Made by a program: the position numbers and the translations under genes. Shown here in pieces: positions 1-64,000 of a stretch of DNA of 64,000 nucleotides. Position 1 is the stretch's first letter, and each line of letters begins with the position of its first letter. Where the stretch lies: positions 120,070 to 184,069 of the forward strand of contig JALVQA010000004.1 in NCBI GenBank assembly GCA_027031495.1, read 5' to 3'. The notes beneath the pieces were generated by a model. That model made no database searches and was not told the origin of the DNA. It saw only the letters and a program-made list of their open reading frames with translations. This DNA is from Candidatus Moraniibacteriota bacterium (GTDB taxonomy: Bacteria; Patescibacteriota; Minisyncoccia; Moranbacterales; GCA-2747515).

Positions 1-1
1 G

Positions 2-148
2 TATTTGACAGCTGCTGGTGACGAAGATCAGATAGGTAGAGCAAAAAAAATGGTACGCTATGCAATTATTGGTACGATTGTCGCACTTTCTGGACTAATT
101 ATTATCAAGGGTGTTAGTGCAGCACTTGAGGGAAAGGATAATTTTTAG
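2..148 (+). CDS. 3' end of a gene that starts upstream of the window; the last ~48 codons encode a C-terminal hydrophobic segment (…MVRYAIIGTIVALSGLIIIKGVSAALEGKDNF*)
   Basis: Open frame from the window edge to TAG at 146-148, with a hydrophobic C-terminal helix and a terminator hairpin just downstream. No family recognised. Confidence 0.3.
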   Translation, partial: YLTAAGDEDQIGRAKKMVRYAIIGTIVALSGLIIIKGVSAALEGKDNF

Positions 149-194
149 AAAATATAACATTTTTTGGTAAAATTTTTATCTAAATGAAAAAAAA

Positions 195-219
195 CGCAGA
201 CTGCATTAAACAGTCTGCG
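195..219. terminator. Bidirectional intrinsic terminator: perfect 9-bp stem cgcagactg/cagtctgcg, loop cattaaa, U-runs on both strands
   Basis: The hairpin is read directly from the sequence. On the minus strand it is followed by TTTTTTTT, immediately after the stop of the 230..1501 gene. The plus-strand T-run (gttttt) is weaker. Confidence 0.55.
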
Positions 220-229
220 CGAGTTGTTT

Positions 230-1501
230 TTACCATTTATTTTGACAAACGATGGTTGCCGGCACGCCGTTTTGGGCGTGCCAGAACCTTCTAACACTTG
301 GCAACGCCTTGTTTATCTGTACGTTCCATCGGACAGATAAGCGTTTGCCGTCCATAGCTTTGTGCAGCGCAAACGGATTCACTCCCTTAATTGGGTATGA
401 GAATTCGTTTGTGGTAGCTGCCGTCGGCATGCCATAAAGAGCCGACGTTGGGCGCTTTTTGACATTTGTCATACCGCCGCTACCAAAGTGCCATACAACT
501 TCCGTGTCTTCAACTTCGCAGAACCATCTCGATGATGGTAGATCGTAGTGCCACATTCCCTCGTAACAAGTAGGGAATGAGATAACAATACGATCATCAT
601 TCCTCCTTACACTAACGGCGCAATCTCCGCGCTTTCGTGCAGGAGTGGTGGCAGCTTTTTTTCTTTGCACCGCCACCGCTTTGTCACTCACTTCCTTTTG
701 CTGTGACACAGACTCTTTAGCGCCTTCATTACGTCGGCGCCATACACGATATGCGGCAAGGTTTTCTTGCGCCTCCTTCAGTGTATCGCAGGCGTCGCGT
801 ACATCTTTGCTCTTACTATCCTTGCAGAGTACATACTGTGGTTTTTTGTACTCCTCGACGAGATGCATCATGTCCCTTTCCGCCTGTGCAACCGCCTCGT
901 GGAGCACTTCGTACTCTGTACGCACGCGCGCAGCATGCTGCTGCTCATCGGTACCTGTTGTCAGCGTATCGCGCAACTCCGGAAAGTATTGTGCTGCGAC
1001 AATTTGAAAGACGCCGATAGACATCATCGCCACTGCTAGGGCCGAGAACCACTTTTTGTAGTAGGCATATCCGCCTTCAACGAGGCCGAAAATGCCAATA
1101 AAGATGCCACCGGCAATGACGAGTAGTGCTCCAACCGGGTGTGCCATAATCGGCACAACAGCGAGGGTAAGGATCGTCGCCTCGATGATCAACTCCGCAG
1201 TTACCACGAGGCGAAACGGCATGAGGAAGCGCTGCTGTGTGTTAGCGCCAGTTCCTGGCAGCGTGGCAATAATGACACCAGTCGTCCACAACGCCGGTGT
1301 CGCCATCGTGAGGACAATCGGGATAAACCCAATGAACCCGAGCACCAGTACGGCGCCCATGTGACCACTTGCGTTGAGCGCAAACGCAGCAACGACGAGC
1401 ACAATCGTGACGATGAGACAGATGACTGCCACCGTCCACGCCTTTTTGTTAATACCCTCATTAAAAGGGATTTTGAATATGTTCAGGATTTTTTCAAACA
1501 T
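230..1501 (-). CDS. Hypothetical polytopic membrane protein: about 6 N-terminal TM helices plus a charged coiled-coil region and a C-terminal globular part
   Basis: 423-aa ORF with a highly hydrophobic N-terminal 170 aa. A strong terminator lies downstream. No recognisable catalytic motif. Confidence 0.5.
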   Translation of the reverse strand: MFEKILNIFKIPFNEGINKKAWTVAVICLIVTIVLVVAAFALNASGHMGAVLVLGFIGFIPIVLTMATPALWTTGVIIATLPGTGANTQQRFLMPFRLVVTAELIIEATILTLAVVPIMAHPVGALLVIAGGIFIGIFGLVEGGYAYYKKWFSALAVAMMSIGVFQIVAAQYFPELRDTLTTGTDEQQHAARVRTEYEVLHEAVAQAERDMMHLVEEYKKPQYVLCKDSKSKDVRDACDTLKEAQENLAAYRVWRRRNEGAKESVSQQKEVSDKAVAVQRKKAATTPARKRGDCAVSVRRNDDRIVISFPTCYEGMWHYDLPSSRWFCEVEDTEVVWHFGSGGMTNVKKRPTSALYGMPTAATTNEFSYPIKGVNPFALHKAMDGKRLSVRWNVQINKALPSVRRFWHAQNGVPATIVCQNKW

Positions 1502-1530
1502 GATGTATTACTCCTCTTCAAAAAAATTTT

Positions 1531-2268
1531 TTAAAGTACGGAAGCGACAAGTGCAATTGCCGCAAAGACAGTGGCAAAAAATACAATAACTGCCACTATC
1601 CACTGCTTCCGCGCACGTTTCGTGAGATCTTCCTCCCACGAAAGAATACCATCCAGCGCTTCCTCAATGCCATTGGTCGCATCGCCGAGCTTTCTCTTGG
1701 CGGTGTGTAGATATTCCCGCAGCGACTTTGCCAGATCCTCCGCACGCTCATCTTTCATCACAAGAAGCGTCTTGGCCCAGTGATGAATCATCTCATTGCG
1801 TTGCGGATCCCTCAAGAGAGATGCTGTCGTCATGTACTGGATGACTTTATCTCTCTCAAAGTCAACATCTATCGCATATTGCGCAAGCTTTTTGAGCGCC
1901 GCGAGGCGATGGTCGGTCGTCACGGCTGTGACAGCACCCTTCTTTTTCTTCCCGCTTTTTACTGCCTTTGTTGACACCTCGGCTGAGGTGACCACAAGGC
2001 GCAGATAATTCCACGCCATGGAACGCAGGAACCGCGCCACACGATCGTTGCCACGAGGAGGAATAACCGCCTCTTTGATCAGCGTCAGCGCTTTCCTTTC
2101 ATTTTCCGTGAGCTGAGAGAAGAGCGATGTCCATGCACCTTCGTCATCGGTGCCAAGACCAAAAAGGTGTGGTCTTTTGATGCCAGGATTGTCAGCCCCC
2201 TTGATGCCTTCTGCTATGCTTGGTAGGGCTGAGCCAATGAGATAGCCCCAATTGATTCTGTGTTGCAT
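1531..2268 (-). CDS. Hypothetical protein with a C-terminal transmembrane anchor (tail-anchored)
   Basis: 245-aa ORF ending in the hydrophobic stretch WIVAVIVFFATVFAAIALVASVL. It is co-directional with, and 30 nt upstream of, the 230..1501 gene. Confidence 0.45.
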   Translation of the reverse strand: MQHRINWGYLIGSALPSIAEGIKGADNPGIKRPHLFGLGTDDEGAWTSLFSQLTENERKALTLIKEAVIPPRGNDRVARFLRSMAWNYLRLVVTSAEVSTKAVKSGKKKKGAVTAVTTDHRLAALKKLAQYAIDVDFERDKVIQYMTTASLLRDPQRNEMIHHWAKTLLVMKDERAEDLAKSLREYLHTAKRKLGDATNGIEEALDGILSWEEDLTKRARKQWIVAVIVFFATVFAAIALVASVL

Positions 2269-2463
2269 TTTTACCTCCTGCCCTTACGGGCTTTGATGTT
2301 AAAGAAATGTTCTTGCACAACTTGATTTAGTGGCGCAAGTTACGCGCAGTATAGTACATTTATGTCATAATGTCAAGCTTCATGGCGCATTTAGTGTGTT
2401 TGACAAATGCATGTCTAGAGTATAGTGTAAGTGTGTTGTTCCTTTTATTTGGAGGAGAGATTC

Positions 2464-2864
2464 ATGAAAAAATTGGCATTTTCCTTATCATCTACTTTTT
2501 TGTTTCCGCATGCGCTACAGTGGATCGGAACGGAAATTACAATTTTGATGAAGAGGAATTTAAGGCACGCGCGACCAACGCAACAGCTGTTGCAGCAGCC
2601 GGTTATGCCCTTGGTAAGCCAAAGAAAGGTGCAGCTATCGGTGCTGTTGTCGGCGGCATTATTGATCCGCACGAGTGTTCGGACGGTTATCGGGAAGAAA
2701 CTGCCGAGCGCGCGTCAACGACTGATGGTGCGCCGGGCACATATAAAGGCGTTTCAAGCCGTCGGCACAACAAACGTTGCGGCAATGAAAAAGGTGGCGC
2801 AGGGAATATGTGGCGCGACCTTGAAGAGCTTGAGCGGCATCTGCCACGTCTCCCTATAAGATAG
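2464..2864 (+). CDS. Small glycine-zipper lipoprotein, frameshifted at an A6 tract immediately after the start codon
   Basis: RBS GGAGGAGAG lies 5 nt upstream of ATG 2464. As printed (A6 at 2467-2472) the frame runs into a low-complexity product. One extra A gives MKKIGIFLIIYFFVSAC…, a signal peptide with lipobox VSAC. It is followed by the glycine-zipper GKPKKGAAIGAVVGGIIDP, which is what ORF 2370..2864 encodes. Confidence 0.5.
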
Positions 2865-2937
2865 CAAGATAGTGAGTTTGTCGGTGCAATTGCGCCGTTT
2901 TTTTGCGTAGATACATCTTTTTTGGTACTTTTATAGT

Positions 2938-3432
2938 ATGCGTAAGACTTTTGTTACAAAGAGTCCGGATGAGACGCGCGTTGTTGCTGCAACTCTTGCG
3001 CGAGAGCTACTTTCACTCTATGAGAGTAGTACTGATGCATTGTTGCGTAATCATGCACACATTGTTGCGCTTGAGGGTGATCTTGGTGCCGGTAAGACGA
3101 CATTTGCGCAGGGCTTTTTGTCAGCATGTGGTGCGCACGGACCATTTACAAGCCCTACGTTTGGCATTATCAAACAGTACGATTGTGGGCAAAATGCATC
3201 ACTAACGCACGTATACCACGTAGATCCATACCGTATCGGTGCGGATGATTTGCTTGCGCTGGGATGGGAAGAGATGTGTGCTGATCCGCGTGCTTTACTT
3301 ATCGTTGAGTGGCCAACGATTATTGCATCTATTATGCCGCAACCGACTCTTCATGTTACACTAACTTATGGTGAGGATATGACGACGCGTACAATAGTTG
3401 TTACGTGGTACCATAAAAAGGGAAATAGCTAA
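2938..3432 (+). CDS. tsaE: tRNA threonylcarbamoyladenosine (t6A) biosynthesis protein TsaE (YjeE-type P-loop ATPase)
   Basis: Walker A motif [14 protein letters not shown], the expected size (164 aa) and the YjeE-like sequence order. Confidence 0.8.
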
Positions 3433-3436
3433 AAAT

Positions 3437-4240
3437 ATGCAAAGAGTATTGATGGTTGTGTTGAGTATTGTTATATGTGGCATGTTAAGTGGATGCGATA
3501 CTGCCGGCACACCACGTGTTCCTACACAGGAGACTGGTGCTGACACCGTATCATATATTGATATCGGTGATGCGCCACCAAATGCTGCGGATATTGGGCG
3601 CGCGATGGAAGAAGAAGTAAAGCCGTGGAAGAAGAAACAGCGCGCACAATCACGTGAGGATACGGAGAGTGTAAGCACTCGTGATACTACACAAGCGAGT
3701 AATAATACAACACATAAATCCGATCATAAAAATATGATGAAAACATTTGACCGTGCACGCGCAAAAGACTTAAGTAAGCGCTACAGAGGCGTCGTGCTTC
3801 ACACAAACAAAGGTGACATCACAATCACATTTTATGGTGATGATGCACCGCTTTCTGTTGGCAATTTTTTGATGCTTGCGCAGGATGGTTTCTACGACGG
3901 CATTACTTTTCATCGTGTTATCAAAGATTTCATGATTCAGGGTGGTGATCCGACGGGGACAGGTGCCGGTGGACCCGGTTACACATTCGAAGACGAGAGC
4001 AATGATCATAAAGTTGTGCGTGGTGCAGTAGCGATGGCAAATGCCGGACCTAATACAAACGGTTCGCAATTCTTTATTGTAACGGCGCAGGCAGCGCCAT
4101 GGCTTGATGGGAAGTACACAGTTTTTGGTAGTGTCGTCGATGGGATGGATGTTGTTGATGCGATTGAATCGGTTGCAACAGATCGCAATGATAAGCCACT
4201 GGAGGATGTCACTATCAAGAGCGTTGATATGGTGCAATAA
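3437..4240 (+). CDS. ppiB: Lipoprotein peptidyl-prolyl cis-trans isomerase, cyclophilin type
   Basis: Signal peptide with lipobox LSGC. The cyclophilin core is recognisable ([19 protein letters not shown]…[20 protein letters not shown]…). The start is set at the ATG just after the tsaE stop. Confidence 0.85.
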
Positions 4241-4267
4241 AAAGTTGCAAAATGGTACAATGGGTGT

Positions 4268-6931
4268 ATGACTGAACGCAAAATACTTCTTCTTGTTGAT
4301 ACGAGTGCGCTTATTCACCGTGCGTACCATGCAATTCCTCCACTGACAACAAAGGATGGAAAGCTTGTTAATGCTGTTTACGGTGTTGTATCTACATTAC
4401 TTTCTGTAGAAAAGGAATATACGCCAACGTACATTATTGCGGCGTACGATGTCGGCAAAAAGACCTTTCGTCACAAAATGTATGCAAAGTATAAAGCACA
4501 TCGGCGTGCACTGCCCGATGATCTTGTGGCGCAGTTTGATTATGTGCGCAAGCTTATAGATGCCTTTGGCATTCTTGGGCTGGAGCATGAAGATTTTGAG
4601 GCGGATGATATTATCGGTACGGTAGCACGTGAGATTGTGCAGAAATATGACGATATCGATGTTGTAATTGTGACCGGTGATAATGACGCGCTACAACTTG
4701 TCAATGAACGTGTGCGTGTGCGCACGTTTGGTCGCGGTCTATCGGATGCAAAAGTTTATGATATAGATGCAGTGCAGCAAAAGTACCATCTCTTGCCATC
4801 GCAGCTGCCGGAATATAAAGGACTTGTTGGTGATAGCAGTGATAATATTCCCGGTGTTAGCGGTATTGGACATAAAACTGCCATAAAACTTTTAACAATG
4901 TATGGCTCGCTAGAAGGTATTTACGAGCATATTGATGAAATTAAAGGTGCGGTGCGAGAGAGGCTGGAGCGTGATCGTGAACAAGCATTTCTTTCGCGTG
5001 ATTTGGGGCGCATCGTGACAAATGTGCCGCTGACGTATGATATTGAAGATGCACGTGCACACTTAAATACCAAGAAAGTACGCGCTTTCTTTCGCAAAAT
5101 GAATTTTTTCTCATTGATCAAGCGTCTTCCGCATGACAATGATAAAAGCACTGTGACGGCGCAAGCAGACAATGCGACGTGCACTATCATTGCACCGAAA
5201 GATGTAGAGAAAACGTTAGTATCTTTTGCGCAAAAGACGTGCGTTGCTGTGCGCGTACTCCATGATACATCTGCAATAAGAGGTGTTGCGCTCTCATCAG
5301 CGTACAATGAAGCATGTTTTATCGCCTGGACACTCGAGACACGTGCGTACATAGAACGTTTCTTTGCGCATACGAAGCGGCACGCTGTCATTACAACATT
5401 TGACACAAAAACGCTCATGCATCTTCTTGCGCGTCACAATATTGTGCTATCACCGCCTTATAGTGATGTGATGTTGCAAGCGTATGTTATCGGCGCAGGG
5501 TCTGTGATTACGCTTGCACGCTGCGCGTATGAGGAGCTAGGGCGAGAGTTGCCACAGAAACAATCACAGCTATCGCTTATGTCTGATGACGATAATGCTG
5601 TTCTATATGTTCAGCAAGAGGCGACACTGATTTATGACCTTGCGTGTCATTACGAAAAAAAGATTGCGGCTATTGCGCACACACAGAAAGGGGATGCATC
5701 CATTGCGACGGTTTTGAAACACATGGAGATCCCACTTATTGCCGTTTTGATGCGCATGGAGCGCATTGGTGTTCCCTGTGAGAAAGAAATTCTGGAAGCA
5801 TTGAGTGTAGAACTAGGAAAGAAGATTGCTGCATGTGAAGAGAAAATTTATAAGCACGCTGGCACGTCATTTAATATCAATTCGCCACAACAATTGGCAA
5901 CAATTCTTTTTGATACTCTCTCATTGCCGACACAATCCATCAAAAAGACGAAAACTGGATATTCAACGGCGGCGAGTGAACTTGAGAAATTGCGCACAAC
6001 ACATCCAATCATTGCGTTAATTGAAGAGTATCGTGAGCTCACAAAACTGCGCAATACGTACGTTGATGTCCTTCCGAAACTTATTGATGAGAAAGGTCGC
6101 ATACACACTACTTTTCAGCAGGCGGTTACAGCAACAGGGCGTCTCTCGTCAACGGATCCAAATTTGCAAAATATTCCGACACGTACGGAATACAGTAGCA
6201 CTATTCGTAGAGCATTTGCTGCACCGGATGGATTTGTTCTTGTTTCCGCTGATTACTCGCAAATTGACTTGCGGTGTATTGCGCACATTTCCGGTGATGA
6301 AAAAATGATTGCAGCGTTTCAGCGCGGTGATGATATTCACGAATTAACAGCCGCAGAAGTATTTGGTGTGCCAAAGGAGAAAGTAACAAAACAACAGCGC
6401 CGTCATGCAAAGGCCTTGAATTTTGGTCTTATCTACGGCATGGGTGCATACGGTTTTGCACAATCTGCCGGCATTGATATTGAACAGGCGCGCGATTTTA
6501 TTGCAAAGTATTTTGAGCGCTTTCGTGGTGTAGAGAAATATATGCAAGAAATTGTTGCGTTTGCAAAAGAGCATGGTTTTGTGGAGACGCCGTTTGGTCG
6601 TCGGCGTGCTATACCGGAAATTAATGCAACAAATCAGCAGCTTGCGCGCAGTGGCGAACGTATGGCAATCAACATGCCGGTGCAGGGTATGGCAGCAGAT
6701 ATTATGAAGTATGCAATGATAGCAGTTGCTAAAATGCTCAATGAAACGTACTCAGCTGATACTGCGCGCATGATTTTGCAGGTTCATGATGAGATTATTT
6801 GTGAGGTACGCAAAGAGGTTTTGCGGGATATTGAGGAGAAAATTAGCACCATAATGGAAAATATCGTGACGTTGCGTGTGCCGCTTGTCGTAGATGTTTC
6901 GCATGGTGCAACGTGGGCTAATCTTGCATAG
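4268..6931 (+). CDS. polA: DNA polymerase I (5'-3' exonuclease + polymerase domains)
   Basis: 887 aa. The N-terminal FEN/5' nuclease domain is present (LLLVDTSALIHRAYHA…GDSSDNIPGV). The polymerase motifs DYSQIDLRCIAH (motif A), KALNFGLIYGM and QVHDEIICE (motif C) are also present. Confidence 0.95.
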   Translation: MTERKILLLVDTSALIHRAYHAIPPLTTKDGKLVNAVYGVVSTLLSVEKEYTPTYIIAAYDVGKKTFRHKMYAKYKAHRRALPDDLVAQFDYVRKLIDAFGILGLEHEDFEADDIIGTVAREIVQKYDDIDVVIVTGDNDALQLVNERVRVRTFGRGLSDAKVYDIDAVQQKYHLLPSQLPEYKGLVGDSSDNIPGVSGIGHKTAIKLLTMYGSLEGIYEHIDEIKGAVRERLERDREQAFLSRDLGRIVTNVPLTYDIEDARAHLNTKKVRAFFRKMNFFSLIKRLPHDNDKSTVTAQADNATCTIIAPKDVEKTLVSFAQKTCVAVRVLHDTSAIRGVALSSAYNEACFIAWTLETRAYIERFFAHTKRHAVITTFDTKTLMHLLARHNIVLSPPYSDVMLQAYVIGAGSVITLARCAYEELGRELPQKQSQLSLMSDDDNAVLYVQQEATLIYDLACHYEKKIAAIAHTQKGDASIATVLKHMEIPLIAVLMRMERIGVPCEKEILEALSVELGKKIAACEEKIYKHAGTSFNINSPQQLATILFDTLSLPTQSIKKTKTGYSTAASELEKLRTTHPIIALIEEYRELTKLRNTYVDVLPKLIDEKGRIHTTFQQAVTATGRLSSTDPNLQNIPTRTEYSSTIRRAFAAPDGFVLVSADYSQIDLRCIAHISGDEKMIAAFQRGDDIHELTAAEVFGVPKEKVTKQQRRHAKALNFGLIYGMGAYGFAQSAGIDIEQARDFIAKYFERFRGVEKYMQEIVAFAKEHGFVETPFGRRRAIPEINATNQQLARSGERMAINMPVQGMAADIMKYAMIAVAKMLNETYSADTARMILQVHDEIICEVRKEVLRDIEEKISTIMENIVTLRVPLVVDVSHGATWANLA

Positions 6932-7002
6932 TGTATAATGCATATAGCATGCCTCTATAAGCAAGTGCGAGGTGTATTAAGAAATAAAAATTTTTATTAA
7001 TT

Positions 7003-8214
7003 ATGTCTAAAAATCAAAAAATTGGTATAGGCGTTGCCGCGTGTCTTGTTGTATTGCTTGCAGGATGGTTTTTTGTCGGGCGCGGTGGTGACCATAAAAC
7101 ACGAGAAGTAATTGAACTAACAGAAGACGGTCGCGATGCGAATCTTCTTGACTATGAGCCGGATGTAATCGAGTCTGGTAAAGAACAGGGACGCAGCCCA
7201 CTGTCCGGTCGTGTATGTGATGCATGGGATAAGCGTCCGTTTGCCATAATGTATTCCGGTGATGCTGGTGCGCGCAAATGGTTTAGTGGCCTTTCGCAGG
7301 CAGATATCGTTGTGGAGATGCCGCATCGTGCTACACATGGTGGTACGCGTGTTATGGGTATTTTCCAGTGCAATGCACCGACTATTGTCGGACCGATGCG
7401 CAGTGGGCGTACGGATTTTCTCGGTCTTGCAAATGCGTTTGATGCAATCTTTGTGCCGTGGGGTGGCTCGAGTATTGTGAAAAACCTCCTGAAAAAGGGT
7501 GTTAATGATCATATTGATTGTAACGGCGAGGTAGCGCCGGCTGGTGGTGATGCATGTTTCCGCCGTAAAGATGGTCCGCCGTCAAAGATGGATAAAGCAT
7601 CATCGAGTGTGCCAAAACTGATCGCGAGAGCACGGGAATTAGGTTATCGCAACACAACGCAGTTTAACGCTTTGAAATTTCAAACGGACATTCCGCTATC
7701 AAAACGACCGGACCATGCGTATGTAAAGATTTACTTTGAAAAGCCATTTCGTGTAATTTTTGAGTACGACAAAGCAACAAATACTTACAAGCGGTACTTT
7801 AACAAGCAGCCGGATAAAGATTATGCAACCGGTGAACAGTATGCCGCAAAGAACGTTGTTGTTATTCTTACAAAAAAGAGTGCATTTTCAACGAGTGAGG
7901 ATTATGTTGGTAAGGGGCTTGTTGATCCGTGGAATGGTGTTGATGAAGTGCATCGCAAAAATGATAATGGGCAGTATCCAAATATGGAACTTGGTGATCC
8001 GTGGTTTGATATCAATCGCAGCGGTGAGGCACGTTTTTACATGAATGGTCGTGAAATCGTTGGCACATGGCGGCGTGAGCGCAAACTTGGTGCGCCGATG
8101 GAATTTTTTGACAAAAATGGTAAACCAATTCACTTTGTGGAAGGACAGACGTGGATTGAAATTGCTGAGTCAAATCGCAAGGTGCGCTACAAGGTGGAGC
8201 CACTTGAGGAGTAG
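7003..8214 (+). CDS. Membrane-anchored exported protein of unknown function (possibly DUF3048-like)
   Basis: 403 aa with an N-terminal signal-anchor (IGIGVAACLVVLLAGWFFVG). The remainder is hydrophilic. I could not assign a family with certainty. Confidence 0.5.
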   Translation: MSKNQKIGIGVAACLVVLLAGWFFVGRGGDHKTREVIELTEDGRDANLLDYEPDVIESGKEQGRSPLSGRVCDAWDKRPFAIMYSGDAGARKWFSGLSQADIVVEMPHRATHGGTRVMGIFQCNAPTIVGPMRSGRTDFLGLANAFDAIFVPWGGSSIVKNLLKKGVNDHIDCNGEVAPAGGDACFRRKDGPPSKMDKASSSVPKLIARARELGYRNTTQFNALKFQTDIPLSKRPDHAYVKIYFEKPFRVIFEYDKATNTYKRYFNKQPDKDYATGEQYAAKNVVVILTKKSAFSTSEDYVGKGLVDPWNGVDEVHRKNDNGQYPNMELGDPWFDINRSGEARFYMNGREIVGTWRRERKLGAPMEFFDKNGKPIHFVEGQTWIEIAESNRKVRYKVEPLEE

Positions 8215-8320
8215 TTTTTTATAAATATCTACCATTATAGATTACACGCTTATCTTCCATTGGTGGATGAGTGTGTTTTCGTGTGATACACTGCAGAGAG
8301 AGTTTGTAAGGTAATACTTT

Positions 8321-9268
8321 ATGCTTTTGTTTCTGTACGGCACGGAACTTTTGCAGCCCAGTGAGAAAATACACGCACTAACAGAGAAATTTTTTGCAAA
8401 AAATCAACAGGGTGCCGATAAGATTGTTGTTGACTGTGCTGATGGCGCAACGATAAAAGATGTGCACGATGCGCTTTTTAGTGGCAATCTTTTCACACGC
8501 CGTCGTCTTGTTATTGTCAAGAATCCTTTTTCGCTTCCGGCGAAAGATCAGCGAGAACTTGCGATGCAATTAAAGGCATTAGCACATGATGTTGTTGTTT
8601 TTTGGGAGCGGGGTAGTGTGCGTGCAAATGCTGTTCTCTCTAAAGCATTACTATCATGTGCTGATATGAAAAAAGAATACATCGCACCCCGTGGCAATGA
8701 TTACTATGCATGGGCTGCGCGTCGTCTTCATACAATTGCACCGGGAACAACACTTGAGCGTGACGCTGCCAAAGTATTAGAGACGCATATTGGTGATGAT
8801 CTTGTCCGTTTACACAACATATTGATGCAATGCGCATCGTATGTGGATAGCAAGTGTGTAACAGTAGATGTTGTCCACCTTTTTATAGAAGCGCGTGCCA
8901 CATCAAATGTTTTTAAGGCTGTTGAAGCACTTACACGCGGTGATCGTGCGCAGGCGCTCTCGCTCTTGCGAGAGCAACTGTCGGCTGGCGAGGATGCATT
9001 TAAGTTATTTGGTCTTTATGTTTATCATGTACGTTCACTCCTGACTGTTGCTGAATATAGTGAGCGTGGGGTCTATGATTATAAGCGCATTGCACAAAAG
9101 ACACGTCTTGCACCGTTTGTTGTATCAAAAGCATTGGCGGTGGTACGTGCGTTTCCGCGCCAACGTCTTCTATGCACACATGCGCATCTTGTAGCACTTG
9201 ATCGTGCCGTGAAGCGTGGCGTACTCACGATGGAAGATGCGCTTTATGATTTTGTTACAAAAACGTAG
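8321..9268 (+). CDS. holA: DNA polymerase III delta subunit (clamp-loader HolA-like)
   Basis: N-terminus LFLYGTE…, the size (315 aa), the helical C-terminal half, and the position between polA and rpsT in a replication/translation cluster. Confidence 0.65.
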   Translation: MLLFLYGTELLQPSEKIHALTEKFFAKNQQGADKIVVDCADGATIKDVHDALFSGNLFTRRRLVIVKNPFSLPAKDQRELAMQLKALAHDVVVFWERGSVRANAVLSKALLSCADMKKEYIAPRGNDYYAWAARRLHTIAPGTTLERDAAKVLETHIGDDLVRLHNILMQCASYVDSKCVTVDVVHLFIEARATSNVFKAVEALTRGDRAQALSLLREQLSAGEDAFKLFGLYVYHVRSLLTVAEYSERGVYDYKRIAQKTRLAPFVVSKALAVVRAFPRQRLLCTHAHLVALDRAVKRGVLTMEDALYDFVTKT

Positions 9269-9295
9269 AAACAATCTTTGTTAAAGATATAAAAA

Positions 9296-9319
9296 ACACA
9301 TATCGTAATGGATATGTGT
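9296..9319. terminator. Bidirectional terminator hairpin acacatatc-gtaatg-gatatgtgt, flanked by A-run and T-run
   Basis: Perfect 9-bp stem read from the sequence. It lies between convergent holA (+, ends 9268) and rpsT (-, ends 9338). Confidence 0.55.
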
Positions 9320-9337
9320 TTTTTTAAGAAATTTGTA

Positions 9338-9613
9338 CTACTTTTGTCCTTGTACAAGTGCCTTAACGGCTGCATTAAGGCGGCTCTTGAGGCGCGCGGC
9401 CGTATTTTTCTTGATAACGCCTTTTTGATGTGCTTTATCAAGTGTTTTCTGCGCTGTTTTCATCCACTTTTGTGCTTCATCGACGTCACTGTGAGCAATG
9501 GCTGCTCGCGTTTTTTTAATTGCGCCACGGAAGAGACCTTTAACAATGTTGTTACGCGCGGTTTTTCGTGCCGTAACACGCATGTACTTCTTTGCTGATG
9601 CTTTAATTGGCAT
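9338..9613 (-). CDS. rpsT: 30S ribosomal protein S20
   Basis: 91-aa basic helical protein (MPIKASAKKYMRVTARKTARN…) typical of S20. Confidence 0.9.
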   Translation of the reverse strand: MPIKASAKKYMRVTARKTARNNIVKGLFRGAIKKTRAAIAHSDVDEAQKWMKTAQKTLDKAHQKGVIKKNTAARLKSRLNAAVKALVQGQK

Positions 9614-9786
9614 AGAATATTCTGACGTTATGTATTATTGAATTGAGAGCAAATAGAGTAGTGTCTGTAAGCTTCCTCACTGACACTGTGGCTAGTACCA
9701 CTTATTTTTAGCATTATTTTACGATTTTGGCAAGTGTTTTGGCACGGTAGTATGCTATTATACTTTACGTGGTACTATAGTAGTGT

Positions 9787-10383
9787 ATGATTGCACATCT
9801 TACAGGAAAAATTATTGCACGTGATGAGGACAGCATTGTTGTTGATGTTGCCGGTGTTGGGTATGGCGTGCATATAAGTGCACATACACATGAGAAGGTC
9901 GCAACGGTGAATGATATATCGCTCTTTGTTTATACACATGTGCGCGAACAGGAGATTACTCTCTATGGCTTTATGGCACAAGAAGAAAAAGAGCTTTTTG
10001 TGGCACTTCTTACAATTAGCGGCGTTGGTCCAAAGGCTGCAATGAATATCCTCTCTATCGCACCGCCACAGACAATTCTTACTGCGATTGCACACAGTGA
10101 TGCGTCGCTTCTTACGAAAGTTTCCGGTATTGGTAAAAAAACGGCAGAGCGGATCGTGTTGGAACTGCACAACAAGGTGCAGAAACTTAGAGAAAATATG
10201 CCGCAAGATAGTGATACGCACAGCACAGATGATATTGATGCTATAGATGCACTCGTTGGGCTTGGCTACAGTGTAGCGGAAGCGCGTGATGCACTCAGAG
10301 CTGTGTCATCTGACCTGCCGCCGACAGCGACAATGACCGATCGCATCCGTGCTGCGCTTAAATACGCCGGACAAAAGAAATGA
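9787..10383 (+). CDS. ruvA: Holliday junction DNA helicase RuvA
   Basis: MIAHLTGKI…VVDVAGVGYGVHIS…LLTISGVGPKAAMNILS…VSGIGKKTAERIVLEL. The OB domain and the two HhH motifs are present. Confidence 0.9.
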   Translation: MIAHLTGKIIARDEDSIVVDVAGVGYGVHISAHTHEKVATVNDISLFVYTHVREQEITLYGFMAQEEKELFVALLTISGVGPKAAMNILSIAPPQTILTAIAHSDASLLTKVSGIGKKTAERIVLELHNKVQKLRENMPQDSDTHSTDDIDAIDALVGLGYSVAEARDALRAVSSDLPPTATMTDRIRAALKYAGQKK

Positions 10384-11348
10384 TCAAAAACAGCATACAA
10401 CAACGGCCGGAGGGTGGACTTTTGCAAACGCGCGGATGGGCGGCTTTTATGCGCGCACTTGGTAGGGACACAGTTGTCATTACGCGCGGCAGACTTCTCA
10501 TTTTTGGCGTTATCCATGAGTTGCCGTATGTTGGGCGCTATCTTTATATACCTCGTGGTACCAAAGATGTTATGCGTCACATATCACACATCCGTGCGGC
10601 AGCACTACGGCGTGGGTGTGCGTGGGTGCGTATAGAGCCATTAGAAACACAGCGTGCATGTGATGGTTGCGTAGAAGCGCCACATGATATGCAGCCACGC
10701 TGTGTGTTGCAACTTGATATAACGCCAGATGAAGATACACTTTTGACGCAAATGAAGGGTAAAACACGGTATAATATTCGTCTTGCGCAAAAGAAAGGTG
10801 TTGTTATTCATGCATATCGTCACGGTGATGATGGCGCGGACGAAGCACTTGATGCATTTGTTACTCTTGTGCATGCGACGGCACGTCGTAAGCATGTACA
10901 TTTCCACCCTGCGAATTATTACAAGGAAATGTTTGCGCATGTCGGGCACGAAAGTGGCACGGATATAGTGCTGTACACAGCGGTGTATAACGATGAAGTT
11001 GTTGCGGCGAATCTTGTGACAATTTGTAACGGTACGGCGACGTATTTGCATGGTGCGACGTCTGATAAATATCGCAATGTAATGGCGCCGTTTTTGCTGC
11101 AATGGCGTCAAATTGTGGATGCGCGCAAGCAAGGATGTGCATGGTACGATTTTGGCGGTGTTTTTATCGGTAGTAATGATATCGGAAAGGTGGGTATCAG
11201 CCGTTTTAAAAAGGGTTTTGCGCCACGGAGTGTGCCATTGTGTGTGCCGGGGACCTATGATATTCCTCTCAAAAAAAGTTGCTACATCCTCTATCGCTTC
11301 CTTGGAAGTGTGAAAAAACTCTACCATAAAATGCATCATTTAAGGTAA
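10380..11348 (+). CDS. FemAB-family peptidoglycan aminoacyltransferase (tRNA-dependent interpeptide bridge formation)
   Basis: 322 aa. It has KTRYNIRLAQKKG and HGATSDKYRNVMAPFLLQW motifs characteristic of the FemXAB/acyl-CoA-N-acyltransferase fold. Its start overlaps ruvA, and it sits directly upstream of murE. Confidence 0.65.
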   Translation: MIKNSIQQRPEGGLLQTRGWAAFMRALGRDTVVITRGRLLIFGVIHELPYVGRYLYIPRGTKDVMRHISHIRAAALRRGCAWVRIEPLETQRACDGCVEAPHDMQPRCVLQLDITPDEDTLLTQMKGKTRYNIRLAQKKGVVIHAYRHGDDGADEALDAFVTLVHATARRKHVHFHPANYYKEMFAHVGHESGTDIVLYTAVYNDEVVAANLVTICNGTATYLHGATSDKYRNVMAPFLLQWRQIVDARKQGCAWYDFGGVFIGSNDIGKVGISRFKKGFAPRSVPLCVPGTYDIPLKKSCYILYRFLGSVKKLYHKMHHLR

Positions 11349-11350
11349 TT

Positions 11351-12685
11351 ATGGAGCGAATTCTCTTTTTTATCAAAAAGTACATACCACGAAGACTGTT
11401 TCGCACAGTACAGCCCTTTTATCATTTTGTCATCAATTTTTGTGCGGCACTGTGGTACGGTTTCCCTAGTCGTCGCATAATAGTTGTTGGCGTTACAGGC
11501 ACAACTGGTAAAACGACAACCGTCTTTTTTCTGGCGCATATTCTGCGACACGCCGGTATGCGTGTGGGTTATACATCAACAGCACTTCTTTCCGATGGTA
11601 AAAGGGATTGGCTTAATGACAAAAAAATGACCATGCTTGGTCGTTTTTTCACACAAAAGATGCTCGCGCGCATGCGGCGCAATGCGTGTGATGTTGCTAT
11701 TATTGAGACGACGAGCGAAGGTATCGTACAGTACAGGCACCGCTTTATCAATTATGACATCCTTCTCTTCACCGGTCTCTATCCAGAACATATAGAATCG
11801 CATGGCAGTTTCGATGCATACAAGGCCGCAAAAGTGCGTCTCTTTAAGCATCTTGCACGATGTGCAAAGAAACGCGCTGTTTCTGTAAAAAAGACAATCA
11901 TTGCAAATTGTGATGATGAACATGTGTGTGCATTTCTTGCACCGTGGGCTGAGAGGAAAATTGTTTTCTCGCAGAAGAAGTGTGAAAAAGAGTGTGCGCG
12001 AGGAGCTGAGCGATTACGGTATGCATATAAAGAGACAAATGACACGGGTGTAAAAATGCATTTCAATGGTAGTGAGGTGCAAACACGTCTTCTCGGTAGT
12101 TTTTCTGCAACAAACAGTGCTGCTGCAGCAAGCGTTGCCTATGCGCTTGGCGTGACACATGATGATATTATACGTGGTATTGAAAATCTGCCGGACGTGC
12201 CGGGGCGCATGGAGCGCATAAATGCGCCGGAAGGATATATGGTTATTGTTGATTATGCTTTTGAGCCAGTGGCGATGAGGCGGCTTTACGAGACAGTGGC
12301 ACACCTTAAACCGCAGAGGATTATTCACGTGCTTGGTGGTACCGGTGGTGGGCGCGATCGTGCGCGACGTCCGAAAATTGGCGCAATTGCCGGTAAGAAT
12401 GCGCACAGTGTAATAGTAACAAATGAAGACCCTTATGATGAAGATCCGCAACGTATTATGGAAGATGTTGCACGTGGTGTGCGCGCAGCGGGAAAAAGTG
12501 AGGGTAATGGTCTTGTAATTGTGCCTGATCGCCGTGATGCCATTCGCATGGCGCTTGTGCACGCGCAGGCTGGTGATATAGTACTAATTACGGGTAAGGG
12601 AAGCGAGCAGGCAATTTGCGTTGCGGAAGGTAGGATGGTACCACATGATGATCGTGCTGTTGTACGTGAGATTCTTGGTGTATAA
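11351..12685 (+). CDS. murE: Mur ligase family protein, MurE-like (UDP-MurNAc-tripeptide synthetase)
   Basis: P-loop VGVTGTTGKTTTVFFLAH. The C-terminal Mur ligase domain is present (…DRRDAIRMALVHAQAGDIVLITGKGSE…). I cannot distinguish MurE from MurF with certainty. Confidence 0.65.
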   Translation: MERILFFIKKYIPRRLFRTVQPFYHFVINFCAALWYGFPSRRIIVVGVTGTTGKTTTVFFLAHILRHAGMRVGYTSTALLSDGKRDWLNDKKMTMLGRFFTQKMLARMRRNACDVAIIETTSEGIVQYRHRFINYDILLFTGLYPEHIESHGSFDAYKAAKVRLFKHLARCAKKRAVSVKKTIIANCDDEHVCAFLAPWAERKIVFSQKKCEKECARGAERLRYAYKETNDTGVKMHFNGSEVQTRLLGSFSATNSAAAASVAYALGVTHDDIIRGIENLPDVPGRMERINAPEGYMVIVDYAFEPVAMRRLYETVAHLKPQRIIHVLGGTGGGRDRARRPKIGAIAGKNAHSVIVTNEDPYDEDPQRIMEDVARGVRAAGKSEGNGLVIVPDRRDAIRMALVHAQAGDIVLITGKGSEQAICVAEGRMVPHDDRAVVREILGV

Positions 12686-12699
12686 TAAGTGAGGTAGGC

Positions 12700-12772
12700 G
12701 GGCCGTTAGCTCATCCGGTAGAGCGCATCCATGGCATGGATGAGGTGAGGAGTTCGAGTCTCCTACGGTCCA
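12700..12772 (+). tRNA. tRNA-Ala (anticodon GGC)
   Basis: 73-nt cloverleaf folded by hand. The acceptor stem is gggccgt/acggtcc with a G3:U70 pair. The anticodon loop is atGGCat and the T-loop is ttcgagt. No CCA is encoded. Confidence 0.85.
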
Positions 12773-12859
12773 CAGAGACGATACCTTGAAATTCTTGTGA
12801 AGTGTGGTAGTATTGACACGTATTCATGTATATCAGTGAGTAAATGAAATACTCCTTTT

Positions 12860-12951
12860 GGAGAGGTGGCTGAGTGGCTGAAAGCGGCACCCTGCTAAGG
12901 TGTTAACCTGGGAAACTGGGTTCGAGGGTTCGAATCCCTCCCTCTCCGCCA
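12860..12951 (+). tRNA. tRNA-Ser (anticodon GCU), class II with a long variable arm, CCA encoded
   Basis: Acceptor stem ggagagg/cctctcc, anticodon loop ctGCTaa, a long variable stem-loop (aacctgggaaactgggtt), T-loop ttcgaat and a terminal CCA. Confidence 0.85.
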
Positions 12952-13243
12952 ATTGGTATTCTGAGGAGGGGAATTTAAAAGGGCACGTCAGCCGATTTTC
13001 CCTTCAAAGTGGAATTTTTTACCTTTTAAAATAAAGTTCGAACCGATTATTGCTTTTTTGTTCAAAAGACTTCAATTTGTCTTTCAAAACTTGTTTTTGA
13101 TTGATGAGTTTGTTTTTTTATTTCTTGGATCACAGACGCTTAAATGCGAGGGAATTGTATGCTAAACTGTTAACAGTTATTAGTAGGCATTATTAAGTTA
13201 TCTGGTCTTGTACCTGTAATTATTAAAAAGCTGTAGAACGCCT

Positions 13244-14005
13244 TTGCCTTTTTGCATATATCTGATGTATAATAATGGCATAGTAACAGGCCTAGTGTCC
13301 TATTTTTTTATGATCCCTCTCTTTAATCACCTTTCACAAAAAGACAAGAAGCGCGCAATTGAAGATTTAATTCATGACTCTACACCACGCTTGTCATTTT
13401 TCGCGCTTGTTATTCTTTCTGTCCTGATGGCAACATTTGGGTTATTGATTGATAATGCATCCGTTATTATCGGTTCCATGTTAATTGCACCGATTCTTTC
13501 ACCGATTCTCAGTTTAGCGATGGGGATTGTTATGAGTGATACAATGCTTGTTGTACGCAGTGGTATGACGCTGGTAAAATCTCTCGCGCTTGGTGTTGTT
13601 CTTGCAACACTCGCAACGCTATTTGTTTCGACAGAAAGTCGTGTTATTGGCACTGAGATCATGTCGCGCACACACCCATCACTCATTTTCTTTGCCATTG
13701 CTTTCATTGCCGGATTTGCTGCTGCTTTTGCGCGTGTTAATCCGGATTTATCTGAGACGTTGCCTGGCATTGCGATCAGTGTTGCTTTGATTCCGCCGGT
13801 TGGTGTAATGGGTATTGGCGTAGCACTTTTGAATTGGTCAATGATTAGTGGTGCAGCGATGCTGTTCGCGGTTAACGTTGTTGGTATTATTTTTGCGAGT
13901 ATGCTCGTGTTTTCTATGATGGATCTTTATATCAATCGTGATGTAGCGGTGCGTGCAGCAAAAGCTGAGGATCGTGCTCTTGCGAAGGAAAAAAGTGTCA
14001 GTTGA
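13244..14005 (+). CDS. DUF389-like integral membrane protein
   Basis: Multiple TM helices. The stretch SMLIAPILSPILSLAMGIV resembles DUF389/TIGR00341 proteins. The start codon is uncertain because there are several in-frame ATGs. Confidence 0.45.
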   Translation: MPFCIYLMYNNGIVTGLVSYFFMIPLFNHLSQKDKKRAIEDLIHDSTPRLSFFALVILSVLMATFGLLIDNASVIIGSMLIAPILSPILSLAMGIVMSDTMLVVRSGMTLVKSLALGVVLATLATLFVSTESRVIGTEIMSRTHPSLIFFAIAFIAGFAAAFARVNPDLSETLPGIAISVALIPPVGVMGIGVALLNWSMISGAAMLFAVNVVGIIFASMLVFSMMDLYINRDVAVRAAKAEDRALAKEKSVS

Positions 14006-14027
14006 TTATAGTTATAGCTTATTGTGT

Positions 14028-15092
14028 ATGATGAATTTGCGCCATCTTAATACATTTTTCTTTCTTGGTGTACTTATTACGGTAACGTGGAGTGCGTATC
14101 TTCTCTTTATCCCCTTTATTGGTCCGATTTTTACGGCAGTTGTTTTGGCAATTTTGTTTTATCCTCTCTATGAGCGTTTGTGCGCGCTAACAAATGGGCG
14201 TAAAGCGCTCGCTGCCAGTAGTGTGCTGCTTGTTATTGCACTGACAATTATTTTACCGATTGTTAGTGTGAGTATGCTTCTTGTGGGGGAGGTGACGGAT
14301 ATTGTGCAAAACGTTGCTGCCAGCAGCGAGCCAGCACGAATTATTGAACAAAAGGTTGATAAAATTGCTTCCATAGTGCCAGGTTTCTCTTCATACCTTG
14401 CCATATCGCAGGATACATTCACAAATATTGCACAGCATACGGGGTCTTTCTTTGTTAAGGTGGCACAAAAAACATATGCCAACGTTATTGGTAGTGTTCT
14501 TGGTGTCTTCGTACTCTTTTTTACACTTTTCTTTCTTTTTGTTGATGGGAAAAAATTTGCGCAGAAGCTTATGTTTCTTTCGCCTCTTTCTGATAGACAC
14601 GAGCGCCTTCTTTTCGAGACATTTAGCGCTATGAGTCGTGCTACGATCAAGGGCACGATTATTATTGGCTTTATTCAAGGCTCTCTTGGTGCGCTTGCAT
14701 TTTATATTGCCGGTGTACCGAGCGTCTTTGTATGGTTTGTTGTAATGGTCTTTCTTGCAATCATTCCATTTCTTGGTGTGGGTATTATCGGCTTTCCTGC
14801 CGCTCTCTACTATTTGATTACCGGTAATACGGTTGCAGGTCTCATTCTTCTTGGTTCATTTATTTTCATTTCCTTTATTGATAATTATTTACGTCCGCTT
14901 ATCGTTGGTCGTGACGCGCAAATGCATACACTACTTGTCTTTTTTGCTACGCTTGGCGGTATTATGACTTTTGGTTTGATTGGCTTTATTGTTGGTCCGA
15001 TTATTATGGCGCTGTTCGTAACACTTTGGCATATTTACGGATTGGAGTTTGAACAACAGCTTAAAAAGCATAACAACATGTCCGGCAAATAG
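14028..15092 (+). CDS. AI-2E family transporter (PerM/YhhT-like)
   Basis: About 8 TM helices, a size of ~355 aa and the AI-2E-like layout. The start is taken at the ATG pair just after the upstream stop. Confidence 0.7.
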   Translation: MMNLRHLNTFFFLGVLITVTWSAYLLFIPFIGPIFTAVVLAILFYPLYERLCALTNGRKALAASSVLLVIALTIILPIVSVSMLLVGEVTDIVQNVAASSEPARIIEQKVDKIASIVPGFSSYLAISQDTFTNIAQHTGSFFVKVAQKTYANVIGSVLGVFVLFFTLFFLFVDGKKFAQKLMFLSPLSDRHERLLFETFSAMSRATIKGTIIIGFIQGSLGALAFYIAGVPSVFVWFVVMVFLAIIPFLGVGIIGFPAALYYLITGNTVAGLILLGSFIFISFIDNYLRPLIVGRDAQMHTLLVFFATLGGIMTFGLIGFIVGPIIMALFVTLWHIYGLEFEQQLKKHNNMSGK

Positions 15093-15156
15093 CGCTTTGT
15101 TTATCAATGCACAGCAGCACTTGTTGTGATTGTCTTTGCTTGTCGCCTATTAAAGT

Positions 15157-15993
15157 ATGTATGAACACCTTCCACAAATGATTAGTCCAATTGCGCTATC
15201 AATTGGTGGTTTTTCTGTGCGGTGGTATGGCCTCATGTGGCTTGTGGCATTTGCGGTTACGTGGCTACTACTCATGGTGCGCGTGCGTTTGCGTGAAAAT
15301 CAATCACTTCACGGTCTGACAAATAATGTGCTTGGTGATATGGTTTTAATGTCCGCTCTCGGTGGTGTTATCGGTGGTCGCCTTGGTTATGCACTGTTTT
15401 ATGACTATATGTTTTTTAGCGAATATCCTTCTGCGCTCGTTTGGCCGTTTGTGAACGGTCATTTTACTGGTATCAGTGGTATGAGTTTTCATGGTGGTGC
15501 AATTGGCATTCTCTGCGTTTTATTTTTTTATGCGCAAAAGTATAAGTGGTCATTCTTAGCGCTTACCGATTTTGTTGTTCCCGCTATTCCTCTCGGCTAT
15601 TTTTTTGGTCGTCTCGGCAACTTTCTAAATCACGAATTATGGGGGCGAGTGACGACATATCCAATCGGTATGTACTTTGCTGAAGCATCGGATGGTGGAA
15701 CAGTGCTACGTCATCCATCACAGCTATACGAGGCATTTTTTGAGGGAATTGTACTATTTGTTTTGTTGTGGGTTTTGCGCAACCGCTTCACTTCACTTCG
15801 TGGTTTTATAACAGGTGTTTTTGTATGTGGCTACAGCGTTGCACGATATGGTGTTGAATTTTTTCGTGAGCCTGATGCACATATCGGTTTTGTTGTTCTC
15901 TCGCTTTCGATGGGGCAAGCACTTTCTATCTTAATGTTTTTGTGTGGCATTATTCTTGTGTACTACTCTCTGCAATGTAGAAAGTATACATAA
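15157..15993 (+). CDS. lgt: Prolipoprotein diacylglyceryl transferase
   Basis: Lgt signature segments are present: RWYGLMWLVAF…GGRLGYALFYD…HGGAIG…FGRLGNFLNHELWG. Confidence 0.9.
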   Translation: MYEHLPQMISPIALSIGGFSVRWYGLMWLVAFAVTWLLLMVRVRLRENQSLHGLTNNVLGDMVLMSALGGVIGGRLGYALFYDYMFFSEYPSALVWPFVNGHFTGISGMSFHGGAIGILCVLFFYAQKYKWSFLALTDFVVPAIPLGYFFGRLGNFLNHELWGRVTTYPIGMYFAEASDGGTVLRHPSQLYEAFFEGIVLFVLLWVLRNRFTSLRGFITGVFVCGYSVARYGVEFFREPDAHIGFVVLSLSMGQALSILMFLCGIILVYYSLQCRKYT

Positions 15994-16030
15994 AATTTCA
16001 TTACTTGTGGATAGTTTCTGAGGCGCTTTG

Positions 16031-16039
16031 TGCTATAAT
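16031..16039 (+). promoter_or_regulatory. Extended -10 promoter element TGcTATAAT
   Basis: TGnTATAAT is read at 16031-16039, downstream of lgt. It would initiate at about 16046, which is inside the annotated 5' end of ORF 16005..17108. Confidence 0.3.
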
Positions 16040-16355
16040 GGCGTATATGGACATCATCCGTAAACAAAAAAACAAAGAGGAAACACAGAACTATTGTGTG
16101 CGCTTTAGTGATGCACAAAAGCGCCTTGCGCACTATCATGATAATCCTCGTCGCGCGTTGCGTCTTGCACGTGCCGGTTTCCGGTCGCACTTTTTCTACA
16201 CGGAGGATTCTGGTCGTTATGTCACACCACGCCAGCGTGCACATATGGCACGTGGAGAGTATCCAACACGTACATGCACATCATTTGATGCGATACGTTA
16301 TCGCTACAGCACGGCACACACGCCGTGGTCTATGTCACAGATACACACATGGCGT

Positions 16356-17108
16356 ATGCAACCACTTCGCACTGCTTATGCATCGTGGCGTGGCTGGTGG
16401 CATTTTGACATCTCTCCTGTGCGTGCATGGAACCTCTCTCTTATTGGGGCAATACTTTTTGGTATGATTTCCATGACGATGATCTATCGTTCTTTTGGGC
16501 AATTTGCTTTTGCAACGGAACCAAGCGCTACACCTGTTCATAATGGCTATTATAATGAACGTTCTGTGGAGGATGGTGCTGTCGCTCCTGTAACCGTAGC
16601 TGCACGTGAAATTGCAGCGCAAAGTGCCGCGTATGTTGTAAATAAAAAACAAGGACAAACTACTGTAAAACGTGATCCAACGCAAATTGCTTTTGAGAAA
16701 CGTGCGCGTGAAATGGTTAAGGGGTATCCCATTGAAAAAATGTTGCCAGAAATTTTTAAACAGGATCGCGTTGTTGCAAGTTTCTTAATTGCAATTGCAA
16801 AACAGGAAAGTCAGTGGGGAAAGCGTGTTCCTGTCCTGCATGGTGAAGACTGCTATAATTATTGGGGATTTCGTGCAAAGCGTGCGCGTATGGGGACCGG
16901 TGGACATACGTGTTTTGATTCCAGGGCCGATGCAGTTACAACGGTTGGGCGCAGGATTCACGATCTGGTGTATAAATATAATAAAACGACAGCGGATCGT
17001 CTTATTGTGTGGAAATGTGGCTATAGCTGTCAAGGGCATGATCCTGGTAACGTGGTTGCATGGAAGCGCACGGTACAGCGTTACTACGATGCGTTAATGA
17101 AAGAATAA
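16356..17108 (+). CDS. Membrane-anchored peptidoglycan hydrolase, GH73 (glucosaminidase)-like domain. The start is uncertain; the ORF is open from 16005
   Basis: The C-terminal half contains FLIAIAKQESQWGKR…NYWGFRA, matching the glucosaminidase motif pattern (A.A..ESGWG … NNLFGIK). A signal-anchor (LSLIGAILFGMISMTMIY) precedes it. The 5' ~350 nt of the ORF has aberrant composition. Confidence 0.45.
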   Translation: MQPLRTAYASWRGWWHFDISPVRAWNLSLIGAILFGMISMTMIYRSFGQFAFATEPSATPVHNGYYNERSVEDGAVAPVTVAAREIAAQSAAYVVNKKQGQTTVKRDPTQIAFEKRAREMVKGYPIEKMLPEIFKQDRVVASFLIAIAKQESQWGKRVPVLHGEDCYNYWGFRAKRARMGTGGHTCFDSRADAVTTVGRRIHDLVYKYNKTTADRLIVWKCGYSCQGHDPGNVVAWKRTVQRYYDALMKE

Positions 17109-17222
17109 AAACATCTATTTGGGTCGGTGTCACCGACCCTTTATCATGGTATACTGAAGTAATGGGTCAAGTTTGTCATCTTTTACATTGATGACCCATT
17201 AAAGAAAAACAAAAATGTTCCC

Positions 17223-18320
17223 ATGATTAAAGGTGGTGATATAAACCTTGCTTCTGGTACGATTTATGTCAGAGGTTTGCATTCGTCGATACGGAGACGC
17301 ACGCTTTTCGTGCGTGAGTCTGTTCTTGGTATCGTGCTTTTTGTTGCGCTTTTTTTCCTTTTCCTTTTTCTTTTCAATCTTGACTATGCGATGTTGGCAC
17401 GTCGTATACAAGCATTCATGGATCCTGATGGTTTTACGCGGACAGAGCGTATTCCAAGTACATGGTTACAGCGCTACAATATCGTTATTACGTCTCCTGA
17501 GGATTTTGAATTAGACCAAGATCACGATGGTTTAACGCTTTATCAAGAATATATTTACCTTACTGATCCGATTGTAGCAGATACAGATGGTGATGGTGTG
17601 TCAGATGGTGAGGAAGTTGCAAAGGGGCAGAATCCACGCGGTCTCGGTATACTGGATATGGATCATGATAGTCTACCAGATACATGGGAGCGCACTTATG
17701 GTCTCAGTACGTTGCGTAATGATCGAGACGAAGATATAGATAATGATGGTTTGTCAAATTGGCGTGAGTTTCTTCATAAAACAGATCCAAAAAATCCCGA
17801 TACGGATAATGATACATTTATGGACGGCACGGAAGTGCGCAATGGCTATGATCCGGACGCGCCTGGTGACGCGCGTCCGGCTGTAACAATCATCATCGAT
17901 AAGATTAATGTGAAGGTACCGATGGTATGGTCAACATCGGTTCTTGAGGAACAACTACAAAATGATTTGAAGAGAGGGGCAATTCACTATCCACGTACTG
18001 CTGCGCCAGGTCAAAATGGTAACATGTTTGTTGCGGCGCATTCCAGTAATTACGCATGGGCTGAAGGTAATTTTAATCGCGTTTTTGCGCGCTTAAATGA
18101 GCTTGTAGTAGGTGATGTTATTACGGTGAAAGTAACACAGGCGAACGGTGCTGTACTTGAGTATCTCTATAGGGTTACGCAGAAACGTGTTGTACAACCC
18201 GATGACCCATGGATCTTTCTTAAGACTGATAAACCAACAGCAACATTCTCAACATGTTGGCCAATCGGCACGCGGCAAAAGCGTCTTATTATAAAAGCTG
18301 ATCTTGTGCAATCGCACTAA
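17223..18320 (+). CDS. Sortase-family transpeptidase with N-terminal thrombospondin-type-3-like Ca-binding repeats
   Basis: N-terminal TM. Acidic repeats DTDGDGVSDGEE, DIDNDGLSNWRE and DTDNDTFMDGTE are present. The C-terminal sortase fold has a catalytic His (VAAHSSNY) and the TLxTC-like active site ATFSTCWP. Confidence 0.65.
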   Translation: MIKGGDINLASGTIYVRGLHSSIRRRTLFVRESVLGIVLFVALFFLFLFLFNLDYAMLARRIQAFMDPDGFTRTERIPSTWLQRYNIVITSPEDFELDQDHDGLTLYQEYIYLTDPIVADTDGDGVSDGEEVAKGQNPRGLGILDMDHDSLPDTWERTYGLSTLRNDRDEDIDNDGLSNWREFLHKTDPKNPDTDNDTFMDGTEVRNGYDPDAPGDARPAVTIIIDKINVKVPMVWSTSVLEEQLQNDLKRGAIHYPRTAAPGQNGNMFVAAHSSNYAWAEGNFNRVFARLNELVVGDVITVKVTQANGAVLEYLYRVTQKRVVQPDDPWIFLKTDKPTATFSTCWPIGTRQKRLIIKADLVQSH

Positions 18321-18381
18321 CTCTCATTTTCTCGTTTTGTGCTACATAGTGTATAATGACATATTGTGTGGTTTGCAATTT

Positions 18382-19326
18382 ATGAATCCTCTTGTACGTA
18401 CAATTCTTGCTACGATATCCTATTATGACGCAATGGATTATCCTTTAACGCTTTTTGAGATATGGCGTTTTTTGAGTTTTGAGGATATTAATGTGCCGGC
18501 ACAATACCGCAAAGAGCGAACGCTAAAGGATGTGCAGGATATTGTTGATCATCTTGTGCGCGATAAACACATTGTGTGTACGAACGGTTTTTATGCTCTG
18601 ATTGGACGAGAGCATCTTGTTCGTGAGCGTCAGCGAAGAACGATATTGTCGATTGATAAGTTGTATAGAATGCGCCGCTGTGTAAAATTCTTGCGCCATG
18701 TGCCATTTGTGCGCATGGTACTCGTGACGGGACGTCTTGCGATGAAGCACGCCGAAGAGAACAGTGACTGGGATGTTCTCATTGTTTTAAAGAGGGGATT
18801 TATTTGGACGGGACGTTTTTTTGTTACAGTGGTGACACATGTTCTCGGGCGTCGGCGGACTGACGCTCATCACGCGGATCGACTTTGTCTTAATTATTTT
18901 ATCACGACCGGTTCATTGAAAATTTCACTTGATGATCGTTACAGTGCACATGAATACATGATGGCACGACCACTTTTTGCTAGCATAAATCCACAAAGAT
19001 TTCTTTCTGCAAATCTATGGATTAAGCGTTTTCGTCCGCATTTTGATACGTTATTTGTGCAATCCCCGTATTTTATTGATGATACTGCGACGGCATATAT
19101 AATGCGACACTTTTGTGAATGGTGTTTGCGTGTAATTCATATTGAACCACTTCTTCAAAAAATACAGTATGTGAAGATTATGAAAAATCCAAAAACTTCT
19201 CGTGAAAATAGTGTAATTGTTGCTAATGATAGGGAGCTTATTTTCCTACCCTGTCCTCATAGCAAGCGCGTGTTAGCCGCTTATCATAAGCGATGTCGCT
19301 CTCTTGGTCTGCGCAGTTGTGCATAG
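18382..19326 (+). CDS. Hypothetical protein, possible nucleotidyltransferase fold
   Basis: GRLAMKHAEENSDWDVLIVL resembles the G[SG]…D.D motif of Pol-beta-type nucleotidyltransferases. The start is set at ATG 18382 (MNPLVRT…). Confidence 0.4.
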   Translation: MNPLVRTILATISYYDAMDYPLTLFEIWRFLSFEDINVPAQYRKERTLKDVQDIVDHLVRDKHIVCTNGFYALIGREHLVRERQRRTILSIDKLYRMRRCVKFLRHVPFVRMVLVTGRLAMKHAEENSDWDVLIVLKRGFIWTGRFFVTVVTHVLGRRRTDAHHADRLCLNYFITTGSLKISLDDRYSAHEYMMARPLFASINPQRFLSANLWIKRFRPHFDTLFVQSPYFIDDTATAYIMRHFCEWCLRVIHIEPLLQKIQYVKIMKNPKTSRENSVIVANDRELIFLPCPHSKRVLAAYHKRCRSLGLRSCA

Positions 19327-19598
19327 TTTCCGCATAGTGTTTATATGGCACGCTATACAGTATAATTTTTCTGTGACCAAATTATTTCCATATAGTAGCG
19401 CTTATGAAATATGTCACCAAAAGTGTATGCTTTGAATGCGCTCTGCTTTCAGTGTATTCTTACTAAGTATCAAAAATATTGTGCAGTATGTGTGCAATCT
19501 TATGCACGTGACTAAAATGAATGCATTTTATAGTAATGTTATCTTTTGAATGATGTAGTAATAATTGAGTAACAATGTTTATGAGTTGTGACAGGGTA

Positions 19599-19627
19599 TT
19601 GACAAGGCGGTTTTTGCATGCTAGAAT
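19599..19627 (+). promoter_or_regulatory. Near-consensus sigma-70 promoter (TTGACA-17 nt-TAGAAT)
   Basis: -35 TTGACA at 19599-19604, a 17-nt spacer, and -10 TAGAAT at 19622-19627. Confidence 0.5.
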
Positions 19628-19633
19628 AGTGGT

Positions 19634-19707
19634 GTGAATAAAGGAATCGGGTGATTCCGCAAACTGCCAATGTGGCCACTGGCAGGTGCGGGGCGCCCGG
19701 TTTTTTT
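19634..19707 (+). ncRNA. Candidate ~75-nt structured RNA or cis-regulatory leader (three hairpins + U7) upstream of a Cys-rich small ORF
   Basis: Hairpins ggaatc-gggt-gattcc (19643-58) and ctgcca…tggcag (19664-85), then a GC-rich hairpin gcggggcgcccgg followed by TTTTTTT (19701-07). It lies immediately downstream of the promoter above. Confidence 0.3.
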
Positions 19708-19764
19708 ATTCGCTAGAATTGTTGAATAAAACGATTCTACGTAATACGTTAATAAAATAAAAAT

Positions 19765-19962
19765 ATGAAAAAGAAGGCAGATACATGTGGAAGTTGTGGA
19801 TGTGGCGGTGCCACAGATGAGTCAACAGAGGAGAAATGCACACAAACGTGCGGATCATGCGATGTTGAGTTTAAAGTGAGCGAGGATGCACGCTTTGCAA
19901 CATTGCTCATGCTTGTCCCAATGTTGACGCTTAGTGCGTTTAGTATGATGGGACTCCTGTAA
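19765..19962 (+). CDS. Small Cys-rich membrane-anchored protein (putative metal-binding)
   Basis: 65 aa: MKKKADTCGSCGCGG…CTQTCGSC with a C-terminal hydrophobic helix (FATLLMLVPMLTLSAF). No SD sequence, so it is uncertain. Confidence 0.35.
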   Translation: MKKKADTCGSCGCGGATDESTEEKCTQTCGSCDVEFKVSEDARFATLLMLVPMLTLSAFSMMGLL

Positions 19963-20147
19963 AATAGTCTTTGAGGAGAATGTTCAAAAAGGAGGGAGTA
20001 GTGTGCACGTTTTGTGAGAGGAGAGAAGGACATAGCTGTACAGCAAAAAAAAATAGTTCCTTACGTGGCAACCCTGTGTTGCCGTAAAACAAAAAAAGAC
20101 AATTAAATATAGATAGACATTTGCTATAATTATAGCTACCAAATAAA

Positions 20148-20172
20148 ACCCACTCTTAGCGAGAGCGGGTTT
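20148..20172. terminator. Terminator hairpin (cccactct…agagcggg) downstream of efp
   Basis: On the minus strand this gives aaaacccgctctcgctaagagtgggtttt, a stem-loop flanked by T-run and A-run just after the efp stop. Confidence 0.4.
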
Positions 20173-20199
20173 TTACTATTGCGCAAAAAATGCGTCCTT

Positions 20200-20763
20200 T
20201 TATTCTTTACCAGCGTAAGTACCTTTATCAGTGTTGACAATAATGCGATCGCCAACGGAAATAAAAAGAGGTGTCGTGATTTTTGCGCCGGTACGTACAG
20301 TAACGACTTTGTCGCCGCCGGCGCTTGTATTACCCTTGATTGATGGCGGCGCTTCAATAACTTCCAGTGCTACCTTCACGGGAAGGCGGAGATCAATAGG
20401 TTGGCCATTAAATACCATAAGAGTCACTTCAAGACCTTCTGTGAGAAATTTTGCTGCGTCGGCAACAATATCCGCATCAAGTGTGAACTGTTCGTAGGAA
20501 TTCATATCCATAAAGGTGTATGTATCACCGTCTTTATAAAGATATTGTGCTTTTTGCGTATCAATATGTGCCTCTTTAACTTTGTCAGCACCTTGAAATG
20601 TTTTATCAAAGACAGCACCTGTGATGAGGTTTTTCAATTTTGTGCGCATAACAGCACCCATGCGTCCGATCTTTGAGTGCTCGTTGGACATAACCTTGTG
20701 TGGCTCATTATCAATGATAATAATCTTACCGGCTTTGATATCACTTAGTGAAAGCATAGGCAT
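20200..20763 (-). CDS. efp: Elongation factor P
   Basis: 187 aa: MLSLSDIKAGKIII…GNTSAGGDKVVTVRTGAKITTPLFI. This is a classical EF-P with three OB-like domains. Confidence 0.95.
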   Translation of the reverse strand: MPMLSLSDIKAGKIIIIDNEPHKVMSNEHSKIGRMGAVMRTKLKNLITGAVFDKTFQGADKVKEAHIDTQKAQYLYKDGDTYTFMDMNSYEQFTLDADIVADAAKFLTEGLEVTLMVFNGQPIDLRLPVKVALEVIEAPPSIKGNTSAGGDKVVTVRTGAKITTPLFISVGDRIIVNTDKGTYAGKE

Positions 20764-20789
20764 ACTTAAATATTAGAATATGAATAAAA

Positions 20790-20815
20790 CCCGCCCTTGT
20801 GAAGGTGCGGGTTTA
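20790..20815. terminator. Terminator hairpin cccgc-ccttgtgaaggt-gcggg with T-run (rpsR operon terminator)
   Basis: The stem-loop is read directly. On the minus strand a T-run follows it just after the rpsR stop. Confidence 0.45.
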
Positions 20816-20820
20816 TTTTT

Positions 20821-21024
20821 TTACTTCACGACGTATGGGAGGAGACCCATGTAGCGTGCACGCTTAATGGCTTTTGCGATCTTTCTTTGACATGATGCGC
20901 TAACATTATAGCGCTTTGGCGGATAAATTTTTCCTTGTGAGTTTAGGAAGCGTCGCAAAAAAGCAACATCTTTGTAGTCGATAACGTCGATTTTCTTTCC
21001 ACCAATAATACAAGGTTTTTTCAT
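20821..21024 (-). CDS. rpsR: 30S ribosomal protein S18
   Basis: IDYKDVAFLRRFLNSQGKIYPPKRYNVSASCQRKIAKAIKRARYMGLLPY matches the S18 core. Confidence 0.9.
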   Translation of the reverse strand: MKKPCIIGGKKIDVIDYKDVAFLRRFLNSQGKIYPPKRYNVSASCQRKIAKAIKRARYMGLLPYVVK

Positions 21025-21067
21025 AGGTTTCTTGTTATACTAATTACAGTAGGAATAGTGTAGAGTT

Positions 21068-21562
21068 CTAAAACGGTACATCTTCAATGTTGATATCATC
21101 TACATCATCAAGATTAATCGTCGGGATATCATCCGCTTTCTGTTGCGTGGTTTTCGTTGGTGTGATAGCGGTATTTTGTGTCGATTGAGGTGCAGTAGCT
21201 TGCTGTGTAGAGCGTCCTCCGTAATTTGTGCCTTGCGGCTTTGCACCCATTTGCATATTTTCTGCAATAATTTCAGTGACATAACGATCAGATCCGTCCT
21301 TTGCCTGATACTTACGCGTCTGGAGACGACCTTCAAAATATGCCTCTTGACCTTTTACAAGATACTGTCCGGCAATTTCACCAAGCTTTCCCCACAGAAC
21401 GATATTATGGTACTCTGACTGCTCCTGTTTTTGACCATTTTTATCTGTCCAATTGCGGTTTGTTGCAAGGCTAATACTTGTGACGGTCTGGCCGCTCTGT
21501 GTCGTGCGCACTTCAGGATCGCGCGTGAGACGTCCGATGAGTTGTACTTTATTGAGATTCAT
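21068..21562 (-). CDS. ssb: Single-stranded DNA-binding protein
   Basis: OB fold NKVQLIGRLTRDPE…W..V.WGKLAE and an acidic C-terminal tail …DDVDDINIEDVPF. The start is trimmed to MNLNKVQ. Confidence 0.9.
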   Translation of the reverse strand: MNLNKVQLIGRLTRDPEVRTTQSGQTVTSISLATNRNWTDKNGQKQEQSEYHNIVLWGKLGEIAGQYLVKGQEAYFEGRLQTRKYQAKDGSDRYVTEIIAENMQMGAKPQGTNYGGRSTQQATAPQSTQNTAITPTKTTQQKADDIPTINLDDVDDINIEDVPF

Positions 21563-21645
21563 AATGTTGTATTTGTTGTTGTAGTGAGTTAGCATCATTT
21601 GTGCATGTCGTACCAGGTACGTTTTTTATGGTGGCGTTGTTACCG

Positions 21646-22101
21646 TTAGATATGCAGCGCCTCGTCAACTTGTTTGTCAAGCACTTCACTGGAGACATTT
21701 GCATTTTCTCGCAATTCTCGCTCTTGTTGTTTCTTGATGCGTAGTGCTACTTTTTCTTCCTTTGTCATGAGAGGTGGCAAGTCTTCTGCTTTAACAATTA
21801 ATGCGCGAAGAATACCTGTGTGAAGCCGAAGTTCGCGGTTGATTTCAGCAATAACGTGTGGTGTATACTCAATACCTTGCTCTTCGCACTCATCACGATC
21901 AGGGAGTGTGAAGCGTTGAGCTACGTAAAGGCCGTTACGCTCATGTTTAATTTCATACGCAAGACGATGTTCTTCTGTAACTTGTTTATCAAGCCATGTG
22001 CCGCCGTATTTTTCGACGATAGCATGAACATCGTCGTTAATTTTTTTGAAGTCACCCTTGCGTGATTCGCCGATGAGATAGAGAAGTTCGTATTCTTTCA
22101 T
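21646..22101 (-). CDS. rpsF: 30S ribosomal protein S6
   Basis: MKEYELLYLI…W..R.LAYEI S6 pattern, with conserved rpsF-ssb-rpsR gene order. Confidence 0.8.
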   Translation of the reverse strand: MKEYELLYLIGESRKGDFKKINDDVHAIVEKYGGTWLDKQVTEEHRLAYEIKHERNGLYVAQRFTLPDRDECEEQGIEYTPHVIAEINRELRLHTGILRALIVKAEDLPPLMTKEEKVALRIKKQQERELRENANVSSEVLDKQVDEALHI

Positions 22102-22308
22102 AGAAAATGTGTTAAAAATGGATTAAAAAAACACGCAAACAACGTCCACGTGCAAAAACTACTCCGTTTCTGTTAAAGATAACAAAAACGAACAATCACA
22201 TCCAATCTTGCGTAGCCACAAGCGGGATGTATTATGGACTTTGCTTGTTTGTATAAAACTCTAGCACACTATGGACGTTTTGGCAATAGGGCTGTATGAT
22301 GAAGTGAT

Positions 22309-23823
22309 ATGAAAAGGAAAAGGAAGTGGCATCTTACTGCCGCACAACAGCCTATTCGTAATTTTGTTCATACACTTGAAGAGACGCCGATATCTCTCAG
22401 TGGTTTTTTTGTTGCATTCACAACGATTATTATTGTGCGCATGATGGAGCAGCAATGGCTGGATGGCTTCCCGCACTATAGTGCACAGGGACAATTTTTT
22501 GAGTTTGCGCAAACTTTTCTTTTCTTCTTATTTTCCATGATTCTTTTCATGTTTCTTTTCTATGGCATAGTACGTGTGCGTCCTGAAAAGTCTGCCAATG
22601 TTCTTCTGGTCGGTTTTTTAATTATGCTTTTCCCTCCGCTTTTTGACACACTGCGTTTTGGTATTTTTTGGAGCTACTACGAGTTTGGGGGTATCAATGA
22701 CATGCTCCGTGCTTTGTGGACAGTTTTTGCGACAACGCCAAGTATGGGTGTGACAGACGGTAATCGTATAGAAATTGTTTTATCTGCAATCGTCCTCGGT
22801 TTTTACGCTTATATGCACACAAAAAGTCGTTTGCGTGGCATATATATGGCATGTGCCACGTATCTTATTCTTTTTGTGCTTGCATCATTGCCATCATGGA
22901 TTGCAATTATGGTTTATGGGTGGCAGCATGGTTTTTCTGCAGTTAGTGGCGTGCACGTTGCACAAATGTTTTTGTCACCAAACCCGGTGCTCGTACGTGA
23001 TATCAAAGATATAAATATCGTGCTTCATTTACACATGAGCATCATATACGCATTAGGAGTTGGTGTGAGTGGCATCCTTTTGACACGTACATTTTTTGGT
23101 AATGTTTGGCGTATTATCAAGCGTGCTTTTATGCATTATGACAACATGGTGGCGCTTACCTTCTTTGGTGGTGGCATTGGCATGGTCTTTATCTTCGGTT
23201 TGCAGTCATTGTCTCTTTTTTCTCTCAGTTTTTTTGCAATCCCTGCGCTGCTTCTTCTTGTTGTAGCTGTGTTTTCTCTCAGTGCCGGTAGCGTGCTCTT
23301 ATATAAACATATTGACAAAAATGGCAGCGGGCGTGTTGTTGCTATCCCTGTACTTATTTATGCACTTTTTTCTGGCACAATTGTTAACAATTTCATTGGC
23401 GTGCTCATGCTTGGAATAATAGCAGTTACGCTTATTGGCACTCTAAGGCCATTTGAGTTTTATAGGTATATTGCCATACACTCTCTTCTTTATAGCGTGC
23501 GCAATATACTGTTTTACATGATTGGTATAGCGGCAGTATTTGATAATACTGATACAGTGCTGACTGGATGGCGCTTTCTTGTTTTTATCGCACTACTTTC
23601 CATTGGTCTTATACTTACGATAAGAATGCGTCCATCACGAAAATTCTTTGGTATACCGCTATATTATATTCTTTCATTGTATTGGTTCTTTCTTATGCTA
23701 TCATCTCTTGTATTTTTTAATATTTTTGCATATAAGTGGTTTATTTTATGTGTTGCATTCTGCCTCTCTTATGCTTTATATGCATGGGGACAGGGTGTTT
23801 GTGCGCGAAAATATGGCGTATAG
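22309..23823 (+). CDS. Hypothetical polytopic membrane protein (about 12 TM helices)
   Basis: 504 aa and highly hydrophobic. No catalytic motif recognised. Confidence 0.5.
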   Translation: MKRKRKWHLTAAQQPIRNFVHTLEETPISLSGFFVAFTTIIIVRMMEQQWLDGFPHYSAQGQFFEFAQTFLFFLFSMILFMFLFYGIVRVRPEKSANVLLVGFLIMLFPPLFDTLRFGIFWSYYEFGGINDMLRALWTVFATTPSMGVTDGNRIEIVLSAIVLGFYAYMHTKSRLRGIYMACATYLILFVLASLPSWIAIMVYGWQHGFSAVSGVHVAQMFLSPNPVLVRDIKDINIVLHLHMSIIYALGVGVSGILLTRTFFGNVWRIIKRAFMHYDNMVALTFFGGGIGMVFIFGLQSLSLFSLSFFAIPALLLLVVAVFSLSAGSVLLYKHIDKNGSGRVVAIPVLIYALFSGTIVNNFIGVLMLGIIAVTLIGTLRPFEFYRYIAIHSLLYSVRNILFYMIGIAAVFDNTDTVLTGWRFLVFIALLSIGLILTIRMRPSRKFFGIPLYYILSLYWFFLMLSSLVFFNIFAYKWFILCVAFCLSYALYAWGQGVCARKYGV

Positions 23824-23890
23824 ATTATTTTATGGACGCTTTTTGTGAAACATGGTACTATGGAAGGGGATTTTTTATCTATATAGAGAA

Positions 23891-24847
23891 ATGAAAAAGT
23901 ATCGCACATTGCTGTTAATGAGTACTCTTGTTGTTGTTGGCGGTTTTTCCTTTGTTTTTGCTGCACAGGAGCACCGCACGTCGACTTTGTCGCTAGCGGC
24001 TGATCGTGATCAAGATGGGTTAAGTAATGAAGAGGAAGCACTCTATGGTACAGATCCTGACCGTCGTGATACGGATAATGATGGGTATTCCGATGGTGTT
24101 GAGGTGCGTAGCGGTTATGATCCACTTGTGCCAGCGTCTGAAGGAGATCGTCTCATCGGTATTGATGGCAATGTCGCACAATCTATTAGTGGAGAGGATA
24201 TTGCGCAAGCACGCCATCTAACAAATGAATTGCGTACGCGTGTTGCCGGTATTGCTTTTGATGTAATGAGTGGAAAACAAGTATCGTTAGATGATATAGA
24301 TAAGGAGATGAATGATCTGCTTGAAGGTATTGACACATTTGACATGCCACCGCTAACAGTTGATGATATTCGCATCAAAAAACAGGATTATGGTGATTTG
24401 AGTGAGAATGATCGGAAGGAGCGTGTACGTAAAGATGTGCTTGATTATATAACGGCACTCTCTTATATTATTTCACTCTATGCACCACGTCCGCTTAATA
24501 CACTTGATGAAATAGATCGCTTTGCACAAGAAGTGATAGCAGAAACGGCAAAATTGGAGGATGACTATACAAATATATCCTACTTTAAGAAGATGCTTCC
24601 GCGTGGCGAAAAGATGTTGCGAGAGTTACATAATCTTGAAGTGCCAGAGGTAATGCTGCCACTTCATATGGAAGGTCTCCGACTAGCTTATGCGGCGATA
24701 TCTGTGGGGAAATCGTTTGACAATGTCTCACAGGATGATCCCGCTGGTCTTGCTGTAGCGTTTGCGAGAGCACAAGCGGTTATAAGTCTTGCTGTTGAAT
24801 TTTCTGACAAAGTTGATGAACAGTTGAGTAAATATAATATTAATTAG
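23891..24847 (+). CDS. Secreted protein with thrombospondin-type-3-like acidic Ca-binding repeats
   Basis: Signal peptide MKKYRTLLLMSTLVVVGGFSFVFAA. Repeats DRDQDGLSNEEE and DTDNDGYSDGVE resemble the sortase N-terminus at 17223. Confidence 0.5.
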   Translation: MKKYRTLLLMSTLVVVGGFSFVFAAQEHRTSTLSLAADRDQDGLSNEEEALYGTDPDRRDTDNDGYSDGVEVRSGYDPLVPASEGDRLIGIDGNVAQSISGEDIAQARHLTNELRTRVAGIAFDVMSGKQVSLDDIDKEMNDLLEGIDTFDMPPLTVDDIRIKKQDYGDLSENDRKERVRKDVLDYITALSYIISLYAPRPLNTLDEIDRFAQEVIAETAKLEDDYTNISYFKKMLPRGEKMLRELHNLEVPEVMLPLHMEGLRLAYAAISVGKSFDNVSQDDPAGLAVAFARAQAVISLAVEFSDKVDEQLSKYNIN

Positions 24848-24878
24848 CTATGTTCTTACATAGCAACGGAGGAGAATT

Positions 24879-25781
24879 ATGTCAACACTTTCTATAAAAA
24901 AACGCGCTTTTTTAATGACAATCATGATTATGTTTGTGACGGTATTTAGTGTGCCGCATACTGCACATGCACAATCATGGGGTGATAATCCAGCATCACA
25001 GATCTTTAAGGAAATGCTTTCAAAGGCATCGGAGATTATTAAAGACATTCAGCATGCGTTTATTATTACGGTCTTGATTTATAGTATGGAGCGACAGATT
25101 AGTCACATTGTTGATAAGGCTGGTGGCTCAATTAGTGGTGTAAGTGGATGGCGCGACTATCTCAAAAAAGCTGATGATGTCGCAAAAGTAAAAACAAAAA
25201 ATGAACTTGCGCACTTAACGCGAGGAGGAGCGTTAAATCTTACACGTGATAATGGTGACAGTTTATCTAATCGCGTTTCTGATATTGCAAATAGCGCTCT
25301 CAGTGAAAAGAAATTTAGCAAAGTATCATCAACACGTGAGTTTTTGCGTGGTAATGTTAAGAATACGGTAAATCCAAATACGGGAAAGAGTAATGTAAGC
25401 AATATTGCTGCACTTACCGATATATTTAGTAATCCTCTCAATAATCTAATGGCTGGCCAGGTTGCAAAAGATATGTATGAGGAAATACGTGAGGATGAGA
25501 AAGAGGCGCTCATTCTAAAGCAGACCGGTTACGGTTACAATAGTAAGCGGCCAAGAGAAACTGCAGCAACAGTCGCATCATTGCGTCAAGAAACTGTTAG
25601 TACGGCATTGGAAGGTGTGACACCATTGACGAGGCCGATTATCTCTACAGTACTCAATCGTTTTATGAGCGGATTGAGTAGTAAGGTTGACAATGGAATG
25701 CAGAAAGTTATTAATGCAAAGAATGATCTCAGTGATTACTACAACAAAACTGGTAATTCCAAGCAATTTGAGCCACTATAG
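24879..25781 (+). CDS. Secreted hypothetical protein
   Basis: Signal peptide …FSVPHTAHAQ, then a hydrophilic Ser/Asn-rich 270 aa. Confidence 0.45.
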   Translation: MSTLSIKKRAFLMTIMIMFVTVFSVPHTAHAQSWGDNPASQIFKEMLSKASEIIKDIQHAFIITVLIYSMERQISHIVDKAGGSISGVSGWRDYLKKADDVAKVKTKNELAHLTRGGALNLTRDNGDSLSNRVSDIANSALSEKKFSKVSSTREFLRGNVKNTVNPNTGKSNVSNIAALTDIFSNPLNNLMAGQVAKDMYEEIREDEKEALILKQTGYGYNSKRPRETAATVASLRQETVSTALEGVTPLTRPIISTVLNRFMSGLSSKVDNGMQKVINAKNDLSDYYNKTGNSKQFEPL

Positions 25782-25813
25782 GTAATCAAAGAGAGTGGTG
25801 AGGGTGGTGGAAG

Positions 25814-25887
25814 GGGTCTGTAGCTCAGCTGGTTAGAGTGCTACATTGACATTGTAGAGGTCCCCGGTTCGAGTCCGGGCAGACCCA
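25814..25887 (+). tRNA. tRNA-Val (anticodon GAC)
   Basis: 74-nt cloverleaf folded by hand: acceptor gggtctg/cagaccc, anticodon loop ttGACat, T-loop ttcgagt. Confidence 0.85.
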
Positions 25888-25903
25888 CGTTACAATAAAA
25901 AAA

Positions 25904-25927
25904 CCATTCACATGAATGGTTTTTTAT
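25904..25927. terminator. Bidirectional terminator aaccattcacatgaatggtt with flanking A-run and T-run
   Basis: Perfect palindrome between tRNA-Val (+) and the ftsH stop (-). Confidence 0.5.
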
Positions 25928-25949
25928 AATGTCCTTTTTGTTCTGTATA

Positions 25950-27884
25950 CTACTTGATATCGTCAGGGGTGAGTTCTTTTTGTTGTGATGCCATGCTCTG
26001 CTTTTCATCTGTATTCTTTTTATTGCTATCTGTGTCAGACTGTGACTTTTTTTGCGCATATTCTTTCCCTGTCAAAATAGCTTCAAATTCCTCTTTCTCA
26101 ACAACCTCTTTTTCAAGCAATGTTTGTGCAAGTTTTTCAAGAATATCACGCTTTTGTGTAAGAATTTTTTCTGCGCGACGTTGTGCTTCCTTGATATATT
26201 GCGAAACTTTTTTATCAATTTCGTCTGCTGTACGGTCTGAGTAATCACGTTCTTCTGTGAAATCACGTCCAAGAAAGACCATCTCTTCTTTCTTTCCAAA
26301 CGTGCGTGCACCAAGATCGCTCATACCGTAGCGCGTAATCATGTTACGTGCCATGTGTGTTGCACGTTCAAGATCGTTTGATGGGCCTGTCGTCACGTCA
26401 CCGAATACAAGACGCTCCGCTGTATAGCCGCCAAGGAGGACAGAGAGTTCGTCAAGAAAATACTTTGATGAACGAAGTGTTTTGTCCTTTTCTGGTACGA
26501 GAAGTGTATACCCGCCGGCACTACCACGTGAGATAATTGATACTTTATGAACAGGATCGGCATGTTTTAGACTTGCACCAACAATGGCATGCCCACTTTC
26601 ATGATATGCAACAATCTTTGTTTCTTCTTCGTCCATACGACGACTTTTGCGCGCCGGACCCATCACCACTTTCTCAATTGCTTCTGTAATATCCTCCATT
26701 GTAATGACTTTACGATTGGCGCGTGCTGCAAGGATAGCGGCTTCATTCATGAGGTTTGCGAGATCAGCACCACTGAACCCGACAGTTCGTTGCGCAAGTC
26801 TTTCTATATTAACATCATTAGCGAGCGGTTTGTTTTTTGAGTGAATCTTTATGATTGCAGTGCGTCCTTTAATATCAGGCAAGTCTATTGTGACGCGACG
26901 ATCAAAGCGACCTGGACGCAAGAGTGCAGGATCGAGTACGTCTGGACGGTTTGTTGCGGCAATGACAATGACATTTGTATCTGACTCAAATCCATCCATT
27001 TCAACAAGAATTTGATTGAGTGTTTGTTCGCGCTCATCGTGGCCGCCACCGAGACCAGCGCCGCGCTGTCGACCTACAGCATCAATTTCATCGATAAATA
27101 TAATTGATGGTGCGTGCTTTTTTGCCTGTTTAAAAAGGTCGCGCACACGACTTGCGCCAACGCCGACAAACATTTCAACAAACTCACTACCGCTGATTGT
27201 GAAGAAGGGCACACCTGCTTCGCCGGCGACAGCTTTTGCAATTAACGTTTTACCTGTACCAGGAGGGCCGAGAAGAAGAACACCTTTCGGGATTTTAGCG
27301 CCAATTGCCGTAAATTTTTTCGGAAATTTAAGAAAGTCAACAACTTCGGAAAGCTCTTCTTTCGCTTCTTCATTCCCGGCTACGTCTTTAAAAAGTACGC
27401 GATTCTTCTTGTTTTTTGGGTCAAGCATGCGCGCGCGACTATTGCCGAATGAGAGTGCTTGTGCATTACCGCGTGTTGCACTCTTCATCATGAAAAACAA
27501 AAAGCCAATCACGATAAGAACAGGAATAAGAAAGGGTACGATGGAAAAGATGAAAATTTTTGCCGGACTATCTTTTTTGATTGTAAGGTCAATAGCTGCA
27601 AGTTTTTCGCGATCAACATTATAATTTGCAAGCGTTTCAGAAAGAGATGCGCCATCTTCTTTTATAGTTTTCTGCTTTGTTTTCTCCTTATCATTGAGCG
27701 TAATTGTAACAACGTTATCTTCAATGACAATGTTCTTTACTTTACCATCATTGATTTCCTGTACAAGGCGATTGAGACCAATCTCTTCTGGTGTTTTTTC
27801 TGGGGCACTATAGAGAAGAATTGTACCAGCAACAAAAAGAAAGAGAAAGAGAAAGTACGTTATTTTCTGGGAGAAATTTTTCAT
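25950..27884 (-). CDS. ftsH: ATP-dependent zinc metalloprotease FtsH
   Basis: 644 aa with an N-terminal TM pair, an AAA+ module ([26 protein letters not shown]) and the HEAGH Zn site (HESGHAIVG). Confidence 0.95.
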
Positions 27885-27968
27885 GATCTTGTGTTAATTT
27901 TTTTATACAACAAGTTTTTGGAATTATGCAAACAAGAGTTACTGCCGTGCATATAAAAGCGCATAGAT

Positions 27969-28925
27969 CTATGTATGCGCTCTCATGCTTACTGTACCAC
28001 CATTTTTTGTCAGAATCAAGGTGTGTGTGCGCATTTTTTGCGTTTTATTCTTTGTGCTCATAATAAGCGTGCGCCATTGTTCAATTATTTCGGATGATGG
28101 ATATGTGTGCGTGAGCATGTGTGCAAAATAACGCAATGTCATGCGCTGTAGTGATGTTGTTTGTGCAGAAAACGACGTGCTATCAAATGTAATGGTATTT
28201 TTATTCCGTGTGTATTGAATGATATTTTTTTGTGTGTGTCGCAGAAGCTCAGCATAATCGTCGCTAATATGTCGTGCTGTGCGCGCAAGTGTGGTAAGAA
28301 TGTTCGGATTATATCTCTTTTGTAGATGTGGCAGAAGATCGTGGCGAATGCGATTGCGTAGGTAGCGTATATCTGTGTTTGTTGTATCAGTGCCGTATGT
28401 GATGTTGTGTTGTGTGCAATAGCATTCAATATCAGCGCGTGTGCAATCAAGGAGTGGGCGTACAATTGTATCGCGCTTATAAGAAAGTGCCGAGAGTCCA
28501 ACAAGGCCGCTGCCGCGAATAAGGCGAATGAGCAACGTCTCAACAAGATCATTCAGTGTGTGACCGACAACAATAAAGTCAGCTTTTTGAGTAACACGCA
28601 CATCCTCAAAAAAAGCATAGCGGACATTACGCATCCATGCTTCATTCGTTGGGTGACGTGTATGAGAGAAGTCTTTTATGATAACGGGAATGCCATATGT
28701 GTGCGCAGCGTTTTCTACAATAGTGCGGTCACGTTGTGCGTCAGATCCACGAATGCCATAATGAACATGTGCGATGGTAAGCGTGTAGTGTCGTTTTTTA
28801 CAAAGACGGTACAAGATATCAAGAAGTGTCATTGAGTCTGGACCGCCGGAAACGCCGACAACAATACCTGCCTTATGCGGTAAGAGATTGTGTGTATGAA
28901 TTGTTTCAAGAACACGTTTATACAT
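27969..28925 (-). CDS. tilS: tRNA(Ile)-lysidine synthetase
   Basis: PP-loop GVSGGPDSMTLLDIL, and the typical position upstream of ftsH. Confidence 0.85.
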   Translation of the reverse strand: MYKRVLETIHTHNLLPHKAGIVVGVSGGPDSMTLLDILYRLCKKRHYTLTIAHVHYGIRGSDAQRDRTIVENAAHTYGIPVIIKDFSHTRHPTNEAWMRNVRYAFFEDVRVTQKADFIVVGHTLNDLVETLLIRLIRGSGLVGLSALSYKRDTIVRPLLDCTRADIECYCTQHNITYGTDTTNTDIRYLRNRIRHDLLPHLQKRYNPNILTTLARTARHISDDYAELLRHTQKNIIQYTRNKNTITFDSTSFSAQTTSLQRMTLRYFAHMLTHTYPSSEIIEQWRTLIMSTKNKTQKMRTHTLILTKNGGTVSMRAHT

Positions 28926-28961
28926 AAAATATGTGGAAAATGTTTTGTTGCGCCACTCCTT

Positions 28962-29534
28962 TTATGAGGAGATGAGAGTAACATCGCGATCCTTAAACGT
29001 TTTGAAGCGCTCAGGATGCTCTGTAATTTGTTTGATAACTGTGTCGGCAAGCTCTTTTGGTGAAGCGTGTTCTGAATTGAGAAATATATTGTATTGCGAT
29101 GGATCACCGATGGTGATGCCATAGTATTTCTTGTAGCGCTCAGCATTGTTTTTGTCGCGAAAGGCAAGATTTTGCATCGCTTCTTCCAGCGTTGTTTTGT
29201 CGCGCTTGACAATGCGCTGTGCACGTACGGCAAGTGGACAATCAAGATAAATGCGCACTTGGCAGTGGCAAAAGAATGCTGTAAGACGACCATCGAAGAC
29301 AGTATTGTCTTTTTTAAGGGAGTATGCACGCATACGTCGATCAATCTCGACATCAAAACGTGGGTCTTTGCGGGCAATTTTTTGAAATTCTTCCAATGTC
29401 ATGCCGGCTTCTTTGGCCATCGTACGCAAGATAAAACCACCTGAGTACGGTCCGTCCATAGAAAGACGCTCAACAATGTTTTGTGCGAGCGTGCCTTTAC
29501 CACTGCCCGATGTTCCGTCAATTGCAATGTTCAT
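28962..29534 (-). CDS. cmk: Cytidylate kinase
   Basis: MNIAIDGTSGSGKGT P-loop at the N-terminus. The start is trimmed from 29612 to the ATG preceding this motif. Confidence 0.8.
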   Translation of the reverse strand: MNIAIDGTSGSGKGTLAQNIVERLSMDGPYSGGFILRTMAKEAGMTLEEFQKIARKDPRFDVEIDRRMRAYSLKKDNTVFDGRLTAFFCHCQVRIYLDCPLAVRAQRIVKRDKTTLEEAMQNLAFRDKNNAERYKKYYGITIGDPSQYNIFLNSEHASPKELADTVIKQITEHPERFKTFKDRDVTLISS

Positions 29535-29611
29535 AAAATACTCTTTTAATTTTATTCTCAAGACAAAGTAAATCAAAACGTCCACAGTGAGGTGCGGACG
29601 TTTTGATGGCA

Positions 29612-30928
29612 TTACTTAGTTGACTTCTCTTTGGTGTCTTTTACAGATCTTTCTTTCTCCGCTTTTTCAAGAACGTCCTTTGTCTGTAAAAGGAGGCCCA
29701 TGCGGTGACTCTTCGGCTCAATTGAAAGGATTTTCCATTTATAGGTATTTCCAACGCCAATCATTTCTTCAAATTTTTTGCCGGGGTAGAGTTCGCGGAA
29801 TTCACTAACGTGTGCAAGACCATGAATATCGTTATCAAGATAAACGAACGCACCAAAGTGATTAATTTTATCAACTTTTCCTTCCACGATATCTCCGACT
29901 TTGTAACGCTCCGTGACAGTTTCCCACGGATCGCGAGCTAATGCTTTCATAGAGAGGGAAATGCGTGTATCGTCAATGCCGATAACCTTTGCTTTTACAG
30001 TGTCGCCGGTTTTTACGATGTCGCGCGGATCATCAATGAGTTGCCATGCCAATTCTGAGATATGTACAAGACCTTCAAGACATGGTCCCTTGTTTTGCGC
30101 ACCTTCTGTTGTTGGTGGAAAGAACTTTACGAAAGCACCGAATTTGACAACACCACTTACTTCACCATCTACCACATCGCCAACCTTTAGTGTAGCAAGT
30201 GCTTCGCGCTCCTTTTCGCTACCGGCAGCTTTCTCGCTGACAATCAACTTCTCTTCATCGCGATTGGCATCCAAGATGACAACGGTTAACTCTCTACCAA
30301 CAAGTTGTTTGAGCATTTCAAGGATTTTTGTCTTATCACCATCCTCTACGCGTGGGTAGTGCTCGCTGGAAAGCTGTGATACTGGTAGGAAGCCACTAAT
30401 GCCGTTAACTTCAACGATGAGACCTCCTTTGTTAGCATCAAGAATTTTTGTCTTGATCGTTTCTTTGTTCTTCGCTTTTTCTTCAAGATCGTTCCATGCT
30501 TTGTCATATGATGCCTCGCGAATGGAAAGTTCTATGTAACCGTCATCCGTCTCTGGATCAATAACGGTTGCATTAACTATATCGCCAATAGCGAGCTTTT
30601 TTGATGACATGCCGTCTTTTGCTTCACGTCCAATAACAATACCTGTGCCGAAAACACCAAGATCAAGATAAACAGTGTTTGGCGCAATGCCAATGACGGT
30701 GCCACGCACTACGTCACCAAGCTGTAGTGGTTCTGGTGATTTTTCCAGGAGCTGTTCCATGGCACTATTATGTGCCGCACTTTCTTTTGATGCCGTATTA
30801 CCTTGTTTTTGCTCCGCATCTTCTTCCTTTCTTTTTGTAGTATCAGATGCTGTTTGCGAAGACGATGCTGGTTGCGCTGTTACTTCGTCAACGATAGAGT
30901 CAAAGAGTTTATCTTCTTGTGTTGCCAT
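29612..30928 (-). CDS. rpsA: 30S ribosomal protein S1 (multiple S1 domains)
   Basis: Four or more S1/OB repeats (GDVVRGTVIGI…, GDIVNATVID…, GDVVDGEVSGV…, GDIVEGKVDKI…). The start is trimmed to MATQEDK. Confidence 0.85.
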   Translation of the reverse strand: MATQEDKLFDSIVDEVTAQPASSSQTASDTTKRKEEDAEQKQGNTASKESAAHNSAMEQLLEKSPEPLQLGDVVRGTVIGIAPNTVYLDLGVFGTGIVIGREAKDGMSSKKLAIGDIVNATVIDPETDDGYIELSIREASYDKAWNDLEEKAKNKETIKTKILDANKGGLIVEVNGISGFLPVSQLSSEHYPRVEDGDKTKILEMLKQLVGRELTVVILDANRDEEKLIVSEKAAGSEKEREALATLKVGDVVDGEVSGVVKFGAFVKFFPPTTEGAQNKGPCLEGLVHISELAWQLIDDPRDIVKTGDTVKAKVIGIDDTRISLSMKALARDPWETVTERYKVGDIVEGKVDKINHFGAFVYLDNDIHGLAHVSEFRELYPGKKFEEMIGVGNTYKWKILSIEPKSHRMGLLLQTKDVLEKAEKERSVKDTKEKSTK

Positions 30929-31186
30929 AGAAAAAAATGGTATGCGACGTGATATTTCTAAATAAAAAGCACCCGCACACAACGATAACGTGGCAGGATA
31001 TACTAACAACCGCCAACGTGTTATGTGCTGGAGCGCGACAAACATCATGTGGGATTAAAGCATCCCACGTCGCAATAATCGTTAATAATTACTTAAGTAC
31101 GTTGGGATTCTAACATACGATGGCATTTTTGACAAGTGTAAGTATTATAGCACTCTTTGGTGTGATTTAACGTTCATACACCATCT

Positions 31187-31214
31187 TTACAAAACAAAAA
31201 AAGCGTGCTATACT
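31187..31214 (+). promoter_or_regulatory. Sigma-70-like promoter TTTACA-16 nt-TATACT
   Basis: -35 tttaca at 31187-92 and -10 tatact at 31209-14. Confidence 0.4.
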
Positions 31215-31220
31215 GCCGGT

Positions 31221-31324
31221 AGTTAGTAAAGGTGATGTCGCCTGCTGATTCTGTCAGGGCGGTTATCACGACGAAAAGGGTGAATTGTGTTTTCCGCGCG
31301 GAGAACCGGTTCGCCCTTTTTTTT
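31221..31324 (+). ncRNA. Candidate ~100-nt structured RNA or attenuator leader ending in an intrinsic terminator (31278-31324), directly upstream of the giant surface-protein gene
   Basis: Nested helices gtgat…atcac and cgcc-tg…ca-ggcg, with an inner hairpin gttttccgcgcggagaac. The terminator stem gggtgaa/ttcgccc is followed by TTTTTTTT. Confidence 0.3.
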
Positions 31325-31349
31325 ATAAAAATCTTGTGAAAAATAAAGA

Positions 31350-34300
31350 GTGGTTCGCAAAAATATGCCAAAAAAAGCAATAAAAAACAAAAAACAAAGG
31401 AGATTATCACGAATATTGATGGAAACCATAACTGTTGTGATTGCTACTATTGTTCTTTATTTGCTTTTCCCGACATTGCGTAGTCTGATTGCACAGAATG
31501 TTGCTCTTATATCAAATCTTGGCAATAAAACCGAGGTTATTGACGTTGCAGATGAAATTGCCACGCAACGGTATGTACCTGAAATGCCAACGTCACTGGA
31601 GGTGCTATATGGAAATATATTAACTTATACAAATGAGGATGGCGCGACAACAAATATTGATTTGACGCCCTATCTTGACAATACCGATAATCAAACGCTT
31701 GCTCTTACGAAAAATGTTCTTTCAATCACAGGGGGTAACGACGTTGATCTTTCCACCATAAAGCTAAAATGGAGTCATATTACCGATATTCCTGACGACA
31801 TTGCTGATGGTGATGATGATACGACATATGCTGCAGGTGTAGGATTAACACTTATAAGTACACAATTTTCACTTAATGCCTCGCTCAATGATCTAACGGA
31901 TGTAAGTACGGCGGGTGCAGTGAGCGGTCAGGCACTCGTTTGGAACGGGGTGCAATGGGTGCCGTCATCTGTGAGCAGTGGTACTGCGGATACGCTTTAC
32001 ACGGCAGATGGCACAATAACGAGCAATAGAATCGTCACGATTGGTAGCAATAATCTTGCCTTTGCCGGTACTGGTATGATTGGCATTGGCATTATTAATC
32101 CAGCATACACACTTGATGTTAATGGCGACATTAACTTTACCGGCACTCTCTATCAAAATGGTACACCTTTTCCTATCGGTGCGACAAAAATTGACGACTT
32201 GTCTGATGGACAGTCAGACACAACCAATACCAATCTCTTTCTTGGGCATGCGGGCTTTAGTGGCACATTCTATAACAAGAGAAATACTGTTGTCGGCCTT
32301 GAGGCTTTCATAACAAAGAATGCGACAGCTTTTCCGCCGCCACTTTCATCTTATGCTGGCAATGATAATACAGCTATTGGTTATCGTGCACTGTCAAATA
32401 ATACATCCGGATTTTATAATACGGCAACTGGCTCATTGGCGCTTTACAATAACACAACGGGGTATGGTAATGTGGCATATGGTTTTAGGACGCTTTCTTC
32501 AAATACAACAGGGGCTCTTAATAATGCACATGGCGGCGATGCTCTCTATAATAATACAACCGGTAACAGAAACAGTGCATATGGCGCACGATCTCTCTAT
32601 AACAATATTGATGGCTCAAACAACGTTGCTGTAGGTTATGTTACCCTCTTTGGTAATACGCACGGCTCAGATAATACTGCGATCGGGTATAGTGCTCTTC
32701 ACAACAATATTGATGGCTCAAACAACGTTGCAGTAGGAAATAATGCTCTCTATAATAATACCAGCGGCTCAGATAATATCGCACAGGGTAATCGCGCTCT
32801 CTATAGCAATATTGATGGCATAGAGAATGTTGCACAGGGCGCCTACGCACTCTTCTCCAATACCAATGGATCATATAACGTTGCAATCGGTTTTGAAGCC
32901 CTCCGTTATAATCTTGGTGGTCAGAACAACGTGGCAGTAGGGCCAGGCGCCCTCCTAAGTAATTCGAATGGTAACTACAATGTTGCACAAGGAGCAAGCG
33001 CACTTCAGAACAATACAAGTGGCGACTACAACAATGCTTACGGTGCTTACGCGCTTTATAGTAATACAAGTGGCGACTACAACAATGCTTACGGTGCTTA
33101 CGCGCTTTATAGTAATACAAGTGGTACTAGCAATGTTGCACAAGGCGCTTATACATTGTATTCAAATGGAACTGGCAGTCGTAATGTTGCGCAGGGTGTG
33201 AATGTGTTACGCAACAACACAAGCGGTTACAACAATACGGCACAAGGTTTTCAATCTCTCTATGCCAACTTGACGGGTCATAACAATACAGCGCAGGGTA
33301 TATACGCACTTTTTTCCAATACGAGTGGTCGCTATAACACAGCTGTTGGCGCACAAGCGCTTTACGGTAACACAGCTGGTGAGGGTAATACAGCTGTTGG
33401 TGCGTTCACACTTGTTAATAATACAACGGGAAGTTATAGCACAGCACAAGGATACTATGCACTTCACGCAAATACGAGCGGTCTTTATAATACAGCATAT
33501 GGTGCATATACTCTTCGCGAAAATACAACCGGTAATTATAACGTAGCGGTCGGCATGCGAGCGTTAAATGATAATACAACCGGTTCTAACAATACAGCTG
33601 TTGGCGTTGATGCCTTGCGTGAAAACACAATCGGTATCAGCAATGTGGCAGTTGGTTTGGAGACACTCTATAAGAACACAAGTGGTAACTATAATGCCGC
33701 ACAGGGCGCTTATGCACTGCATGAGAATACAACCGGCTCCAACAATACGGCAACAGGTTTTCAGACGTTGTATAGGAATACGACTGGCGGTTCCAATACG
33801 GCACATGGTACGAATGCGCTCATATTTAATACAATAGGCTCATACAATACTGCGCAAGGTACGGATGCGTTGGCGACAAACTCAACGGGCAATAATAATA
33901 CGGCACAAGGTGCAAGTGCTCTCTTTAGCAACTCAACCGGCTCCAACAATACGGCAACAGGTTTTCAGACGTTGTATAGGAATACGACCGGAGCAAACAA
34001 TGTCGCACACGGCTTTAAAGCACTCTTTTCAAATACAACTGGTGCTGGCAATGCGGCATATGGTGCGAGCGCGCTCTATAGCAACACGACCGGTGCTGGC
34101 AATACGGCAACTGGTCTAGAAGCACTCTTTTCAAACACGACTGGTGGCTATAACGTCGCATATGGTTACCAGGCACTAACGTCAAACACAACTGGATCAG
34201 GGAATGCGGCACATGGTGCATGGGCACTCTATAGCAATAGAAGTGGTTCAAGTAATACGGCACAAGGTATTCGTGCGCTTTACAGTAATACAACAGGTGC

Positions 34301-36152
34301 TAACAACACAGCGCAAGGTGCCAATGCGCTTCGTATGAATACCTTTGGCTCTCATAATACCGCACAAGGCGCTAGCGCTCTCTATAACAATACAGCAGGC
34401 GCCAATAATACCGCACAAGGTGAGCAAGCACTTTATAACAATAAAACTGGTTCAAGTAATACAGCACAAGGAACACAGTCTCTCTATACAAATACAACCG
34501 GCTTTAATAACGTTGCACAAGGTGCACTTGCGCTCTTCTCAAATACAACTGGTTCTAGAAATACAGCACAAGGCTACAGAACGCTCTTTAGCAATACAAC
34601 AGGATTTAGAAATACGGCACAAGGTATAGAAGCGCTCTATAGTAACACAACCGGTCACAGCAATGTCGCGCAGGGCTCAGAAGCGCTTTACCACAATACA
34701 ACTGGTTCCTATAACGTTGCGCAGGGCTTGCAGGCTCTCTACAATAATACGGAAGGCAGTTACAATACAGCGCATGGTATGGGTGCCTTATATAACAATG
34801 CAGAAGGAAGTCATAATACTGCTGATGGTGCAAATGCACTTAGCAAAAACACAAAGGGTGAGTTTAACAGTGCAGTTGGAGCATCAGCACTCTATAGCAA
34901 CACAACTGGTAACTATAATGTTGCAGGTGGTTTCCAGGCACTTTACTCAAATGAAGGCGGTTCTTACAATGTTGCGCACGGCTATGCTGCACTGTACAGC
35001 AACATGTCTGGAAGCGGTAACGTTGCATATGGTACACGTGCGCTTCGTCTGAATACGAAAGGTGATGGCAATGTTGCGGTTGGTAGTGATGCGCTATATT
35101 CAAATGATAGTGGTTCTAGTAGTGTAGCTGTTGGGGATCATGCGCTCTACAGCAACACAACTGGTAACTACAATGTTGCGCAGGGCATGCAAGCACTGTA
35201 TAGCAACGTTGATGGATCGAATAATGCTGCATTTGGTACACGTGCACTTTTCTCGATCAAAAGTGGTTCTGATAACGTTGCTCTTGGCTTTAATGCTGGT
35301 CGCTTTATTGCCGATGGCGTAACGGCAAATGCGCTATCAGACCAAAGCATATTTATCGGTGCGAATGCAAAAGCAAATGCTGATAAAGAAACAAATCAAA
35401 TCGTTATTGGTTATAATGCAGTTGGTTTTGGTTCCGATACTGTTACTATTGGTAATGATAATATTAAAAAAACTATACTTAAGGGCAGTATTGGTATTGG
35501 TGTAACATCACCAACATATCGTCTTGAACTTCCAAATAATTCTGGTGTTGGTTCTGGGCGTGCACGTGCTTATCAATGGGCAACATACTCCGACAGTCGC
35601 ATCAAGAAAAACCAGGTCGCGCTGACAGAGGAGATTGACCCACTTGCAGTACTCGCACTTCTTACGCCAAAGACGTACATTCAATACGATTCTAGCTTCA
35701 CTGATGACGGTGAGCTCATCCTCAGCGGCAACGGTGACAAAACGTATGGTCTGATTGCACAGGAAGTTTACAATGCACGTCTTAATGGCAAGCGCATATT
35801 TGAGGGCGTCGTCTACAAGCCGGAAGACGAAAACAGTGATCTGTGGTCTCTTGATTACGAGAAATTTATTCCATTCACGATTGCCGCCATCCAAGAACAG
35901 CAAAAAAATATTACTGCCAATGCTCTCAAGATCGCTACACTATCCGATTTGACGCACCGCGTTGATGATCTTGCGCAGCGTATTCAAACAACGGATGCTA
36001 CAACAGATATTGACGCAGCTCTTGTTGCGGTCAACACAAAGATCACAGAACTCTTTGACACAACAACCACTCTTGACGGTCGCCTCACAACAGCGCACAA
36101 CGACATCGCACAACTGACACAACAACCCTCAATCCTGACACACTCGTTCTGA
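31350..36152 (+). CDS. Giant (1600 aa) repetitive cell-surface protein with a C-terminal phage-tail-fibre-type intramolecular chaperone (peptidase S74-like) domain
   Basis: N-terminal signal-anchor. About 70 tandem ~15-aa units of the form (S/Y)NT(S/T)G.(Y/N)N.A.G..AL. follow, predicted beta-helix. The C-terminus contains …WATYSDSRIKKNQVALTEEIDPLAVLALLTPKTYIQYD…GLIAQEVYN…LDYEKFIPFTIAAIQEQQ, the auto-cleaving chaperone-domain pattern. Confidence 0.8.
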   Translation: MVRKNMPKKAIKNKKQRRLSRILMETITVVIATIVLYLLFPTLRSLIAQNVALISNLGNKTEVIDVADEIATQRYVPEMPTSLEVLYGNILTYTNEDGATTNIDLTPYLDNTDNQTLALTKNVLSITGGNDVDLSTIKLKWSHITDIPDDIADGDDDTTYAAGVGLTLISTQFSLNASLNDLTDVSTAGAVSGQALVWNGVQWVPSSVSSGTADTLYTADGTITSNRIVTIGSNNLAFAGTGMIGIGIINPAYTLDVNGDINFTGTLYQNGTPFPIGATKIDDLSDGQSDTTNTNLFLGHAGFSGTFYNKRNTVVGLEAFITKNATAFPPPLSSYAGNDNTAIGYRALSNNTSGFYNTATGSLALYNNTTGYGNVAYGFRTLSSNTTGALNNAHGGDALYNNTTGNRNSAYGARSLYNNIDGSNNVAVGYVTLFGNTHGSDNTAIGYSALHNNIDGSNNVAVGNNALYNNTSGSDNIAQGNRALYSNIDGIENVAQGAYALFSNTNGSYNVAIGFEALRYNLGGQNNVAVGPGALLSNSNGNYNVAQGASALQNNTSGDYNNAYGAYALYSNTSGDYNNAYGAYALYSNTSGTSNVAQGAYTLYSNGTGSRNVAQGVNVLRNNTSGYNNTAQGFQSLYANLTGHNNTAQGIYALFSNTSGRYNTAVGAQALYGNTAGEGNTAVGAFTLVNNTTGSYSTAQGYYALHANTSGLYNTAYGAYTLRENTTGNYNVAVGMRALNDNTTGSNNTAVGVDALRENTIGISNVAVGLETLYKNTSGNYNAAQGAYALHENTTGSNNTATGFQTLYRNTTGGSNTAHGTNALIFNTIGSYNTAQGTDALATNSTGNNNTAQGASALFSNSTGSNNTATGFQTLYRNTTGANNVAHGFKALFSNTTGAGNAAYGASALYSNTTGAGNTATGLEALFSNTTGGYNVAYGYQALTSNTTGSGNAAHGAWALYSNRSGSSNTAQGIRALYSNTTGANNTAQGANALRMNTFGSHNTAQGASALYNNTAGANNTAQGEQALYNNKTGSSNTAQGTQSLYTNTTGFNNVAQGALALFSNTTGSRNTAQGYRTLFSNTTGFRNTAQGIEALYSNTTGHSNVAQGSEALYHNTTGSYNVAQGLQALYNNTEGSYNTAHGMGALYNNAEGSHNTADGANALSKNTKGEFNSAVGASALYSNTTGNYNVAGGFQALYSNEGGSYNVAHGYAALYSNMSGSGNVAYGTRALRLNTKGDGNVAVGSDALYSNDSGSSSVAVGDHALYSNTTGNYNVAQGMQALYSNVDGSNNAAFGTRALFSIKSGSDNVALGFNAGRFIADGVTANALSDQSIFIGANAKANADKETNQIVIGYNAVGFGSDTVTIGNDNIKKTILKGSIGIGVTSPTYRLELPNNSGVGSGRARAYQWATYSDSRIKKNQVALTEEIDPLAVLALLTPKTYIQYDSSFTDDGELILSGNGDKTYGLIAQEVYNARLNGKRIFEGVVYKPEDENSDLWSLDYEKFIPFTIAAIQEQQKNITANALKIATLSDLTHRVDDLAQRIQTTDATTDIDAALVAVNTKITELFDTTTTLDGRLTTAHNDIAQLTQQPSILTHSF
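33010..33129 (+). repeat. Perfect 60-bp tandem duplication inside the giant gene (two units)
   Basis: acaagtggcgactacaacaatgcttacggtgcttacgcgctttatagtaat occurs twice back-to-back. Other 45-55 bp internal repeats occur at 32609/32706 and 33735/33940. Confidence 0.75.
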
Positions 36153-36217
36153 CAGACAGCGACGGCAACGTTACACTCAACGGCATCCTCACAGCACAGA
36201 AGGTAAAAGCTGATGAG

Positions 36218-36697
36218 GTGGAAACCGCAAAAATCACCATCGTTAACAACGACGATGCGCCAACCGTTGGCACAGCTGTGATCCCTGCCGGCAAGACAAG
36301 TGTGACGGTGGAGACGGAGGCTGTGAGTGAGGATAGTCGCATTCTTGTTACTTTTACAAGTGATTTGAAGGGGCGTAGTTTCTACGTGTCTGATCGTAAC
36401 GATGGTTCGTTTACCGTAAATATTTCTAGAACATTTACAACAGATGAGAGTACTTTTGATTGGTGGGTTGTTAATGCAGATGTGCCGTCGGATATGTTTA
36501 GTAAGGATTCAGATGATTCGTCATCTGAATCCGGTGATTCTGCCGTTATTGTCGATGAGTCAGGCGATAATTATGATGATGAGTCTGGTACTGATGATAA
36601 TGGCGGCACTGATGACAGCGTTGACACTGATGCTGTTGATGTGACGGGCGATTCTGTGGAAGGTGATAGTGACAGTTCTGCTGAAAGTGGTGTATAA
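36218..36697 (+). CDS. Beta-rich domain + highly acidic Ser/Asp-rich tail. It may be a 3' continuation of the giant gene, because its frame is open from 36119
   Basis: GTG start as given in the ORF track. The same frame is open for 33 codons upstream, overlapping the last 11 codons of the giant ORF. Confidence 0.4.
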   Translation: METAKITIVNNDDAPTVGTAVIPAGKTSVTVETEAVSEDSRILVTFTSDLKGRSFYVSDRNDGSFTVNISRTFTTDESTFDWWVVNADVPSDMFSKDSDDSSSESGDSAVIVDESGDNYDDESGTDDNGGTDDSVDTDAVDVTGDSVEGDSDSSAESGV

Positions 36698-36777
36698 TAC
36701 TGGTTGCAATAGTGCTTATTATGCAAATGCGTGGTAAATGATCATTTTGTTTATAGTATAAATCAAAATAAAAGTGT

Positions 36778-37584
36778 ATGGTGCACAGAAAGCGACGACG
36801 AGCAATTATTATTTCAATCTATGGCGTGATGGTATTTGCACTCATATGGTTTATTGTTGATGCGTTTCGTCCTGCGCCATCGTGTAGCGATGGGAAGAGG
36901 AATCAGAATGAAATAGGTATTGATTGTGGCGGTGTTTGTAAGCCATGTCCAGTTAAGATTTCCGCTGAACCATTAAAGATTGACAGTGCATATGTTGTCG
37001 ATGGTGTTGACAATAGAGTTGATGCTGTGGCACAGATCACGAATCCAAATCCTCTCTTTGGTGCGCACTCTGTTCAATACGTTTTCCGCCTCAAAGATAA
37101 AGACGGTGCAATTGTTGCGGAGCGCAAAGGATCAACGTTTATTTTACCATCGGAAACAAAATATGTGATAGAGTTAGGTATTCGCGGGTCTGACAACGCT
37201 CGTATTGTGTCTGCGGACTTTACCATTACCGATGTTGTGTGGCAGTCATTTAATAGCTATCAAGAACCCCGCATTGTTGTACTTAATAAGACATATTCCG
37301 TTGTACACTCTGATACGGCATACAGTCGCGTAACGGGTCTCATACGTAATGAGAGTGGTTTTGATTTTGCTTCTATTTATGTAAATGTTGTACTAAAAGA
37401 TCAAAACGGTGTTCCTGTGGCTGTTCATCGTACACGTCTTGATACCATTGACAGTGGTATGGAACGAGAGTTTTCTTTGCCGTGGCCACAACGTTTTTCT
37501 GGTGATGTTGCAACGGTTGATGTTGATATAGAAGCAAACGTTTTTGATGTTGATAATTATCGCAGGAAATATATATCTGATTAA
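36778..37584 (+). CDS. Membrane-anchored hypothetical protein
   Basis: 268 aa with an N-terminal signal-anchor IIISIYGVMVFALIWFIV and a Cys-containing extracellular region. Confidence 0.5.
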   Translation: MVHRKRRRAIIISIYGVMVFALIWFIVDAFRPAPSCSDGKRNQNEIGIDCGGVCKPCPVKISAEPLKIDSAYVVDGVDNRVDAVAQITNPNPLFGAHSVQYVFRLKDKDGAIVAERKGSTFILPSETKYVIELGIRGSDNARIVSADFTITDVVWQSFNSYQEPRIVVLNKTYSVVHSDTAYSRVTGLIRNESGFDFASIYVNVVLKDQNGVPVAVHRTRLDTIDSGMEREFSLPWPQRFSGDVATVDVDIEANVFDVDNYRRKYISD

Positions 37585-37618
37585 GTAAGGATGGGATAGT
37601 GGCGATTGAGAAATTGGC

Positions 37619-38728
37619 GTGAAGTATAATATGGGAAAATTTGCACAGTTTGATTGGATTCTTATAACGGCAATATTTCTCTTGTTGGGATTGAGTATTC
37701 TTGAACTATACAGTATTTCTCTTTCGCAGGATGTTTCTGTAAATTATGCGCAGCGGCAGGGTATTTTTGCCTTGGTTAGTGTTGCTGTCATGTTCTTTTT
37801 GTCTTCAATGGATTATCGTGTTATTCGCAGAAGGCATACACGTATTCTTTATTTTGGAACATTATTTTTATTGGGGCTTGTGCTTGCTATTGGTACAAAT
37901 GTACGTGGTACAGTTGGCTGGATCGTGATTGGACCATTTTCTTTACAGGTTGTTGAATTTGCAAAAGTTGCTATTATTATATTTCTTGCCGGCTTTATCG
38001 CTGCAAAGCAGACAGTTTTCGGATCTGGTGGTCGCCTTGTTGTGTCGCTCATTCTTGTTTTTATTGTTGTTTCTCTTATTTTGGCACAACCTGATTTTGG
38101 AAGTGCAATGATATTGCTCTCTGTGTGGTTCGGCATGCTCTTTGTATCTGGTATGCGCCGTACACATATTATTGCAATGGTATTTTCTCTTATTGTTGTT
38201 AGTATTGGCACGTGGTTTTTCCTTGCAGACTACCAACGCGATCGTGTGCGTGCATTCATAGATCCATACATAGATCCATATGGTAGTGGCTATAATGTTA
38301 TTCAGGCAATGATAGCAGTTGGTTCTGGTGGTGTGATGGGTAAGGGACTTGGACATGGCACACAGACGCAACTTGGCTTTTTGCCAGAGAGCCATACAGA
38401 TTTTATTTTTGCTGTGATTGCAGAAGAATTCGGTCTTTTTGGTGCACTTTTTGTTATTGTGCTCTTTGGCATTATTCTCTTTCGCCTGTGGCGTATTGCT
38501 CTGCGCGCACCGACAAATTTTAGTTACTTGATTGTGAGTGGCGTGATGATCATGATATTTGTACAAGTCGTCATTAATGTTGGTATGAATATTGGTATTA
38601 TGCCTGTAACGGGTATCCCGCTACCATTTGTCAGTTATGGCGGTAGTTCGCTCTTGGCAAGCAGTATCGCTATCGGCATTGTACTTTCTATTGATCGTAT
38701 AACACGTCGCACACAAGACTTTGTGTAA
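37619..38728 (+). CDS. ftsW: FtsW/RodA/SpoVE-family peptidoglycan glycosyltransferase (SEDS)
   Basis: 10-TM SEDS layout with conserved segments …QPDFGSAMIL…, …GSGYNVIQA…VGSGG…GKGLG…Q…LPE.HTDFIF…. Confidence 0.85.
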   Translation: MKYNMGKFAQFDWILITAIFLLLGLSILELYSISLSQDVSVNYAQRQGIFALVSVAVMFFLSSMDYRVIRRRHTRILYFGTLFLLGLVLAIGTNVRGTVGWIVIGPFSLQVVEFAKVAIIIFLAGFIAAKQTVFGSGGRLVVSLILVFIVVSLILAQPDFGSAMILLSVWFGMLFVSGMRRTHIIAMVFSLIVVSIGTWFFLADYQRDRVRAFIDPYIDPYGSGYNVIQAMIAVGSGGVMGKGLGHGTQTQLGFLPESHTDFIFAVIAEEFGLFGALFVIVLFGIILFRLWRIALRAPTNFSYLIVSGVMIMIFVQVVINVGMNIGIMPVTGIPLPFVSYGGSSLLASSIAIGIVLSIDRITRRTQDFV

Positions 38729-38789
38729 CGCACTATTGCGGTTGTGTGTAAAAATAGTGTATGGTAGAAATGTAGGTAATTAAATCACA

Positions 38790-40193
38790 GTGAATATTAT
38801 GGCAGCAACGAGAGCGAGTGCAAGTATTGATACGCTTGTAGCTTTTGCAAAACGACGTGGCTTTGTTTTTCTATCCAGCGAGATTTACGGTGGCTTTGCG
38901 GCAGTCTATGATTACGGTCCGTACGGTGCGCTGTTGGCACGCAATATTCGCGATGCGTGGTGGCGCGCGATGGTACAAGAACATGCAAATATCGTTGGTT
39001 TGGATAGTAGTATATTTATGTCGCCACGTGTGTGGGAGGCGTCGGGACATGTTGCAAACTTTAGTGACCCGCTTGCAGAGTGCAAGCGGTGTCACACGCG
39101 CGTGCGGGTGGATCACCTACTGGAAGTGGCAGGTGTTTTTGCGGACGAGAAAATGAGTGATGAGGAAATCAATGTGTTATTGCGAGAAAATAAGGAAAAG
39201 GTGCGGTGCCCACAGTGCGGTGGGAGTGATTTTAGTGATGCAAAAGCATTCAACTTGCTTGTGCAGTCAAACCTCGGCAACTTTACCGGTGACTGGAACA
39301 AGCAGCCGACATATTTGCGCGGTGAGACGTGTCAGGGAATTTATGTAAACTTTAAGAATGTGTTGGATACGGCGCGTGTCAAAGTACCGTTTGGTATTGC
39401 ACAAATTGGCAAGGCATTCCGTAACGAAATCACTGCACGGCAGTTTATTTTCCGCAAGAGGGAATTTGAGCAGATGGAAATGCAGTACTTTGTTGCGCCA
39501 GATGCGATGATGGATGCATACAAAGAGTGGCGTGCAAAACGCTGGCATTTCTATACGGAAACACTCGGCTTTCGCAAAGAAAACATTCGTTGGCACGAGC
39601 ATGAAAATCTCGTCTTCTACGCCAAAGCAGCGCACGACATTGAATACTGTTTTCCGTTTGGCTTTAAGGAGTTGGAAGGTGTGCATGCACGTGGTGACTA
39701 CGATTTGATGCAACATATGAAGGCATCTGGCGTTGATCTGATGTATCGTGATCCACAGACAGGGGAGAAGTATATTCCACATATCGTGGAGACATCTGTT
39801 GGTGTGGATCGGCTGTTTTTAGCAGTACTCACGGAGGCATACGAGGAAGAAGATCTTGGCGAAGGTAAGACGCGTACGGTTCTGCATTTGCCAAAGGTGC
39901 TTGCGCCAATTACAGCGGCGGTCTTTCCACTCATGAAGAATAAGCCTGCACTGGTAACAAAAGCGCGAGAAGTTTTTGATATGTTGAGCGCACAATATAT
40001 GTGCGAGTTTGATGATAATGGTAATGTTGGCAAGCGCTATCGTCGACAAGATGAGATTGGTACGCCGTATTGTGTGACAATTGATTTTCAGACGCTAGAG
40101 GATAATACCGTGACGGTGCGCGATCGTGATACGATGCATCAAGAGCGTGTAGCAATAGATATGATAAGTGAGTACATTCGTAAGAATAAATGA
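38790..40193 (+). CDS. glyQS: Glycine--tRNA ligase (alpha2, class II, GlyQS type)
   Basis: SEIYGGFAAVYDYGPYG…, motif 2 FRNEITARQFIFRKREFEQMEMQYF, a zinc-binding CxxC…CxxC insertion and a C-terminal anticodon-binding domain. Confidence 0.9.
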   Translation: MNIMAATRASASIDTLVAFAKRRGFVFLSSEIYGGFAAVYDYGPYGALLARNIRDAWWRAMVQEHANIVGLDSSIFMSPRVWEASGHVANFSDPLAECKRCHTRVRVDHLLEVAGVFADEKMSDEEINVLLRENKEKVRCPQCGGSDFSDAKAFNLLVQSNLGNFTGDWNKQPTYLRGETCQGIYVNFKNVLDTARVKVPFGIAQIGKAFRNEITARQFIFRKREFEQMEMQYFVAPDAMMDAYKEWRAKRWHFYTETLGFRKENIRWHEHENLVFYAKAAHDIEYCFPFGFKELEGVHARGDYDLMQHMKASGVDLMYRDPQTGEKYIPHIVETSVGVDRLFLAVLTEAYEEEDLGEGKTRTVLHLPKVLAPITAAVFPLMKNKPALVTKAREVFDMLSAQYMCEFDDNGNVGKRYRRQDEIGTPYCVTIDFQTLEDNTVTVRDRDTMHQERVAIDMISEYIRKNK

Positions 40194-40220
40194 ATAAAAA
40201 GTTAATTTTTAGAGAGGATT

Positions 40221-41645
40221 ATGACGTATATTTCTTTTAAAAAAAGTGCGCAAAAAACAGCTGTGCGTATCATGTGGAGCGCTGATGTTGCCGCACCTGT
40301 TGTAGAGAGGCGCGGGGATCGTACACTGTTAGTTTTGCCACGTCGTACGGAAAAAGTAGAACGAGTAGAGTGGGTGCATCAATTGCGACGCGGTCTTCGG
40401 ATGGCAATGCAATATGGTTATGATTCTGTTGAGATTGACTTTGATGCAATTGTTCCCCAGAAAGAAGTAAGGGAAGAGTATGCGCGTCTTGCCGGTGTGC
40501 ATACAGCTTTAGCAAATTATGATTTTACGCATTACAAAAAGCATGATGATAATGGCAAGCGTGTCAAATTGCGCTCCGTTTGCTTTGTTACAACGCAATC
40601 GGATGTGCGTGTGTTAAATACTCTCGCACAATGGTGGCACATTGTCGGGGAGAATGCTAATGAAGCACGCACGCTTGCAAACACACCTGGTTCTGATATG
40701 ACGCCGGCGGCTTTTGCAACAGCAACACGACGTCTTATGCGCAGTATGCCACGTGTGCGTGTGCGTGTGCTAACGTCGGCACAAATGCGTACAGCACGTC
40801 TTAATGGTGTGTTGGCTGTCGGGCGCGGTAGCAGTGCAACGCCACGTTTTATCATCGTTGAATATCGTGGCAAGGATATGCATACATCATCAAAAAATAC
40901 AATAAAAGGTGACACGATTCTTCTTGTCGGTAAGGGCGTGACGTTTGACAGCGGTGGGATTGATGTAAAACCATACCCACACGCTACTGATATGATGATG
41001 GATATGAGTGGTGGCGCTGCTGTGCTTGCTGTTGTGCGTACTGCAGCGCAACTTGGCATAAAGCAGAATGTTGTCGCGCTTATACCAGCTGTTGAAAATA
41101 TGCCATCCGGTAGCAGTTTTCGTCCTGGTGATATTCTGACTATGCATAACGGTACAACTGTAGAGGTGCGCAATACTGATGCAGAAGGGCGACTTATTCT
41201 TGCGGACGCGCTATCCTATGGACAAAAACACTATGCACCATCGCTTATTATTGATGTTGCAACGCTCACCGGCGCATCACTTATTGCGTTGGGACAGCAG
41301 GCGAGTGCTGTGCTGTCGCCAAGTGAAGAACTTTCTCACATTATTGCGCGCTGCGGTGAAGACATTGTCGATCGTGCATGGCCACTGCCATTATGGTCAT
41401 CATATGATGCAATGCTCAAGAGCGAGGTAGCTGATATTGCAAACTTGGCATCGACCGGACAAGATCGCTATGCTGGAACAATTACTGCTGCCGCATTCCT
41501 CAAGAAGTTTGTTGATATTGATAACGTACAGTGGGTACATATTGATATGGCACCACGTATGACGGCAACAAAAGACGAAGGATTGGCATATGGTGCGACA
41601 GGCGCACCGATTGCATTATTATTGCGTTATCTTGAAACGTTATAG
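40221..41645 (+). CDS. pepA: Leucyl aminopeptidase (M17 family)
   Basis: VGKGVTFDSGGIDVKP and NTDAEGRLILAD signatures. Confidence 0.9.
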   Translation: MTYISFKKSAQKTAVRIMWSADVAAPVVERRGDRTLLVLPRRTEKVERVEWVHQLRRGLRMAMQYGYDSVEIDFDAIVPQKEVREEYARLAGVHTALANYDFTHYKKHDDNGKRVKLRSVCFVTTQSDVRVLNTLAQWWHIVGENANEARTLANTPGSDMTPAAFATATRRLMRSMPRVRVRVLTSAQMRTARLNGVLAVGRGSSATPRFIIVEYRGKDMHTSSKNTIKGDTILLVGKGVTFDSGGIDVKPYPHATDMMMDMSGGAAVLAVVRTAAQLGIKQNVVALIPAVENMPSGSSFRPGDILTMHNGTTVEVRNTDAEGRLILADALSYGQKHYAPSLIIDVATLTGASLIALGQQASAVLSPSEELSHIIARCGEDIVDRAWPLPLWSSYDAMLKSEVADIANLASTGQDRYAGTITAAAFLKKFVDIDNVQWVHIDMAPRMTATKDEGLAYGATGAPIALLLRYLETL

Positions 41646-41701
41646 GATAATGTTTATGAAATAAAAACACCGCCATCCTAAGAATAGCGGTGTTTTTATT
41701 G

Positions 41702-43540
41702 CTATTTTTTCTGTCTCTTTCTGATTTCTTCGAGGTTGATAAATTTCTTGCCACCGTGTGCCTTGATCCAGTCATTGATGGACTCCCAGACGTAAGCATT
41801 TTCTTTTAAGTGCTGACCAACATAGTCAACCTCGCCCCATGTGCCACCGGCAAACTGATAGTTGACGTAAGCGTCCATGTATTGCGAGAGATTGTCAAGA
41901 TAGTACTGGTAGACATCATAGATTTCCTGATTGTTGACGTCAGCCTGTTTACCACCCTCATAGCTAACAAGTGGAACACCTTGCTCATCTGCCATTTCTT
42001 TCCAGTGCTTGACGAGTTCCATAACATTATCTACATCTTCCTTCGTTGGTGGCGTGCCAATAGTGCCAAGGTAGGGAGCAATAGCGTAAACATCCGGGCG
42101 TGTGCCATTAGGATTGTATTTTGGATCATTGATGATGTTTTCAAAGTGCCCGCGGAGCATGTCGTGGCCCATCTGTCCAGCGAGAACTTTGACGAGTCGC
42201 GGAGAATTCTTGCCGAAGACATCCTCAAACGTCTCCCAGAGTTTGATGGATGCGTAAGCATGGTAGTTGAATCCTTCCCACCATGGGTTGTTGCCGACGA
42301 TGTGATTTTCACCCGGCATTGCTTCTTCTGCACCACGCTGGATAACGTAATGAGATTGCTCAAAGCCACCATTCCATGTTTCGTTGGAGTATTCTACCCA
42401 GACGCGGAGATTTGGGTCGAGTCGCTCATAGAACAACTCGGCAAGTTTGCGCCAATAGCCATCGGTGCTCTTATCCGTGTGTGCCGGTACGGTAACCCAA
42501 CAGTCAATCTGTGCGCGATTGCACAAATCAATGTACCATTCATAGGCAAGGCCGGGATCATAATGAGCGCCACCATTGAAGATGTCCCAACTGAGTGAGT
42601 CGTTGTCCGGATCGTCCGGCTGGCGACGATCAGACCAGTTGACAATACCTAAGTCATTTGTTTGTCCCCAATCCATGAAACGGAAAACACTATAATTCTT
42701 TATGTGATCCAAGAACTCCGGACGCCAAATGTTTGTGTTATACATGCCATTGGTCATGCCACTTGCGATAGCGCCGGCGAAATCGGTTTCCGTGCCACCA
42801 GTGAATGGACAGATTGCGCCGTCGTCGTGACTACACCAGAGATAGTTGGAGTTTGTGCCGATAATCATCTCACCGTCACTGAAGACGGGTGTTACAGTAG
42901 ATGTTTCCGGTGGCTTAATCTCTCGTGGCGGCTCAGGTTCTGCTACTGGCGGTTCTGGTTGTGCTGCTCGCGGTTGAGGTTCCAACTGTTCTGGTTCTTC
43001 CTCATAAACAACGCGCGAGCTACCACCGATACCAAAACTTCCGGTGTTGTAATCACCTCCGCCACTGCCGGCGCCGCCACTACTGCCAGCACTACCACTA
43101 GCACTTGTGGCGCTCCTTGTGTGTCGCGTGATAGTAGTTGTGTTGTTGTCGGATCCGTTGCTGCCATTGTTGCCGTTGCGTCCATCACGTCCATCACGTC
43201 CATCACGTCCATCACGCCCGCTTTGTGTTGCTGTAGTGTTGTGTTGCTCACTAACGGTGACACCTGATACATTACTGATAGTAACAGCTGTTGCTGCTGT
43301 GTTTTGTTGTGTATTGGGATTGCTCACAGAGCCTGGTGGCGCTGGTGCTACCGGAAAGGAGGAACTTGTTGTATTGCCGTTCGTGCTTGTATTAACTGTC
43401 ACCTGCGCATTTGTTGATGTTGTAGTTGTAGTGTTATTGTCTGTATCTGCTGTAATAGCGCTGTTTGCAACCATATATGATGATATAAGTGCAGACAGAG
43501 CAATGACGATTTGAACCAACTGATTGAGAATAGTTTCCAT
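41702..43540 (-). CDS. Secreted multi-domain protein: Asn/Thr-rich region, short collagen-like (GRD)n segment, Pro/Glu-rich linker, C-terminal glycoside-hydrolase-like domain
   Basis: Signal peptide METILNQLVQIVIALSALISSYMVANSA. DGRDGRDGRDGRNGNNGSNG are Gly-X-Y triplets. The C-terminal ~400 aa are rich in W/Y/D/E, typical of carbohydrate-active enzymes. Exact family not assigned. Confidence 0.55.
   Translation of the reverse strand: METILNQLVQIVIALSALISSYMVANSAITADTDNNTTTTTSTNAQVTVNTSTNGNTTSSSFPVAPAPPGSVSNPNTQQNTAATAVTISNVSGVTVSEQHNTTATQSGRDGRDGRDGRDGRNGNNGSNGSDNNTTTITRHTRSATSASGSAGSSGGAGSGGGDYNTGSFGIGGSSRVVYEEEPEQLEPQPRAAQPEPPVAEPEPPREIKPPETSTVTPVFSDGEMIIGTNSNYLWCSHDDGAICPFTGGTETDFAGAIASGMTNGMYNTNIWRPEFLDHIKNYSVFRFMDWGQTNDLGIVNWSDRRQPDDPDNDSLSWDIFNGGAHYDPGLAYEWYIDLCNRAQIDCWVTVPAHTDKSTDGYWRKLAELFYERLDPNLRVWVEYSNETWNGGFEQSHYVIQRGAEEAMPGENHIVGNNPWWEGFNYHAYASIKLWETFEDVFGKNSPRLVKVLAGQMGHDMLRGHFENIINDPKYNPNGTRPDVYAIAPYLGTIGTPPTKEDVDNVMELVKHWKEMADEQGVPLVSYEGGKQADVNNQEIYDVYQYYLDNLSQYMDAYVNYQFAGGTWGEVDYVGQHLKENAYVWESINDWIKAHGGKKFINLEEIRKRQKK
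43187..43222. repeat. 9-bp microsatellite (cgtccatca)x4 encoding the collagen-like GRD repeats
   Basis: Four perfect tandem copies are read directly. This is a slipped-strand-mispairing-prone tract inside the coding sequence. Confidence 0.75.
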
Positions 43541-43688
43541 ATTTTTTGATATTTCCTCTTAGTTTTGTGTGTACGATAACGCGCTCTTCGCAGTGGCAAA
43601 ATGTTTCTACGTTTCATTATATCACAGTGTAGAAAAATTGTGTTATAGTGTCTATGAAATTATATATTTTTTAAATAGTATGTTTGTT

Positions 43689-44969
43689 ATGAGATACATA
43701 AAACACACACTGCGCAACGGACTGCGTGTCATCCTGGCGCCGATGGCAGATGTAGAGAGTGTGACGGTAATGATTATGACAGGTGTTGGCTCTCGCTATG
43801 AAGATGTTCATGAGAACGGTCTGGCGCACTTTTTGGAGCATATGTTCTTCAAAGGCACAAAGAAGCGACCGACGGCGCAGGCGATCAGCAACGAGCTTGA
43901 TGCAGTCGGTGGGGAATACAATGCTTTTACGGGTAAGGATCGTACGGCATACTATGCAAAAGTAAACGCAGCACACATTGATACGGCGCTTGATGTTGTG
44001 AGTGATCTCTTTTTGCATGCGCGCATCGCGCAACGGGATGTTGAGAAAGAGCGTGGCGCGATTATTCAGGAAATCAGCATGTACGAAGACGCACCGTCAC
44101 GTGATGTCTACCATGTGTTTGAGAGACTGCTCTATGGTGCAACACATCCACTCGGTCGTGATGTCTTGGGAACGAAAGAGAACATCTTGTCATTTACACG
44201 CAAAGATTTACTTGCTTATCACAAGCGTTGCTATACATCACACAACACGGCCGTGTGCATTGCCGGCAAATTCAGTAAACAGAAAGTGTTGGCAAAAATT
44301 CGTGCTGATTTTGCATCCATGCACACGGGTGCGGCGCCGACATACATGCCTTTTGATGCAGTGCAGAAAGCGTCACGTATTGCAATTAAGCAGAAAGAAA
44401 CGGATCAAACGCACTTTATCATTGGCGTGCCGGCATATGGCATTCACCACAAAGATCGTGCCGTTGTGAATGTGCTTATGGCGCTTTTGGGAAGTGGAAT
44501 GAGTAGCCGCCTCTTTGTGGAGATTCGGGAGAAGCGTGGTTTGGCGTATAGTATCCATGCCGGTGTGGAAAGCTACGCTGAAACAGGGGCTTTCTACGTC
44601 AAGGCCGGTGTGGAGCATAAAAATATTACGAAAGTGATAACGCTTATTTTGCGTGAACTTGCAAAAGTTACGCGACGTGTTGTTAGTGAAAAAGAGTTAC
44701 ATAAAGCAAAAGAGTATCTTAAGGGACATATTGTGTTGGGACTAGAGACATCGGATGATATTGCACACTATCTTGTCAGTCATGAGGTTGTGCGCGGTGC
44801 CGTAAAGTTGCCACATGTTGTGATGCGTGAGATTGATGCGGTGACAGCGGATGATGTAAAGCGTGTGGCGCTCGATTTGTTTACAACAGAAACGCTAAAC
44901 CTTGCAGTGATCGGACCACACAAAGGACGTGAGAAAGAGTTGCAATCTTTGCTCAACGTGCAATACTAA
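43689..44969 (+). CDS. M16-family zinc peptidase (insulinase/PqqL-like)
   Basis: Inverted zinc motif HxxEH (GLAHFLEHMFFKGT), with the downstream E (…ELDAVGGEYNAFT) and an inactive C-terminal half-domain. The start is trimmed to MRYIKHTLRNG. Confidence 0.8.
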   Translation: MRYIKHTLRNGLRVILAPMADVESVTVMIMTGVGSRYEDVHENGLAHFLEHMFFKGTKKRPTAQAISNELDAVGGEYNAFTGKDRTAYYAKVNAAHIDTALDVVSDLFLHARIAQRDVEKERGAIIQEISMYEDAPSRDVYHVFERLLYGATHPLGRDVLGTKENILSFTRKDLLAYHKRCYTSHNTAVCIAGKFSKQKVLAKIRADFASMHTGAAPTYMPFDAVQKASRIAIKQKETDQTHFIIGVPAYGIHHKDRAVVNVLMALLGSGMSSRLFVEIREKRGLAYSIHAGVESYAETGAFYVKAGVEHKNITKVITLILRELAKVTRRVVSEKELHKAKEYLKGHIVLGLETSDDIAHYLVSHEVVRGAVKLPHVVMREIDAVTADDVKRVALDLFTTETLNLAVIGPHKGREKELQSLLNVQY

Positions 44970-44976
44970 AGGTAAT

Positions 44977-45969
44977 ATGAATCAGACAGCCATTTCATCA
45001 CAAACAATCATGCGTGTGACGGTGACAATTTTATCACTGTGGTTTTTGTATTTGATACGTGATATTATCGCACTGCTTATCATTGCTGTTATCATCACAG
45101 CGGCACTCGGTCCTATTATTAACTACCTTGAACGGTGGCACTTGCCACGCGCGCTAACAGTGGCATGTGTCTACATTGTGTTCTTTACCGGCTTGAGTAT
45201 GTTGATTGCTGTTATTGTGCCAACACTGACGGAGCAAATCGAGCTATTGTTGGCGAGTCTCTTGCAGGATATCGCTTCAGTACACAACGGTATGCTAAGT
45301 GTCTTCTTTGGTAGTGTGCCGACAAATCTTGCTGCAATAACCGACCCGATTGCCGGCTCGTTTGGCGAGCTTTTCTCGCGGACGGCGTCGTTGTTCTCCG
45401 CAATCGTTGCTGTATTTGCCGTGATTTCAATGTCATTTTACATGTCGTTGCAGCGCGACGGCATGAAGCGCTTTTTGCTTTCGCTAACGCCAAAACAACA
45501 TCAACCATATGTTGCCTCGCTGACGGACCGTATTCAAGAGAGTTTTGGTCGGTGGGTGGCAGGACAGCTTGTGACAATGATTTTTGTTGGTGTACTGTAC
45601 TTTGTCGTGCTTTCAATTTTTGGTGTGCCATATGCGCTTACGCTGGCGACGATCGGCGGTATCTTGGAAATTGTGCCATATCTTGGGCCAATTCTCAGTG
45701 CTATTCCAGCAGCGATTCTGGGTTTCTCCGTAGCGCCAGCAGTTGGTTTTGTTGTTATTATTGGTTATATTTTGATTAACTTTGTGGAAAATTATGTGCT
45801 TATTCCGCAAATCATGAACAAGGCTGTCGGCCTCAATCCTGTTGCTGTAATTCTTGCACTGCTTATTGGCGCAAAAATTGCCGGCCTTATCGGTGTCATT
45901 ATCGCTGTGCCGATTGCCGGGGCTCTCAGTCTTTTCGTGAAAGATGTTCTGGAGAAAAAAATATCATAG
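44977..45969 (+). CDS. AI-2E family transporter (second copy)
   Basis: 8 TM helices with a PerM-like layout. RBS aaaggtaat precedes ATG 44977. Confidence 0.7.
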   Translation: MNQTAISSQTIMRVTVTILSLWFLYLIRDIIALLIIAVIITAALGPIINYLERWHLPRALTVACVYIVFFTGLSMLIAVIVPTLTEQIELLLASLLQDIASVHNGMLSVFFGSVPTNLAAITDPIAGSFGELFSRTASLFSAIVAVFAVISMSFYMSLQRDGMKRFLLSLTPKQHQPYVASLTDRIQESFGRWVAGQLVTMIFVGVLYFVVLSIFGVPYALTLATIGGILEIVPYLGPILSAIPAAILGFSVAPAVGFVVIIGYILINFVENYVLIPQIMNKAVGLNPVAVILALLIGAKIAGLIGVIIAVPIAGALSLFVKDVLEKKIS

Positions 45970-45976
45970 ATCAAAT

Positions 45977-46648
45977 ATGCTTTTTATTGTTGCCACACCA
46001 ATTGGGAATTTGGAAGATATCACGTACCGTGCAGTGCGCGTTTTGCGGGAGGCGGACGTGGTGCTGTGTGAGGATACGCGCGTGACACGGAAGCTCCTTG
46101 CGCATTACGACATCACCACGCCAACGCGCGCCGTGCACCAGCATACGCGTGACGCAATACTTGTACAGATTGTAGAAGAGTTGCGCGCCGGAGTAAATAT
46201 GGCGCTGGTGACCGATGCTGGCACGCCGGGACTCTCGGACCCGGGTAATCAGCTGGTCGCCGCAGCTGTCGCCGCCGGCGTGACGGTCACACCGGTGCCG
46301 GGTCCGTCGGCGCTTGCAGCGGCGGTCAGCGTTGCCGGTGTGGATTTGCAGCGCTTCGCCTTTTTCGCATATCCGCCGCACAAGAAGGGGCGGCAGACAT
46401 TCTTCCGCCGTGTGGCACATTTCGTGACAGAAGAGCGACTGCCGGTGATCTATTACGACAGCGTGCACCGCGTGGCGAAAAACCTCGCACTTCTTGCTGA
46501 CACAGCACCGGATGCCCACGTCATTGTCGCACGCGAACTAACCAAACTGCACGAAGAAATCCTCCGTGGCACCGCCGCCGACCTCGCCGCACACTTCACT
46601 GCACACCCCGATACTCTCCGCGGGGAGTTTGTCGTTGTGGTGTATTAA
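45977..46648 (+). CDS. rsmI: 16S rRNA (cytidine1402-2'-O)-methyltransferase RsmI (tetrapyrrole-methylase fold)
   Basis: MLFIVATPIGNLEDITYRAVRVLREADVVLCEDTR…GTPGLSDPG. About 60% GC, well above the local background. Confidence 0.85.
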   Translation: MLFIVATPIGNLEDITYRAVRVLREADVVLCEDTRVTRKLLAHYDITTPTRAVHQHTRDAILVQIVEELRAGVNMALVTDAGTPGLSDPGNQLVAAAVAAGVTVTPVPGPSALAAAVSVAGVDLQRFAFFAYPPHKKGRQTFFRRVAHFVTEERLPVIYYDSVHRVAKNLALLADTAPDAHVIVARELTKLHEEILRGTAADLAAHFTAHPDTLRGEFVVVVY

Positions 46649-46652
46649 GACA

Positions 46653-47639
46653 ATGCTTATGTTTAGATCTAGGATTATTGCAACAATAATATCAATCAAA
46701 ATTGGTATTATCATTAGCATATTAACGCCGAGCATATGGCAACTGTGTTGGGAGGGTTGCAGTTATGACTATATTCACAATCTGCTACAATTGTTCTATG
46801 CGCCACCGCTAGGTGATTTTATGTGGGGCATATTCGCGCCACTTAACTGGATACAGTTCTTTGGAAAGATTCTGATTGTTTTGACTGCAATCTACGTTGG
46901 AAGAAATTACATTAAAAATGGCTATGCAAGGCTTTTCTTCTATGCAACTGTGCTCCTGATGCTTTTTCTTGTTCCGCGGTTAATGTATGTGTATCTTACA
47001 GAAGAGGGACGTGATGAGAGAATAAGTAATGTAATCAGCACTATCTATACGGTTGGAAGGGATATTGATGAAATCAATGCAGACTTGGAGCGGTTGGAAA
47101 ATAAGCTTGGAAGTAATTATGGTCCGCTTGACTATCATATGAGGACCGGAATATTTCAAGGAGTCTTTGGTTATATCGCAAAGTTTGATAGGTGTTATTG
47201 GCACCACTTCCTAGTATGTTTTGATGCGCGCGGTCGACTTGTGTATAAGGAGGGCGAGAGCGTTCTCTTGAAGAAGCATGTAGAAGATATGCAGCGTATT
47301 GCGCGACAGTATGGGTATTGTGATGATCTCTTTACGCAGAGTACATGTGTTCTTGATCCACAACGCTACACATCAACTCTCAATATGCAGAATATTGAAT
47401 TTACAAAGGATTGGCAAATTCAATCATTGTATCACTTGTATGGTATTGATTCTGAGTACAAGGAAATTTCAATATTTACACCGACTGGAGAGGAAGTTTG
47501 TACGGTGCGGCAGGAGAATTTTCCGGTTGTGTATGGGGTGGTAGGTTTGACAAATTGCATCATATTGCCAGGAAAAACATATATCATCCTTATTACTTTA
47601 GAAGATAATAAAATCCTACCAGTTATGCGTCGTGCTTAA
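46653..47639 (+). CDS. Hypothetical membrane protein
   Basis: N-terminal TM helices followed by a Cys/Tyr-containing soluble domain. AT-rich. No family recognised. Confidence 0.45.
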   Translation: MLMFRSRIIATIISIKIGIIISILTPSIWQLCWEGCSYDYIHNLLQLFYAPPLGDFMWGIFAPLNWIQFFGKILIVLTAIYVGRNYIKNGYARLFFYATVLLMLFLVPRLMYVYLTEEGRDERISNVISTIYTVGRDIDEINADLERLENKLGSNYGPLDYHMRTGIFQGVFGYIAKFDRCYWHHFLVCFDARGRLVYKEGESVLLKKHVEDMQRIARQYGYCDDLFTQSTCVLDPQRYTSTLNMQNIEFTKDWQIQSLYHLYGIDSEYKEISIFTPTGEEVCTVRQENFPVVYGVVGLTNCIILPGKTYIILITLEDNKILPVMRRA

Positions 47640-47766
47640 ACTGGGGATATGTCCGTGGTTTCAGCTAATATGTTTTTGTTACATTAATGAACCCAACATC
47701 ATAGAGGTTGTTTTAGTAAATGTTGCGTCACCGTTGGAGTTTGTGGTATATTATCACTGAGAAGAT

Positions 47767-48522
47767 ATGACAAAAATTAATGCCTATAATGACATTGCGG
47801 CACTACGGCAGCAAGAACTGCTTCACGGAGAAATGAAGCCTCATCGGTTTGTGGAGAAGCCCATGATGAAAAATCTCTTGCCGGATTTGAGCGGAAAGAG
47901 GGTTCTTTTGGTTGGCTGCGGCACCGGAGAGGAATCCTCTCTTTTAGAAGAATGTGGAGTTGGGAAGATTGTAGGGATTGATTTATCGGAGAAATCCATT
48001 GCATTGGCACGAAAGATGTACCCGCGCCATGATTTTATTGTTTGTGACATGCATAGCCTCGCGTTTAAAGATGCTACTTTTGATTTTGTCTATAGCAGTT
48101 TGTCCATTCACTATTCAAAGGAGCCTGAAAAGGTGTATGGAGAAATATATAGAGTACTCAAAGATGGCGGTCGCCTACTATGCTCTCTTGCGCATCCTGT
48201 GAGATGGGCGTCGGAACAGATTGTGGTTGATGATATCCCTGTCAAAGCGATAGGATTTTCAAATGATAAAAATAACAAGAAACTTATAGGAAGCTACTCC
48301 ACGTTCGCACAGCACAAACATAACTTCTCGCGCTATGGCACCCTAAGCTTCTATGTTGGCCCACCGAGTTATCACTTTAGGCTCCTGAAAGAAGCCAGAT
48401 TCTCTATTGAAGATTTTGTTGAGTCTCAAGCGATAGAGGAGTGCAAGGAGTATGATATATATTACTATGAGAGGTACAAAGAATTTCCCCAGTTTATGGC
48501 TTTCCTTGCAAGGAAGAAATAA
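47767..48522 (+). CDS. Class I SAM-dependent methyltransferase
   Basis: Motif I VLLVGCGTGEES and motif post-I IVGIDLSE. Has the FDFVYSSLSIHY segment typical of MTase_11/25 families. Confidence 0.75.
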   Translation: MTKINAYNDIAALRQQELLHGEMKPHRFVEKPMMKNLLPDLSGKRVLLVGCGTGEESSLLEECGVGKIVGIDLSEKSIALARKMYPRHDFIVCDMHSLAFKDATFDFVYSSLSIHYSKEPEKVYGEIYRVLKDGGRLLCSLAHPVRWASEQIVVDDIPVKAIGFSNDKNNKKLIGSYSTFAQHKHNFSRYGTLSFYVGPPSYHFRLLKEARFSIEDFVESQAIEECKEYDIYYYERYKEFPQFMAFLARKK

Positions 48523-48571
48523 GCAAGAAAATTTATCTGTTTTTGAGAACTTATTGTGATATACTAGTAGA

Positions 48572-48745
48572 ATGAAAAAAGAAGAAGACAACGTTGTATT
48601 TATTGATAGCCAGAACGTCAACCTTGGTGTGCGGAGCTGTGGGTGGCAGTTGGATTGGCAGCGTTTTGCACCGGGGAAAATTGTGCGATTGGATGTTATG
48701 GAGCGTAAATTACAGTATAAAAGAAAAGAGCTCCAGCAGGACCGA
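48572..48745 (+). pseudogene. Short NYN/LabA-like N-terminal fragment (58 codons). Probable gene remnant
   Basis: MKKEEDNVVFIDSQNVNLGVRSCGWQLDWQRF… matches the start of NYN-domain (DUF88) proteins but terminates after 58 aa. It is below the ORF-track length cutoff. Confidence 0.25.
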
Positions 48746-48852
48746 TCCTGAAGGAGCTACTTTTCGTGGTGATACATCAGTATGATATCATAAGATTTCG
48801 CAACCTGTCAACTTGTTAGTGTTGACTTTATTGATTCGTAATATTTTAGCAC

Positions 48853-50310
48853 ATGCCACAGAAAGAACCATTCTATATCACAACCACACTGCCGTACGTG
48901 AACGCTGCGCCGCATGTTGGATTTGCAAGTGAGATTATCTTTGCTGATGTGCGTGCACGCTGGGAACGGCAGCAGGGCAAAGATGTCGTGTTCAATACCG
49001 GCACGGACGAGCACGGGGCGAAAATTTATGAGAAGGCGCGCGAGGCCGGCGAGGATCCGCAGGCATATGTGGACCGTTTTGCGACACATTTTCGTGAACT
49101 GGAAAGTGTGTTAAATGTTTCACCGACGCACTTTATTCGCACAACGGATGCGCACCATATCGCGGCGGCGCAGGAGCTCTGGCGGCGCGTGGACGCCAAC
49201 GGCTACATTTACAAGAAGACCTACCACACGAAGTACTGTGTGGGCTGTGAGATGGAGAAGACGGACAGTGAGTTGGTGGATGGTCGGTGTCCGCTGCACC
49301 CAAATCGCGCGTTGGAAGAAGGGGAGGAGGAGAATTACTTTTTCCGTTTCAGTGCATTTCAAGAACCGCTTTTGGCACTGTATAAAAAGTACGAGGACTT
49401 TGTCGTGCCGGCGAAGCGCTTCAATGAAATCAAGAGTTTCGTTGCAAGCGGTTTGCAGGACTTCAGCATTTCGCGCCTTGCGGCCAAAATGCCGTGGGGT
49501 GTGAGTGTGCCGGGCGATGAGAGCCATGTGATGTACGTGTGGTTTGATGCGCTGACAAACTATATCTCTACACTTGGTTGGCCGGAAGATGAGGAGAATT
49601 TTGTGCGGTTTTGGGGCACGCCGGATGTGCCGCGCTGTGTGCAGATTGCCGGCAAGGACAATCTCCGACAACAGGCGGCAATGTGGCAAGCAATGCTCTT
49701 GGCGGCGGACTTGCCACCGAGTCGGCAAGTATTTATCAACGGCTTCATTGGTGTGGACGGACAGAAAATGAGCAAGTCGCTGGGTAATGTGATCGCGCCG
49801 CAACAGATGGTGGACCGGTACGGCACGGATGGTACGCGATACCTTCTGTTGGCAAAAGGTGCGTTTGGTGAAGATAGTGATATTTCGTGGAAAAAAATGG
49901 ATGCGCGGTATACGGCGGAGTTGGCGAATGGACTTGGTAATTTGGTCAGTCGCGTGATTGCGCTTGCGCCGGCGGATGTAGTGGTGCCTGACTCATCTGC
50001 GCGCGTTGCACAGATGGACGGTGTACTTGCGCCACTGGTGAAGAGCATGGCGATGCGTGATGCACTGGCACATGTGTGGACGATTGTTGATGATGCAAAC
50101 AAATACCTGGAGAAACAGCAACCGTGGGCACTACGCACGACGGACGAGGCGGCGTTCCGCGCGGTGATGGAGAAGTTGCTCGGAGATGTGGCACTGTTGG
50201 GTGCTGTGTTGCAACCATTTTTGCCGGCAACGGCGCAGCGCATTGCGGATGCGCTGGCGACACGCAAGCGTCCGATACTCTTTGCGCGGTTGGAAACACA
50301 TAACAAGTAG
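48853..50310 (+). CDS. metG: Methionine--tRNA ligase (short form, no C-terminal dimerisation domain)
   Basis: HIGH-like region LPYVNAAPHVGFASE, KMSKS as KMSKSLGNVI, and a Zn-knuckle CVGCE…CPLH. About 57% GC. Confidence 0.9.
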   Translation: MPQKEPFYITTTLPYVNAAPHVGFASEIIFADVRARWERQQGKDVVFNTGTDEHGAKIYEKAREAGEDPQAYVDRFATHFRELESVLNVSPTHFIRTTDAHHIAAAQELWRRVDANGYIYKKTYHTKYCVGCEMEKTDSELVDGRCPLHPNRALEEGEEENYFFRFSAFQEPLLALYKKYEDFVVPAKRFNEIKSFVASGLQDFSISRLAAKMPWGVSVPGDESHVMYVWFDALTNYISTLGWPEDEENFVRFWGTPDVPRCVQIAGKDNLRQQAAMWQAMLLAADLPPSRQVFINGFIGVDGQKMSKSLGNVIAPQQMVDRYGTDGTRYLLLAKGAFGEDSDISWKKMDARYTAELANGLGNLVSRVIALAPADVVVPDSSARVAQMDGVLAPLVKSMAMRDALAHVWTIVDDANKYLEKQQPWALRTTDEAAFRAVMEKLLGDVALLGAVLQPFLPATAQRIADALATRKRPILFARLETHNK

Positions 50311-50321
50311 GTGAATATTAA

Positions 50322-51740
50322 ATGTTTGAAACATTTCAACGTCCTGAAAAGGTACAAAAAAAGACGCAAATAAGTGAATTGTTTTCTCCGACAGCAAAAG
50401 TTGGCGATATTCCTTTTTATGAATATATATCAGAGCGTCTTGCAGAGCACGGCGTTGTTGATAGAGATGGTGTGAAAATCAATGCGCATAATCCTTTTAG
50501 AGGGACGTTGGCGGACTATCTTTCGCTTGCTGATTATAATAATATATCGCGCTATACATTGTTAAGACAAGTTGTAGAAGTATTGGACTCTTCTCGCGAT
50601 GTTGAGGTTTTCTTGCCGCTTTCTTATATCAGTATCATGAATTTGGCAGGCATTGATCTGAGTGATCCTGATTTAATCAAGAAATACAATGAATTTTACA
50701 GTCAGTTAGACGATGATGAAAAGAAGTTCTTCAAACAGAGAGATGAAATTGTTGTTTTGCGGCAGTCGCCTGATGCAAAAAAGCAATCCGTTGTGGAGGC
50801 GGTTTCTAATGCTTTAGATGCCTTGCGAGAAGAACAGATTGGAGAAAAGGGGCTTGGCATTAAACAGGCATTAGCTTTTCTTGATAAAAACAGCGGAGAG
50901 ATCAGAGTAACATCTGCAACACGTGATGGTCAGGTAAATGTATTAAACGTAAAACTTGGCGCTGATGGAAAATATTATGAGCATGTGAAAAGGTGTGATG
51001 TTGATGGTGATGCTCCACCACTTTCCGGGACGGAAGTGGTTATTATACCGAGTGAGAAAATGAGCGAGGAAAGGGTGCGAGAAATTATAGAAACAATTAA
51101 ATATAAATTCCGCTTAACGCTGGATGCAAGTATATATGTAAACAATGTGTTGATAAATGGATACACGCGCGTGACGAAGGCGTCCGGTGAAGAGGTTAAA
51201 AGAAAACAGACAGATGCACGTGTAGATGTCTCTGTTTCCAGTGACAAAATCGTTGTGAGAGATAATGGGCGTGGAATGTCGGCTAGTATTCTTTCCAGGA
51301 TGTTTATACCGCGATCTGGCACAAAAAAGATGCGTGTCAAGCAACACGCCGACACACATGACAACAAACCCCTTACGGAGACATATTTTATAGAAGAGAG
51401 TGACGCGCAAGCGCAGAGTTTTAATATTGCACGGCGAGCGGAGGTGCTGGAGAACTTTAGGCTGGCTGCGTGTAAAAAATTAAACCTTGCACCAACATCA
51501 ATTCTCATAGATGCACATGCCGTGCGTGTGCCGGAAGCACGGCAGTCAATATTTGTAGATGAAAAATTTTTTGGGGCGCTAGAGAGTGCCGTAGATGAGA
51601 TTATAGAAGGACAAAGAAGCGCAGAGGAGAAAATACAAGCTATTAATACGGTAATGGCATATCTTGAACATTTTTCTCAACAAAAGTCTCTTGATGAAAA
51701 AAACGCGGCGAAGAAAGTGCGGAATTTATTTTTAAGTTGA
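50322..51740 (+). CDS. Hypothetical protein with degenerate GHKL-ATPase-like motifs. First gene of an AT-rich island
   Basis: EAVSNALDA (N-box-like) and VVRDNGRGM (G1-like) are present but unusually far apart. About 37% GC. Confidence 0.4.
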   Translation: MFETFQRPEKVQKKTQISELFSPTAKVGDIPFYEYISERLAEHGVVDRDGVKINAHNPFRGTLADYLSLADYNNISRYTLLRQVVEVLDSSRDVEVFLPLSYISIMNLAGIDLSDPDLIKKYNEFYSQLDDDEKKFFKQRDEIVVLRQSPDAKKQSVVEAVSNALDALREEQIGEKGLGIKQALAFLDKNSGEIRVTSATRDGQVNVLNVKLGADGKYYEHVKRCDVDGDAPPLSGTEVVIIPSEKMSEERVREIIETIKYKFRLTLDASIYVNNVLINGYTRVTKASGEEVKRKQTDARVDVSVSSDKIVVRDNGRGMSASILSRMFIPRSGTKKMRVKQHADTHDNKPLTETYFIEESDAQAQSFNIARRAEVLENFRLAACKKLNLAPTSILIDAHAVRVPEARQSIFVDEKFFGALESAVDEIIEGQRSAEEKIQAINTVMAYLEHFSQQKSLDEKNAAKKVRNLFLS

Positions 51741-53044
51741 AAAAAAATATTAAAAAACGTGTGGAAAATCTCGTTAGAGAGCTTTCTTTGAAGTACAATC
51801 TTGTGCCGAATGATGAAGTCTTTCAAAGACTTGTTTCAGAAACAGAAAAAACGTTTTATGTCGATCATAGTCTTTTTGATTTTGAGCCGCTTAGCATTAA
51901 AGGCGCACAGAGAGTGCCTTATTTTAAGAGGGGCAATGTGATTGCTCTTCCTGCTCCTGCAACAAATTCTGACTTTACCGTTGTAAGGTACGATGATACT
52001 TTTTACGTAAATGAAAAAATATTAAAGAAATATAAGGAAAGTAATGGAACGATTAATGCTGCAATTATCGCAGAGTTACTTGAGTTGTCTGTTAATCCTA
52101 TAAAAACAAATTATGACAATCATGCAGATAGTTTCGGTATTGATAATCCTTTCGTGGATGGCGTGAGTGATGTACATAAAAAAGACAGAAGAGTTGAGGA
52201 AGAATATGCGCAACAATTTCTTAGTCCGTTTGTGAAAGAGAAAGAAGGATATTTTTCCGGTTTAACACAATATGTGGAAAGTATCGGTCGTTTCTACTTG
52301 CGATTCTATTTCAAAGATGGTGCATCTGTTATTGATCTGTATGACGCTGACATGCATACTGTTCTATCATATACAGGACGATTTTCCGATATCTATGATG
52401 ATGTCGTATTTGATGATGGAAGTGGCTATATTTCATATGATAATGGTGTTATCTTCTTTGATAAAAGTGGTGCAATGGTTCATGTAGAACACTTTGATGA
52501 TCGCGCGTCAAGAAGTGTTGTAAAGAAGAAAGACGGGGGTTATGTGCTCTATGATGATAAAACGCCATATATCTACGTACTTGATCGTAATTTCACTTTG
52601 CAGGAGAAAGTTAATGTTCCCGCGCCTACCAAAATCGTTACACTTGATAACGGCACTTTTCTCTTTTTAAATTCAAGGACCGGTACGTCAAAAATAGTTG
52701 ACAGCATGTATCAAGAAATTGGTGATGCGGAGTGCGCAAGTAAATACGATGCGGTAGATTTTGGCGAGCGGTATATTGCTCTTTATGATGATGGCGACGA
52801 CAAATTGACATTCATAGACAGAAATAATGGGTCCCTTGTATTTACATTCAATTTAAGTGATGATGAGTTGACGAGAAAAGTTTATGCTGTTTTGCCGCGA
52901 AAGGATGGTATTTATGTTGTGATGGATGTGAACAAAGGTAAGCAGTATTTAGGAAAACATGCAGGTGTTATAAAAGAAGATAATTATCGTTCATTTGCCA
53001 ATATTAATCTCTCTATTGAGGGAACGTTCTTTTATACAGACTAA
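51737..53044 (+). CDS. Fragment 1/3 of a large (~1370 aa) protein: N-terminal repeat (beta-propeller-like) region. TTG start overlaps the upstream stop
   Basis: Repeated D-G-x-Y/YVLYDD/IYVVMD-type strands. It joins the next ORF if one T is removed from the T4 tract at 53030-53033. Confidence 0.5.
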   Translation: MKKNIKKRVENLVRELSLKYNLVPNDEVFQRLVSETEKTFYVDHSLFDFEPLSIKGAQRVPYFKRGNVIALPAPATNSDFTVVRYDDTFYVNEKILKKYKESNGTINAAIIAELLELSVNPIKTNYDNHADSFGIDNPFVDGVSDVHKKDRRVEEEYAQQFLSPFVKEKEGYFSGLTQYVESIGRFYLRFYFKDGASVIDLYDADMHTVLSYTGRFSDIYDDVVFDDGSGYISYDNGVIFFDKSGAMVHVEHFDDRASRSVVKKKDGGYVLYDDKTPYIYVLDRNFTLQEKVNVPAPTKIVTLDNGTFLFLNSRTGTSKIVDSMYQEIGDAECASKYDAVDFGERYIALYDDGDDKLTFIDRNNGSLVFTFNLSDDELTRKVYAVLPRKDGIYVVMDVNKGKQYLGKHAGVIKEDNYRSFANINLSIEGTFFYTD

Positions 53045-54314
53045 AGATGGCAAATATTTTCTTGTGACTGATTACAGAAATAAATTTCAAGTATATTCTA
53101 AAGAATTTGAGCTTATTTTCAGTAAGGAGGCAGATATTGATGATGTGGTAATGAGTAGCGATGGGAATATAGTTGCATTATTGAACGATGAATCTTATGA
53201 AACGTACGTCCCTTATAGCTATTCTGATGAAATGAGAGGGCGTGTGGAGGTTCTTGATATAGAAGGTGCCACAAGAACTTTGAGTGAACGTTTTGCATTT
53301 TTTGAGTATAGTCATTTACAGTCGCATATACAAAAAATACTTGCTGATATTGATAAAGGTGGTGCCGGTGCGACATTTGAATATGCTGATGTCTTTCCTT
53401 TTAGCGAGGACGATATACGGTCCTTGACTAGAGAGGTTGGCGCGATTGAGGCATTTGCAGAGGCAGTGGGGTATGATGCATCGCACTTTTCAAAAAATGT
53501 ATATGACATGTTTCTTGGTGAGAGTGGAAAGAGAGTGAAAGAATTCGTAAAAAGCAGTGGCGAGAAATTTATCGCAGAGATAACTGTTTACGCAAAGAAC
53601 TTTAAGTATGGATTGGACACGATGAATGTTGTCAATACTATTCTTTCACGGGTAGCTTTTGAGAGCGAATCTGAAAAACTTTTTGCGTATGAGATCTATG
53701 ACGCGTATCTTGGCAATGTTTCACGAGATGCTGATGCTGTGACAGTTTTACTTAAAAAGATAGAACAAATAGTGCGTGCGGGATTATTCAGTGATTTGCG
53801 CAGTGCGCTGGATGCGGAATTTGATGGTGAGCGCTCTTTGATGTATTTAGGCAGAGAAAAACCTGCCGGCATGCCGGCAAAAGCGTTTTTGGAGTTTTTG
53901 GAAAGTACCGAGCTCTTAGACGTGAAAGAGTGGCGCGATTTTACACCGAATGATGCTGTAGATATTTTTGATGCCGGTGTCATAGATCCTGTTTTTCTGT
54001 ATTATTTTGGTAAAAAAGGTTTTGTCACTGACGAACAGCTAAATAGCGCGTTTAATAATTTTGTTGCACAGGGTAAAACTTTGCATCAAGCTACAATAGA
54101 GCTTTTGGAAGAGCAGATTGTAAAGGAGGTGAAGGGGCAGAGTGCAGAGAAGGGTGTTTTCGTGCGCGAACTCTTACAGAATATGATTGATGCCTCAAAA
54201 AACAACATCGTCTTATCAATGCGGGCAAGAGGAAAGAATATGGCGATCCGTCAAAAATTGAGATTATGTGCTACCAAGAATACAATGACAAAGATGAGAG
54301 CATGTATTTTGTGA
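52995..54314 (+). CDS. Fragment 2/3: central region ending in the GHKL N-box (FVRELLQNMIDAS)
   Basis: The ATP-lid N-box ExxxNxxDA sits at the extreme C-terminus, then the frame is lost at the A6 tract at 54197-54202. Confidence 0.5.
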   Translation: MPILISLLRERSFIQTKDGKYFLVTDYRNKFQVYSKEFELIFSKEADIDDVVMSSDGNIVALLNDESYETYVPYSYSDEMRGRVEVLDIEGATRTLSERFAFFEYSHLQSHIQKILADIDKGGAGATFEYADVFPFSEDDIRSLTREVGAIEAFAEAVGYDASHFSKNVYDMFLGESGKRVKEFVKSSGEKFIAEITVYAKNFKYGLDTMNVVNTILSRVAFESESEKLFAYEIYDAYLGNVSRDADAVTVLLKKIEQIVRAGLFSDLRSALDAEFDGERSLMYLGREKPAGMPAKAFLEFLESTELLDVKEWRDFTPNDAVDIFDAGVIDPVFLYYFGKKGFVTDEQLNSAFNNFVAQGKTLHQATIELLEEQIVKEVKGQSAEKGVFVRELLQNMIDASKNNIVLSMRARGKNMAIRQKLRLCATKNTMTKMRACIL

Positions 54315-55846
54315 GAAAATTTAAGGACAATGGTTCCGGCATTCCGAGTCTTGTAAATCTTTTGGTTGCGCAGATAAACGAAAAAGATGGCGTTGTGGAC
54401 ACCGGCTTTTTTGGGAGCGGTTTTCTTTCCGTCTTTGAGGAATCTGATATTGTAAATATAAAAACGTCTGATGGAAGCGGCGTGACAAAATATCTTGAAA
54501 TGAGTGTTCGGCGAGATAAAAGTGGTGACTTTCTCGGTTTTGATATACAGGGCTACAGGCAGACAGAGGAACTTTTTTCCGGCACTGAAATTGAGAGCAA
54601 AACAAAAGTGGGGCGCAATAAAATTGCAGAGTTTGAATATGCTATTACAAAATCAGCTATCTTGAAAAATGTTGCCAATTTGCAGTCGTTTCTTGATGAC
54701 GGCACGGAAATAAAAATCTACTTTAATAGTGAAAAACTAGAAAAGGGGACGCAGACACGGCGGGTGGAAACTTTCTCTGTAGATAGTGATACATTCACTC
54801 TAAAAATTGAAGAGGGGGCATTTTCACAAGTATCATCAGGTGAAGGGTTACGTATGAGTGATCTAGATGAAAAATATCTTGCTCTCGTACCGCGTCAAAT
54901 ACGCTCTTTAGTGCATGAAAAAAATCTTTCTCTCATTATTGATGGCAAAATTCCTCTTATAAAAGATAGAAGCATGATTGCAGACGAGCCAAAGTATCTG
55001 CCCGCTATTCAAAAAGCTGTTGCGCAGGGCGTTATAAAAATCGCGATCAAAGAGTTGTTGGAAAACCGGCGTAAATTTGAGGGATGGCCGGATGACTATC
55101 TTGTAAACTACAATTATCACATGTCCTATAATTCCGCAGAGGGTAAGAGAATTATTGAAATTGCACGTAAAATCAATGCCGGTATGGAGTTAGGTGATGA
55201 TGATCTTAAATTTATCTCTGTTGATGGTGTTGATAAGGATTCTATTTTTGCGCGCTTGGCAGTGCTTATCAATGTAGAAATAGAGCGCGAAGATGGTAAG
55301 CGCGAGACAACGTCACTTGCAGCTAAGAGGCTTCTTGGGTTTCGTAATGTTGCACGTGATGACAACATGGAACATATTAGAAAGGTAATACAGAGAGAAA
55401 AAGATATTTTGCATGCTGCAGAAACGTACATGCCAGACAAGGATATTGTACCAAGTTCAATAGATGTCTCAAGGAGAAAAATCAAAGAAACGATCAAGAT
55501 GTTTGATGAAGCTGGTACATCGGTTAATATTGATAGTTTAAACGATCGCGAACGACAGGTCTTTGATGCCATCGAGGGTCTCGTGCAGAAAGTATATCCT
55601 TCAGTTATTTTGATGGTCAAAGAGATGAAGCGTAAAGCCGGGTACTCTTCCGGTGACACCATCGTTTTTGCGCGGAACACTCTCAGCAATGAACGTTATG
55701 CGACTGAGGTCTTAAATCATGAACTGGCTCACTATTTGGAGGGAACCGGTGGGCACGACAAAAATTTTACGCATCAGGTTGATGGCAGTTTTGGCGATGC
55801 ATACAGAGAAGCTAATCGTGCATTATTGAGCGTTTTTGCGACGTAG
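54266..55846 (+). CDS. Fragment 3/3: remainder of an Hsp90/MORC-like GHKL ATPase (G1 DNGSGI, G2 GFFGSGFLS) plus a C-terminal domain with an HExxH motif (NHELAHYLEG)
   Basis: G1 and G2 boxes at canonical spacing. With one extra A at 54197-54202 the N-box of the previous ORF lies 45 aa upstream of G1, the normal spacing. Confidence 0.55.
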   Translation: MCYQEYNDKDESMYFVRKFKDNGSGIPSLVNLLVAQINEKDGVVDTGFFGSGFLSVFEESDIVNIKTSDGSGVTKYLEMSVRRDKSGDFLGFDIQGYRQTEELFSGTEIESKTKVGRNKIAEFEYAITKSAILKNVANLQSFLDDGTEIKIYFNSEKLEKGTQTRRVETFSVDSDTFTLKIEEGAFSQVSSGEGLRMSDLDEKYLALVPRQIRSLVHEKNLSLIIDGKIPLIKDRSMIADEPKYLPAIQKAVAQGVIKIAIKELLENRRKFEGWPDDYLVNYNYHMSYNSAEGKRIIEIARKINAGMELGDDDLKFISVDGVDKDSIFARLAVLINVEIEREDGKRETTSLAAKRLLGFRNVARDDNMEHIRKVIQREKDILHAAETYMPDKDIVPSSIDVSRRKIKETIKMFDEAGTSVNIDSLNDRERQVFDAIEGLVQKVYPSVILMVKEMKRKAGYSSGDTIVFARNTLSNERYATEVLNHELAHYLEGTGGHDKNFTHQVDGSFGDAYREANRALLSVFAT

Positions 55847-55899
55847 GGAAAATAGATATCACCTTGTTTTGATAGCCAACATATTGTCTTTAGGGTATT

Positions 55900-56946
55900 T
55901 TGCCGCTACACTGGAGTATGATGTATATTATTGCATTTCTCATAGCATGTTTATTCTCCATTAGTATAAGTGGTGTTATTATTTTTGTGACGCATCGTGT
56001 ACGTCGCGCACATTGTGGCACATTATGTGCTACATCATGCGTTTCACGTCTTGGTGGTGTTGCGATGATCTGTGCATTTTTTGCTGCACTTATTCTGCAT
56101 CCAGATCTGGTGATTGATCGCGCGTGGATTGTGCTTTTTATAGCACTTGGCGCGGTTGCATTCTTAGGTATATGGGATGATGTATCACCGCTTTCATGGC
56201 GACCACAACTTTTTGCGCAAGTGGCAATTGGACTCTTTCTCTTTGCGCTTTCTATTCGCATTACGTATGTCTCGCACCCTTTTGGTGGTGTAGTACACTT
56301 TGTACATGGTGATGGTTTTCCGTGGATGAGTCTTATCATAACACTTGTATGGTTTGTGGCAATTATGAATACAATGAATTGGCTTGATGGCGTAGACGGT
56401 CTTGGTGGTGGCGTTGCGCTTATTGCAGCCGGTACGATTTTTGTAACGGCGCTCTTGCCGCACGTTAATCAGCCACCGATCGCCATTGTTGCCGCTGCGA
56501 TGGCTGGAGCGACAGTCGGCTTTTTGTTCTGGAATTGGTTTCCTGCATGCATTATTGCCGGAACAAGTGGTTCATTTTTTTGGGGATTACTCATTGCCGT
56601 GTTGGCGATCTTTGCCGGTGCAAAAATTGCTACAACGCTTCTTGTCATGATTATTCCGCTTGTTGATGCTGTGTGGGTGATTGGTGAGCGTTTTTTTGCC
56701 GGTGAGAGCATCTTTGCATCCGATAAACGACATATTCACTACAAATTGGCGGCACGTGGATGGGCGCCATGGCAGATTGCCTCTCTTTTCATTGTTGTAA
56801 CGGCAGTTGTCGCTTTTAACGCTATACACTTTTATGCACTGGGCAAAATGATTACAATTGGCATAGTTATTGTTCTTATGCTGTTCTTTCTTGCAATACT
56901 TTCTATAGATAAAGATAAAAAAATAAAAGAAAAAAATGCATCGTAA
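55900..56946 (+). CDS. Polyprenyl-phosphate N-acetylhexosamine-1-phosphate transferase (MraY/WecA family, GT4)
   Basis: DD motif (GIWDDVSPL), NTMNWLDGVDGLGGG, and a C-terminal DKRHIHYKL. It lacks the MraY-specific HKxGTPTMGG, so WecA/TagO-like is the more likely assignment. Confidence 0.7.
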   Translation: MPLHWSMMYIIAFLIACLFSISISGVIIFVTHRVRRAHCGTLCATSCVSRLGGVAMICAFFAALILHPDLVIDRAWIVLFIALGAVAFLGIWDDVSPLSWRPQLFAQVAIGLFLFALSIRITYVSHPFGGVVHFVHGDGFPWMSLIITLVWFVAIMNTMNWLDGVDGLGGGVALIAAGTIFVTALLPHVNQPPIAIVAAAMAGATVGFLFWNWFPACIIAGTSGSFFWGLLIAVLAIFAGAKIATTLLVMIIPLVDAVWVIGERFFAGESIFASDKRHIHYKLAARGWAPWQIASLFIVVTAVVAFNAIHFYALGKMITIGIVIVLMLFFLAILSIDKDKKIKEKNAS

Positions 56947-57418
56947 ATTATCGCAAAAGCGAATACTGCTGTTATGCATCGTTGTCATATGTTGTGTTTT
57001 GTGTGTCCTGCTTTATGTGACATACACTTATAAGGCGCCTGCAGACACGCATCTGTTTGACATTGCGCATCTTACTATTGGAAGTGATAAGAATGTTTTT
57101 GCCGTTGAGGTTGCGGACACGCCACAGTTGCGTCGCCACGGCCTTATGCATCGTACAACACTCTGTAAAAACTGTGGCATGCTCTTTGTTTTTCCCCGTA
57201 GCGATATACATCCTTTTTGGATGAAAGATACGGCATTGCCACTTGATATTGTGTGGGTAAATAACGGTGTTATTGTTGAGATTGTTGAAAATGCGACACC
57301 ATTTAGTGAAAGTATTATCATGCCACATCATCATGCAAATAGCGTTATTGAACTGCCGGCCGGTAGTGTTGCACGCACCGGTATTCATGTTGGTGATAGT
57401 GTTCATATAAAGAAATAA
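56936..57418 (+). CDS. DUF192 (COG1430) family protein
   Basis: N-terminal TM. Has …MKDTALPLDIVWVNNGVIVEI… and …ANSVIELPAGSVARTGIHVGDSV, typical of DUF192. Confidence 0.65.
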   Translation: MHRKLSQKRILLLCIVVICCVLCVLLYVTYTYKAPADTHLFDIAHLTIGSDKNVFAVEVADTPQLRRHGLMHRTTLCKNCGMLFVFPRSDIHPFWMKDTALPLDIVWVNNGVIVEIVENATPFSESIIMPHHHANSVIELPAGSVARTGIHVGDSVHIKK

Positions 57419-57435
57419 AGAAGTTTTGCGCCAAA

Positions 57436-57465
57436 TAGAAAACACCGCACGATGGCGGTGTTTTC
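57436..57465 (+). terminator. Intrinsic terminator acaccgc-acgatg-gcggtgt + TTTTCTT
   Basis: Perfect 7-bp stem immediately after the DUF192 stop. Confidence 0.5.
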
Positions 57466-57550
57466 TTGCGTAAAGAACCGAAAGTTTTGTTTCCTATTCT
57501 ATAATATGTTCGTCACAATTCGTATTACGGAGATGCTGTTTGATCGGCGC

Positions 57551-58303
57551 TTATCGTACAAATTTTTGCAAGTTTTTCAATTGTGCATCAGTTAATTTCT
57601 GTGAGCGTTCGATTGCTTGCTTGATCAAATCTTTAGAGAAACGGATTTGTTGACCAACTGCAAGTGTTGACGGACCACCAACTGCTTTTTGAAGATAATC
57701 TTCAATGTAGACTTTGTGTGCATCGGTAAGTCCTTGTACAGGATTTTTTGCGAGATATCCCGCAAGAGCGCGACGTGCAAGGTGTGTTTTACCATCACCT
57801 TTGTGCGCAACCATTACAAATGCATCAGAAACTTCCTTATCATTCTCTGCCATGCGCGCCGTCTTTAGAGACGTGCGTGTAGTAGATGCGGTCGTTTTAT
57901 TGTCTGCATCATCTTTTGTTGCAACAGATCCTGCGGCATCCTTTGTTTGTGCACTATCTTGTGCCTTGCTTTCTTGCGCTTTTTGAGCACTACTCTTGTC
58001 ATTCTTGGTGCCTTTGAGCGCTTCATTAATTTGCGCGATTACGCCTTTATCATCACTGTTGTTGTCAGTACTCTCAGCAGTGTCTTCAGCAACAGTAGCA
58101 TCGTTAGTTGTTGCGATCTGTGTCTCTTGTGATCGCTTTGAGTAGGAATAGATACCAAGTGCGAGTAAGAGAACGATCACTACACTGATAACGATGCGAA
58201 GGTTGTCTTGCAACCACTCACCGAAAGTGCGTTCGTCATCCTCTTCGATCTCCTCGATATCATCTCTGTATTCGGTCATAGTGTCACATCTCACAACATA
58301 CAT
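57551..58303 (-). CDS. Membrane-anchored hypothetical protein with an acidic low-complexity ectodomain
   Basis: Acidic N-terminus, one TM (IVISVVIVLLLALGIY), then a Thr/Asp/Lys-rich region and a C-terminal globular part. Confidence 0.45.
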   Translation of the reverse strand: MYVVRCDTMTEYRDDIEEIEEDDERTFGEWLQDNLRIVISVVIVLLLALGIYSYSKRSQETQIATTNDATVAEDTAESTDNNSDDKGVIAQINEALKGTKNDKSSAQKAQESKAQDSAQTKDAAGSVATKDDADNKTTASTTRTSLKTARMAENDKEVSDAFVMVAHKGDGKTHLARRALAGYLAKNPVQGLTDAHKVYIEDYLQKAVGGPSTLAVGQQIRFSKDLIKQAIERSQKLTDAQLKNLQKFVR

Positions 58304-58560
58304 AAGGCGTACACCCTACACATGCAGTGAGGTTTTTAATTTTAGATATGTGAACGAACAGGCCTATTCGGTAGACAGTCATTACAGACTGCCATAGTGT
58401 ATTTTAACGTTTCATGGTATACTCGTCAAATAGCGATATTTTCATATGTTTTTGCAGTGTATGTGTTATGATACATTCATAACACATACTTATAGTGGAT
58501 TACATATGTAATTGTGCATGTTTTACGTATTTTTTGGTTTAATAAATTAGATGTAGTGCT

Positions 58561-59256
58561 ATGACAAAGAAAACCTCACGATACAAACAAAAGTATGCAC
58601 GCGGGGCACATGCAATTGTTGCGGTTGATGTTGTTGTTTTTAGTGTGATTAACGAAGAATTACACGTGCTTTTGACGCAAACGAATAAGCCGGAACTAAA
58701 GGGGTTGTGGGCGGTACCGGGTGCACTGGTCGCACCGGATGAATCGCTGGAAGAGGCAGTGGAGCGTGTGCTTACAACAAAAACCGGTCTTAAGAATGTG
58801 CTGACAGAACAATTAGCGACATTTGGTGATCCTGATCGTGATCCGTTTGGGCGCGTTGTGAGTGTGGCGTATTTAGCGTTGGTGCATGCAGATAAACATG
58901 TTCTTTCCACAACACATGAATATGATGCAATTGCGTGGGTACCGGTAGATCGCCTTCCGCGCATGGCGTACGATCACAAGAAGATTGTGCGAGCAGCTGC
59001 CCAACGTTTGCGTGCGAAATTGACATATAGCACGATTGCGCGCGGCATTCTGCCAAAGGAGTTCACGTTGACGCAAATGCAAACAGTGTATGAACATATT
59101 CTCGGACATCCTTTGGACAAGCGTAATTTTCGTAAAAAAATTCTTGCATTAGGCATTATTGAGCCAACAGGGAAGTACTATAGACAGCAGCGTGCACGTC
59201 CAGCTGCTCTGTATCGTTTTCGTTCAACAAAGACGGAAATCGTGGATATTTTATGA
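58561..59256 (+). CDS. NrtR-like Nudix-fold transcriptional regulator (Nudix domain + C-terminal winged-helix)
   Basis: Nudix box GALVAPDESLEEAVERVLTTKTG. The C-terminal …FTLTQMQTVYEHILGHPLDKRNFRKKILALGIIEPTG…RPAALYRF matches the NrtR DNA-binding domain pattern. Confidence 0.65.
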   Translation: MTKKTSRYKQKYARGAHAIVAVDVVVFSVINEELHVLLTQTNKPELKGLWAVPGALVAPDESLEEAVERVLTTKTGLKNVLTEQLATFGDPDRDPFGRVVSVAYLALVHADKHVLSTTHEYDAIAWVPVDRLPRMAYDHKKIVRAAAQRLRAKLTYSTIARGILPKEFTLTQMQTVYEHILGHPLDKRNFRKKILALGIIEPTGKYYRQQRARPAALYRFRSTKTEIVDIL

Positions 59257-59364
59257 TATTGTTTTGCTTTTACAGATGCTTCTAAATGTCACTAACAGTG
59301 GCGTTTTTTATACGTGAAAAAATATTTTTAGCGCATATCCTCTGCTCTTTTTTCGTGAAGGAGG

Positions 59365-59466
59365 TTGACAAAATTTATATAGTGTATATACTACACTATA
59401 TAACACACAATATGTTAGAGAATATCATTATTTTTTCTCCTAACTAAGTGTGTTATATACACTAAG
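59365..59466 (+). promoter_or_regulatory. Promoter (TTGACA-16 nt-TATACT) overlapped by two palindromic operator-like sites sharing AGTGT-N7-ACACT
   Basis: Site 1 at 59376-59402 is TATATAGTGTA-tatac-TACACTATATA. Site 2 at 59444-59466 is CTAAGTGT-gttatat-ACACTAAG. Both lie upstream of the isochorismatase-family gene. Confidence 0.45.
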
Positions 59467-59608
59467 TTATTCTTTCACACGGGGTTACTCATCTAGGAGT
59501 AATTGTGACAATCGCTCGTATTGTCCGCAGGAAACTGTGCTGTGTAAGAGGAATATACAGTGTAGTGTGCATATAAGAAATGCGCACATAGTTCGTTAAC
59601 AGTAAACT

Positions 59609-60445
59609 TTGGAGGTAAAAACGATGGCACAACGTGTTCATTTGGTTGTTATCGATCCACAGAACGACTTCATGGATCAGCCCGACGCGGCATTGCCTGT
59701 TGCTGGCGCGACTGCTGACATGCAGCGCCTTGCGGCGATGCTCTCGCGCATTGGGCACAAGTTGGATGATGTGCATGTTACGCTGGATTCGCACCATGCG
59801 ATTGACGTAGCGCATCCCGGCTTCTGGCGTGATGCTAATGGCCAACATCCGGATCCGTTTACCATCATCACGCCTGATGATGTGGAGAATGGTGTCTGGG
59901 TACCGCGAGACGCGGCTTTGCGGGATCGCATGCTTTGTTATGCCGAAGCGCTTGCCGCTGATGGCAAGTACCCACTCATGATCTGGCGGGAACACTGCCT
60001 GATTGGGACACCGGGGCATAACGTCCAGGCGGACCTCATGGCGACGCTGCTGGATTGGGGACGCAAGAATTTTGCCAATGTGGACTTCGTGACCAAGGGG
60101 GCAAACCCGTTCACGGAGCACTACGGCGCATTGATGGCGGAGGTGCCGGACCCCAACGATCCGTCTACCGGCCTGAACGCGGCGTTCCTGCAAATGCTCG
60201 CCGAAGCGGACATTGTGGCAGTCGCCGGTGAGGCTCTCTCGCACTGTGTTAAGGCGACCGTTGATCAGATTGCCGAGCATATCGGCGCGGAGCATATCAA
60301 GAAGTTCCATATTCTGACCGACTGTGCGTCGCCGGTGGCACAGGTGGGCGATGGGCCGGATTTTCCGGCAATTGCTGAGGCGTGGCTTTCCGACATGGAA
60401 GCGGCCGGGATGGTACTGACTACGTCGGAAGCGTTTCTGGCATAG
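59609..60445 (+). CDS. Isochorismatase-family cysteine hydrolase (nicotinamidase/PncA-like)
   Basis: HLVVIDPQNDF N-terminal motif (catalytic Asp) and catalytic Cys in GEALSHCV. Good RBS ggaggtaaaaacg. About 60% GC. Confidence 0.75.
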   Translation: MEVKTMAQRVHLVVIDPQNDFMDQPDAALPVAGATADMQRLAAMLSRIGHKLDDVHVTLDSHHAIDVAHPGFWRDANGQHPDPFTIITPDDVENGVWVPRDAALRDRMLCYAEALAADGKYPLMIWREHCLIGTPGHNVQADLMATLLDWGRKNFANVDFVTKGANPFTEHYGALMAEVPDPNDPSTGLNAAFLQMLAEADIVAVAGEALSHCVKATVDQIAEHIGAEHIKKFHILTDCASPVAQVGDGPDFPAIAEAWLSDMEAAGMVLTTSEAFLA

Positions 60446-60512
60446 ACGCTGTTGTTCTTAACTGGCGCCACGCATATGGTGTGGCGCCCAACCAAACCTA
60501 TGGAGGTGTATC

Positions 60513-61268
60513 ATGCCAAAGTTACTCAAAGATGACACTGTGCTGGAGCAGCGCAGTTTAGATGGTGGCGCGTTTACATTTCGCGCAGCACGGATTGACA
60601 AGCTCGGAGCAACCGAGTACACGCTGGTGACCATTGCTGTTGATGTTACCGGCAGTACATACGCGTTCTCCGACCAACTGCGTGATGCGCTGGTGAATGC
60701 CGTGGCAGCATGTCAGCGCTCGCCGTTTGTGGATCGCTTGCTGCTGCGTGTGGTAACGTTCTCTACGGCAGCAGGTGGTGTGCAGGAACTCCACGGCTTT
60801 GCCCCACTTGCGGATGTGGACGTTGCCGGATATCCGGTGTTTGAGCCGGATGGTCTGACGCCACTGTACGACGCGGTCTATGCATCGGTTGGCGCCATGG
60901 AACAGTATGCGGAGGATCTCTACAATGAGGATTACCTGAGCAATGGTATCGTCATTGTCATTACCGACGGTCTTGATAACGTCTCGCAGGTGACGCCGGC
61001 GATGATCAAGGAGAAGATTGGTAATATCCGACGCAAGGAGCGCATGGAGTCGCTCGTGACAATCCTGGTGGGCATCAACGCTGAAGAGTACCGTGGTGAA
61101 CTGGAGGCATTTCGGCGCAACGTGGGAATTGATTACTACGTTGATGCCGGTGCGGCCAGTGATGCGACGCTCGCGCGGCTGGCGCAATTCGTCAGTCAAA
61201 GTGTTGTGGCACAATCGCAGGCGCTTGGCAGCGGTGGACCGAGTCAGGCAATTTCCGCCACAATCTAA
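60513..61268 (+). CDS. von Willebrand factor A domain protein, TerY-like
   Basis: MIDAS residues are present: DVTGST (DxSxS-like), the Thr in GLTPLYDAV, and the DG in VITDGLDN. The size (251 aa) is typical of TerY. Confidence 0.7.
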   Translation: MPKLLKDDTVLEQRSLDGGAFTFRAARIDKLGATEYTLVTIAVDVTGSTYAFSDQLRDALVNAVAACQRSPFVDRLLLRVVTFSTAAGGVQELHGFAPLADVDVAGYPVFEPDGLTPLYDAVYASVGAMEQYAEDLYNEDYLSNGIVIVITDGLDNVSQVTPAMIKEKIGNIRRKERMESLVTILVGINAEEYRGELEAFRRNVGIDYYVDAGAASDATLARLAQFVSQSVVAQSQALGSGGPSQAISATI

Positions 61269-61441
61269 AGTGGCATAACCACGGGGTGGCAATCAATATA
61301 TTGTCACCCCTTTATTTTTTGTTGAGGACGGCGAAATGTGTTACATAAAAAACTTGCATTATGTCATAAATTATGACATAATTGCGTCGCGATAAATTTT
61401 TTATGGCATTGTTTTTTCACAACAAAAAGAGGAGGTCAATT

Positions 61442-62299
61442 ATGACATATTCCACAGATACGATAACACTTGTCGGCAGTGCACATCAACGTGCATTTAC
61501 ACCGGGACAAGATGCTGCTAGTGCCGGTGTAGTATCTGGTAAAGCTGGTGGCGCATTTGCCATCGTGTCGGATGGGTGCTCGTCCGGCGGACGTGCAGAG
61601 ATCGGTGCGCAGCTACTAACCGCTGCAGCAGAGCGAGCTGCACGTTTAAAGATTGCCGGTGATGATATGGTGCAATCATTGTTAGTATCCGTGCTTGAGG
61701 CAACAGAGAAGGCGGCATGCGATGTGGCGCTTGCGGATGATGATCTCTTCGCAACGCTTCTGTATGCAATTGTCACGCCTGATCGCGCGTTTGTACGTGT
61801 CTATGGCGATGGTGTCGTTGCGGTCGGTTTCCGTGACGGCACGTGGCAATTTCTTCGCGTTGAGTGGGAAAAGAACACGCCGTTCTATCCTATCTACTAC
61901 ACGCGAAAGAATGTGGACACGTTTCTCACTGTACACGGTAGTGCATTACACACGGCAGTCTATGTGGAACACGTCACATACGACCCTGATGGCACCGCGT
62001 GGCGGCAGTTTTGCACGCGACATACTGTTGCAGAGGGTATGATGGGGTTGATGCTGTCGCTTGACGCTGGAGCATTGCGTGACATCTGCGCACTCGGCGT
62101 CTTTACGGATGGTGTGGCGTCACTTCCCACAGTCCCGTGGGACAACATGATGCGTGAGATTGTAGCATTCAAGAGCACCACCGGTGCGTTTCTGCGCCGG
62201 CGCGTAGGTCATGTGCTGCGTGACCTCAGCATTGCGCCGACAGATGACCTGTCCGGTGCGATGGTATGGCTTTCTTCTGATGACGGAGGTGGATCATGA
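61442..62299 (+). CDS. PP2C-family Ser/Thr protein phosphatase
   Basis: FAIVSDGCSSGG (metal-binding DG), VYGDGVV and LGVFTDGV motifs. Strong RBS agaggagg precedes ATG 61442. Confidence 0.75.
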   Translation: MTYSTDTITLVGSAHQRAFTPGQDAASAGVVSGKAGGAFAIVSDGCSSGGRAEIGAQLLTAAAERAARLKIAGDDMVQSLLVSVLEATEKAACDVALADDDLFATLLYAIVTPDRAFVRVYGDGVVAVGFRDGTWQFLRVEWEKNTPFYPIYYTRKNVDTFLTVHGSALHTAVYVEHVTYDPDGTAWRQFCTRHTVAEGMMGLMLSLDAGALRDICALGVFTDGVASLPTVPWDNMMREIVAFKSTTGAFLRRRVGHVLRDLSIAPTDDLSGAMVWLSSDDGGGS

Positions 62300-64000
62300 G
62301 ACATGTTGAGTTGGAAGGACGCGGAAGCGCGCTTCTCACGGATGAGAAGCATGTTGCCACGGGCGGTGAAGCAAGCGTGTATCGCGACGGTGACACCGCC
62401 ATCAAGGTTTATACGGACCCCGATGCCATGCGTACGCGGGTGCCTGTGGAGAAACTACGGCGCTTGATGCACCTGCGACACGATCACATTGTTGCGCCGC
62501 AGGGAATAGTGACGCACAATGGCGATCCGATAGGGTACTACATGCCCTTTATGGATGGCGCACCACTTCTGCAGGCCTTTCCGACGGCATTCTGGCAGCG
62601 CAGTGGCTTTAATATGGCACAAGCGCTGCGTATTGTTGATCAGATGCGCGATATTATGCAGTACGCGCATGACACCGGTACAGTGGTCGCTGATCCCAAT
62701 GAGATGAATTGGTTGCTTGTAGGGAAGGGTGGCGCTATGCAGGTGTATGCCATTGATGTGGATGCGTGGGGCATAGATACGTTTCCTGCTAAAGTAGTTT
62801 CGCCGAGTGTGCGTGACTATCATGCGGAAGCTTTCACGCCGGAAGCGGACTGGTTCGGGTGGGCAGTTGTAACGTTTCAATTGCTTACCGGTATCCATCC
62901 CTACAAAGGTGTACTTTCGCCGTACAAGCGACACGACCTGGAAGCACGTATGCGCGACAACGCATCAGTGTTTGCGCCCGGCGTGCGTCTGCCCTCGGCG
63001 GTGCGGCCGTTTGCGCAGATTCCGTCAGTGTTGCTTGCGTATTATCAAGTTGTCTTTCAGGATGGTTTGCGAGAGTCGCCGCCGATGATTGGTGGCACGG
63101 TGAGAACGGTCAGCATTGCTGCTTCTGTGCGCGCTGTGCCTGCAGTGGCGCGGGGTGCACTGACATGGCGTGTTGTCTATGACCAACAACCGATAGCACA
63201 CGTTTACCTCGGTGGCCTGGCGCGGACGCGTGAAGGATTGCTCGTGGATCTTGCGACGCACGATGTGCTACTGCGTGACGTGCCGGTGGATGCTGTTGTT
63301 GTGCGCCAGTCAGATAGTGTGCTCGTTGCTGTCACGGACGATGGCGCACCGGTGCTGCGTGTTATTCGTGCACACCACAAACCACAAACAGCTGTACTGC
63401 ACCTGCAAGGGGTGATGCGGTTTGTGAGTGCCGAAGGACGATTGTTTGCAGTAACGCACCGCTCACTGACGGAGGTGCAAGTGCTGCAGATGGGTCGCAC
63501 GCTCATAGCAACAGCCGGTACGGCCTGGCCAATTCTGCCACACGCATTGCAGTGGTTTGACGGCATCGGTGTGCAGGATGCATTGGGTGCGCGATGCCTC
63601 GTCGTACCGGATGCTCACGCGGGTTGCGCTATGGTGCGGGTGCCGGAACTGGATGGGGCGCGTATCGTGAGCGTCGTGCGGCGTAATCGTATCGCTGTTG
63701 TGACAACTGTTGATGATGCCGGGAACTACCGGCGGCGAGTCATCGTAATGGACAGCAAGCTGAAGGAATACACGATTGACGTTGTGGCGGATGCTGAGGA
63801 TGGCATCGTGCAGCACGTTGTGCTTCCGAAGGGTGTTGTCGCTACCATTGTGGAGGACGGTGTGCTGGACATCAGCGTGCCATCACATGGTAAACAACAG
63901 CATATTCGGGACGGCGCACTGCGCACAGACATGCAGTTGGCACACAACAACAACGATGTGTATGTCGTCACGCCGGACGGGGTGGTGCAGCACATTACCA
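62296..64000 (+). CDS. Protein-kinase-like fold protein (putative Ser/Thr kinase), 5' 568 codons. It continues beyond the window
   Basis: My own translation, since it is not in the ORF track. The ATG overlaps the PP2C stop (ATGA) and RBS GGAGG lies upstream. Gly-rich loop TGGEASVY and Lys in AIKVY. Catalytic-loop-like HDTGTVVADPNEMNWLL and DFG-like IDVDAWG. No stop before the window end. Confidence 0.6.
   Translation, partial: MRHVELEGRGSALLTDEKHVATGGEASVYRDGDTAIKVYTDPDAMRTRVPVEKLRRLMHLRHDHIVAPQGIVTHNGDPIGYYMPFMDGAPLLQAFPTAFWQRSGFNMAQALRIVDQMRDIMQYAHDTGTVVADPNEMNWLLVGKGGAMQVYAIDVDAWGIDTFPAKVVSPSVRDYHAEAFTPEADWFGWAVVTFQLLTGIHPYKGVLSPYKRHDLEARMRDNASVFAPGVRLPSAVRPFAQIPSVLLAYYQVVFQDGLRESPPMIGGTVRTVSIAASVRAVPAVARGALTWRVVYDQQPIAHVYLGGLARTREGLLVDLATHDVLLRDVPVDAVVVRQSDSVLVAVTDDGAPVLRVIRAHHKPQTAVLHLQGVMRFVSAEGRLFAVTHRSLTEVQVLQMGRTLIATAGTAWPILPHALQWFDGIGVQDALGARCLVVPDAHAGCAMVRVPELDGARIVSVVRRNRIAVVTTVDDAGNYRRRVIVMDSKLKEYTIDVVADAEDGIVQHVVLPKGVVATIVEDGVLDISVPSHGKQQHIRDGALRTDMQLAHNNNDVYVVTPDGVVQHIT

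What the first reader, a model, noticed from the sequence alone, without database searches (positions are those of the whole stretch)
59609..64000. GC-rich block encoding an isochorismatase-family hydrolase plus a vWA(TerY)-PP2C-kinase triad (TerY-P-like signalling/defence module)
Seen: four co-directional genes with tight spacing (68-174 nt gaps, final pair overlapping by ATGA), all with GGAGG-type ribosome-binding sites. Their GC content is far higher than the flanking DNA, and the jump occurs exactly at 59609.

The vWA protein has MIDAS residues. The phosphatase has PP2C metal-binding motifs. The last gene, which I translated myself, has a kinase Gly-loop/VAIK and a catalytic-loop-like segment.

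This vWA + PP2C + Ser/Thr kinase arrangement is the TerY-P triad. It was defined by comparative genomics of tellurite-resistance-associated loci and later reported among candidate antiphage systems.

New here are the genomic context and the 5' partner. The triad sits in a small, streamlined (possibly CPR-like) genome as an apparent horizontally acquired cassette. It is fused into an operon with a nicotinamidase-like cysteine hydrolase. The whole unit lies downstream of a NrtR-type regulator and its operators, which suggests NAD-metabolite or ADP-ribose-responsive control of a phospho-signalling or defence module.
Basis: partly seen in the sequence, partly recalled or inferred. Interest (0 to 1): 0.8.

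Follow-up and report, generated by a model that had tools for sequence, protein, structure and literature searches.

The report
NrtR-controlled nicotinamidase plus vWA-phosphatase-kinase module
The four genes are real, but they are one copy of a widespread, undescribed module, a nicotinamidase-like enzyme with a vWA protein, a PP2C phosphatase and a Ser/Thr kinase, that sits in NAD+ salvage gene clusters of CPR bacteria and large phages under the ADP-ribose-sensing repressor NrtR, which argues against a one-off defence cassette.

Summary
Four co-directional genes with GGAGG ribosome-binding sites lie directly behind nrtR. Their GC is 0.555 against 0.437 for the rest of the window, and their GC3 is 0.49-0.65 against about 0.37.

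Plain Pfam passes only the PP2C. Deeper tests support the other three:
- A matches canonical PncA by hhalign (98.3%) and keeps every catalytic and metal-binding residue.
- B folds as a vWA domain with an invariant MIDAS motif.
- B, C and D match E. coli YegL, PphC and YegI gene by gene.

The interpretation needs revising. The nicotinamidase partner is not new to this window. The order A-B-C-D recurs in about 68 of 80 genome loci from many phyla and in 65 of 80 viral contigs. Its recurrent neighbours are pncB, nadE, nadD, NAD kinase, pnuC-nadR and nrtR, not defence genes.

An NrtR-type GTGT-N7-ACAC palindrome precedes A in 34 of 77 loci. Here it overlaps the -10 of a near-consensus promoter.

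The best reading is an NrtR-controlled NAD+ salvage module whose phospho-switch function is inferred, not shown. In this genome the copy looks like a recent allelic replacement from a GC-richer relative. I found no description of the module in the literature searched.

The parts
58459..58489 (.). 13+13 nt perfect palindrome (GTATGTGTTATGA-N5-TCATAACACATAC) over a weak promoter-like site upstream of nrtR. It may be an autoregulatory site.
   Evidence: The half-site TGTGTTAT resembles box 2 of the gene A promoter, but the spacing is wider. Its function is inferred.
58561..59256 (+). nrtR, a Nudix-related transcriptional repressor with an N-terminal Nudix-like domain and a C-terminal NrtR winged helix.
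   Evidence: Pfam NrtR_WHD 7.5e-25 and NUDIX 6.2e-15. The best NCBIfam match is NF050029, 'ADPR responsive transcriptional repressor', at 3e-42, which is below that model's equivalog cutoff. Read directly, the Nudix box looks degenerate (ERVLTTKTG in place of REx2EE). GC3 is 0.41, typical of the host.
59365..59392 (+). Sigma-70-like promoter of gene A (TTGACA-16-TATACT, 11 of 12 matches).
   Evidence: The -10 hexamer (59387-59392) lies at the centre of NrtR box 1.
59375..59403 (.). NrtR box 1, a perfect palindrome TTATATAGTGTA-tatac-TACACTATATAA with core GTGT-N7-ACAC.
   Evidence: It matches the GT-N7-AC core of NrtR operators (PMC2330246). The same strict motif precedes gene A in 34 of 77 related loci, against 2.5% of control windows.
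59443..59467 (.). NrtR box 2 (ACTAAGTGTGTTATATACACTAAGT), downstream of the predicted transcription start.
   Evidence: Only three strict GTGT-N7-ACAC matches occur in the 64 kb window, and two of them are here.
59624..60445 (+). Gene A, a PncA-like nicotinamidase-family cysteine hydrolase (273 aa) with a roughly 55-residue insertion and a C-terminal extension.
   Evidence: hhalign against the canonical PncA of L044 gives 98.3%, E 1.8e-14. Invariant residues are D11, K158 and C208 (catalytic triad), D55, H57, H64 and H124 (metal site), and the WPEHC motif. The search returned 3845 homologues, some named nicotinamidase/pyrazinamidase by JGI. Pfam PF00857 is below threshold.
60513..61268 (+). 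Gene B, a TerY/YegL-like vWA protein (251 aa) with an intact MIDAS motif and an invariant Ser/Gln-rich C-terminal tail.
   Evidence: The AF2 model has pLDDT 83 and pTM 0.85. Foldseek against PDB returns vWA and integrin I domains at probability 1.0. MIDAS residues D44, S48, T116 and D152 are invariant, and the tail FVSQSxSSQSQALGTGGPSQ is conserved. hhalign against E. coli YegL gives 41%, E 3e-4. The family has 528 clusters at E<=1e-30.
61283..61320 (+). Terminator-like hairpin (11-bp stem) plus TTTATTTTTT after gene B.
61358..61382 (.). 25-nt perfect palindrome ATTATGTCATAA-a-TTATGACATAAT in the AT-rich B-C spacer. It may be an operator for C-D.
   Evidence: The regulator is unknown. The spacing differs from the NrtR boxes.
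61442..62299 (+). Gene C, a PP2C-family Ser/Thr phosphatase (285 aa).
   Evidence: Pfam PP2C_2 1.4e-17, above threshold. Metal-binding Asp residues are invariant. hhalign against E. coli PphC gives 92%, E 6e-7.
62296..64000 (+). Gene D, a Hanks-type Ser/Thr kinase (residues 1-260), a linker, and an all-beta C-terminal domain (289-569). It is cut by the window end, and the full length is 572 aa.

Best explanation
This is one copy of a conserved four-gene module that belongs to the NAD+ salvage regulon controlled by NrtR. NrtR is the repressor that releases DNA when ADP-ribose, the breakdown product of NAD+, accumulates.

Shown here:
- nrtR lies directly upstream.
- Two NrtR-type palindromes sit on and just after a near-consensus promoter of gene A.
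- A has the complete active site of a nicotinamidase.
- B is a vWA protein with a metal-ion-dependent adhesion site.
- C is a PP2C phosphatase.
- D is a catalytically competent Hanks kinase with a large beta-rich, propeller-like C-terminal domain.
- The same genes in the same order recur next to pncB, nadD, nadE, NAD kinase and pnuC-nadR in many CPR bacteria, in some other phyla, and in large phages.

Inferred mechanism: when NAD+ is being consumed, ADP-ribose lifts NrtR repression. A then converts nicotinamide to nicotinate, which feeds PncB, NadD and NadE (the Preiss-Handler route). B is A's obligate partner, because the A-B pair persists where C and D are absent. D and C form a reversible phosphorylation switch that gates the A-B unit in response to a signal read by D's beta domain. 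The likely target is B, whose invariant Ser-rich tail is a candidate, or A itself.

In this particular genome the A-to-F block appears to have been replaced recently by an allele from a GC-richer Moraniibacteriota-like relative.
For: Gene identities.

Module conservation: A-B-C-D in the same order in about 68 of 80 GTDB species loci and in 65 of 80 IMG/VR contigs, with A+B in 79 of 80. It also occurs in the huge-phage genomes LR745208 and LR756511.

NAD context:
- Flank clusters are PncB (32 loci), NadE (14), NadD (13), NAD kinase (8), canonical PncA (6), NadR (4) and PnuC (3), confirmed by Pfam.
- 48 of 80 loci carry at least one NAD gene within 8 kb.
- In phages PncB-NadE is sometimes inserted between B and C. 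NADAR, NadD and NrtR-like genes recur there too.
- A Variovorax megaplasmid has an NrtR-like gene divergent from A-B, with NAD kinase, macro and Nudix genes nearby.

Regulation:
- The promoter and palindrome overlap.
- GTGT-N7-ACAC occurs upstream of A in 34 of 77 loci, against 2.5% of control windows.
- The same motif lies upstream of nrtR, pncB, nadD, nadE and pnuC.
- The NrtR operator consensus is a 21-bp palindrome with a GT-N7-AC core (PMC2330246).
- nrtR lies within 1 kb of A in 22 loci.

Replacement:
- GC3 is 0.49-0.65 in the cassette and 0.41 in nrtR.
- Nucleotide identity to L002 is 88.7% for A-B and 84.8% for C-D, but 73.6% for nrtR. L002 is GC-rich throughout.
- The block is bounded by two copies of the promoter and operator.
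Against: - No activity has been measured. Nicotinamidase activity, the phosphorylation targets and ADP-ribose responsiveness are all inferred.
- Six loci also carry a canonical PncA next to the module, so A may do something other than plain nicotinamide deamidation.
- I know of no precedent for a vWA protein assisting a nicotinamidase.
- The window copy has a terminator-like hairpin and a different palindrome between B and C, so C-D may be regulated separately.
- Phage copies lack the GTGT-N7-ACAC box (0 of 80).
- About half of the bacterial loci show no NAD gene within the DNA fetched.
- TerY-P-like triads have been reported to act as stand-alone anti-phage systems (PMC11090510).
- My gene calls in the loci are naive longest-ORF calls.
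Confidence: 0.6

Rival explanations
1. A stand-alone TerY-P-type anti-phage defence cassette. It would have been acquired horizontally, with the triad sensing infection and the cysteine hydrolase acting as effector. One possible effector action is destroying nicotinamide so that phage NAD+ reconstitution enzymes, which need nicotinamide, cannot work. On this reading the NrtR adjacency simply supplies induction by ADP-ribose.
For: - The triad is homologous to YegL-PphC-YegI.
- TerY-P-like modules were reported as defence systems (PMC11090510).
- D gives weak hits to the kinases of defence systems PD-T4-6 and MADS.
- This copy has a foreign GC3.
- The module has a patchy, multi-phylum distribution.
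- NARP1 and NARP2 use nicotinamide (abstracts).
Against: - The recurrent neighbours are NAD biosynthesis genes, not defence genes.
- The window's flanks are housekeeping genes: MetRS, a family 4 glycosyltransferase and DUF192.
- Large phages carry the module themselves, often with PncB and NadE. That fits salvage better than host defence.
- The kinase has neither the zinc ribbon nor the OB fold of described TerY-P kinases.
- A-B occurs without the triad's enzymes.
- PADLOC gave no hit, but the E. coli control shows that this negative is uninformative.
Confidence: 0.15
2. A phage-type NAD+ reconstitution or counter-defence module. On this reading its natural home is large phages, where A, PncB, NadD and NadE rebuild NAD+ from nicotinamide after host NADase immunity fires. 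The copy in this window would then be a phage-derived or mobile-element-borne acquisition.
For: - 88 IMG/VR contigs carry B. 79 of the 80 fetched carry A+B, and many exceed 100 kb.
- Curated huge-phage genomes carry all four genes.
- A BFVD Myoviridae protein matches D over its full length.
- The Bradyrhizobium copies fall in a predicted prophage, since L090 and L052 share coordinates.
- Phage NAD+ reconstitution pathways are an established strategy.
Against: - No phage genes flank the window copy.
- The locus is syntenic with a relative (L002) and sits under a host-type NrtR operator that the phage copies lack.
- CPR copies are ameliorated to host GC in most lineages.
- Some IMG/VR contigs may be mis-called cellular DNA.
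Confidence: 0.1
3. A is not a nicotinamidase. On this reading the module makes or processes another pyridine or nucleoside-like metabolite, for example by deamidating NMN or nicotinamide riboside, or it modifies a protein. Deamidation of the Gln-rich tail of B is one possibility. The triad would then act as sensor and regulator, by analogy with the Ter-associated TerY-P systems.
For: - A differs from canonical PncA by a roughly 55-residue insertion and a roughly 50-residue C-terminal extension, and it fails the Pfam threshold.
- Canonical PncA coexists with A in 6 loci.
- B's invariant tail is rich in Ser and Gln.
- From my own memory, not checked here: the 2012 Ter study linked TerY-P triads to phosphoribosyltransferase-based synthesis of a nucleoside-like metabolite.
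Against: - Every residue that defines nicotinamidases, including the metal site that binds the pyridine nitrogen, is invariant.
- The most frequent neighbour is PncB, which uses the product of nicotinamidase.
Confidence: 0.1

Closest known systems
TerY-P triad and the E. coli YegL-PphC-YegI set (TerY-like vWA + PP2C + Ser/Thr kinase)
   Same: Three adjacent co-directional genes encode a vWA protein with MIDAS, a PP2C phosphatase and a Hanks kinase. Each is homologous to its E. coli counterpart. B shares the Ser-rich C-terminal helix that hhalign aligns with YegL.
   Different: - The kinase carries a roughly 280-residue all-beta, propeller-like domain instead of a zinc ribbon or OB fold.
- The triad is fixed behind a nicotinamidase-like gene.
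- Its context is NAD+ salvage under NrtR, not Ter, McrBC/CoCoNuT or defence islands.
- The gene order is vWA-PP2C-kinase after A.
PncA nicotinamidase/pyrazinamidase (isochorismatase-like cysteine hydrolases)
   Same: The Asp-Lys-Cys catalytic triad, the Asp/His/His(/His) metal site and the WPxHC motif are all conserved. The gene is linked to pncB, as in classical pncA-pncB operons (PMC2330246).
   Different: A is 273 aa against about 180-210 aa for canonical PncA. It has an insertion between the metal ligands and a C-terminal extension, and it falls below the Pfam PF00857 threshold. It is always paired with a vWA gene, and it sometimes coexists with a canonical PncA.
NrtR regulons of NAD metabolism (Rodionov et al. 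2008, PMC2330246)
   Same: The regulator combines a Nudix-like domain with a winged helix. The operators are palindromes with a GT-N7-AC core that overlap the promoter. The targets include pncA-pncB, nadD-nadE and pnuC-nadR.
   Different: The vWA-PP2C-kinase genes are not among the described regulon members. The 2008 paper lists an orphan NrtR-regulated pair of unknown function, nrtX-nrtY, arranged as 'nrtR<#>nrtX-nrtY'. That layout matches the A-B-only loci seen here (L060, L073, L087). I could not fetch those genomes, so the equivalence is untested.
Phage NAD+ reconstitution pathways NARP1, NARP2 and NARP3
   Same: These are phage-borne sets of NAD+ salvage enzymes. In phages the present module travels with PncB, NadE, NadD and NADAR.
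   Different: NARP1 is Adps+Namat, NARP2 is Nampt+Nmnat and NARP3 is PnuC+NadR. None uses a nicotinamidase or the deamidated route, and none includes a vWA, PP2C or kinase component. No function has been shown for the present module.

Membership tests
TerY-P triad (vWA + PP2C + STK) | TerY-like vWA protein with a MIDAS motif | tested here: met
   The AF2 model matches vWA and I domains at Foldseek probability 1.0. D44-x-T-x-S48, T116 and D152 are conserved. The link to the TerY/YegL subfamily is only moderate, at hhalign 41%, E 3e-4. There was no Pfam or PDB sequence hit.
TerY-P triad (vWA + PP2C + STK) | PP2C-family phosphatase encoded next to the vWA gene | tested here: met
   PF13672 at 1.4e-17, above cutoff. 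hhalign against PphC gives 92%. The Asp residues are invariant.
TerY-P triad (vWA + PP2C + STK) | Hanks-type Ser/Thr kinase encoded next to the phosphatase gene | tested here: met
TerY-P triad (vWA + PP2C + STK) | Kinase fused at its C-terminus to a zinc ribbon (classical) or an OB fold (the defence version), as described in PMC11090510 | tested here: not met
   Residues 289-569 form 28 beta-strands in seven groups of four. The domain has no Cys-rich ribbon, matches no Pfam family, and is about four times the size of an OB fold.
TerY-P triad (vWA + PP2C + STK) | Association with Ter, restriction or defence loci, or demonstrated anti-phage activity | tested here: not met
   The recurrent neighbours in 80 genome loci are NAD genes, nrtR, a TrmB-like regulator and a methyltransferase. 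Anti-phage activity itself cannot be tested with these tools.
TerY-P triad (vWA + PP2C + STK) | Match to defence-system profile models (PADLOC) | tested here: inconclusive
   B and C match no TerY-type model. D matches only PD-T4-6 and mad6 weakly. E. coli YegL, PphC and YegI also match nothing of that kind, so the library cannot decide this point.
Nicotinamidase (PncA) within the isochorismatase-like superfamily | Asp-Lys-Cys catalytic triad | tested here: met
   D11, K158 and C208 are invariant in 26 sequences and align to the PncA triad.
Nicotinamidase (PncA) within the isochorismatase-like superfamily | Metal site (Asp, His, His, +/- His) that binds the pyridine nitrogen, with the WPxHC motif | tested here: met
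   D55, H57, H64 and H124 are invariant. 'IWPEHC' aligns with 'LWPDHC' of canonical PncA. The residue roles are taken from my knowledge of M. tuberculosis PncA and yeast Pnc1.
Nicotinamidase (PncA) within the isochorismatase-like superfamily | Passes the curated family model (Pfam PF00857) | tested here: not met
   13.8 bits against a cutoff of 27. The profile-profile match to PncA is nevertheless 98.3%, and a few homologues carry PF00857 in precomputed tables.
Nicotinamidase (PncA) within the isochorismatase-like superfamily | Hydrolyses nicotinamide to nicotinate | not testable with these tools
   This needs an enzyme assay or complementation of a pncA mutant.
NrtR regulon | [quoted passage not shown] | tested here: met
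   PF00293 at 6.2e-15 and PF21906 at 7.5e-25. The NCBIfam NrtR model is the top hit at 3e-42, below its equivalog cutoff.
NrtR regulon | Palindromic operator with a GT-N7-AC core that overlaps the promoter or lies between promoter and start codon | tested here: met
   Box 1 (59375-59403) spans the -10 of the 11/12 promoter, and box 2 (59443-59467) lies downstream. The consensus is taken from PMC2330246.
NrtR regulon | The site is conserved upstream of orthologous genes in other genomes | tested here: met
   34 of 77 loci against 2.5% of control windows. The same motif lies upstream of nrtR, pncB, nadD, nadE and pnuC.
NrtR regulon | DNA binding is relieved by ADP-ribose | not testable with these tools
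   This needs a gel-shift assay with and without ADP-ribose.

The most novel reading that the evidence does not exclude
The A-B(-C-D) set is a previously unrecognised, phospho-regulated branch of NAD+ salvage shared by CPR bacteria and large phages. Together with PncB, NadD and NadE it would form a fourth, Preiss-Handler-type NAD+ reconstitution route gated by a vWA-PP2C-kinase switch. If so, this clade of TerY-P-like triads gains a concrete metabolic job. The orphan NrtR targets nrtX-nrtY of 2008 would also be identified as A-B.
Probability: 0.3. Interest if true: 0.85.

Novelty: new variant of a known kind. Interest (0 to 1): 0.7.

Why it matters
NAD+ depletion and reconstitution is a central battleground between bacteria and phages, and CPR bacteria depend on salvage. 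This work points to a compact module found in well over a hundred bacterial species and more than 80 viral contigs. The module ties a nicotinamidase-type enzyme to a Ser/Thr phosphorylation switch under an ADP-ribose-sensing repressor, and I found no description of it.

If the model holds, three things follow:
- At least one clade of the enigmatic TerY-P/YegL-PphC-YegI triads gets a testable function.
- The list of phage NAD+ reconstitution strategies gains a deamidated route.
- Post-translational control of NAD+ salvage in ultra-small bacteria is revealed.

All parts are small soluble proteins, so direct biochemical tests are straightforward.

Tried and rejected
- **Plain profile searches.** Pfam, NCBIfam and PHROGs did not name A, B or D. 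PDB sequence searches with B, alone or as a profile, found nothing. I therefore moved to profile-profile comparison and structure prediction.
- **PADLOC.** It gave no TerY-type hit. I do not count this as evidence against TerY-P membership, because the E. coli YegL, PphC and YegI controls also hit nothing.
- **Structure prediction for D.** I redid it with database homologues.
- **Extending the window.** The 189-kb parent contig of the exact D protein could not be fetched. Only a 5.5-kb sister contig, L001, was returned.
- **Literature.** Searches combining nicotinamidase or isochorismatase with vWA, PP2C or TerY, and NrtR with Patescibacteria, returned nothing relevant. The 2012 Ter paper was not held.
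- **nrtX-nrtY.** The supplementary tables of the 2008 paper are not held and the text gives no gene identifiers. Whether nrtX-nrtY equals A-B stays open.
- **Ideas rejected.** The GC shift alone does not prove a mobile cassette, because the cassette GC tracks host GC across loci, with a median offset of +4 points. The four genes are not universal core genes either, because the distribution is patchy and spans several phyla and phages.

Full report
**1. What is in the sequence**

Between 59.6 kb and the window end there are four long co-directional ORFs:
- A, 59624-60445, 273 aa.
- B, 60513-61268, 251 aa.
- C, 61442-62299, 285 aa.
- D, from 62296, cut after 568 codons.

A sister contig of the same genome (L001) shows D is 572 aa. 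It is followed by a terminator-like hairpin, then by two small genes, E (71 aa, one membrane helix) and F (104 aa).

Each gene has a GGAGG-type ribosome-binding site, and C and D overlap by ATGA. The ATG at 59624 is the better start.

The GC shift is real. The cassette is 0.555 against 0.437 for the rest of the window. Cassette GC3 is 0.65, 0.60, 0.49 and 0.58, against roughly 0.30-0.46 elsewhere and 0.41 for the adjacent nrtR. The B-C spacer falls back to 0.35 GC. It holds a terminator-like hairpin (61283-61310 plus a T-run) and a perfect 25-nt palindrome at 61358-61382. A-B and C-D may therefore be separate transcripts.

**2. Gene identities**

- Only PP2C_2 passes (1.4e-17).
- Isochorismatase scores 13.8 bits against a cutoff of 27.
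- There is no vWA hit.
- The kinase models fall just below threshold.

Deeper tests rescue all the assignments.

*A.* A profile of 26 A sequences matches a canonical PncA by hhalign at 98.3% (E 1.8e-14). The following are invariant: the nicotinamidase catalytic triad (D11, K158, C208), the metal ligands (D55, H57, H64, H124) and the WPEHC motif. JGI names some homologues nicotinamidase/pyrazinamidase. A differs from PncA by a roughly 55-residue insertion and a C-terminal extension.

*B.* B models confidently (pLDDT 83, pTM 0.85), and its best PDB fold matches are vWA and integrin I domains. The MIDAS residues are invariant. So is a C-terminal tail, FVSQSxSSQSQALGTGGPSQ, that ends in a hydrophobic residue.

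*C.* C has the PP2C aspartates invariant.

*The triad.* Gene by gene, B, C and D match E. coli YegL, PphC and YegI. D matches at 96.6%, C at 92% and B at 41%. B, C and D are therefore a TerY-P-like triad in the broad sense.

**3. The upstream regulator**

The gene at 58561-59256 is an NrtR, with a Nudix-like domain and the NrtR winged helix.

A near-consensus promoter (TTGACA-16-TATACT, 59365-59392) has its -10 at the centre of a perfect palindrome at 59375-59403. The core of that palindrome is GTGT-N7-ACAC. A second such box lies at 59443-59467. These two boxes account for two of only three strict matches in the whole 64 kb window.

This fits the published NrtR operator, a 21-bp palindrome with a GT-N7-AC core that overlaps the promoter (PMC2330246). 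L001 ends with a second copy of the same promoter and box about 5.5 kb downstream. Another NrtR-controlled unit therefore follows beyond the window.

**4. Relatives elsewhere**

*Family sizes.* B has 1671 database relatives at 52-61% identity, mostly Patescibacteria. It also has 528 clusters at E<=1e-30 among 1.84 billion representatives.

*Species genomes.* A scan of one genome per species confirmed 144 loci, and I fetched 80. In about 68 of them the order A-B-C-D is kept. These cover many CPR classes, and also Bradyrhizobium, Desulfobacterales, Accumulibacter, Chloroflexota and others. A is the best conserved protein (50-79% identity), followed by B. About ten loci, from Thiotrichales and Desulfonema, have only A-B.

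*Neighbours.* I clustered the flanking ORFs and checked the clusters with Pfam. The recurrent neighbours are:
- nrtR, 35 loci
- PncB, 32
- NadE, 14
- NadD, 13
- NAD kinase, 8
- canonical PncA, 6
- NadR, 4
- PnuC, 3

In all, 48 of 80 loci carry at least one of these within 8 kb. Typical orders are nrtR-A-B-C-D-nadD-pncB-nadK (L025) and nrtR-A-B-C-D-pncB-nadE (L008, L036).

*Operator conservation.* The strict NrtR motif precedes A in 34 of 77 loci, against 2.5% of control windows. It also precedes nrtR, pncB, nadD, nadE and pnuC.

*Plasmid copy.* A Variovorax megaplasmid has an NrtR-like gene divergent from A-B, with NAD kinase, macro and Nudix genes nearby.

**5. Phages**

Tblastn against GenBank phages found A and B in the huge-phage genomes LR745208 and LR756511, with C and D nearby. 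In IMG/VR, 88 contigs carry B. Of the 80 I fetched, many longer than 100 kb:
- 79 have A+B.
- 65 have all four genes.
- 13-15 have PncB, sometimes inserted with NadE between B and C.
- 12-18 have NadE.
- 8 have an NrtR-like gene.
- 8 have NADAR.

None has the GTGT-N7-ACAC box. A Myoviridae protein in BFVD matches D over its full length. Some IMG/VR entries may be prophages or mis-called cellular DNA. For example, L090 has the same coordinates as the Bradyrhizobium locus L052.

**6. Is this copy horizontally acquired?**

Across loci the cassette GC follows the host GC (0.28-0.68), with a median excess of 4 points. The module is therefore old and ameliorated in most lineages, and a GC excess alone proves little.

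In this window the excess is 12 points and it is carried by GC3. The nearest relative, L002, is a Moraniibacteriota MAG with the same order nrtR-A-B-C-D-E-F, and it is GC-rich throughout (GC3 0.59-0.71). The window's A-B is 88.7% and its C-D 84.8% identical to L002 at the nucleotide level. The host-like nrtR is only 73.6% identical.

This fits a recent replacement of the resident allele by one from a GC-richer relative. The replacement may have occurred by recombination at the repeated promoter/operator copies that bound the block (inference). It is not a new insertion, and the flanks are housekeeping genes rather than a defence island.

**7. How it most likely works**

*Shown.* The module is under an NrtR-type operator and promoter. 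Its members are a nicotinamidase-type hydrolase with an intact active site, a MIDAS-bearing vWA protein, a PP2C phosphatase and an active-looking Hanks kinase with a beta-rich domain. It travels with the Preiss-Handler enzymes.

*Inferred.* ADP-ribose, which is produced when NAD+ is cleaved, releases NrtR. A then deamidates nicotinamide to nicotinate for PncB, NadD and NadE. B is A's constant partner. D and C reversibly phosphorylate B, or A, to gate the unit in response to whatever D's beta domain senses. I put 0.6 on the NAD+-salvage-module reading as a whole. The specific phospho-switch step deserves clearly less, roughly one in three.

*Rivals.*
- A TerY-P-type defence cassette (0.15). The triad homology favours it. 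The neighbours, the phage carriage and the kinase architecture speak against it.
- A phage-derived NAD+ reconstitution element (0.1).
- A different chemistry for A (0.1). The insertions in A and its coexistence with canonical PncA suggest this.

**8. Comparison with what is known**

TerY-P is defined as a TerY-like vWA, a PP2C and a kinase fused to a zinc ribbon. The version shown to defend has an OB fold instead (PMC11090510). Here the first three features are met, while the C-terminal fusion and the genomic association are not. I therefore call the module TerY-P-like, not a member of the described systems.

PADLOC is silent, but it is equally silent for the E. coli triad.

The known phage NAD+ reconstitution pathways are Adps+Namat, Nampt+Nmnat and PnuC+NadR. 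None resembles this set.

The 2008 NrtR study lists an orphan regulated pair, nrtX-nrtY, of unknown function in the layout 'nrtR<#>nrtX-nrtY'. That is the layout of the A-B-only loci here, but I could not check the equivalence.

No paper in the held library links a nicotinamidase to a vWA, PP2C or kinase set.

**9. Verdict**

Instead the same arrangement is a widespread, apparently undescribed NAD+-linked module shared by CPR bacteria and large phages.

I rate it a new variant of a known kind, with interest 0.7.

Noticed in passing
window 50322-55846: Four consecutive + strand ORFs (472, 435, 439 and 526 aa) have the lowest GC in the window (0.36-0.41). They match no Pfam family, apart from a sub-threshold HATPase_c hit on the first. 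This may be a separate uncharacterised system.
   Followed up: partly
window 48853-50310, 45971-46519 (-), 230-2268 (-): These are other GC3 outliers in an AT-rich genome. Methionyl-tRNA synthetase has GC3 0.61. A 182-aa ORF has GC 0.60 and GC3 0.70 with no Pfam hit. Two further genes have GC3 0.54-0.56. The genome may be compositionally mosaic beyond the cassette.
   Followed up: partly
window 61283-61382: A terminator-like hairpin after gene B is followed by a perfect 25-nt palindrome, ATTATGTCATAAaTTATGACATAAT, in front of gene C. Its spacing differs from the NrtR boxes, and the regulator is unknown.
   Followed up: partly
window 58459-58489: A 13+13 perfect palindrome lies upstream of nrtR. 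Its half-sites resemble box 2 of the gene A promoter, but the spacing is wider. It may be an autoregulatory site.
   Followed up: no
L001 4600-5552 (same genome, beyond the window end): After D come a terminator-like hairpin, a 71-aa membrane protein and a 104-aa protein with no Pfam family. A second, 98% identical copy of the gene A promoter and NrtR box follows. The GC-rich block is therefore bounded by direct repeats of the operator region.
   Followed up: partly
L052 and L090; L042, L062: The Bradyrhizobium copies of the module coincide with an IMG/VR contig (same coordinates), which suggests a predicted prophage. In these copies C and D are separated by about 400-640 nt.
   Followed up: no
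L087 (Variovorax megaplasmid) and viral loci such as L130: ADP-ribose-processing genes sit near A-B. The plasmid has macro-domain, Nudix and nucleoside 2-deoxyribosyltransferase-like genes. Eight viral loci have NADAR.
   Followed up: partly
L014, L030, L032, L037, L048, L054: A class I SAM-dependent methyltransferase recurs next to nrtR or gene A in six CPR loci. Its role is unknown.
   Followed up: no
B homologues in L058-L083: The invariant Ser/Gln-rich C-terminal tail of B is kept even in loci and phages that lack the kinase and phosphatase. It therefore cannot be only a kinase substrate.
   Followed up: partly
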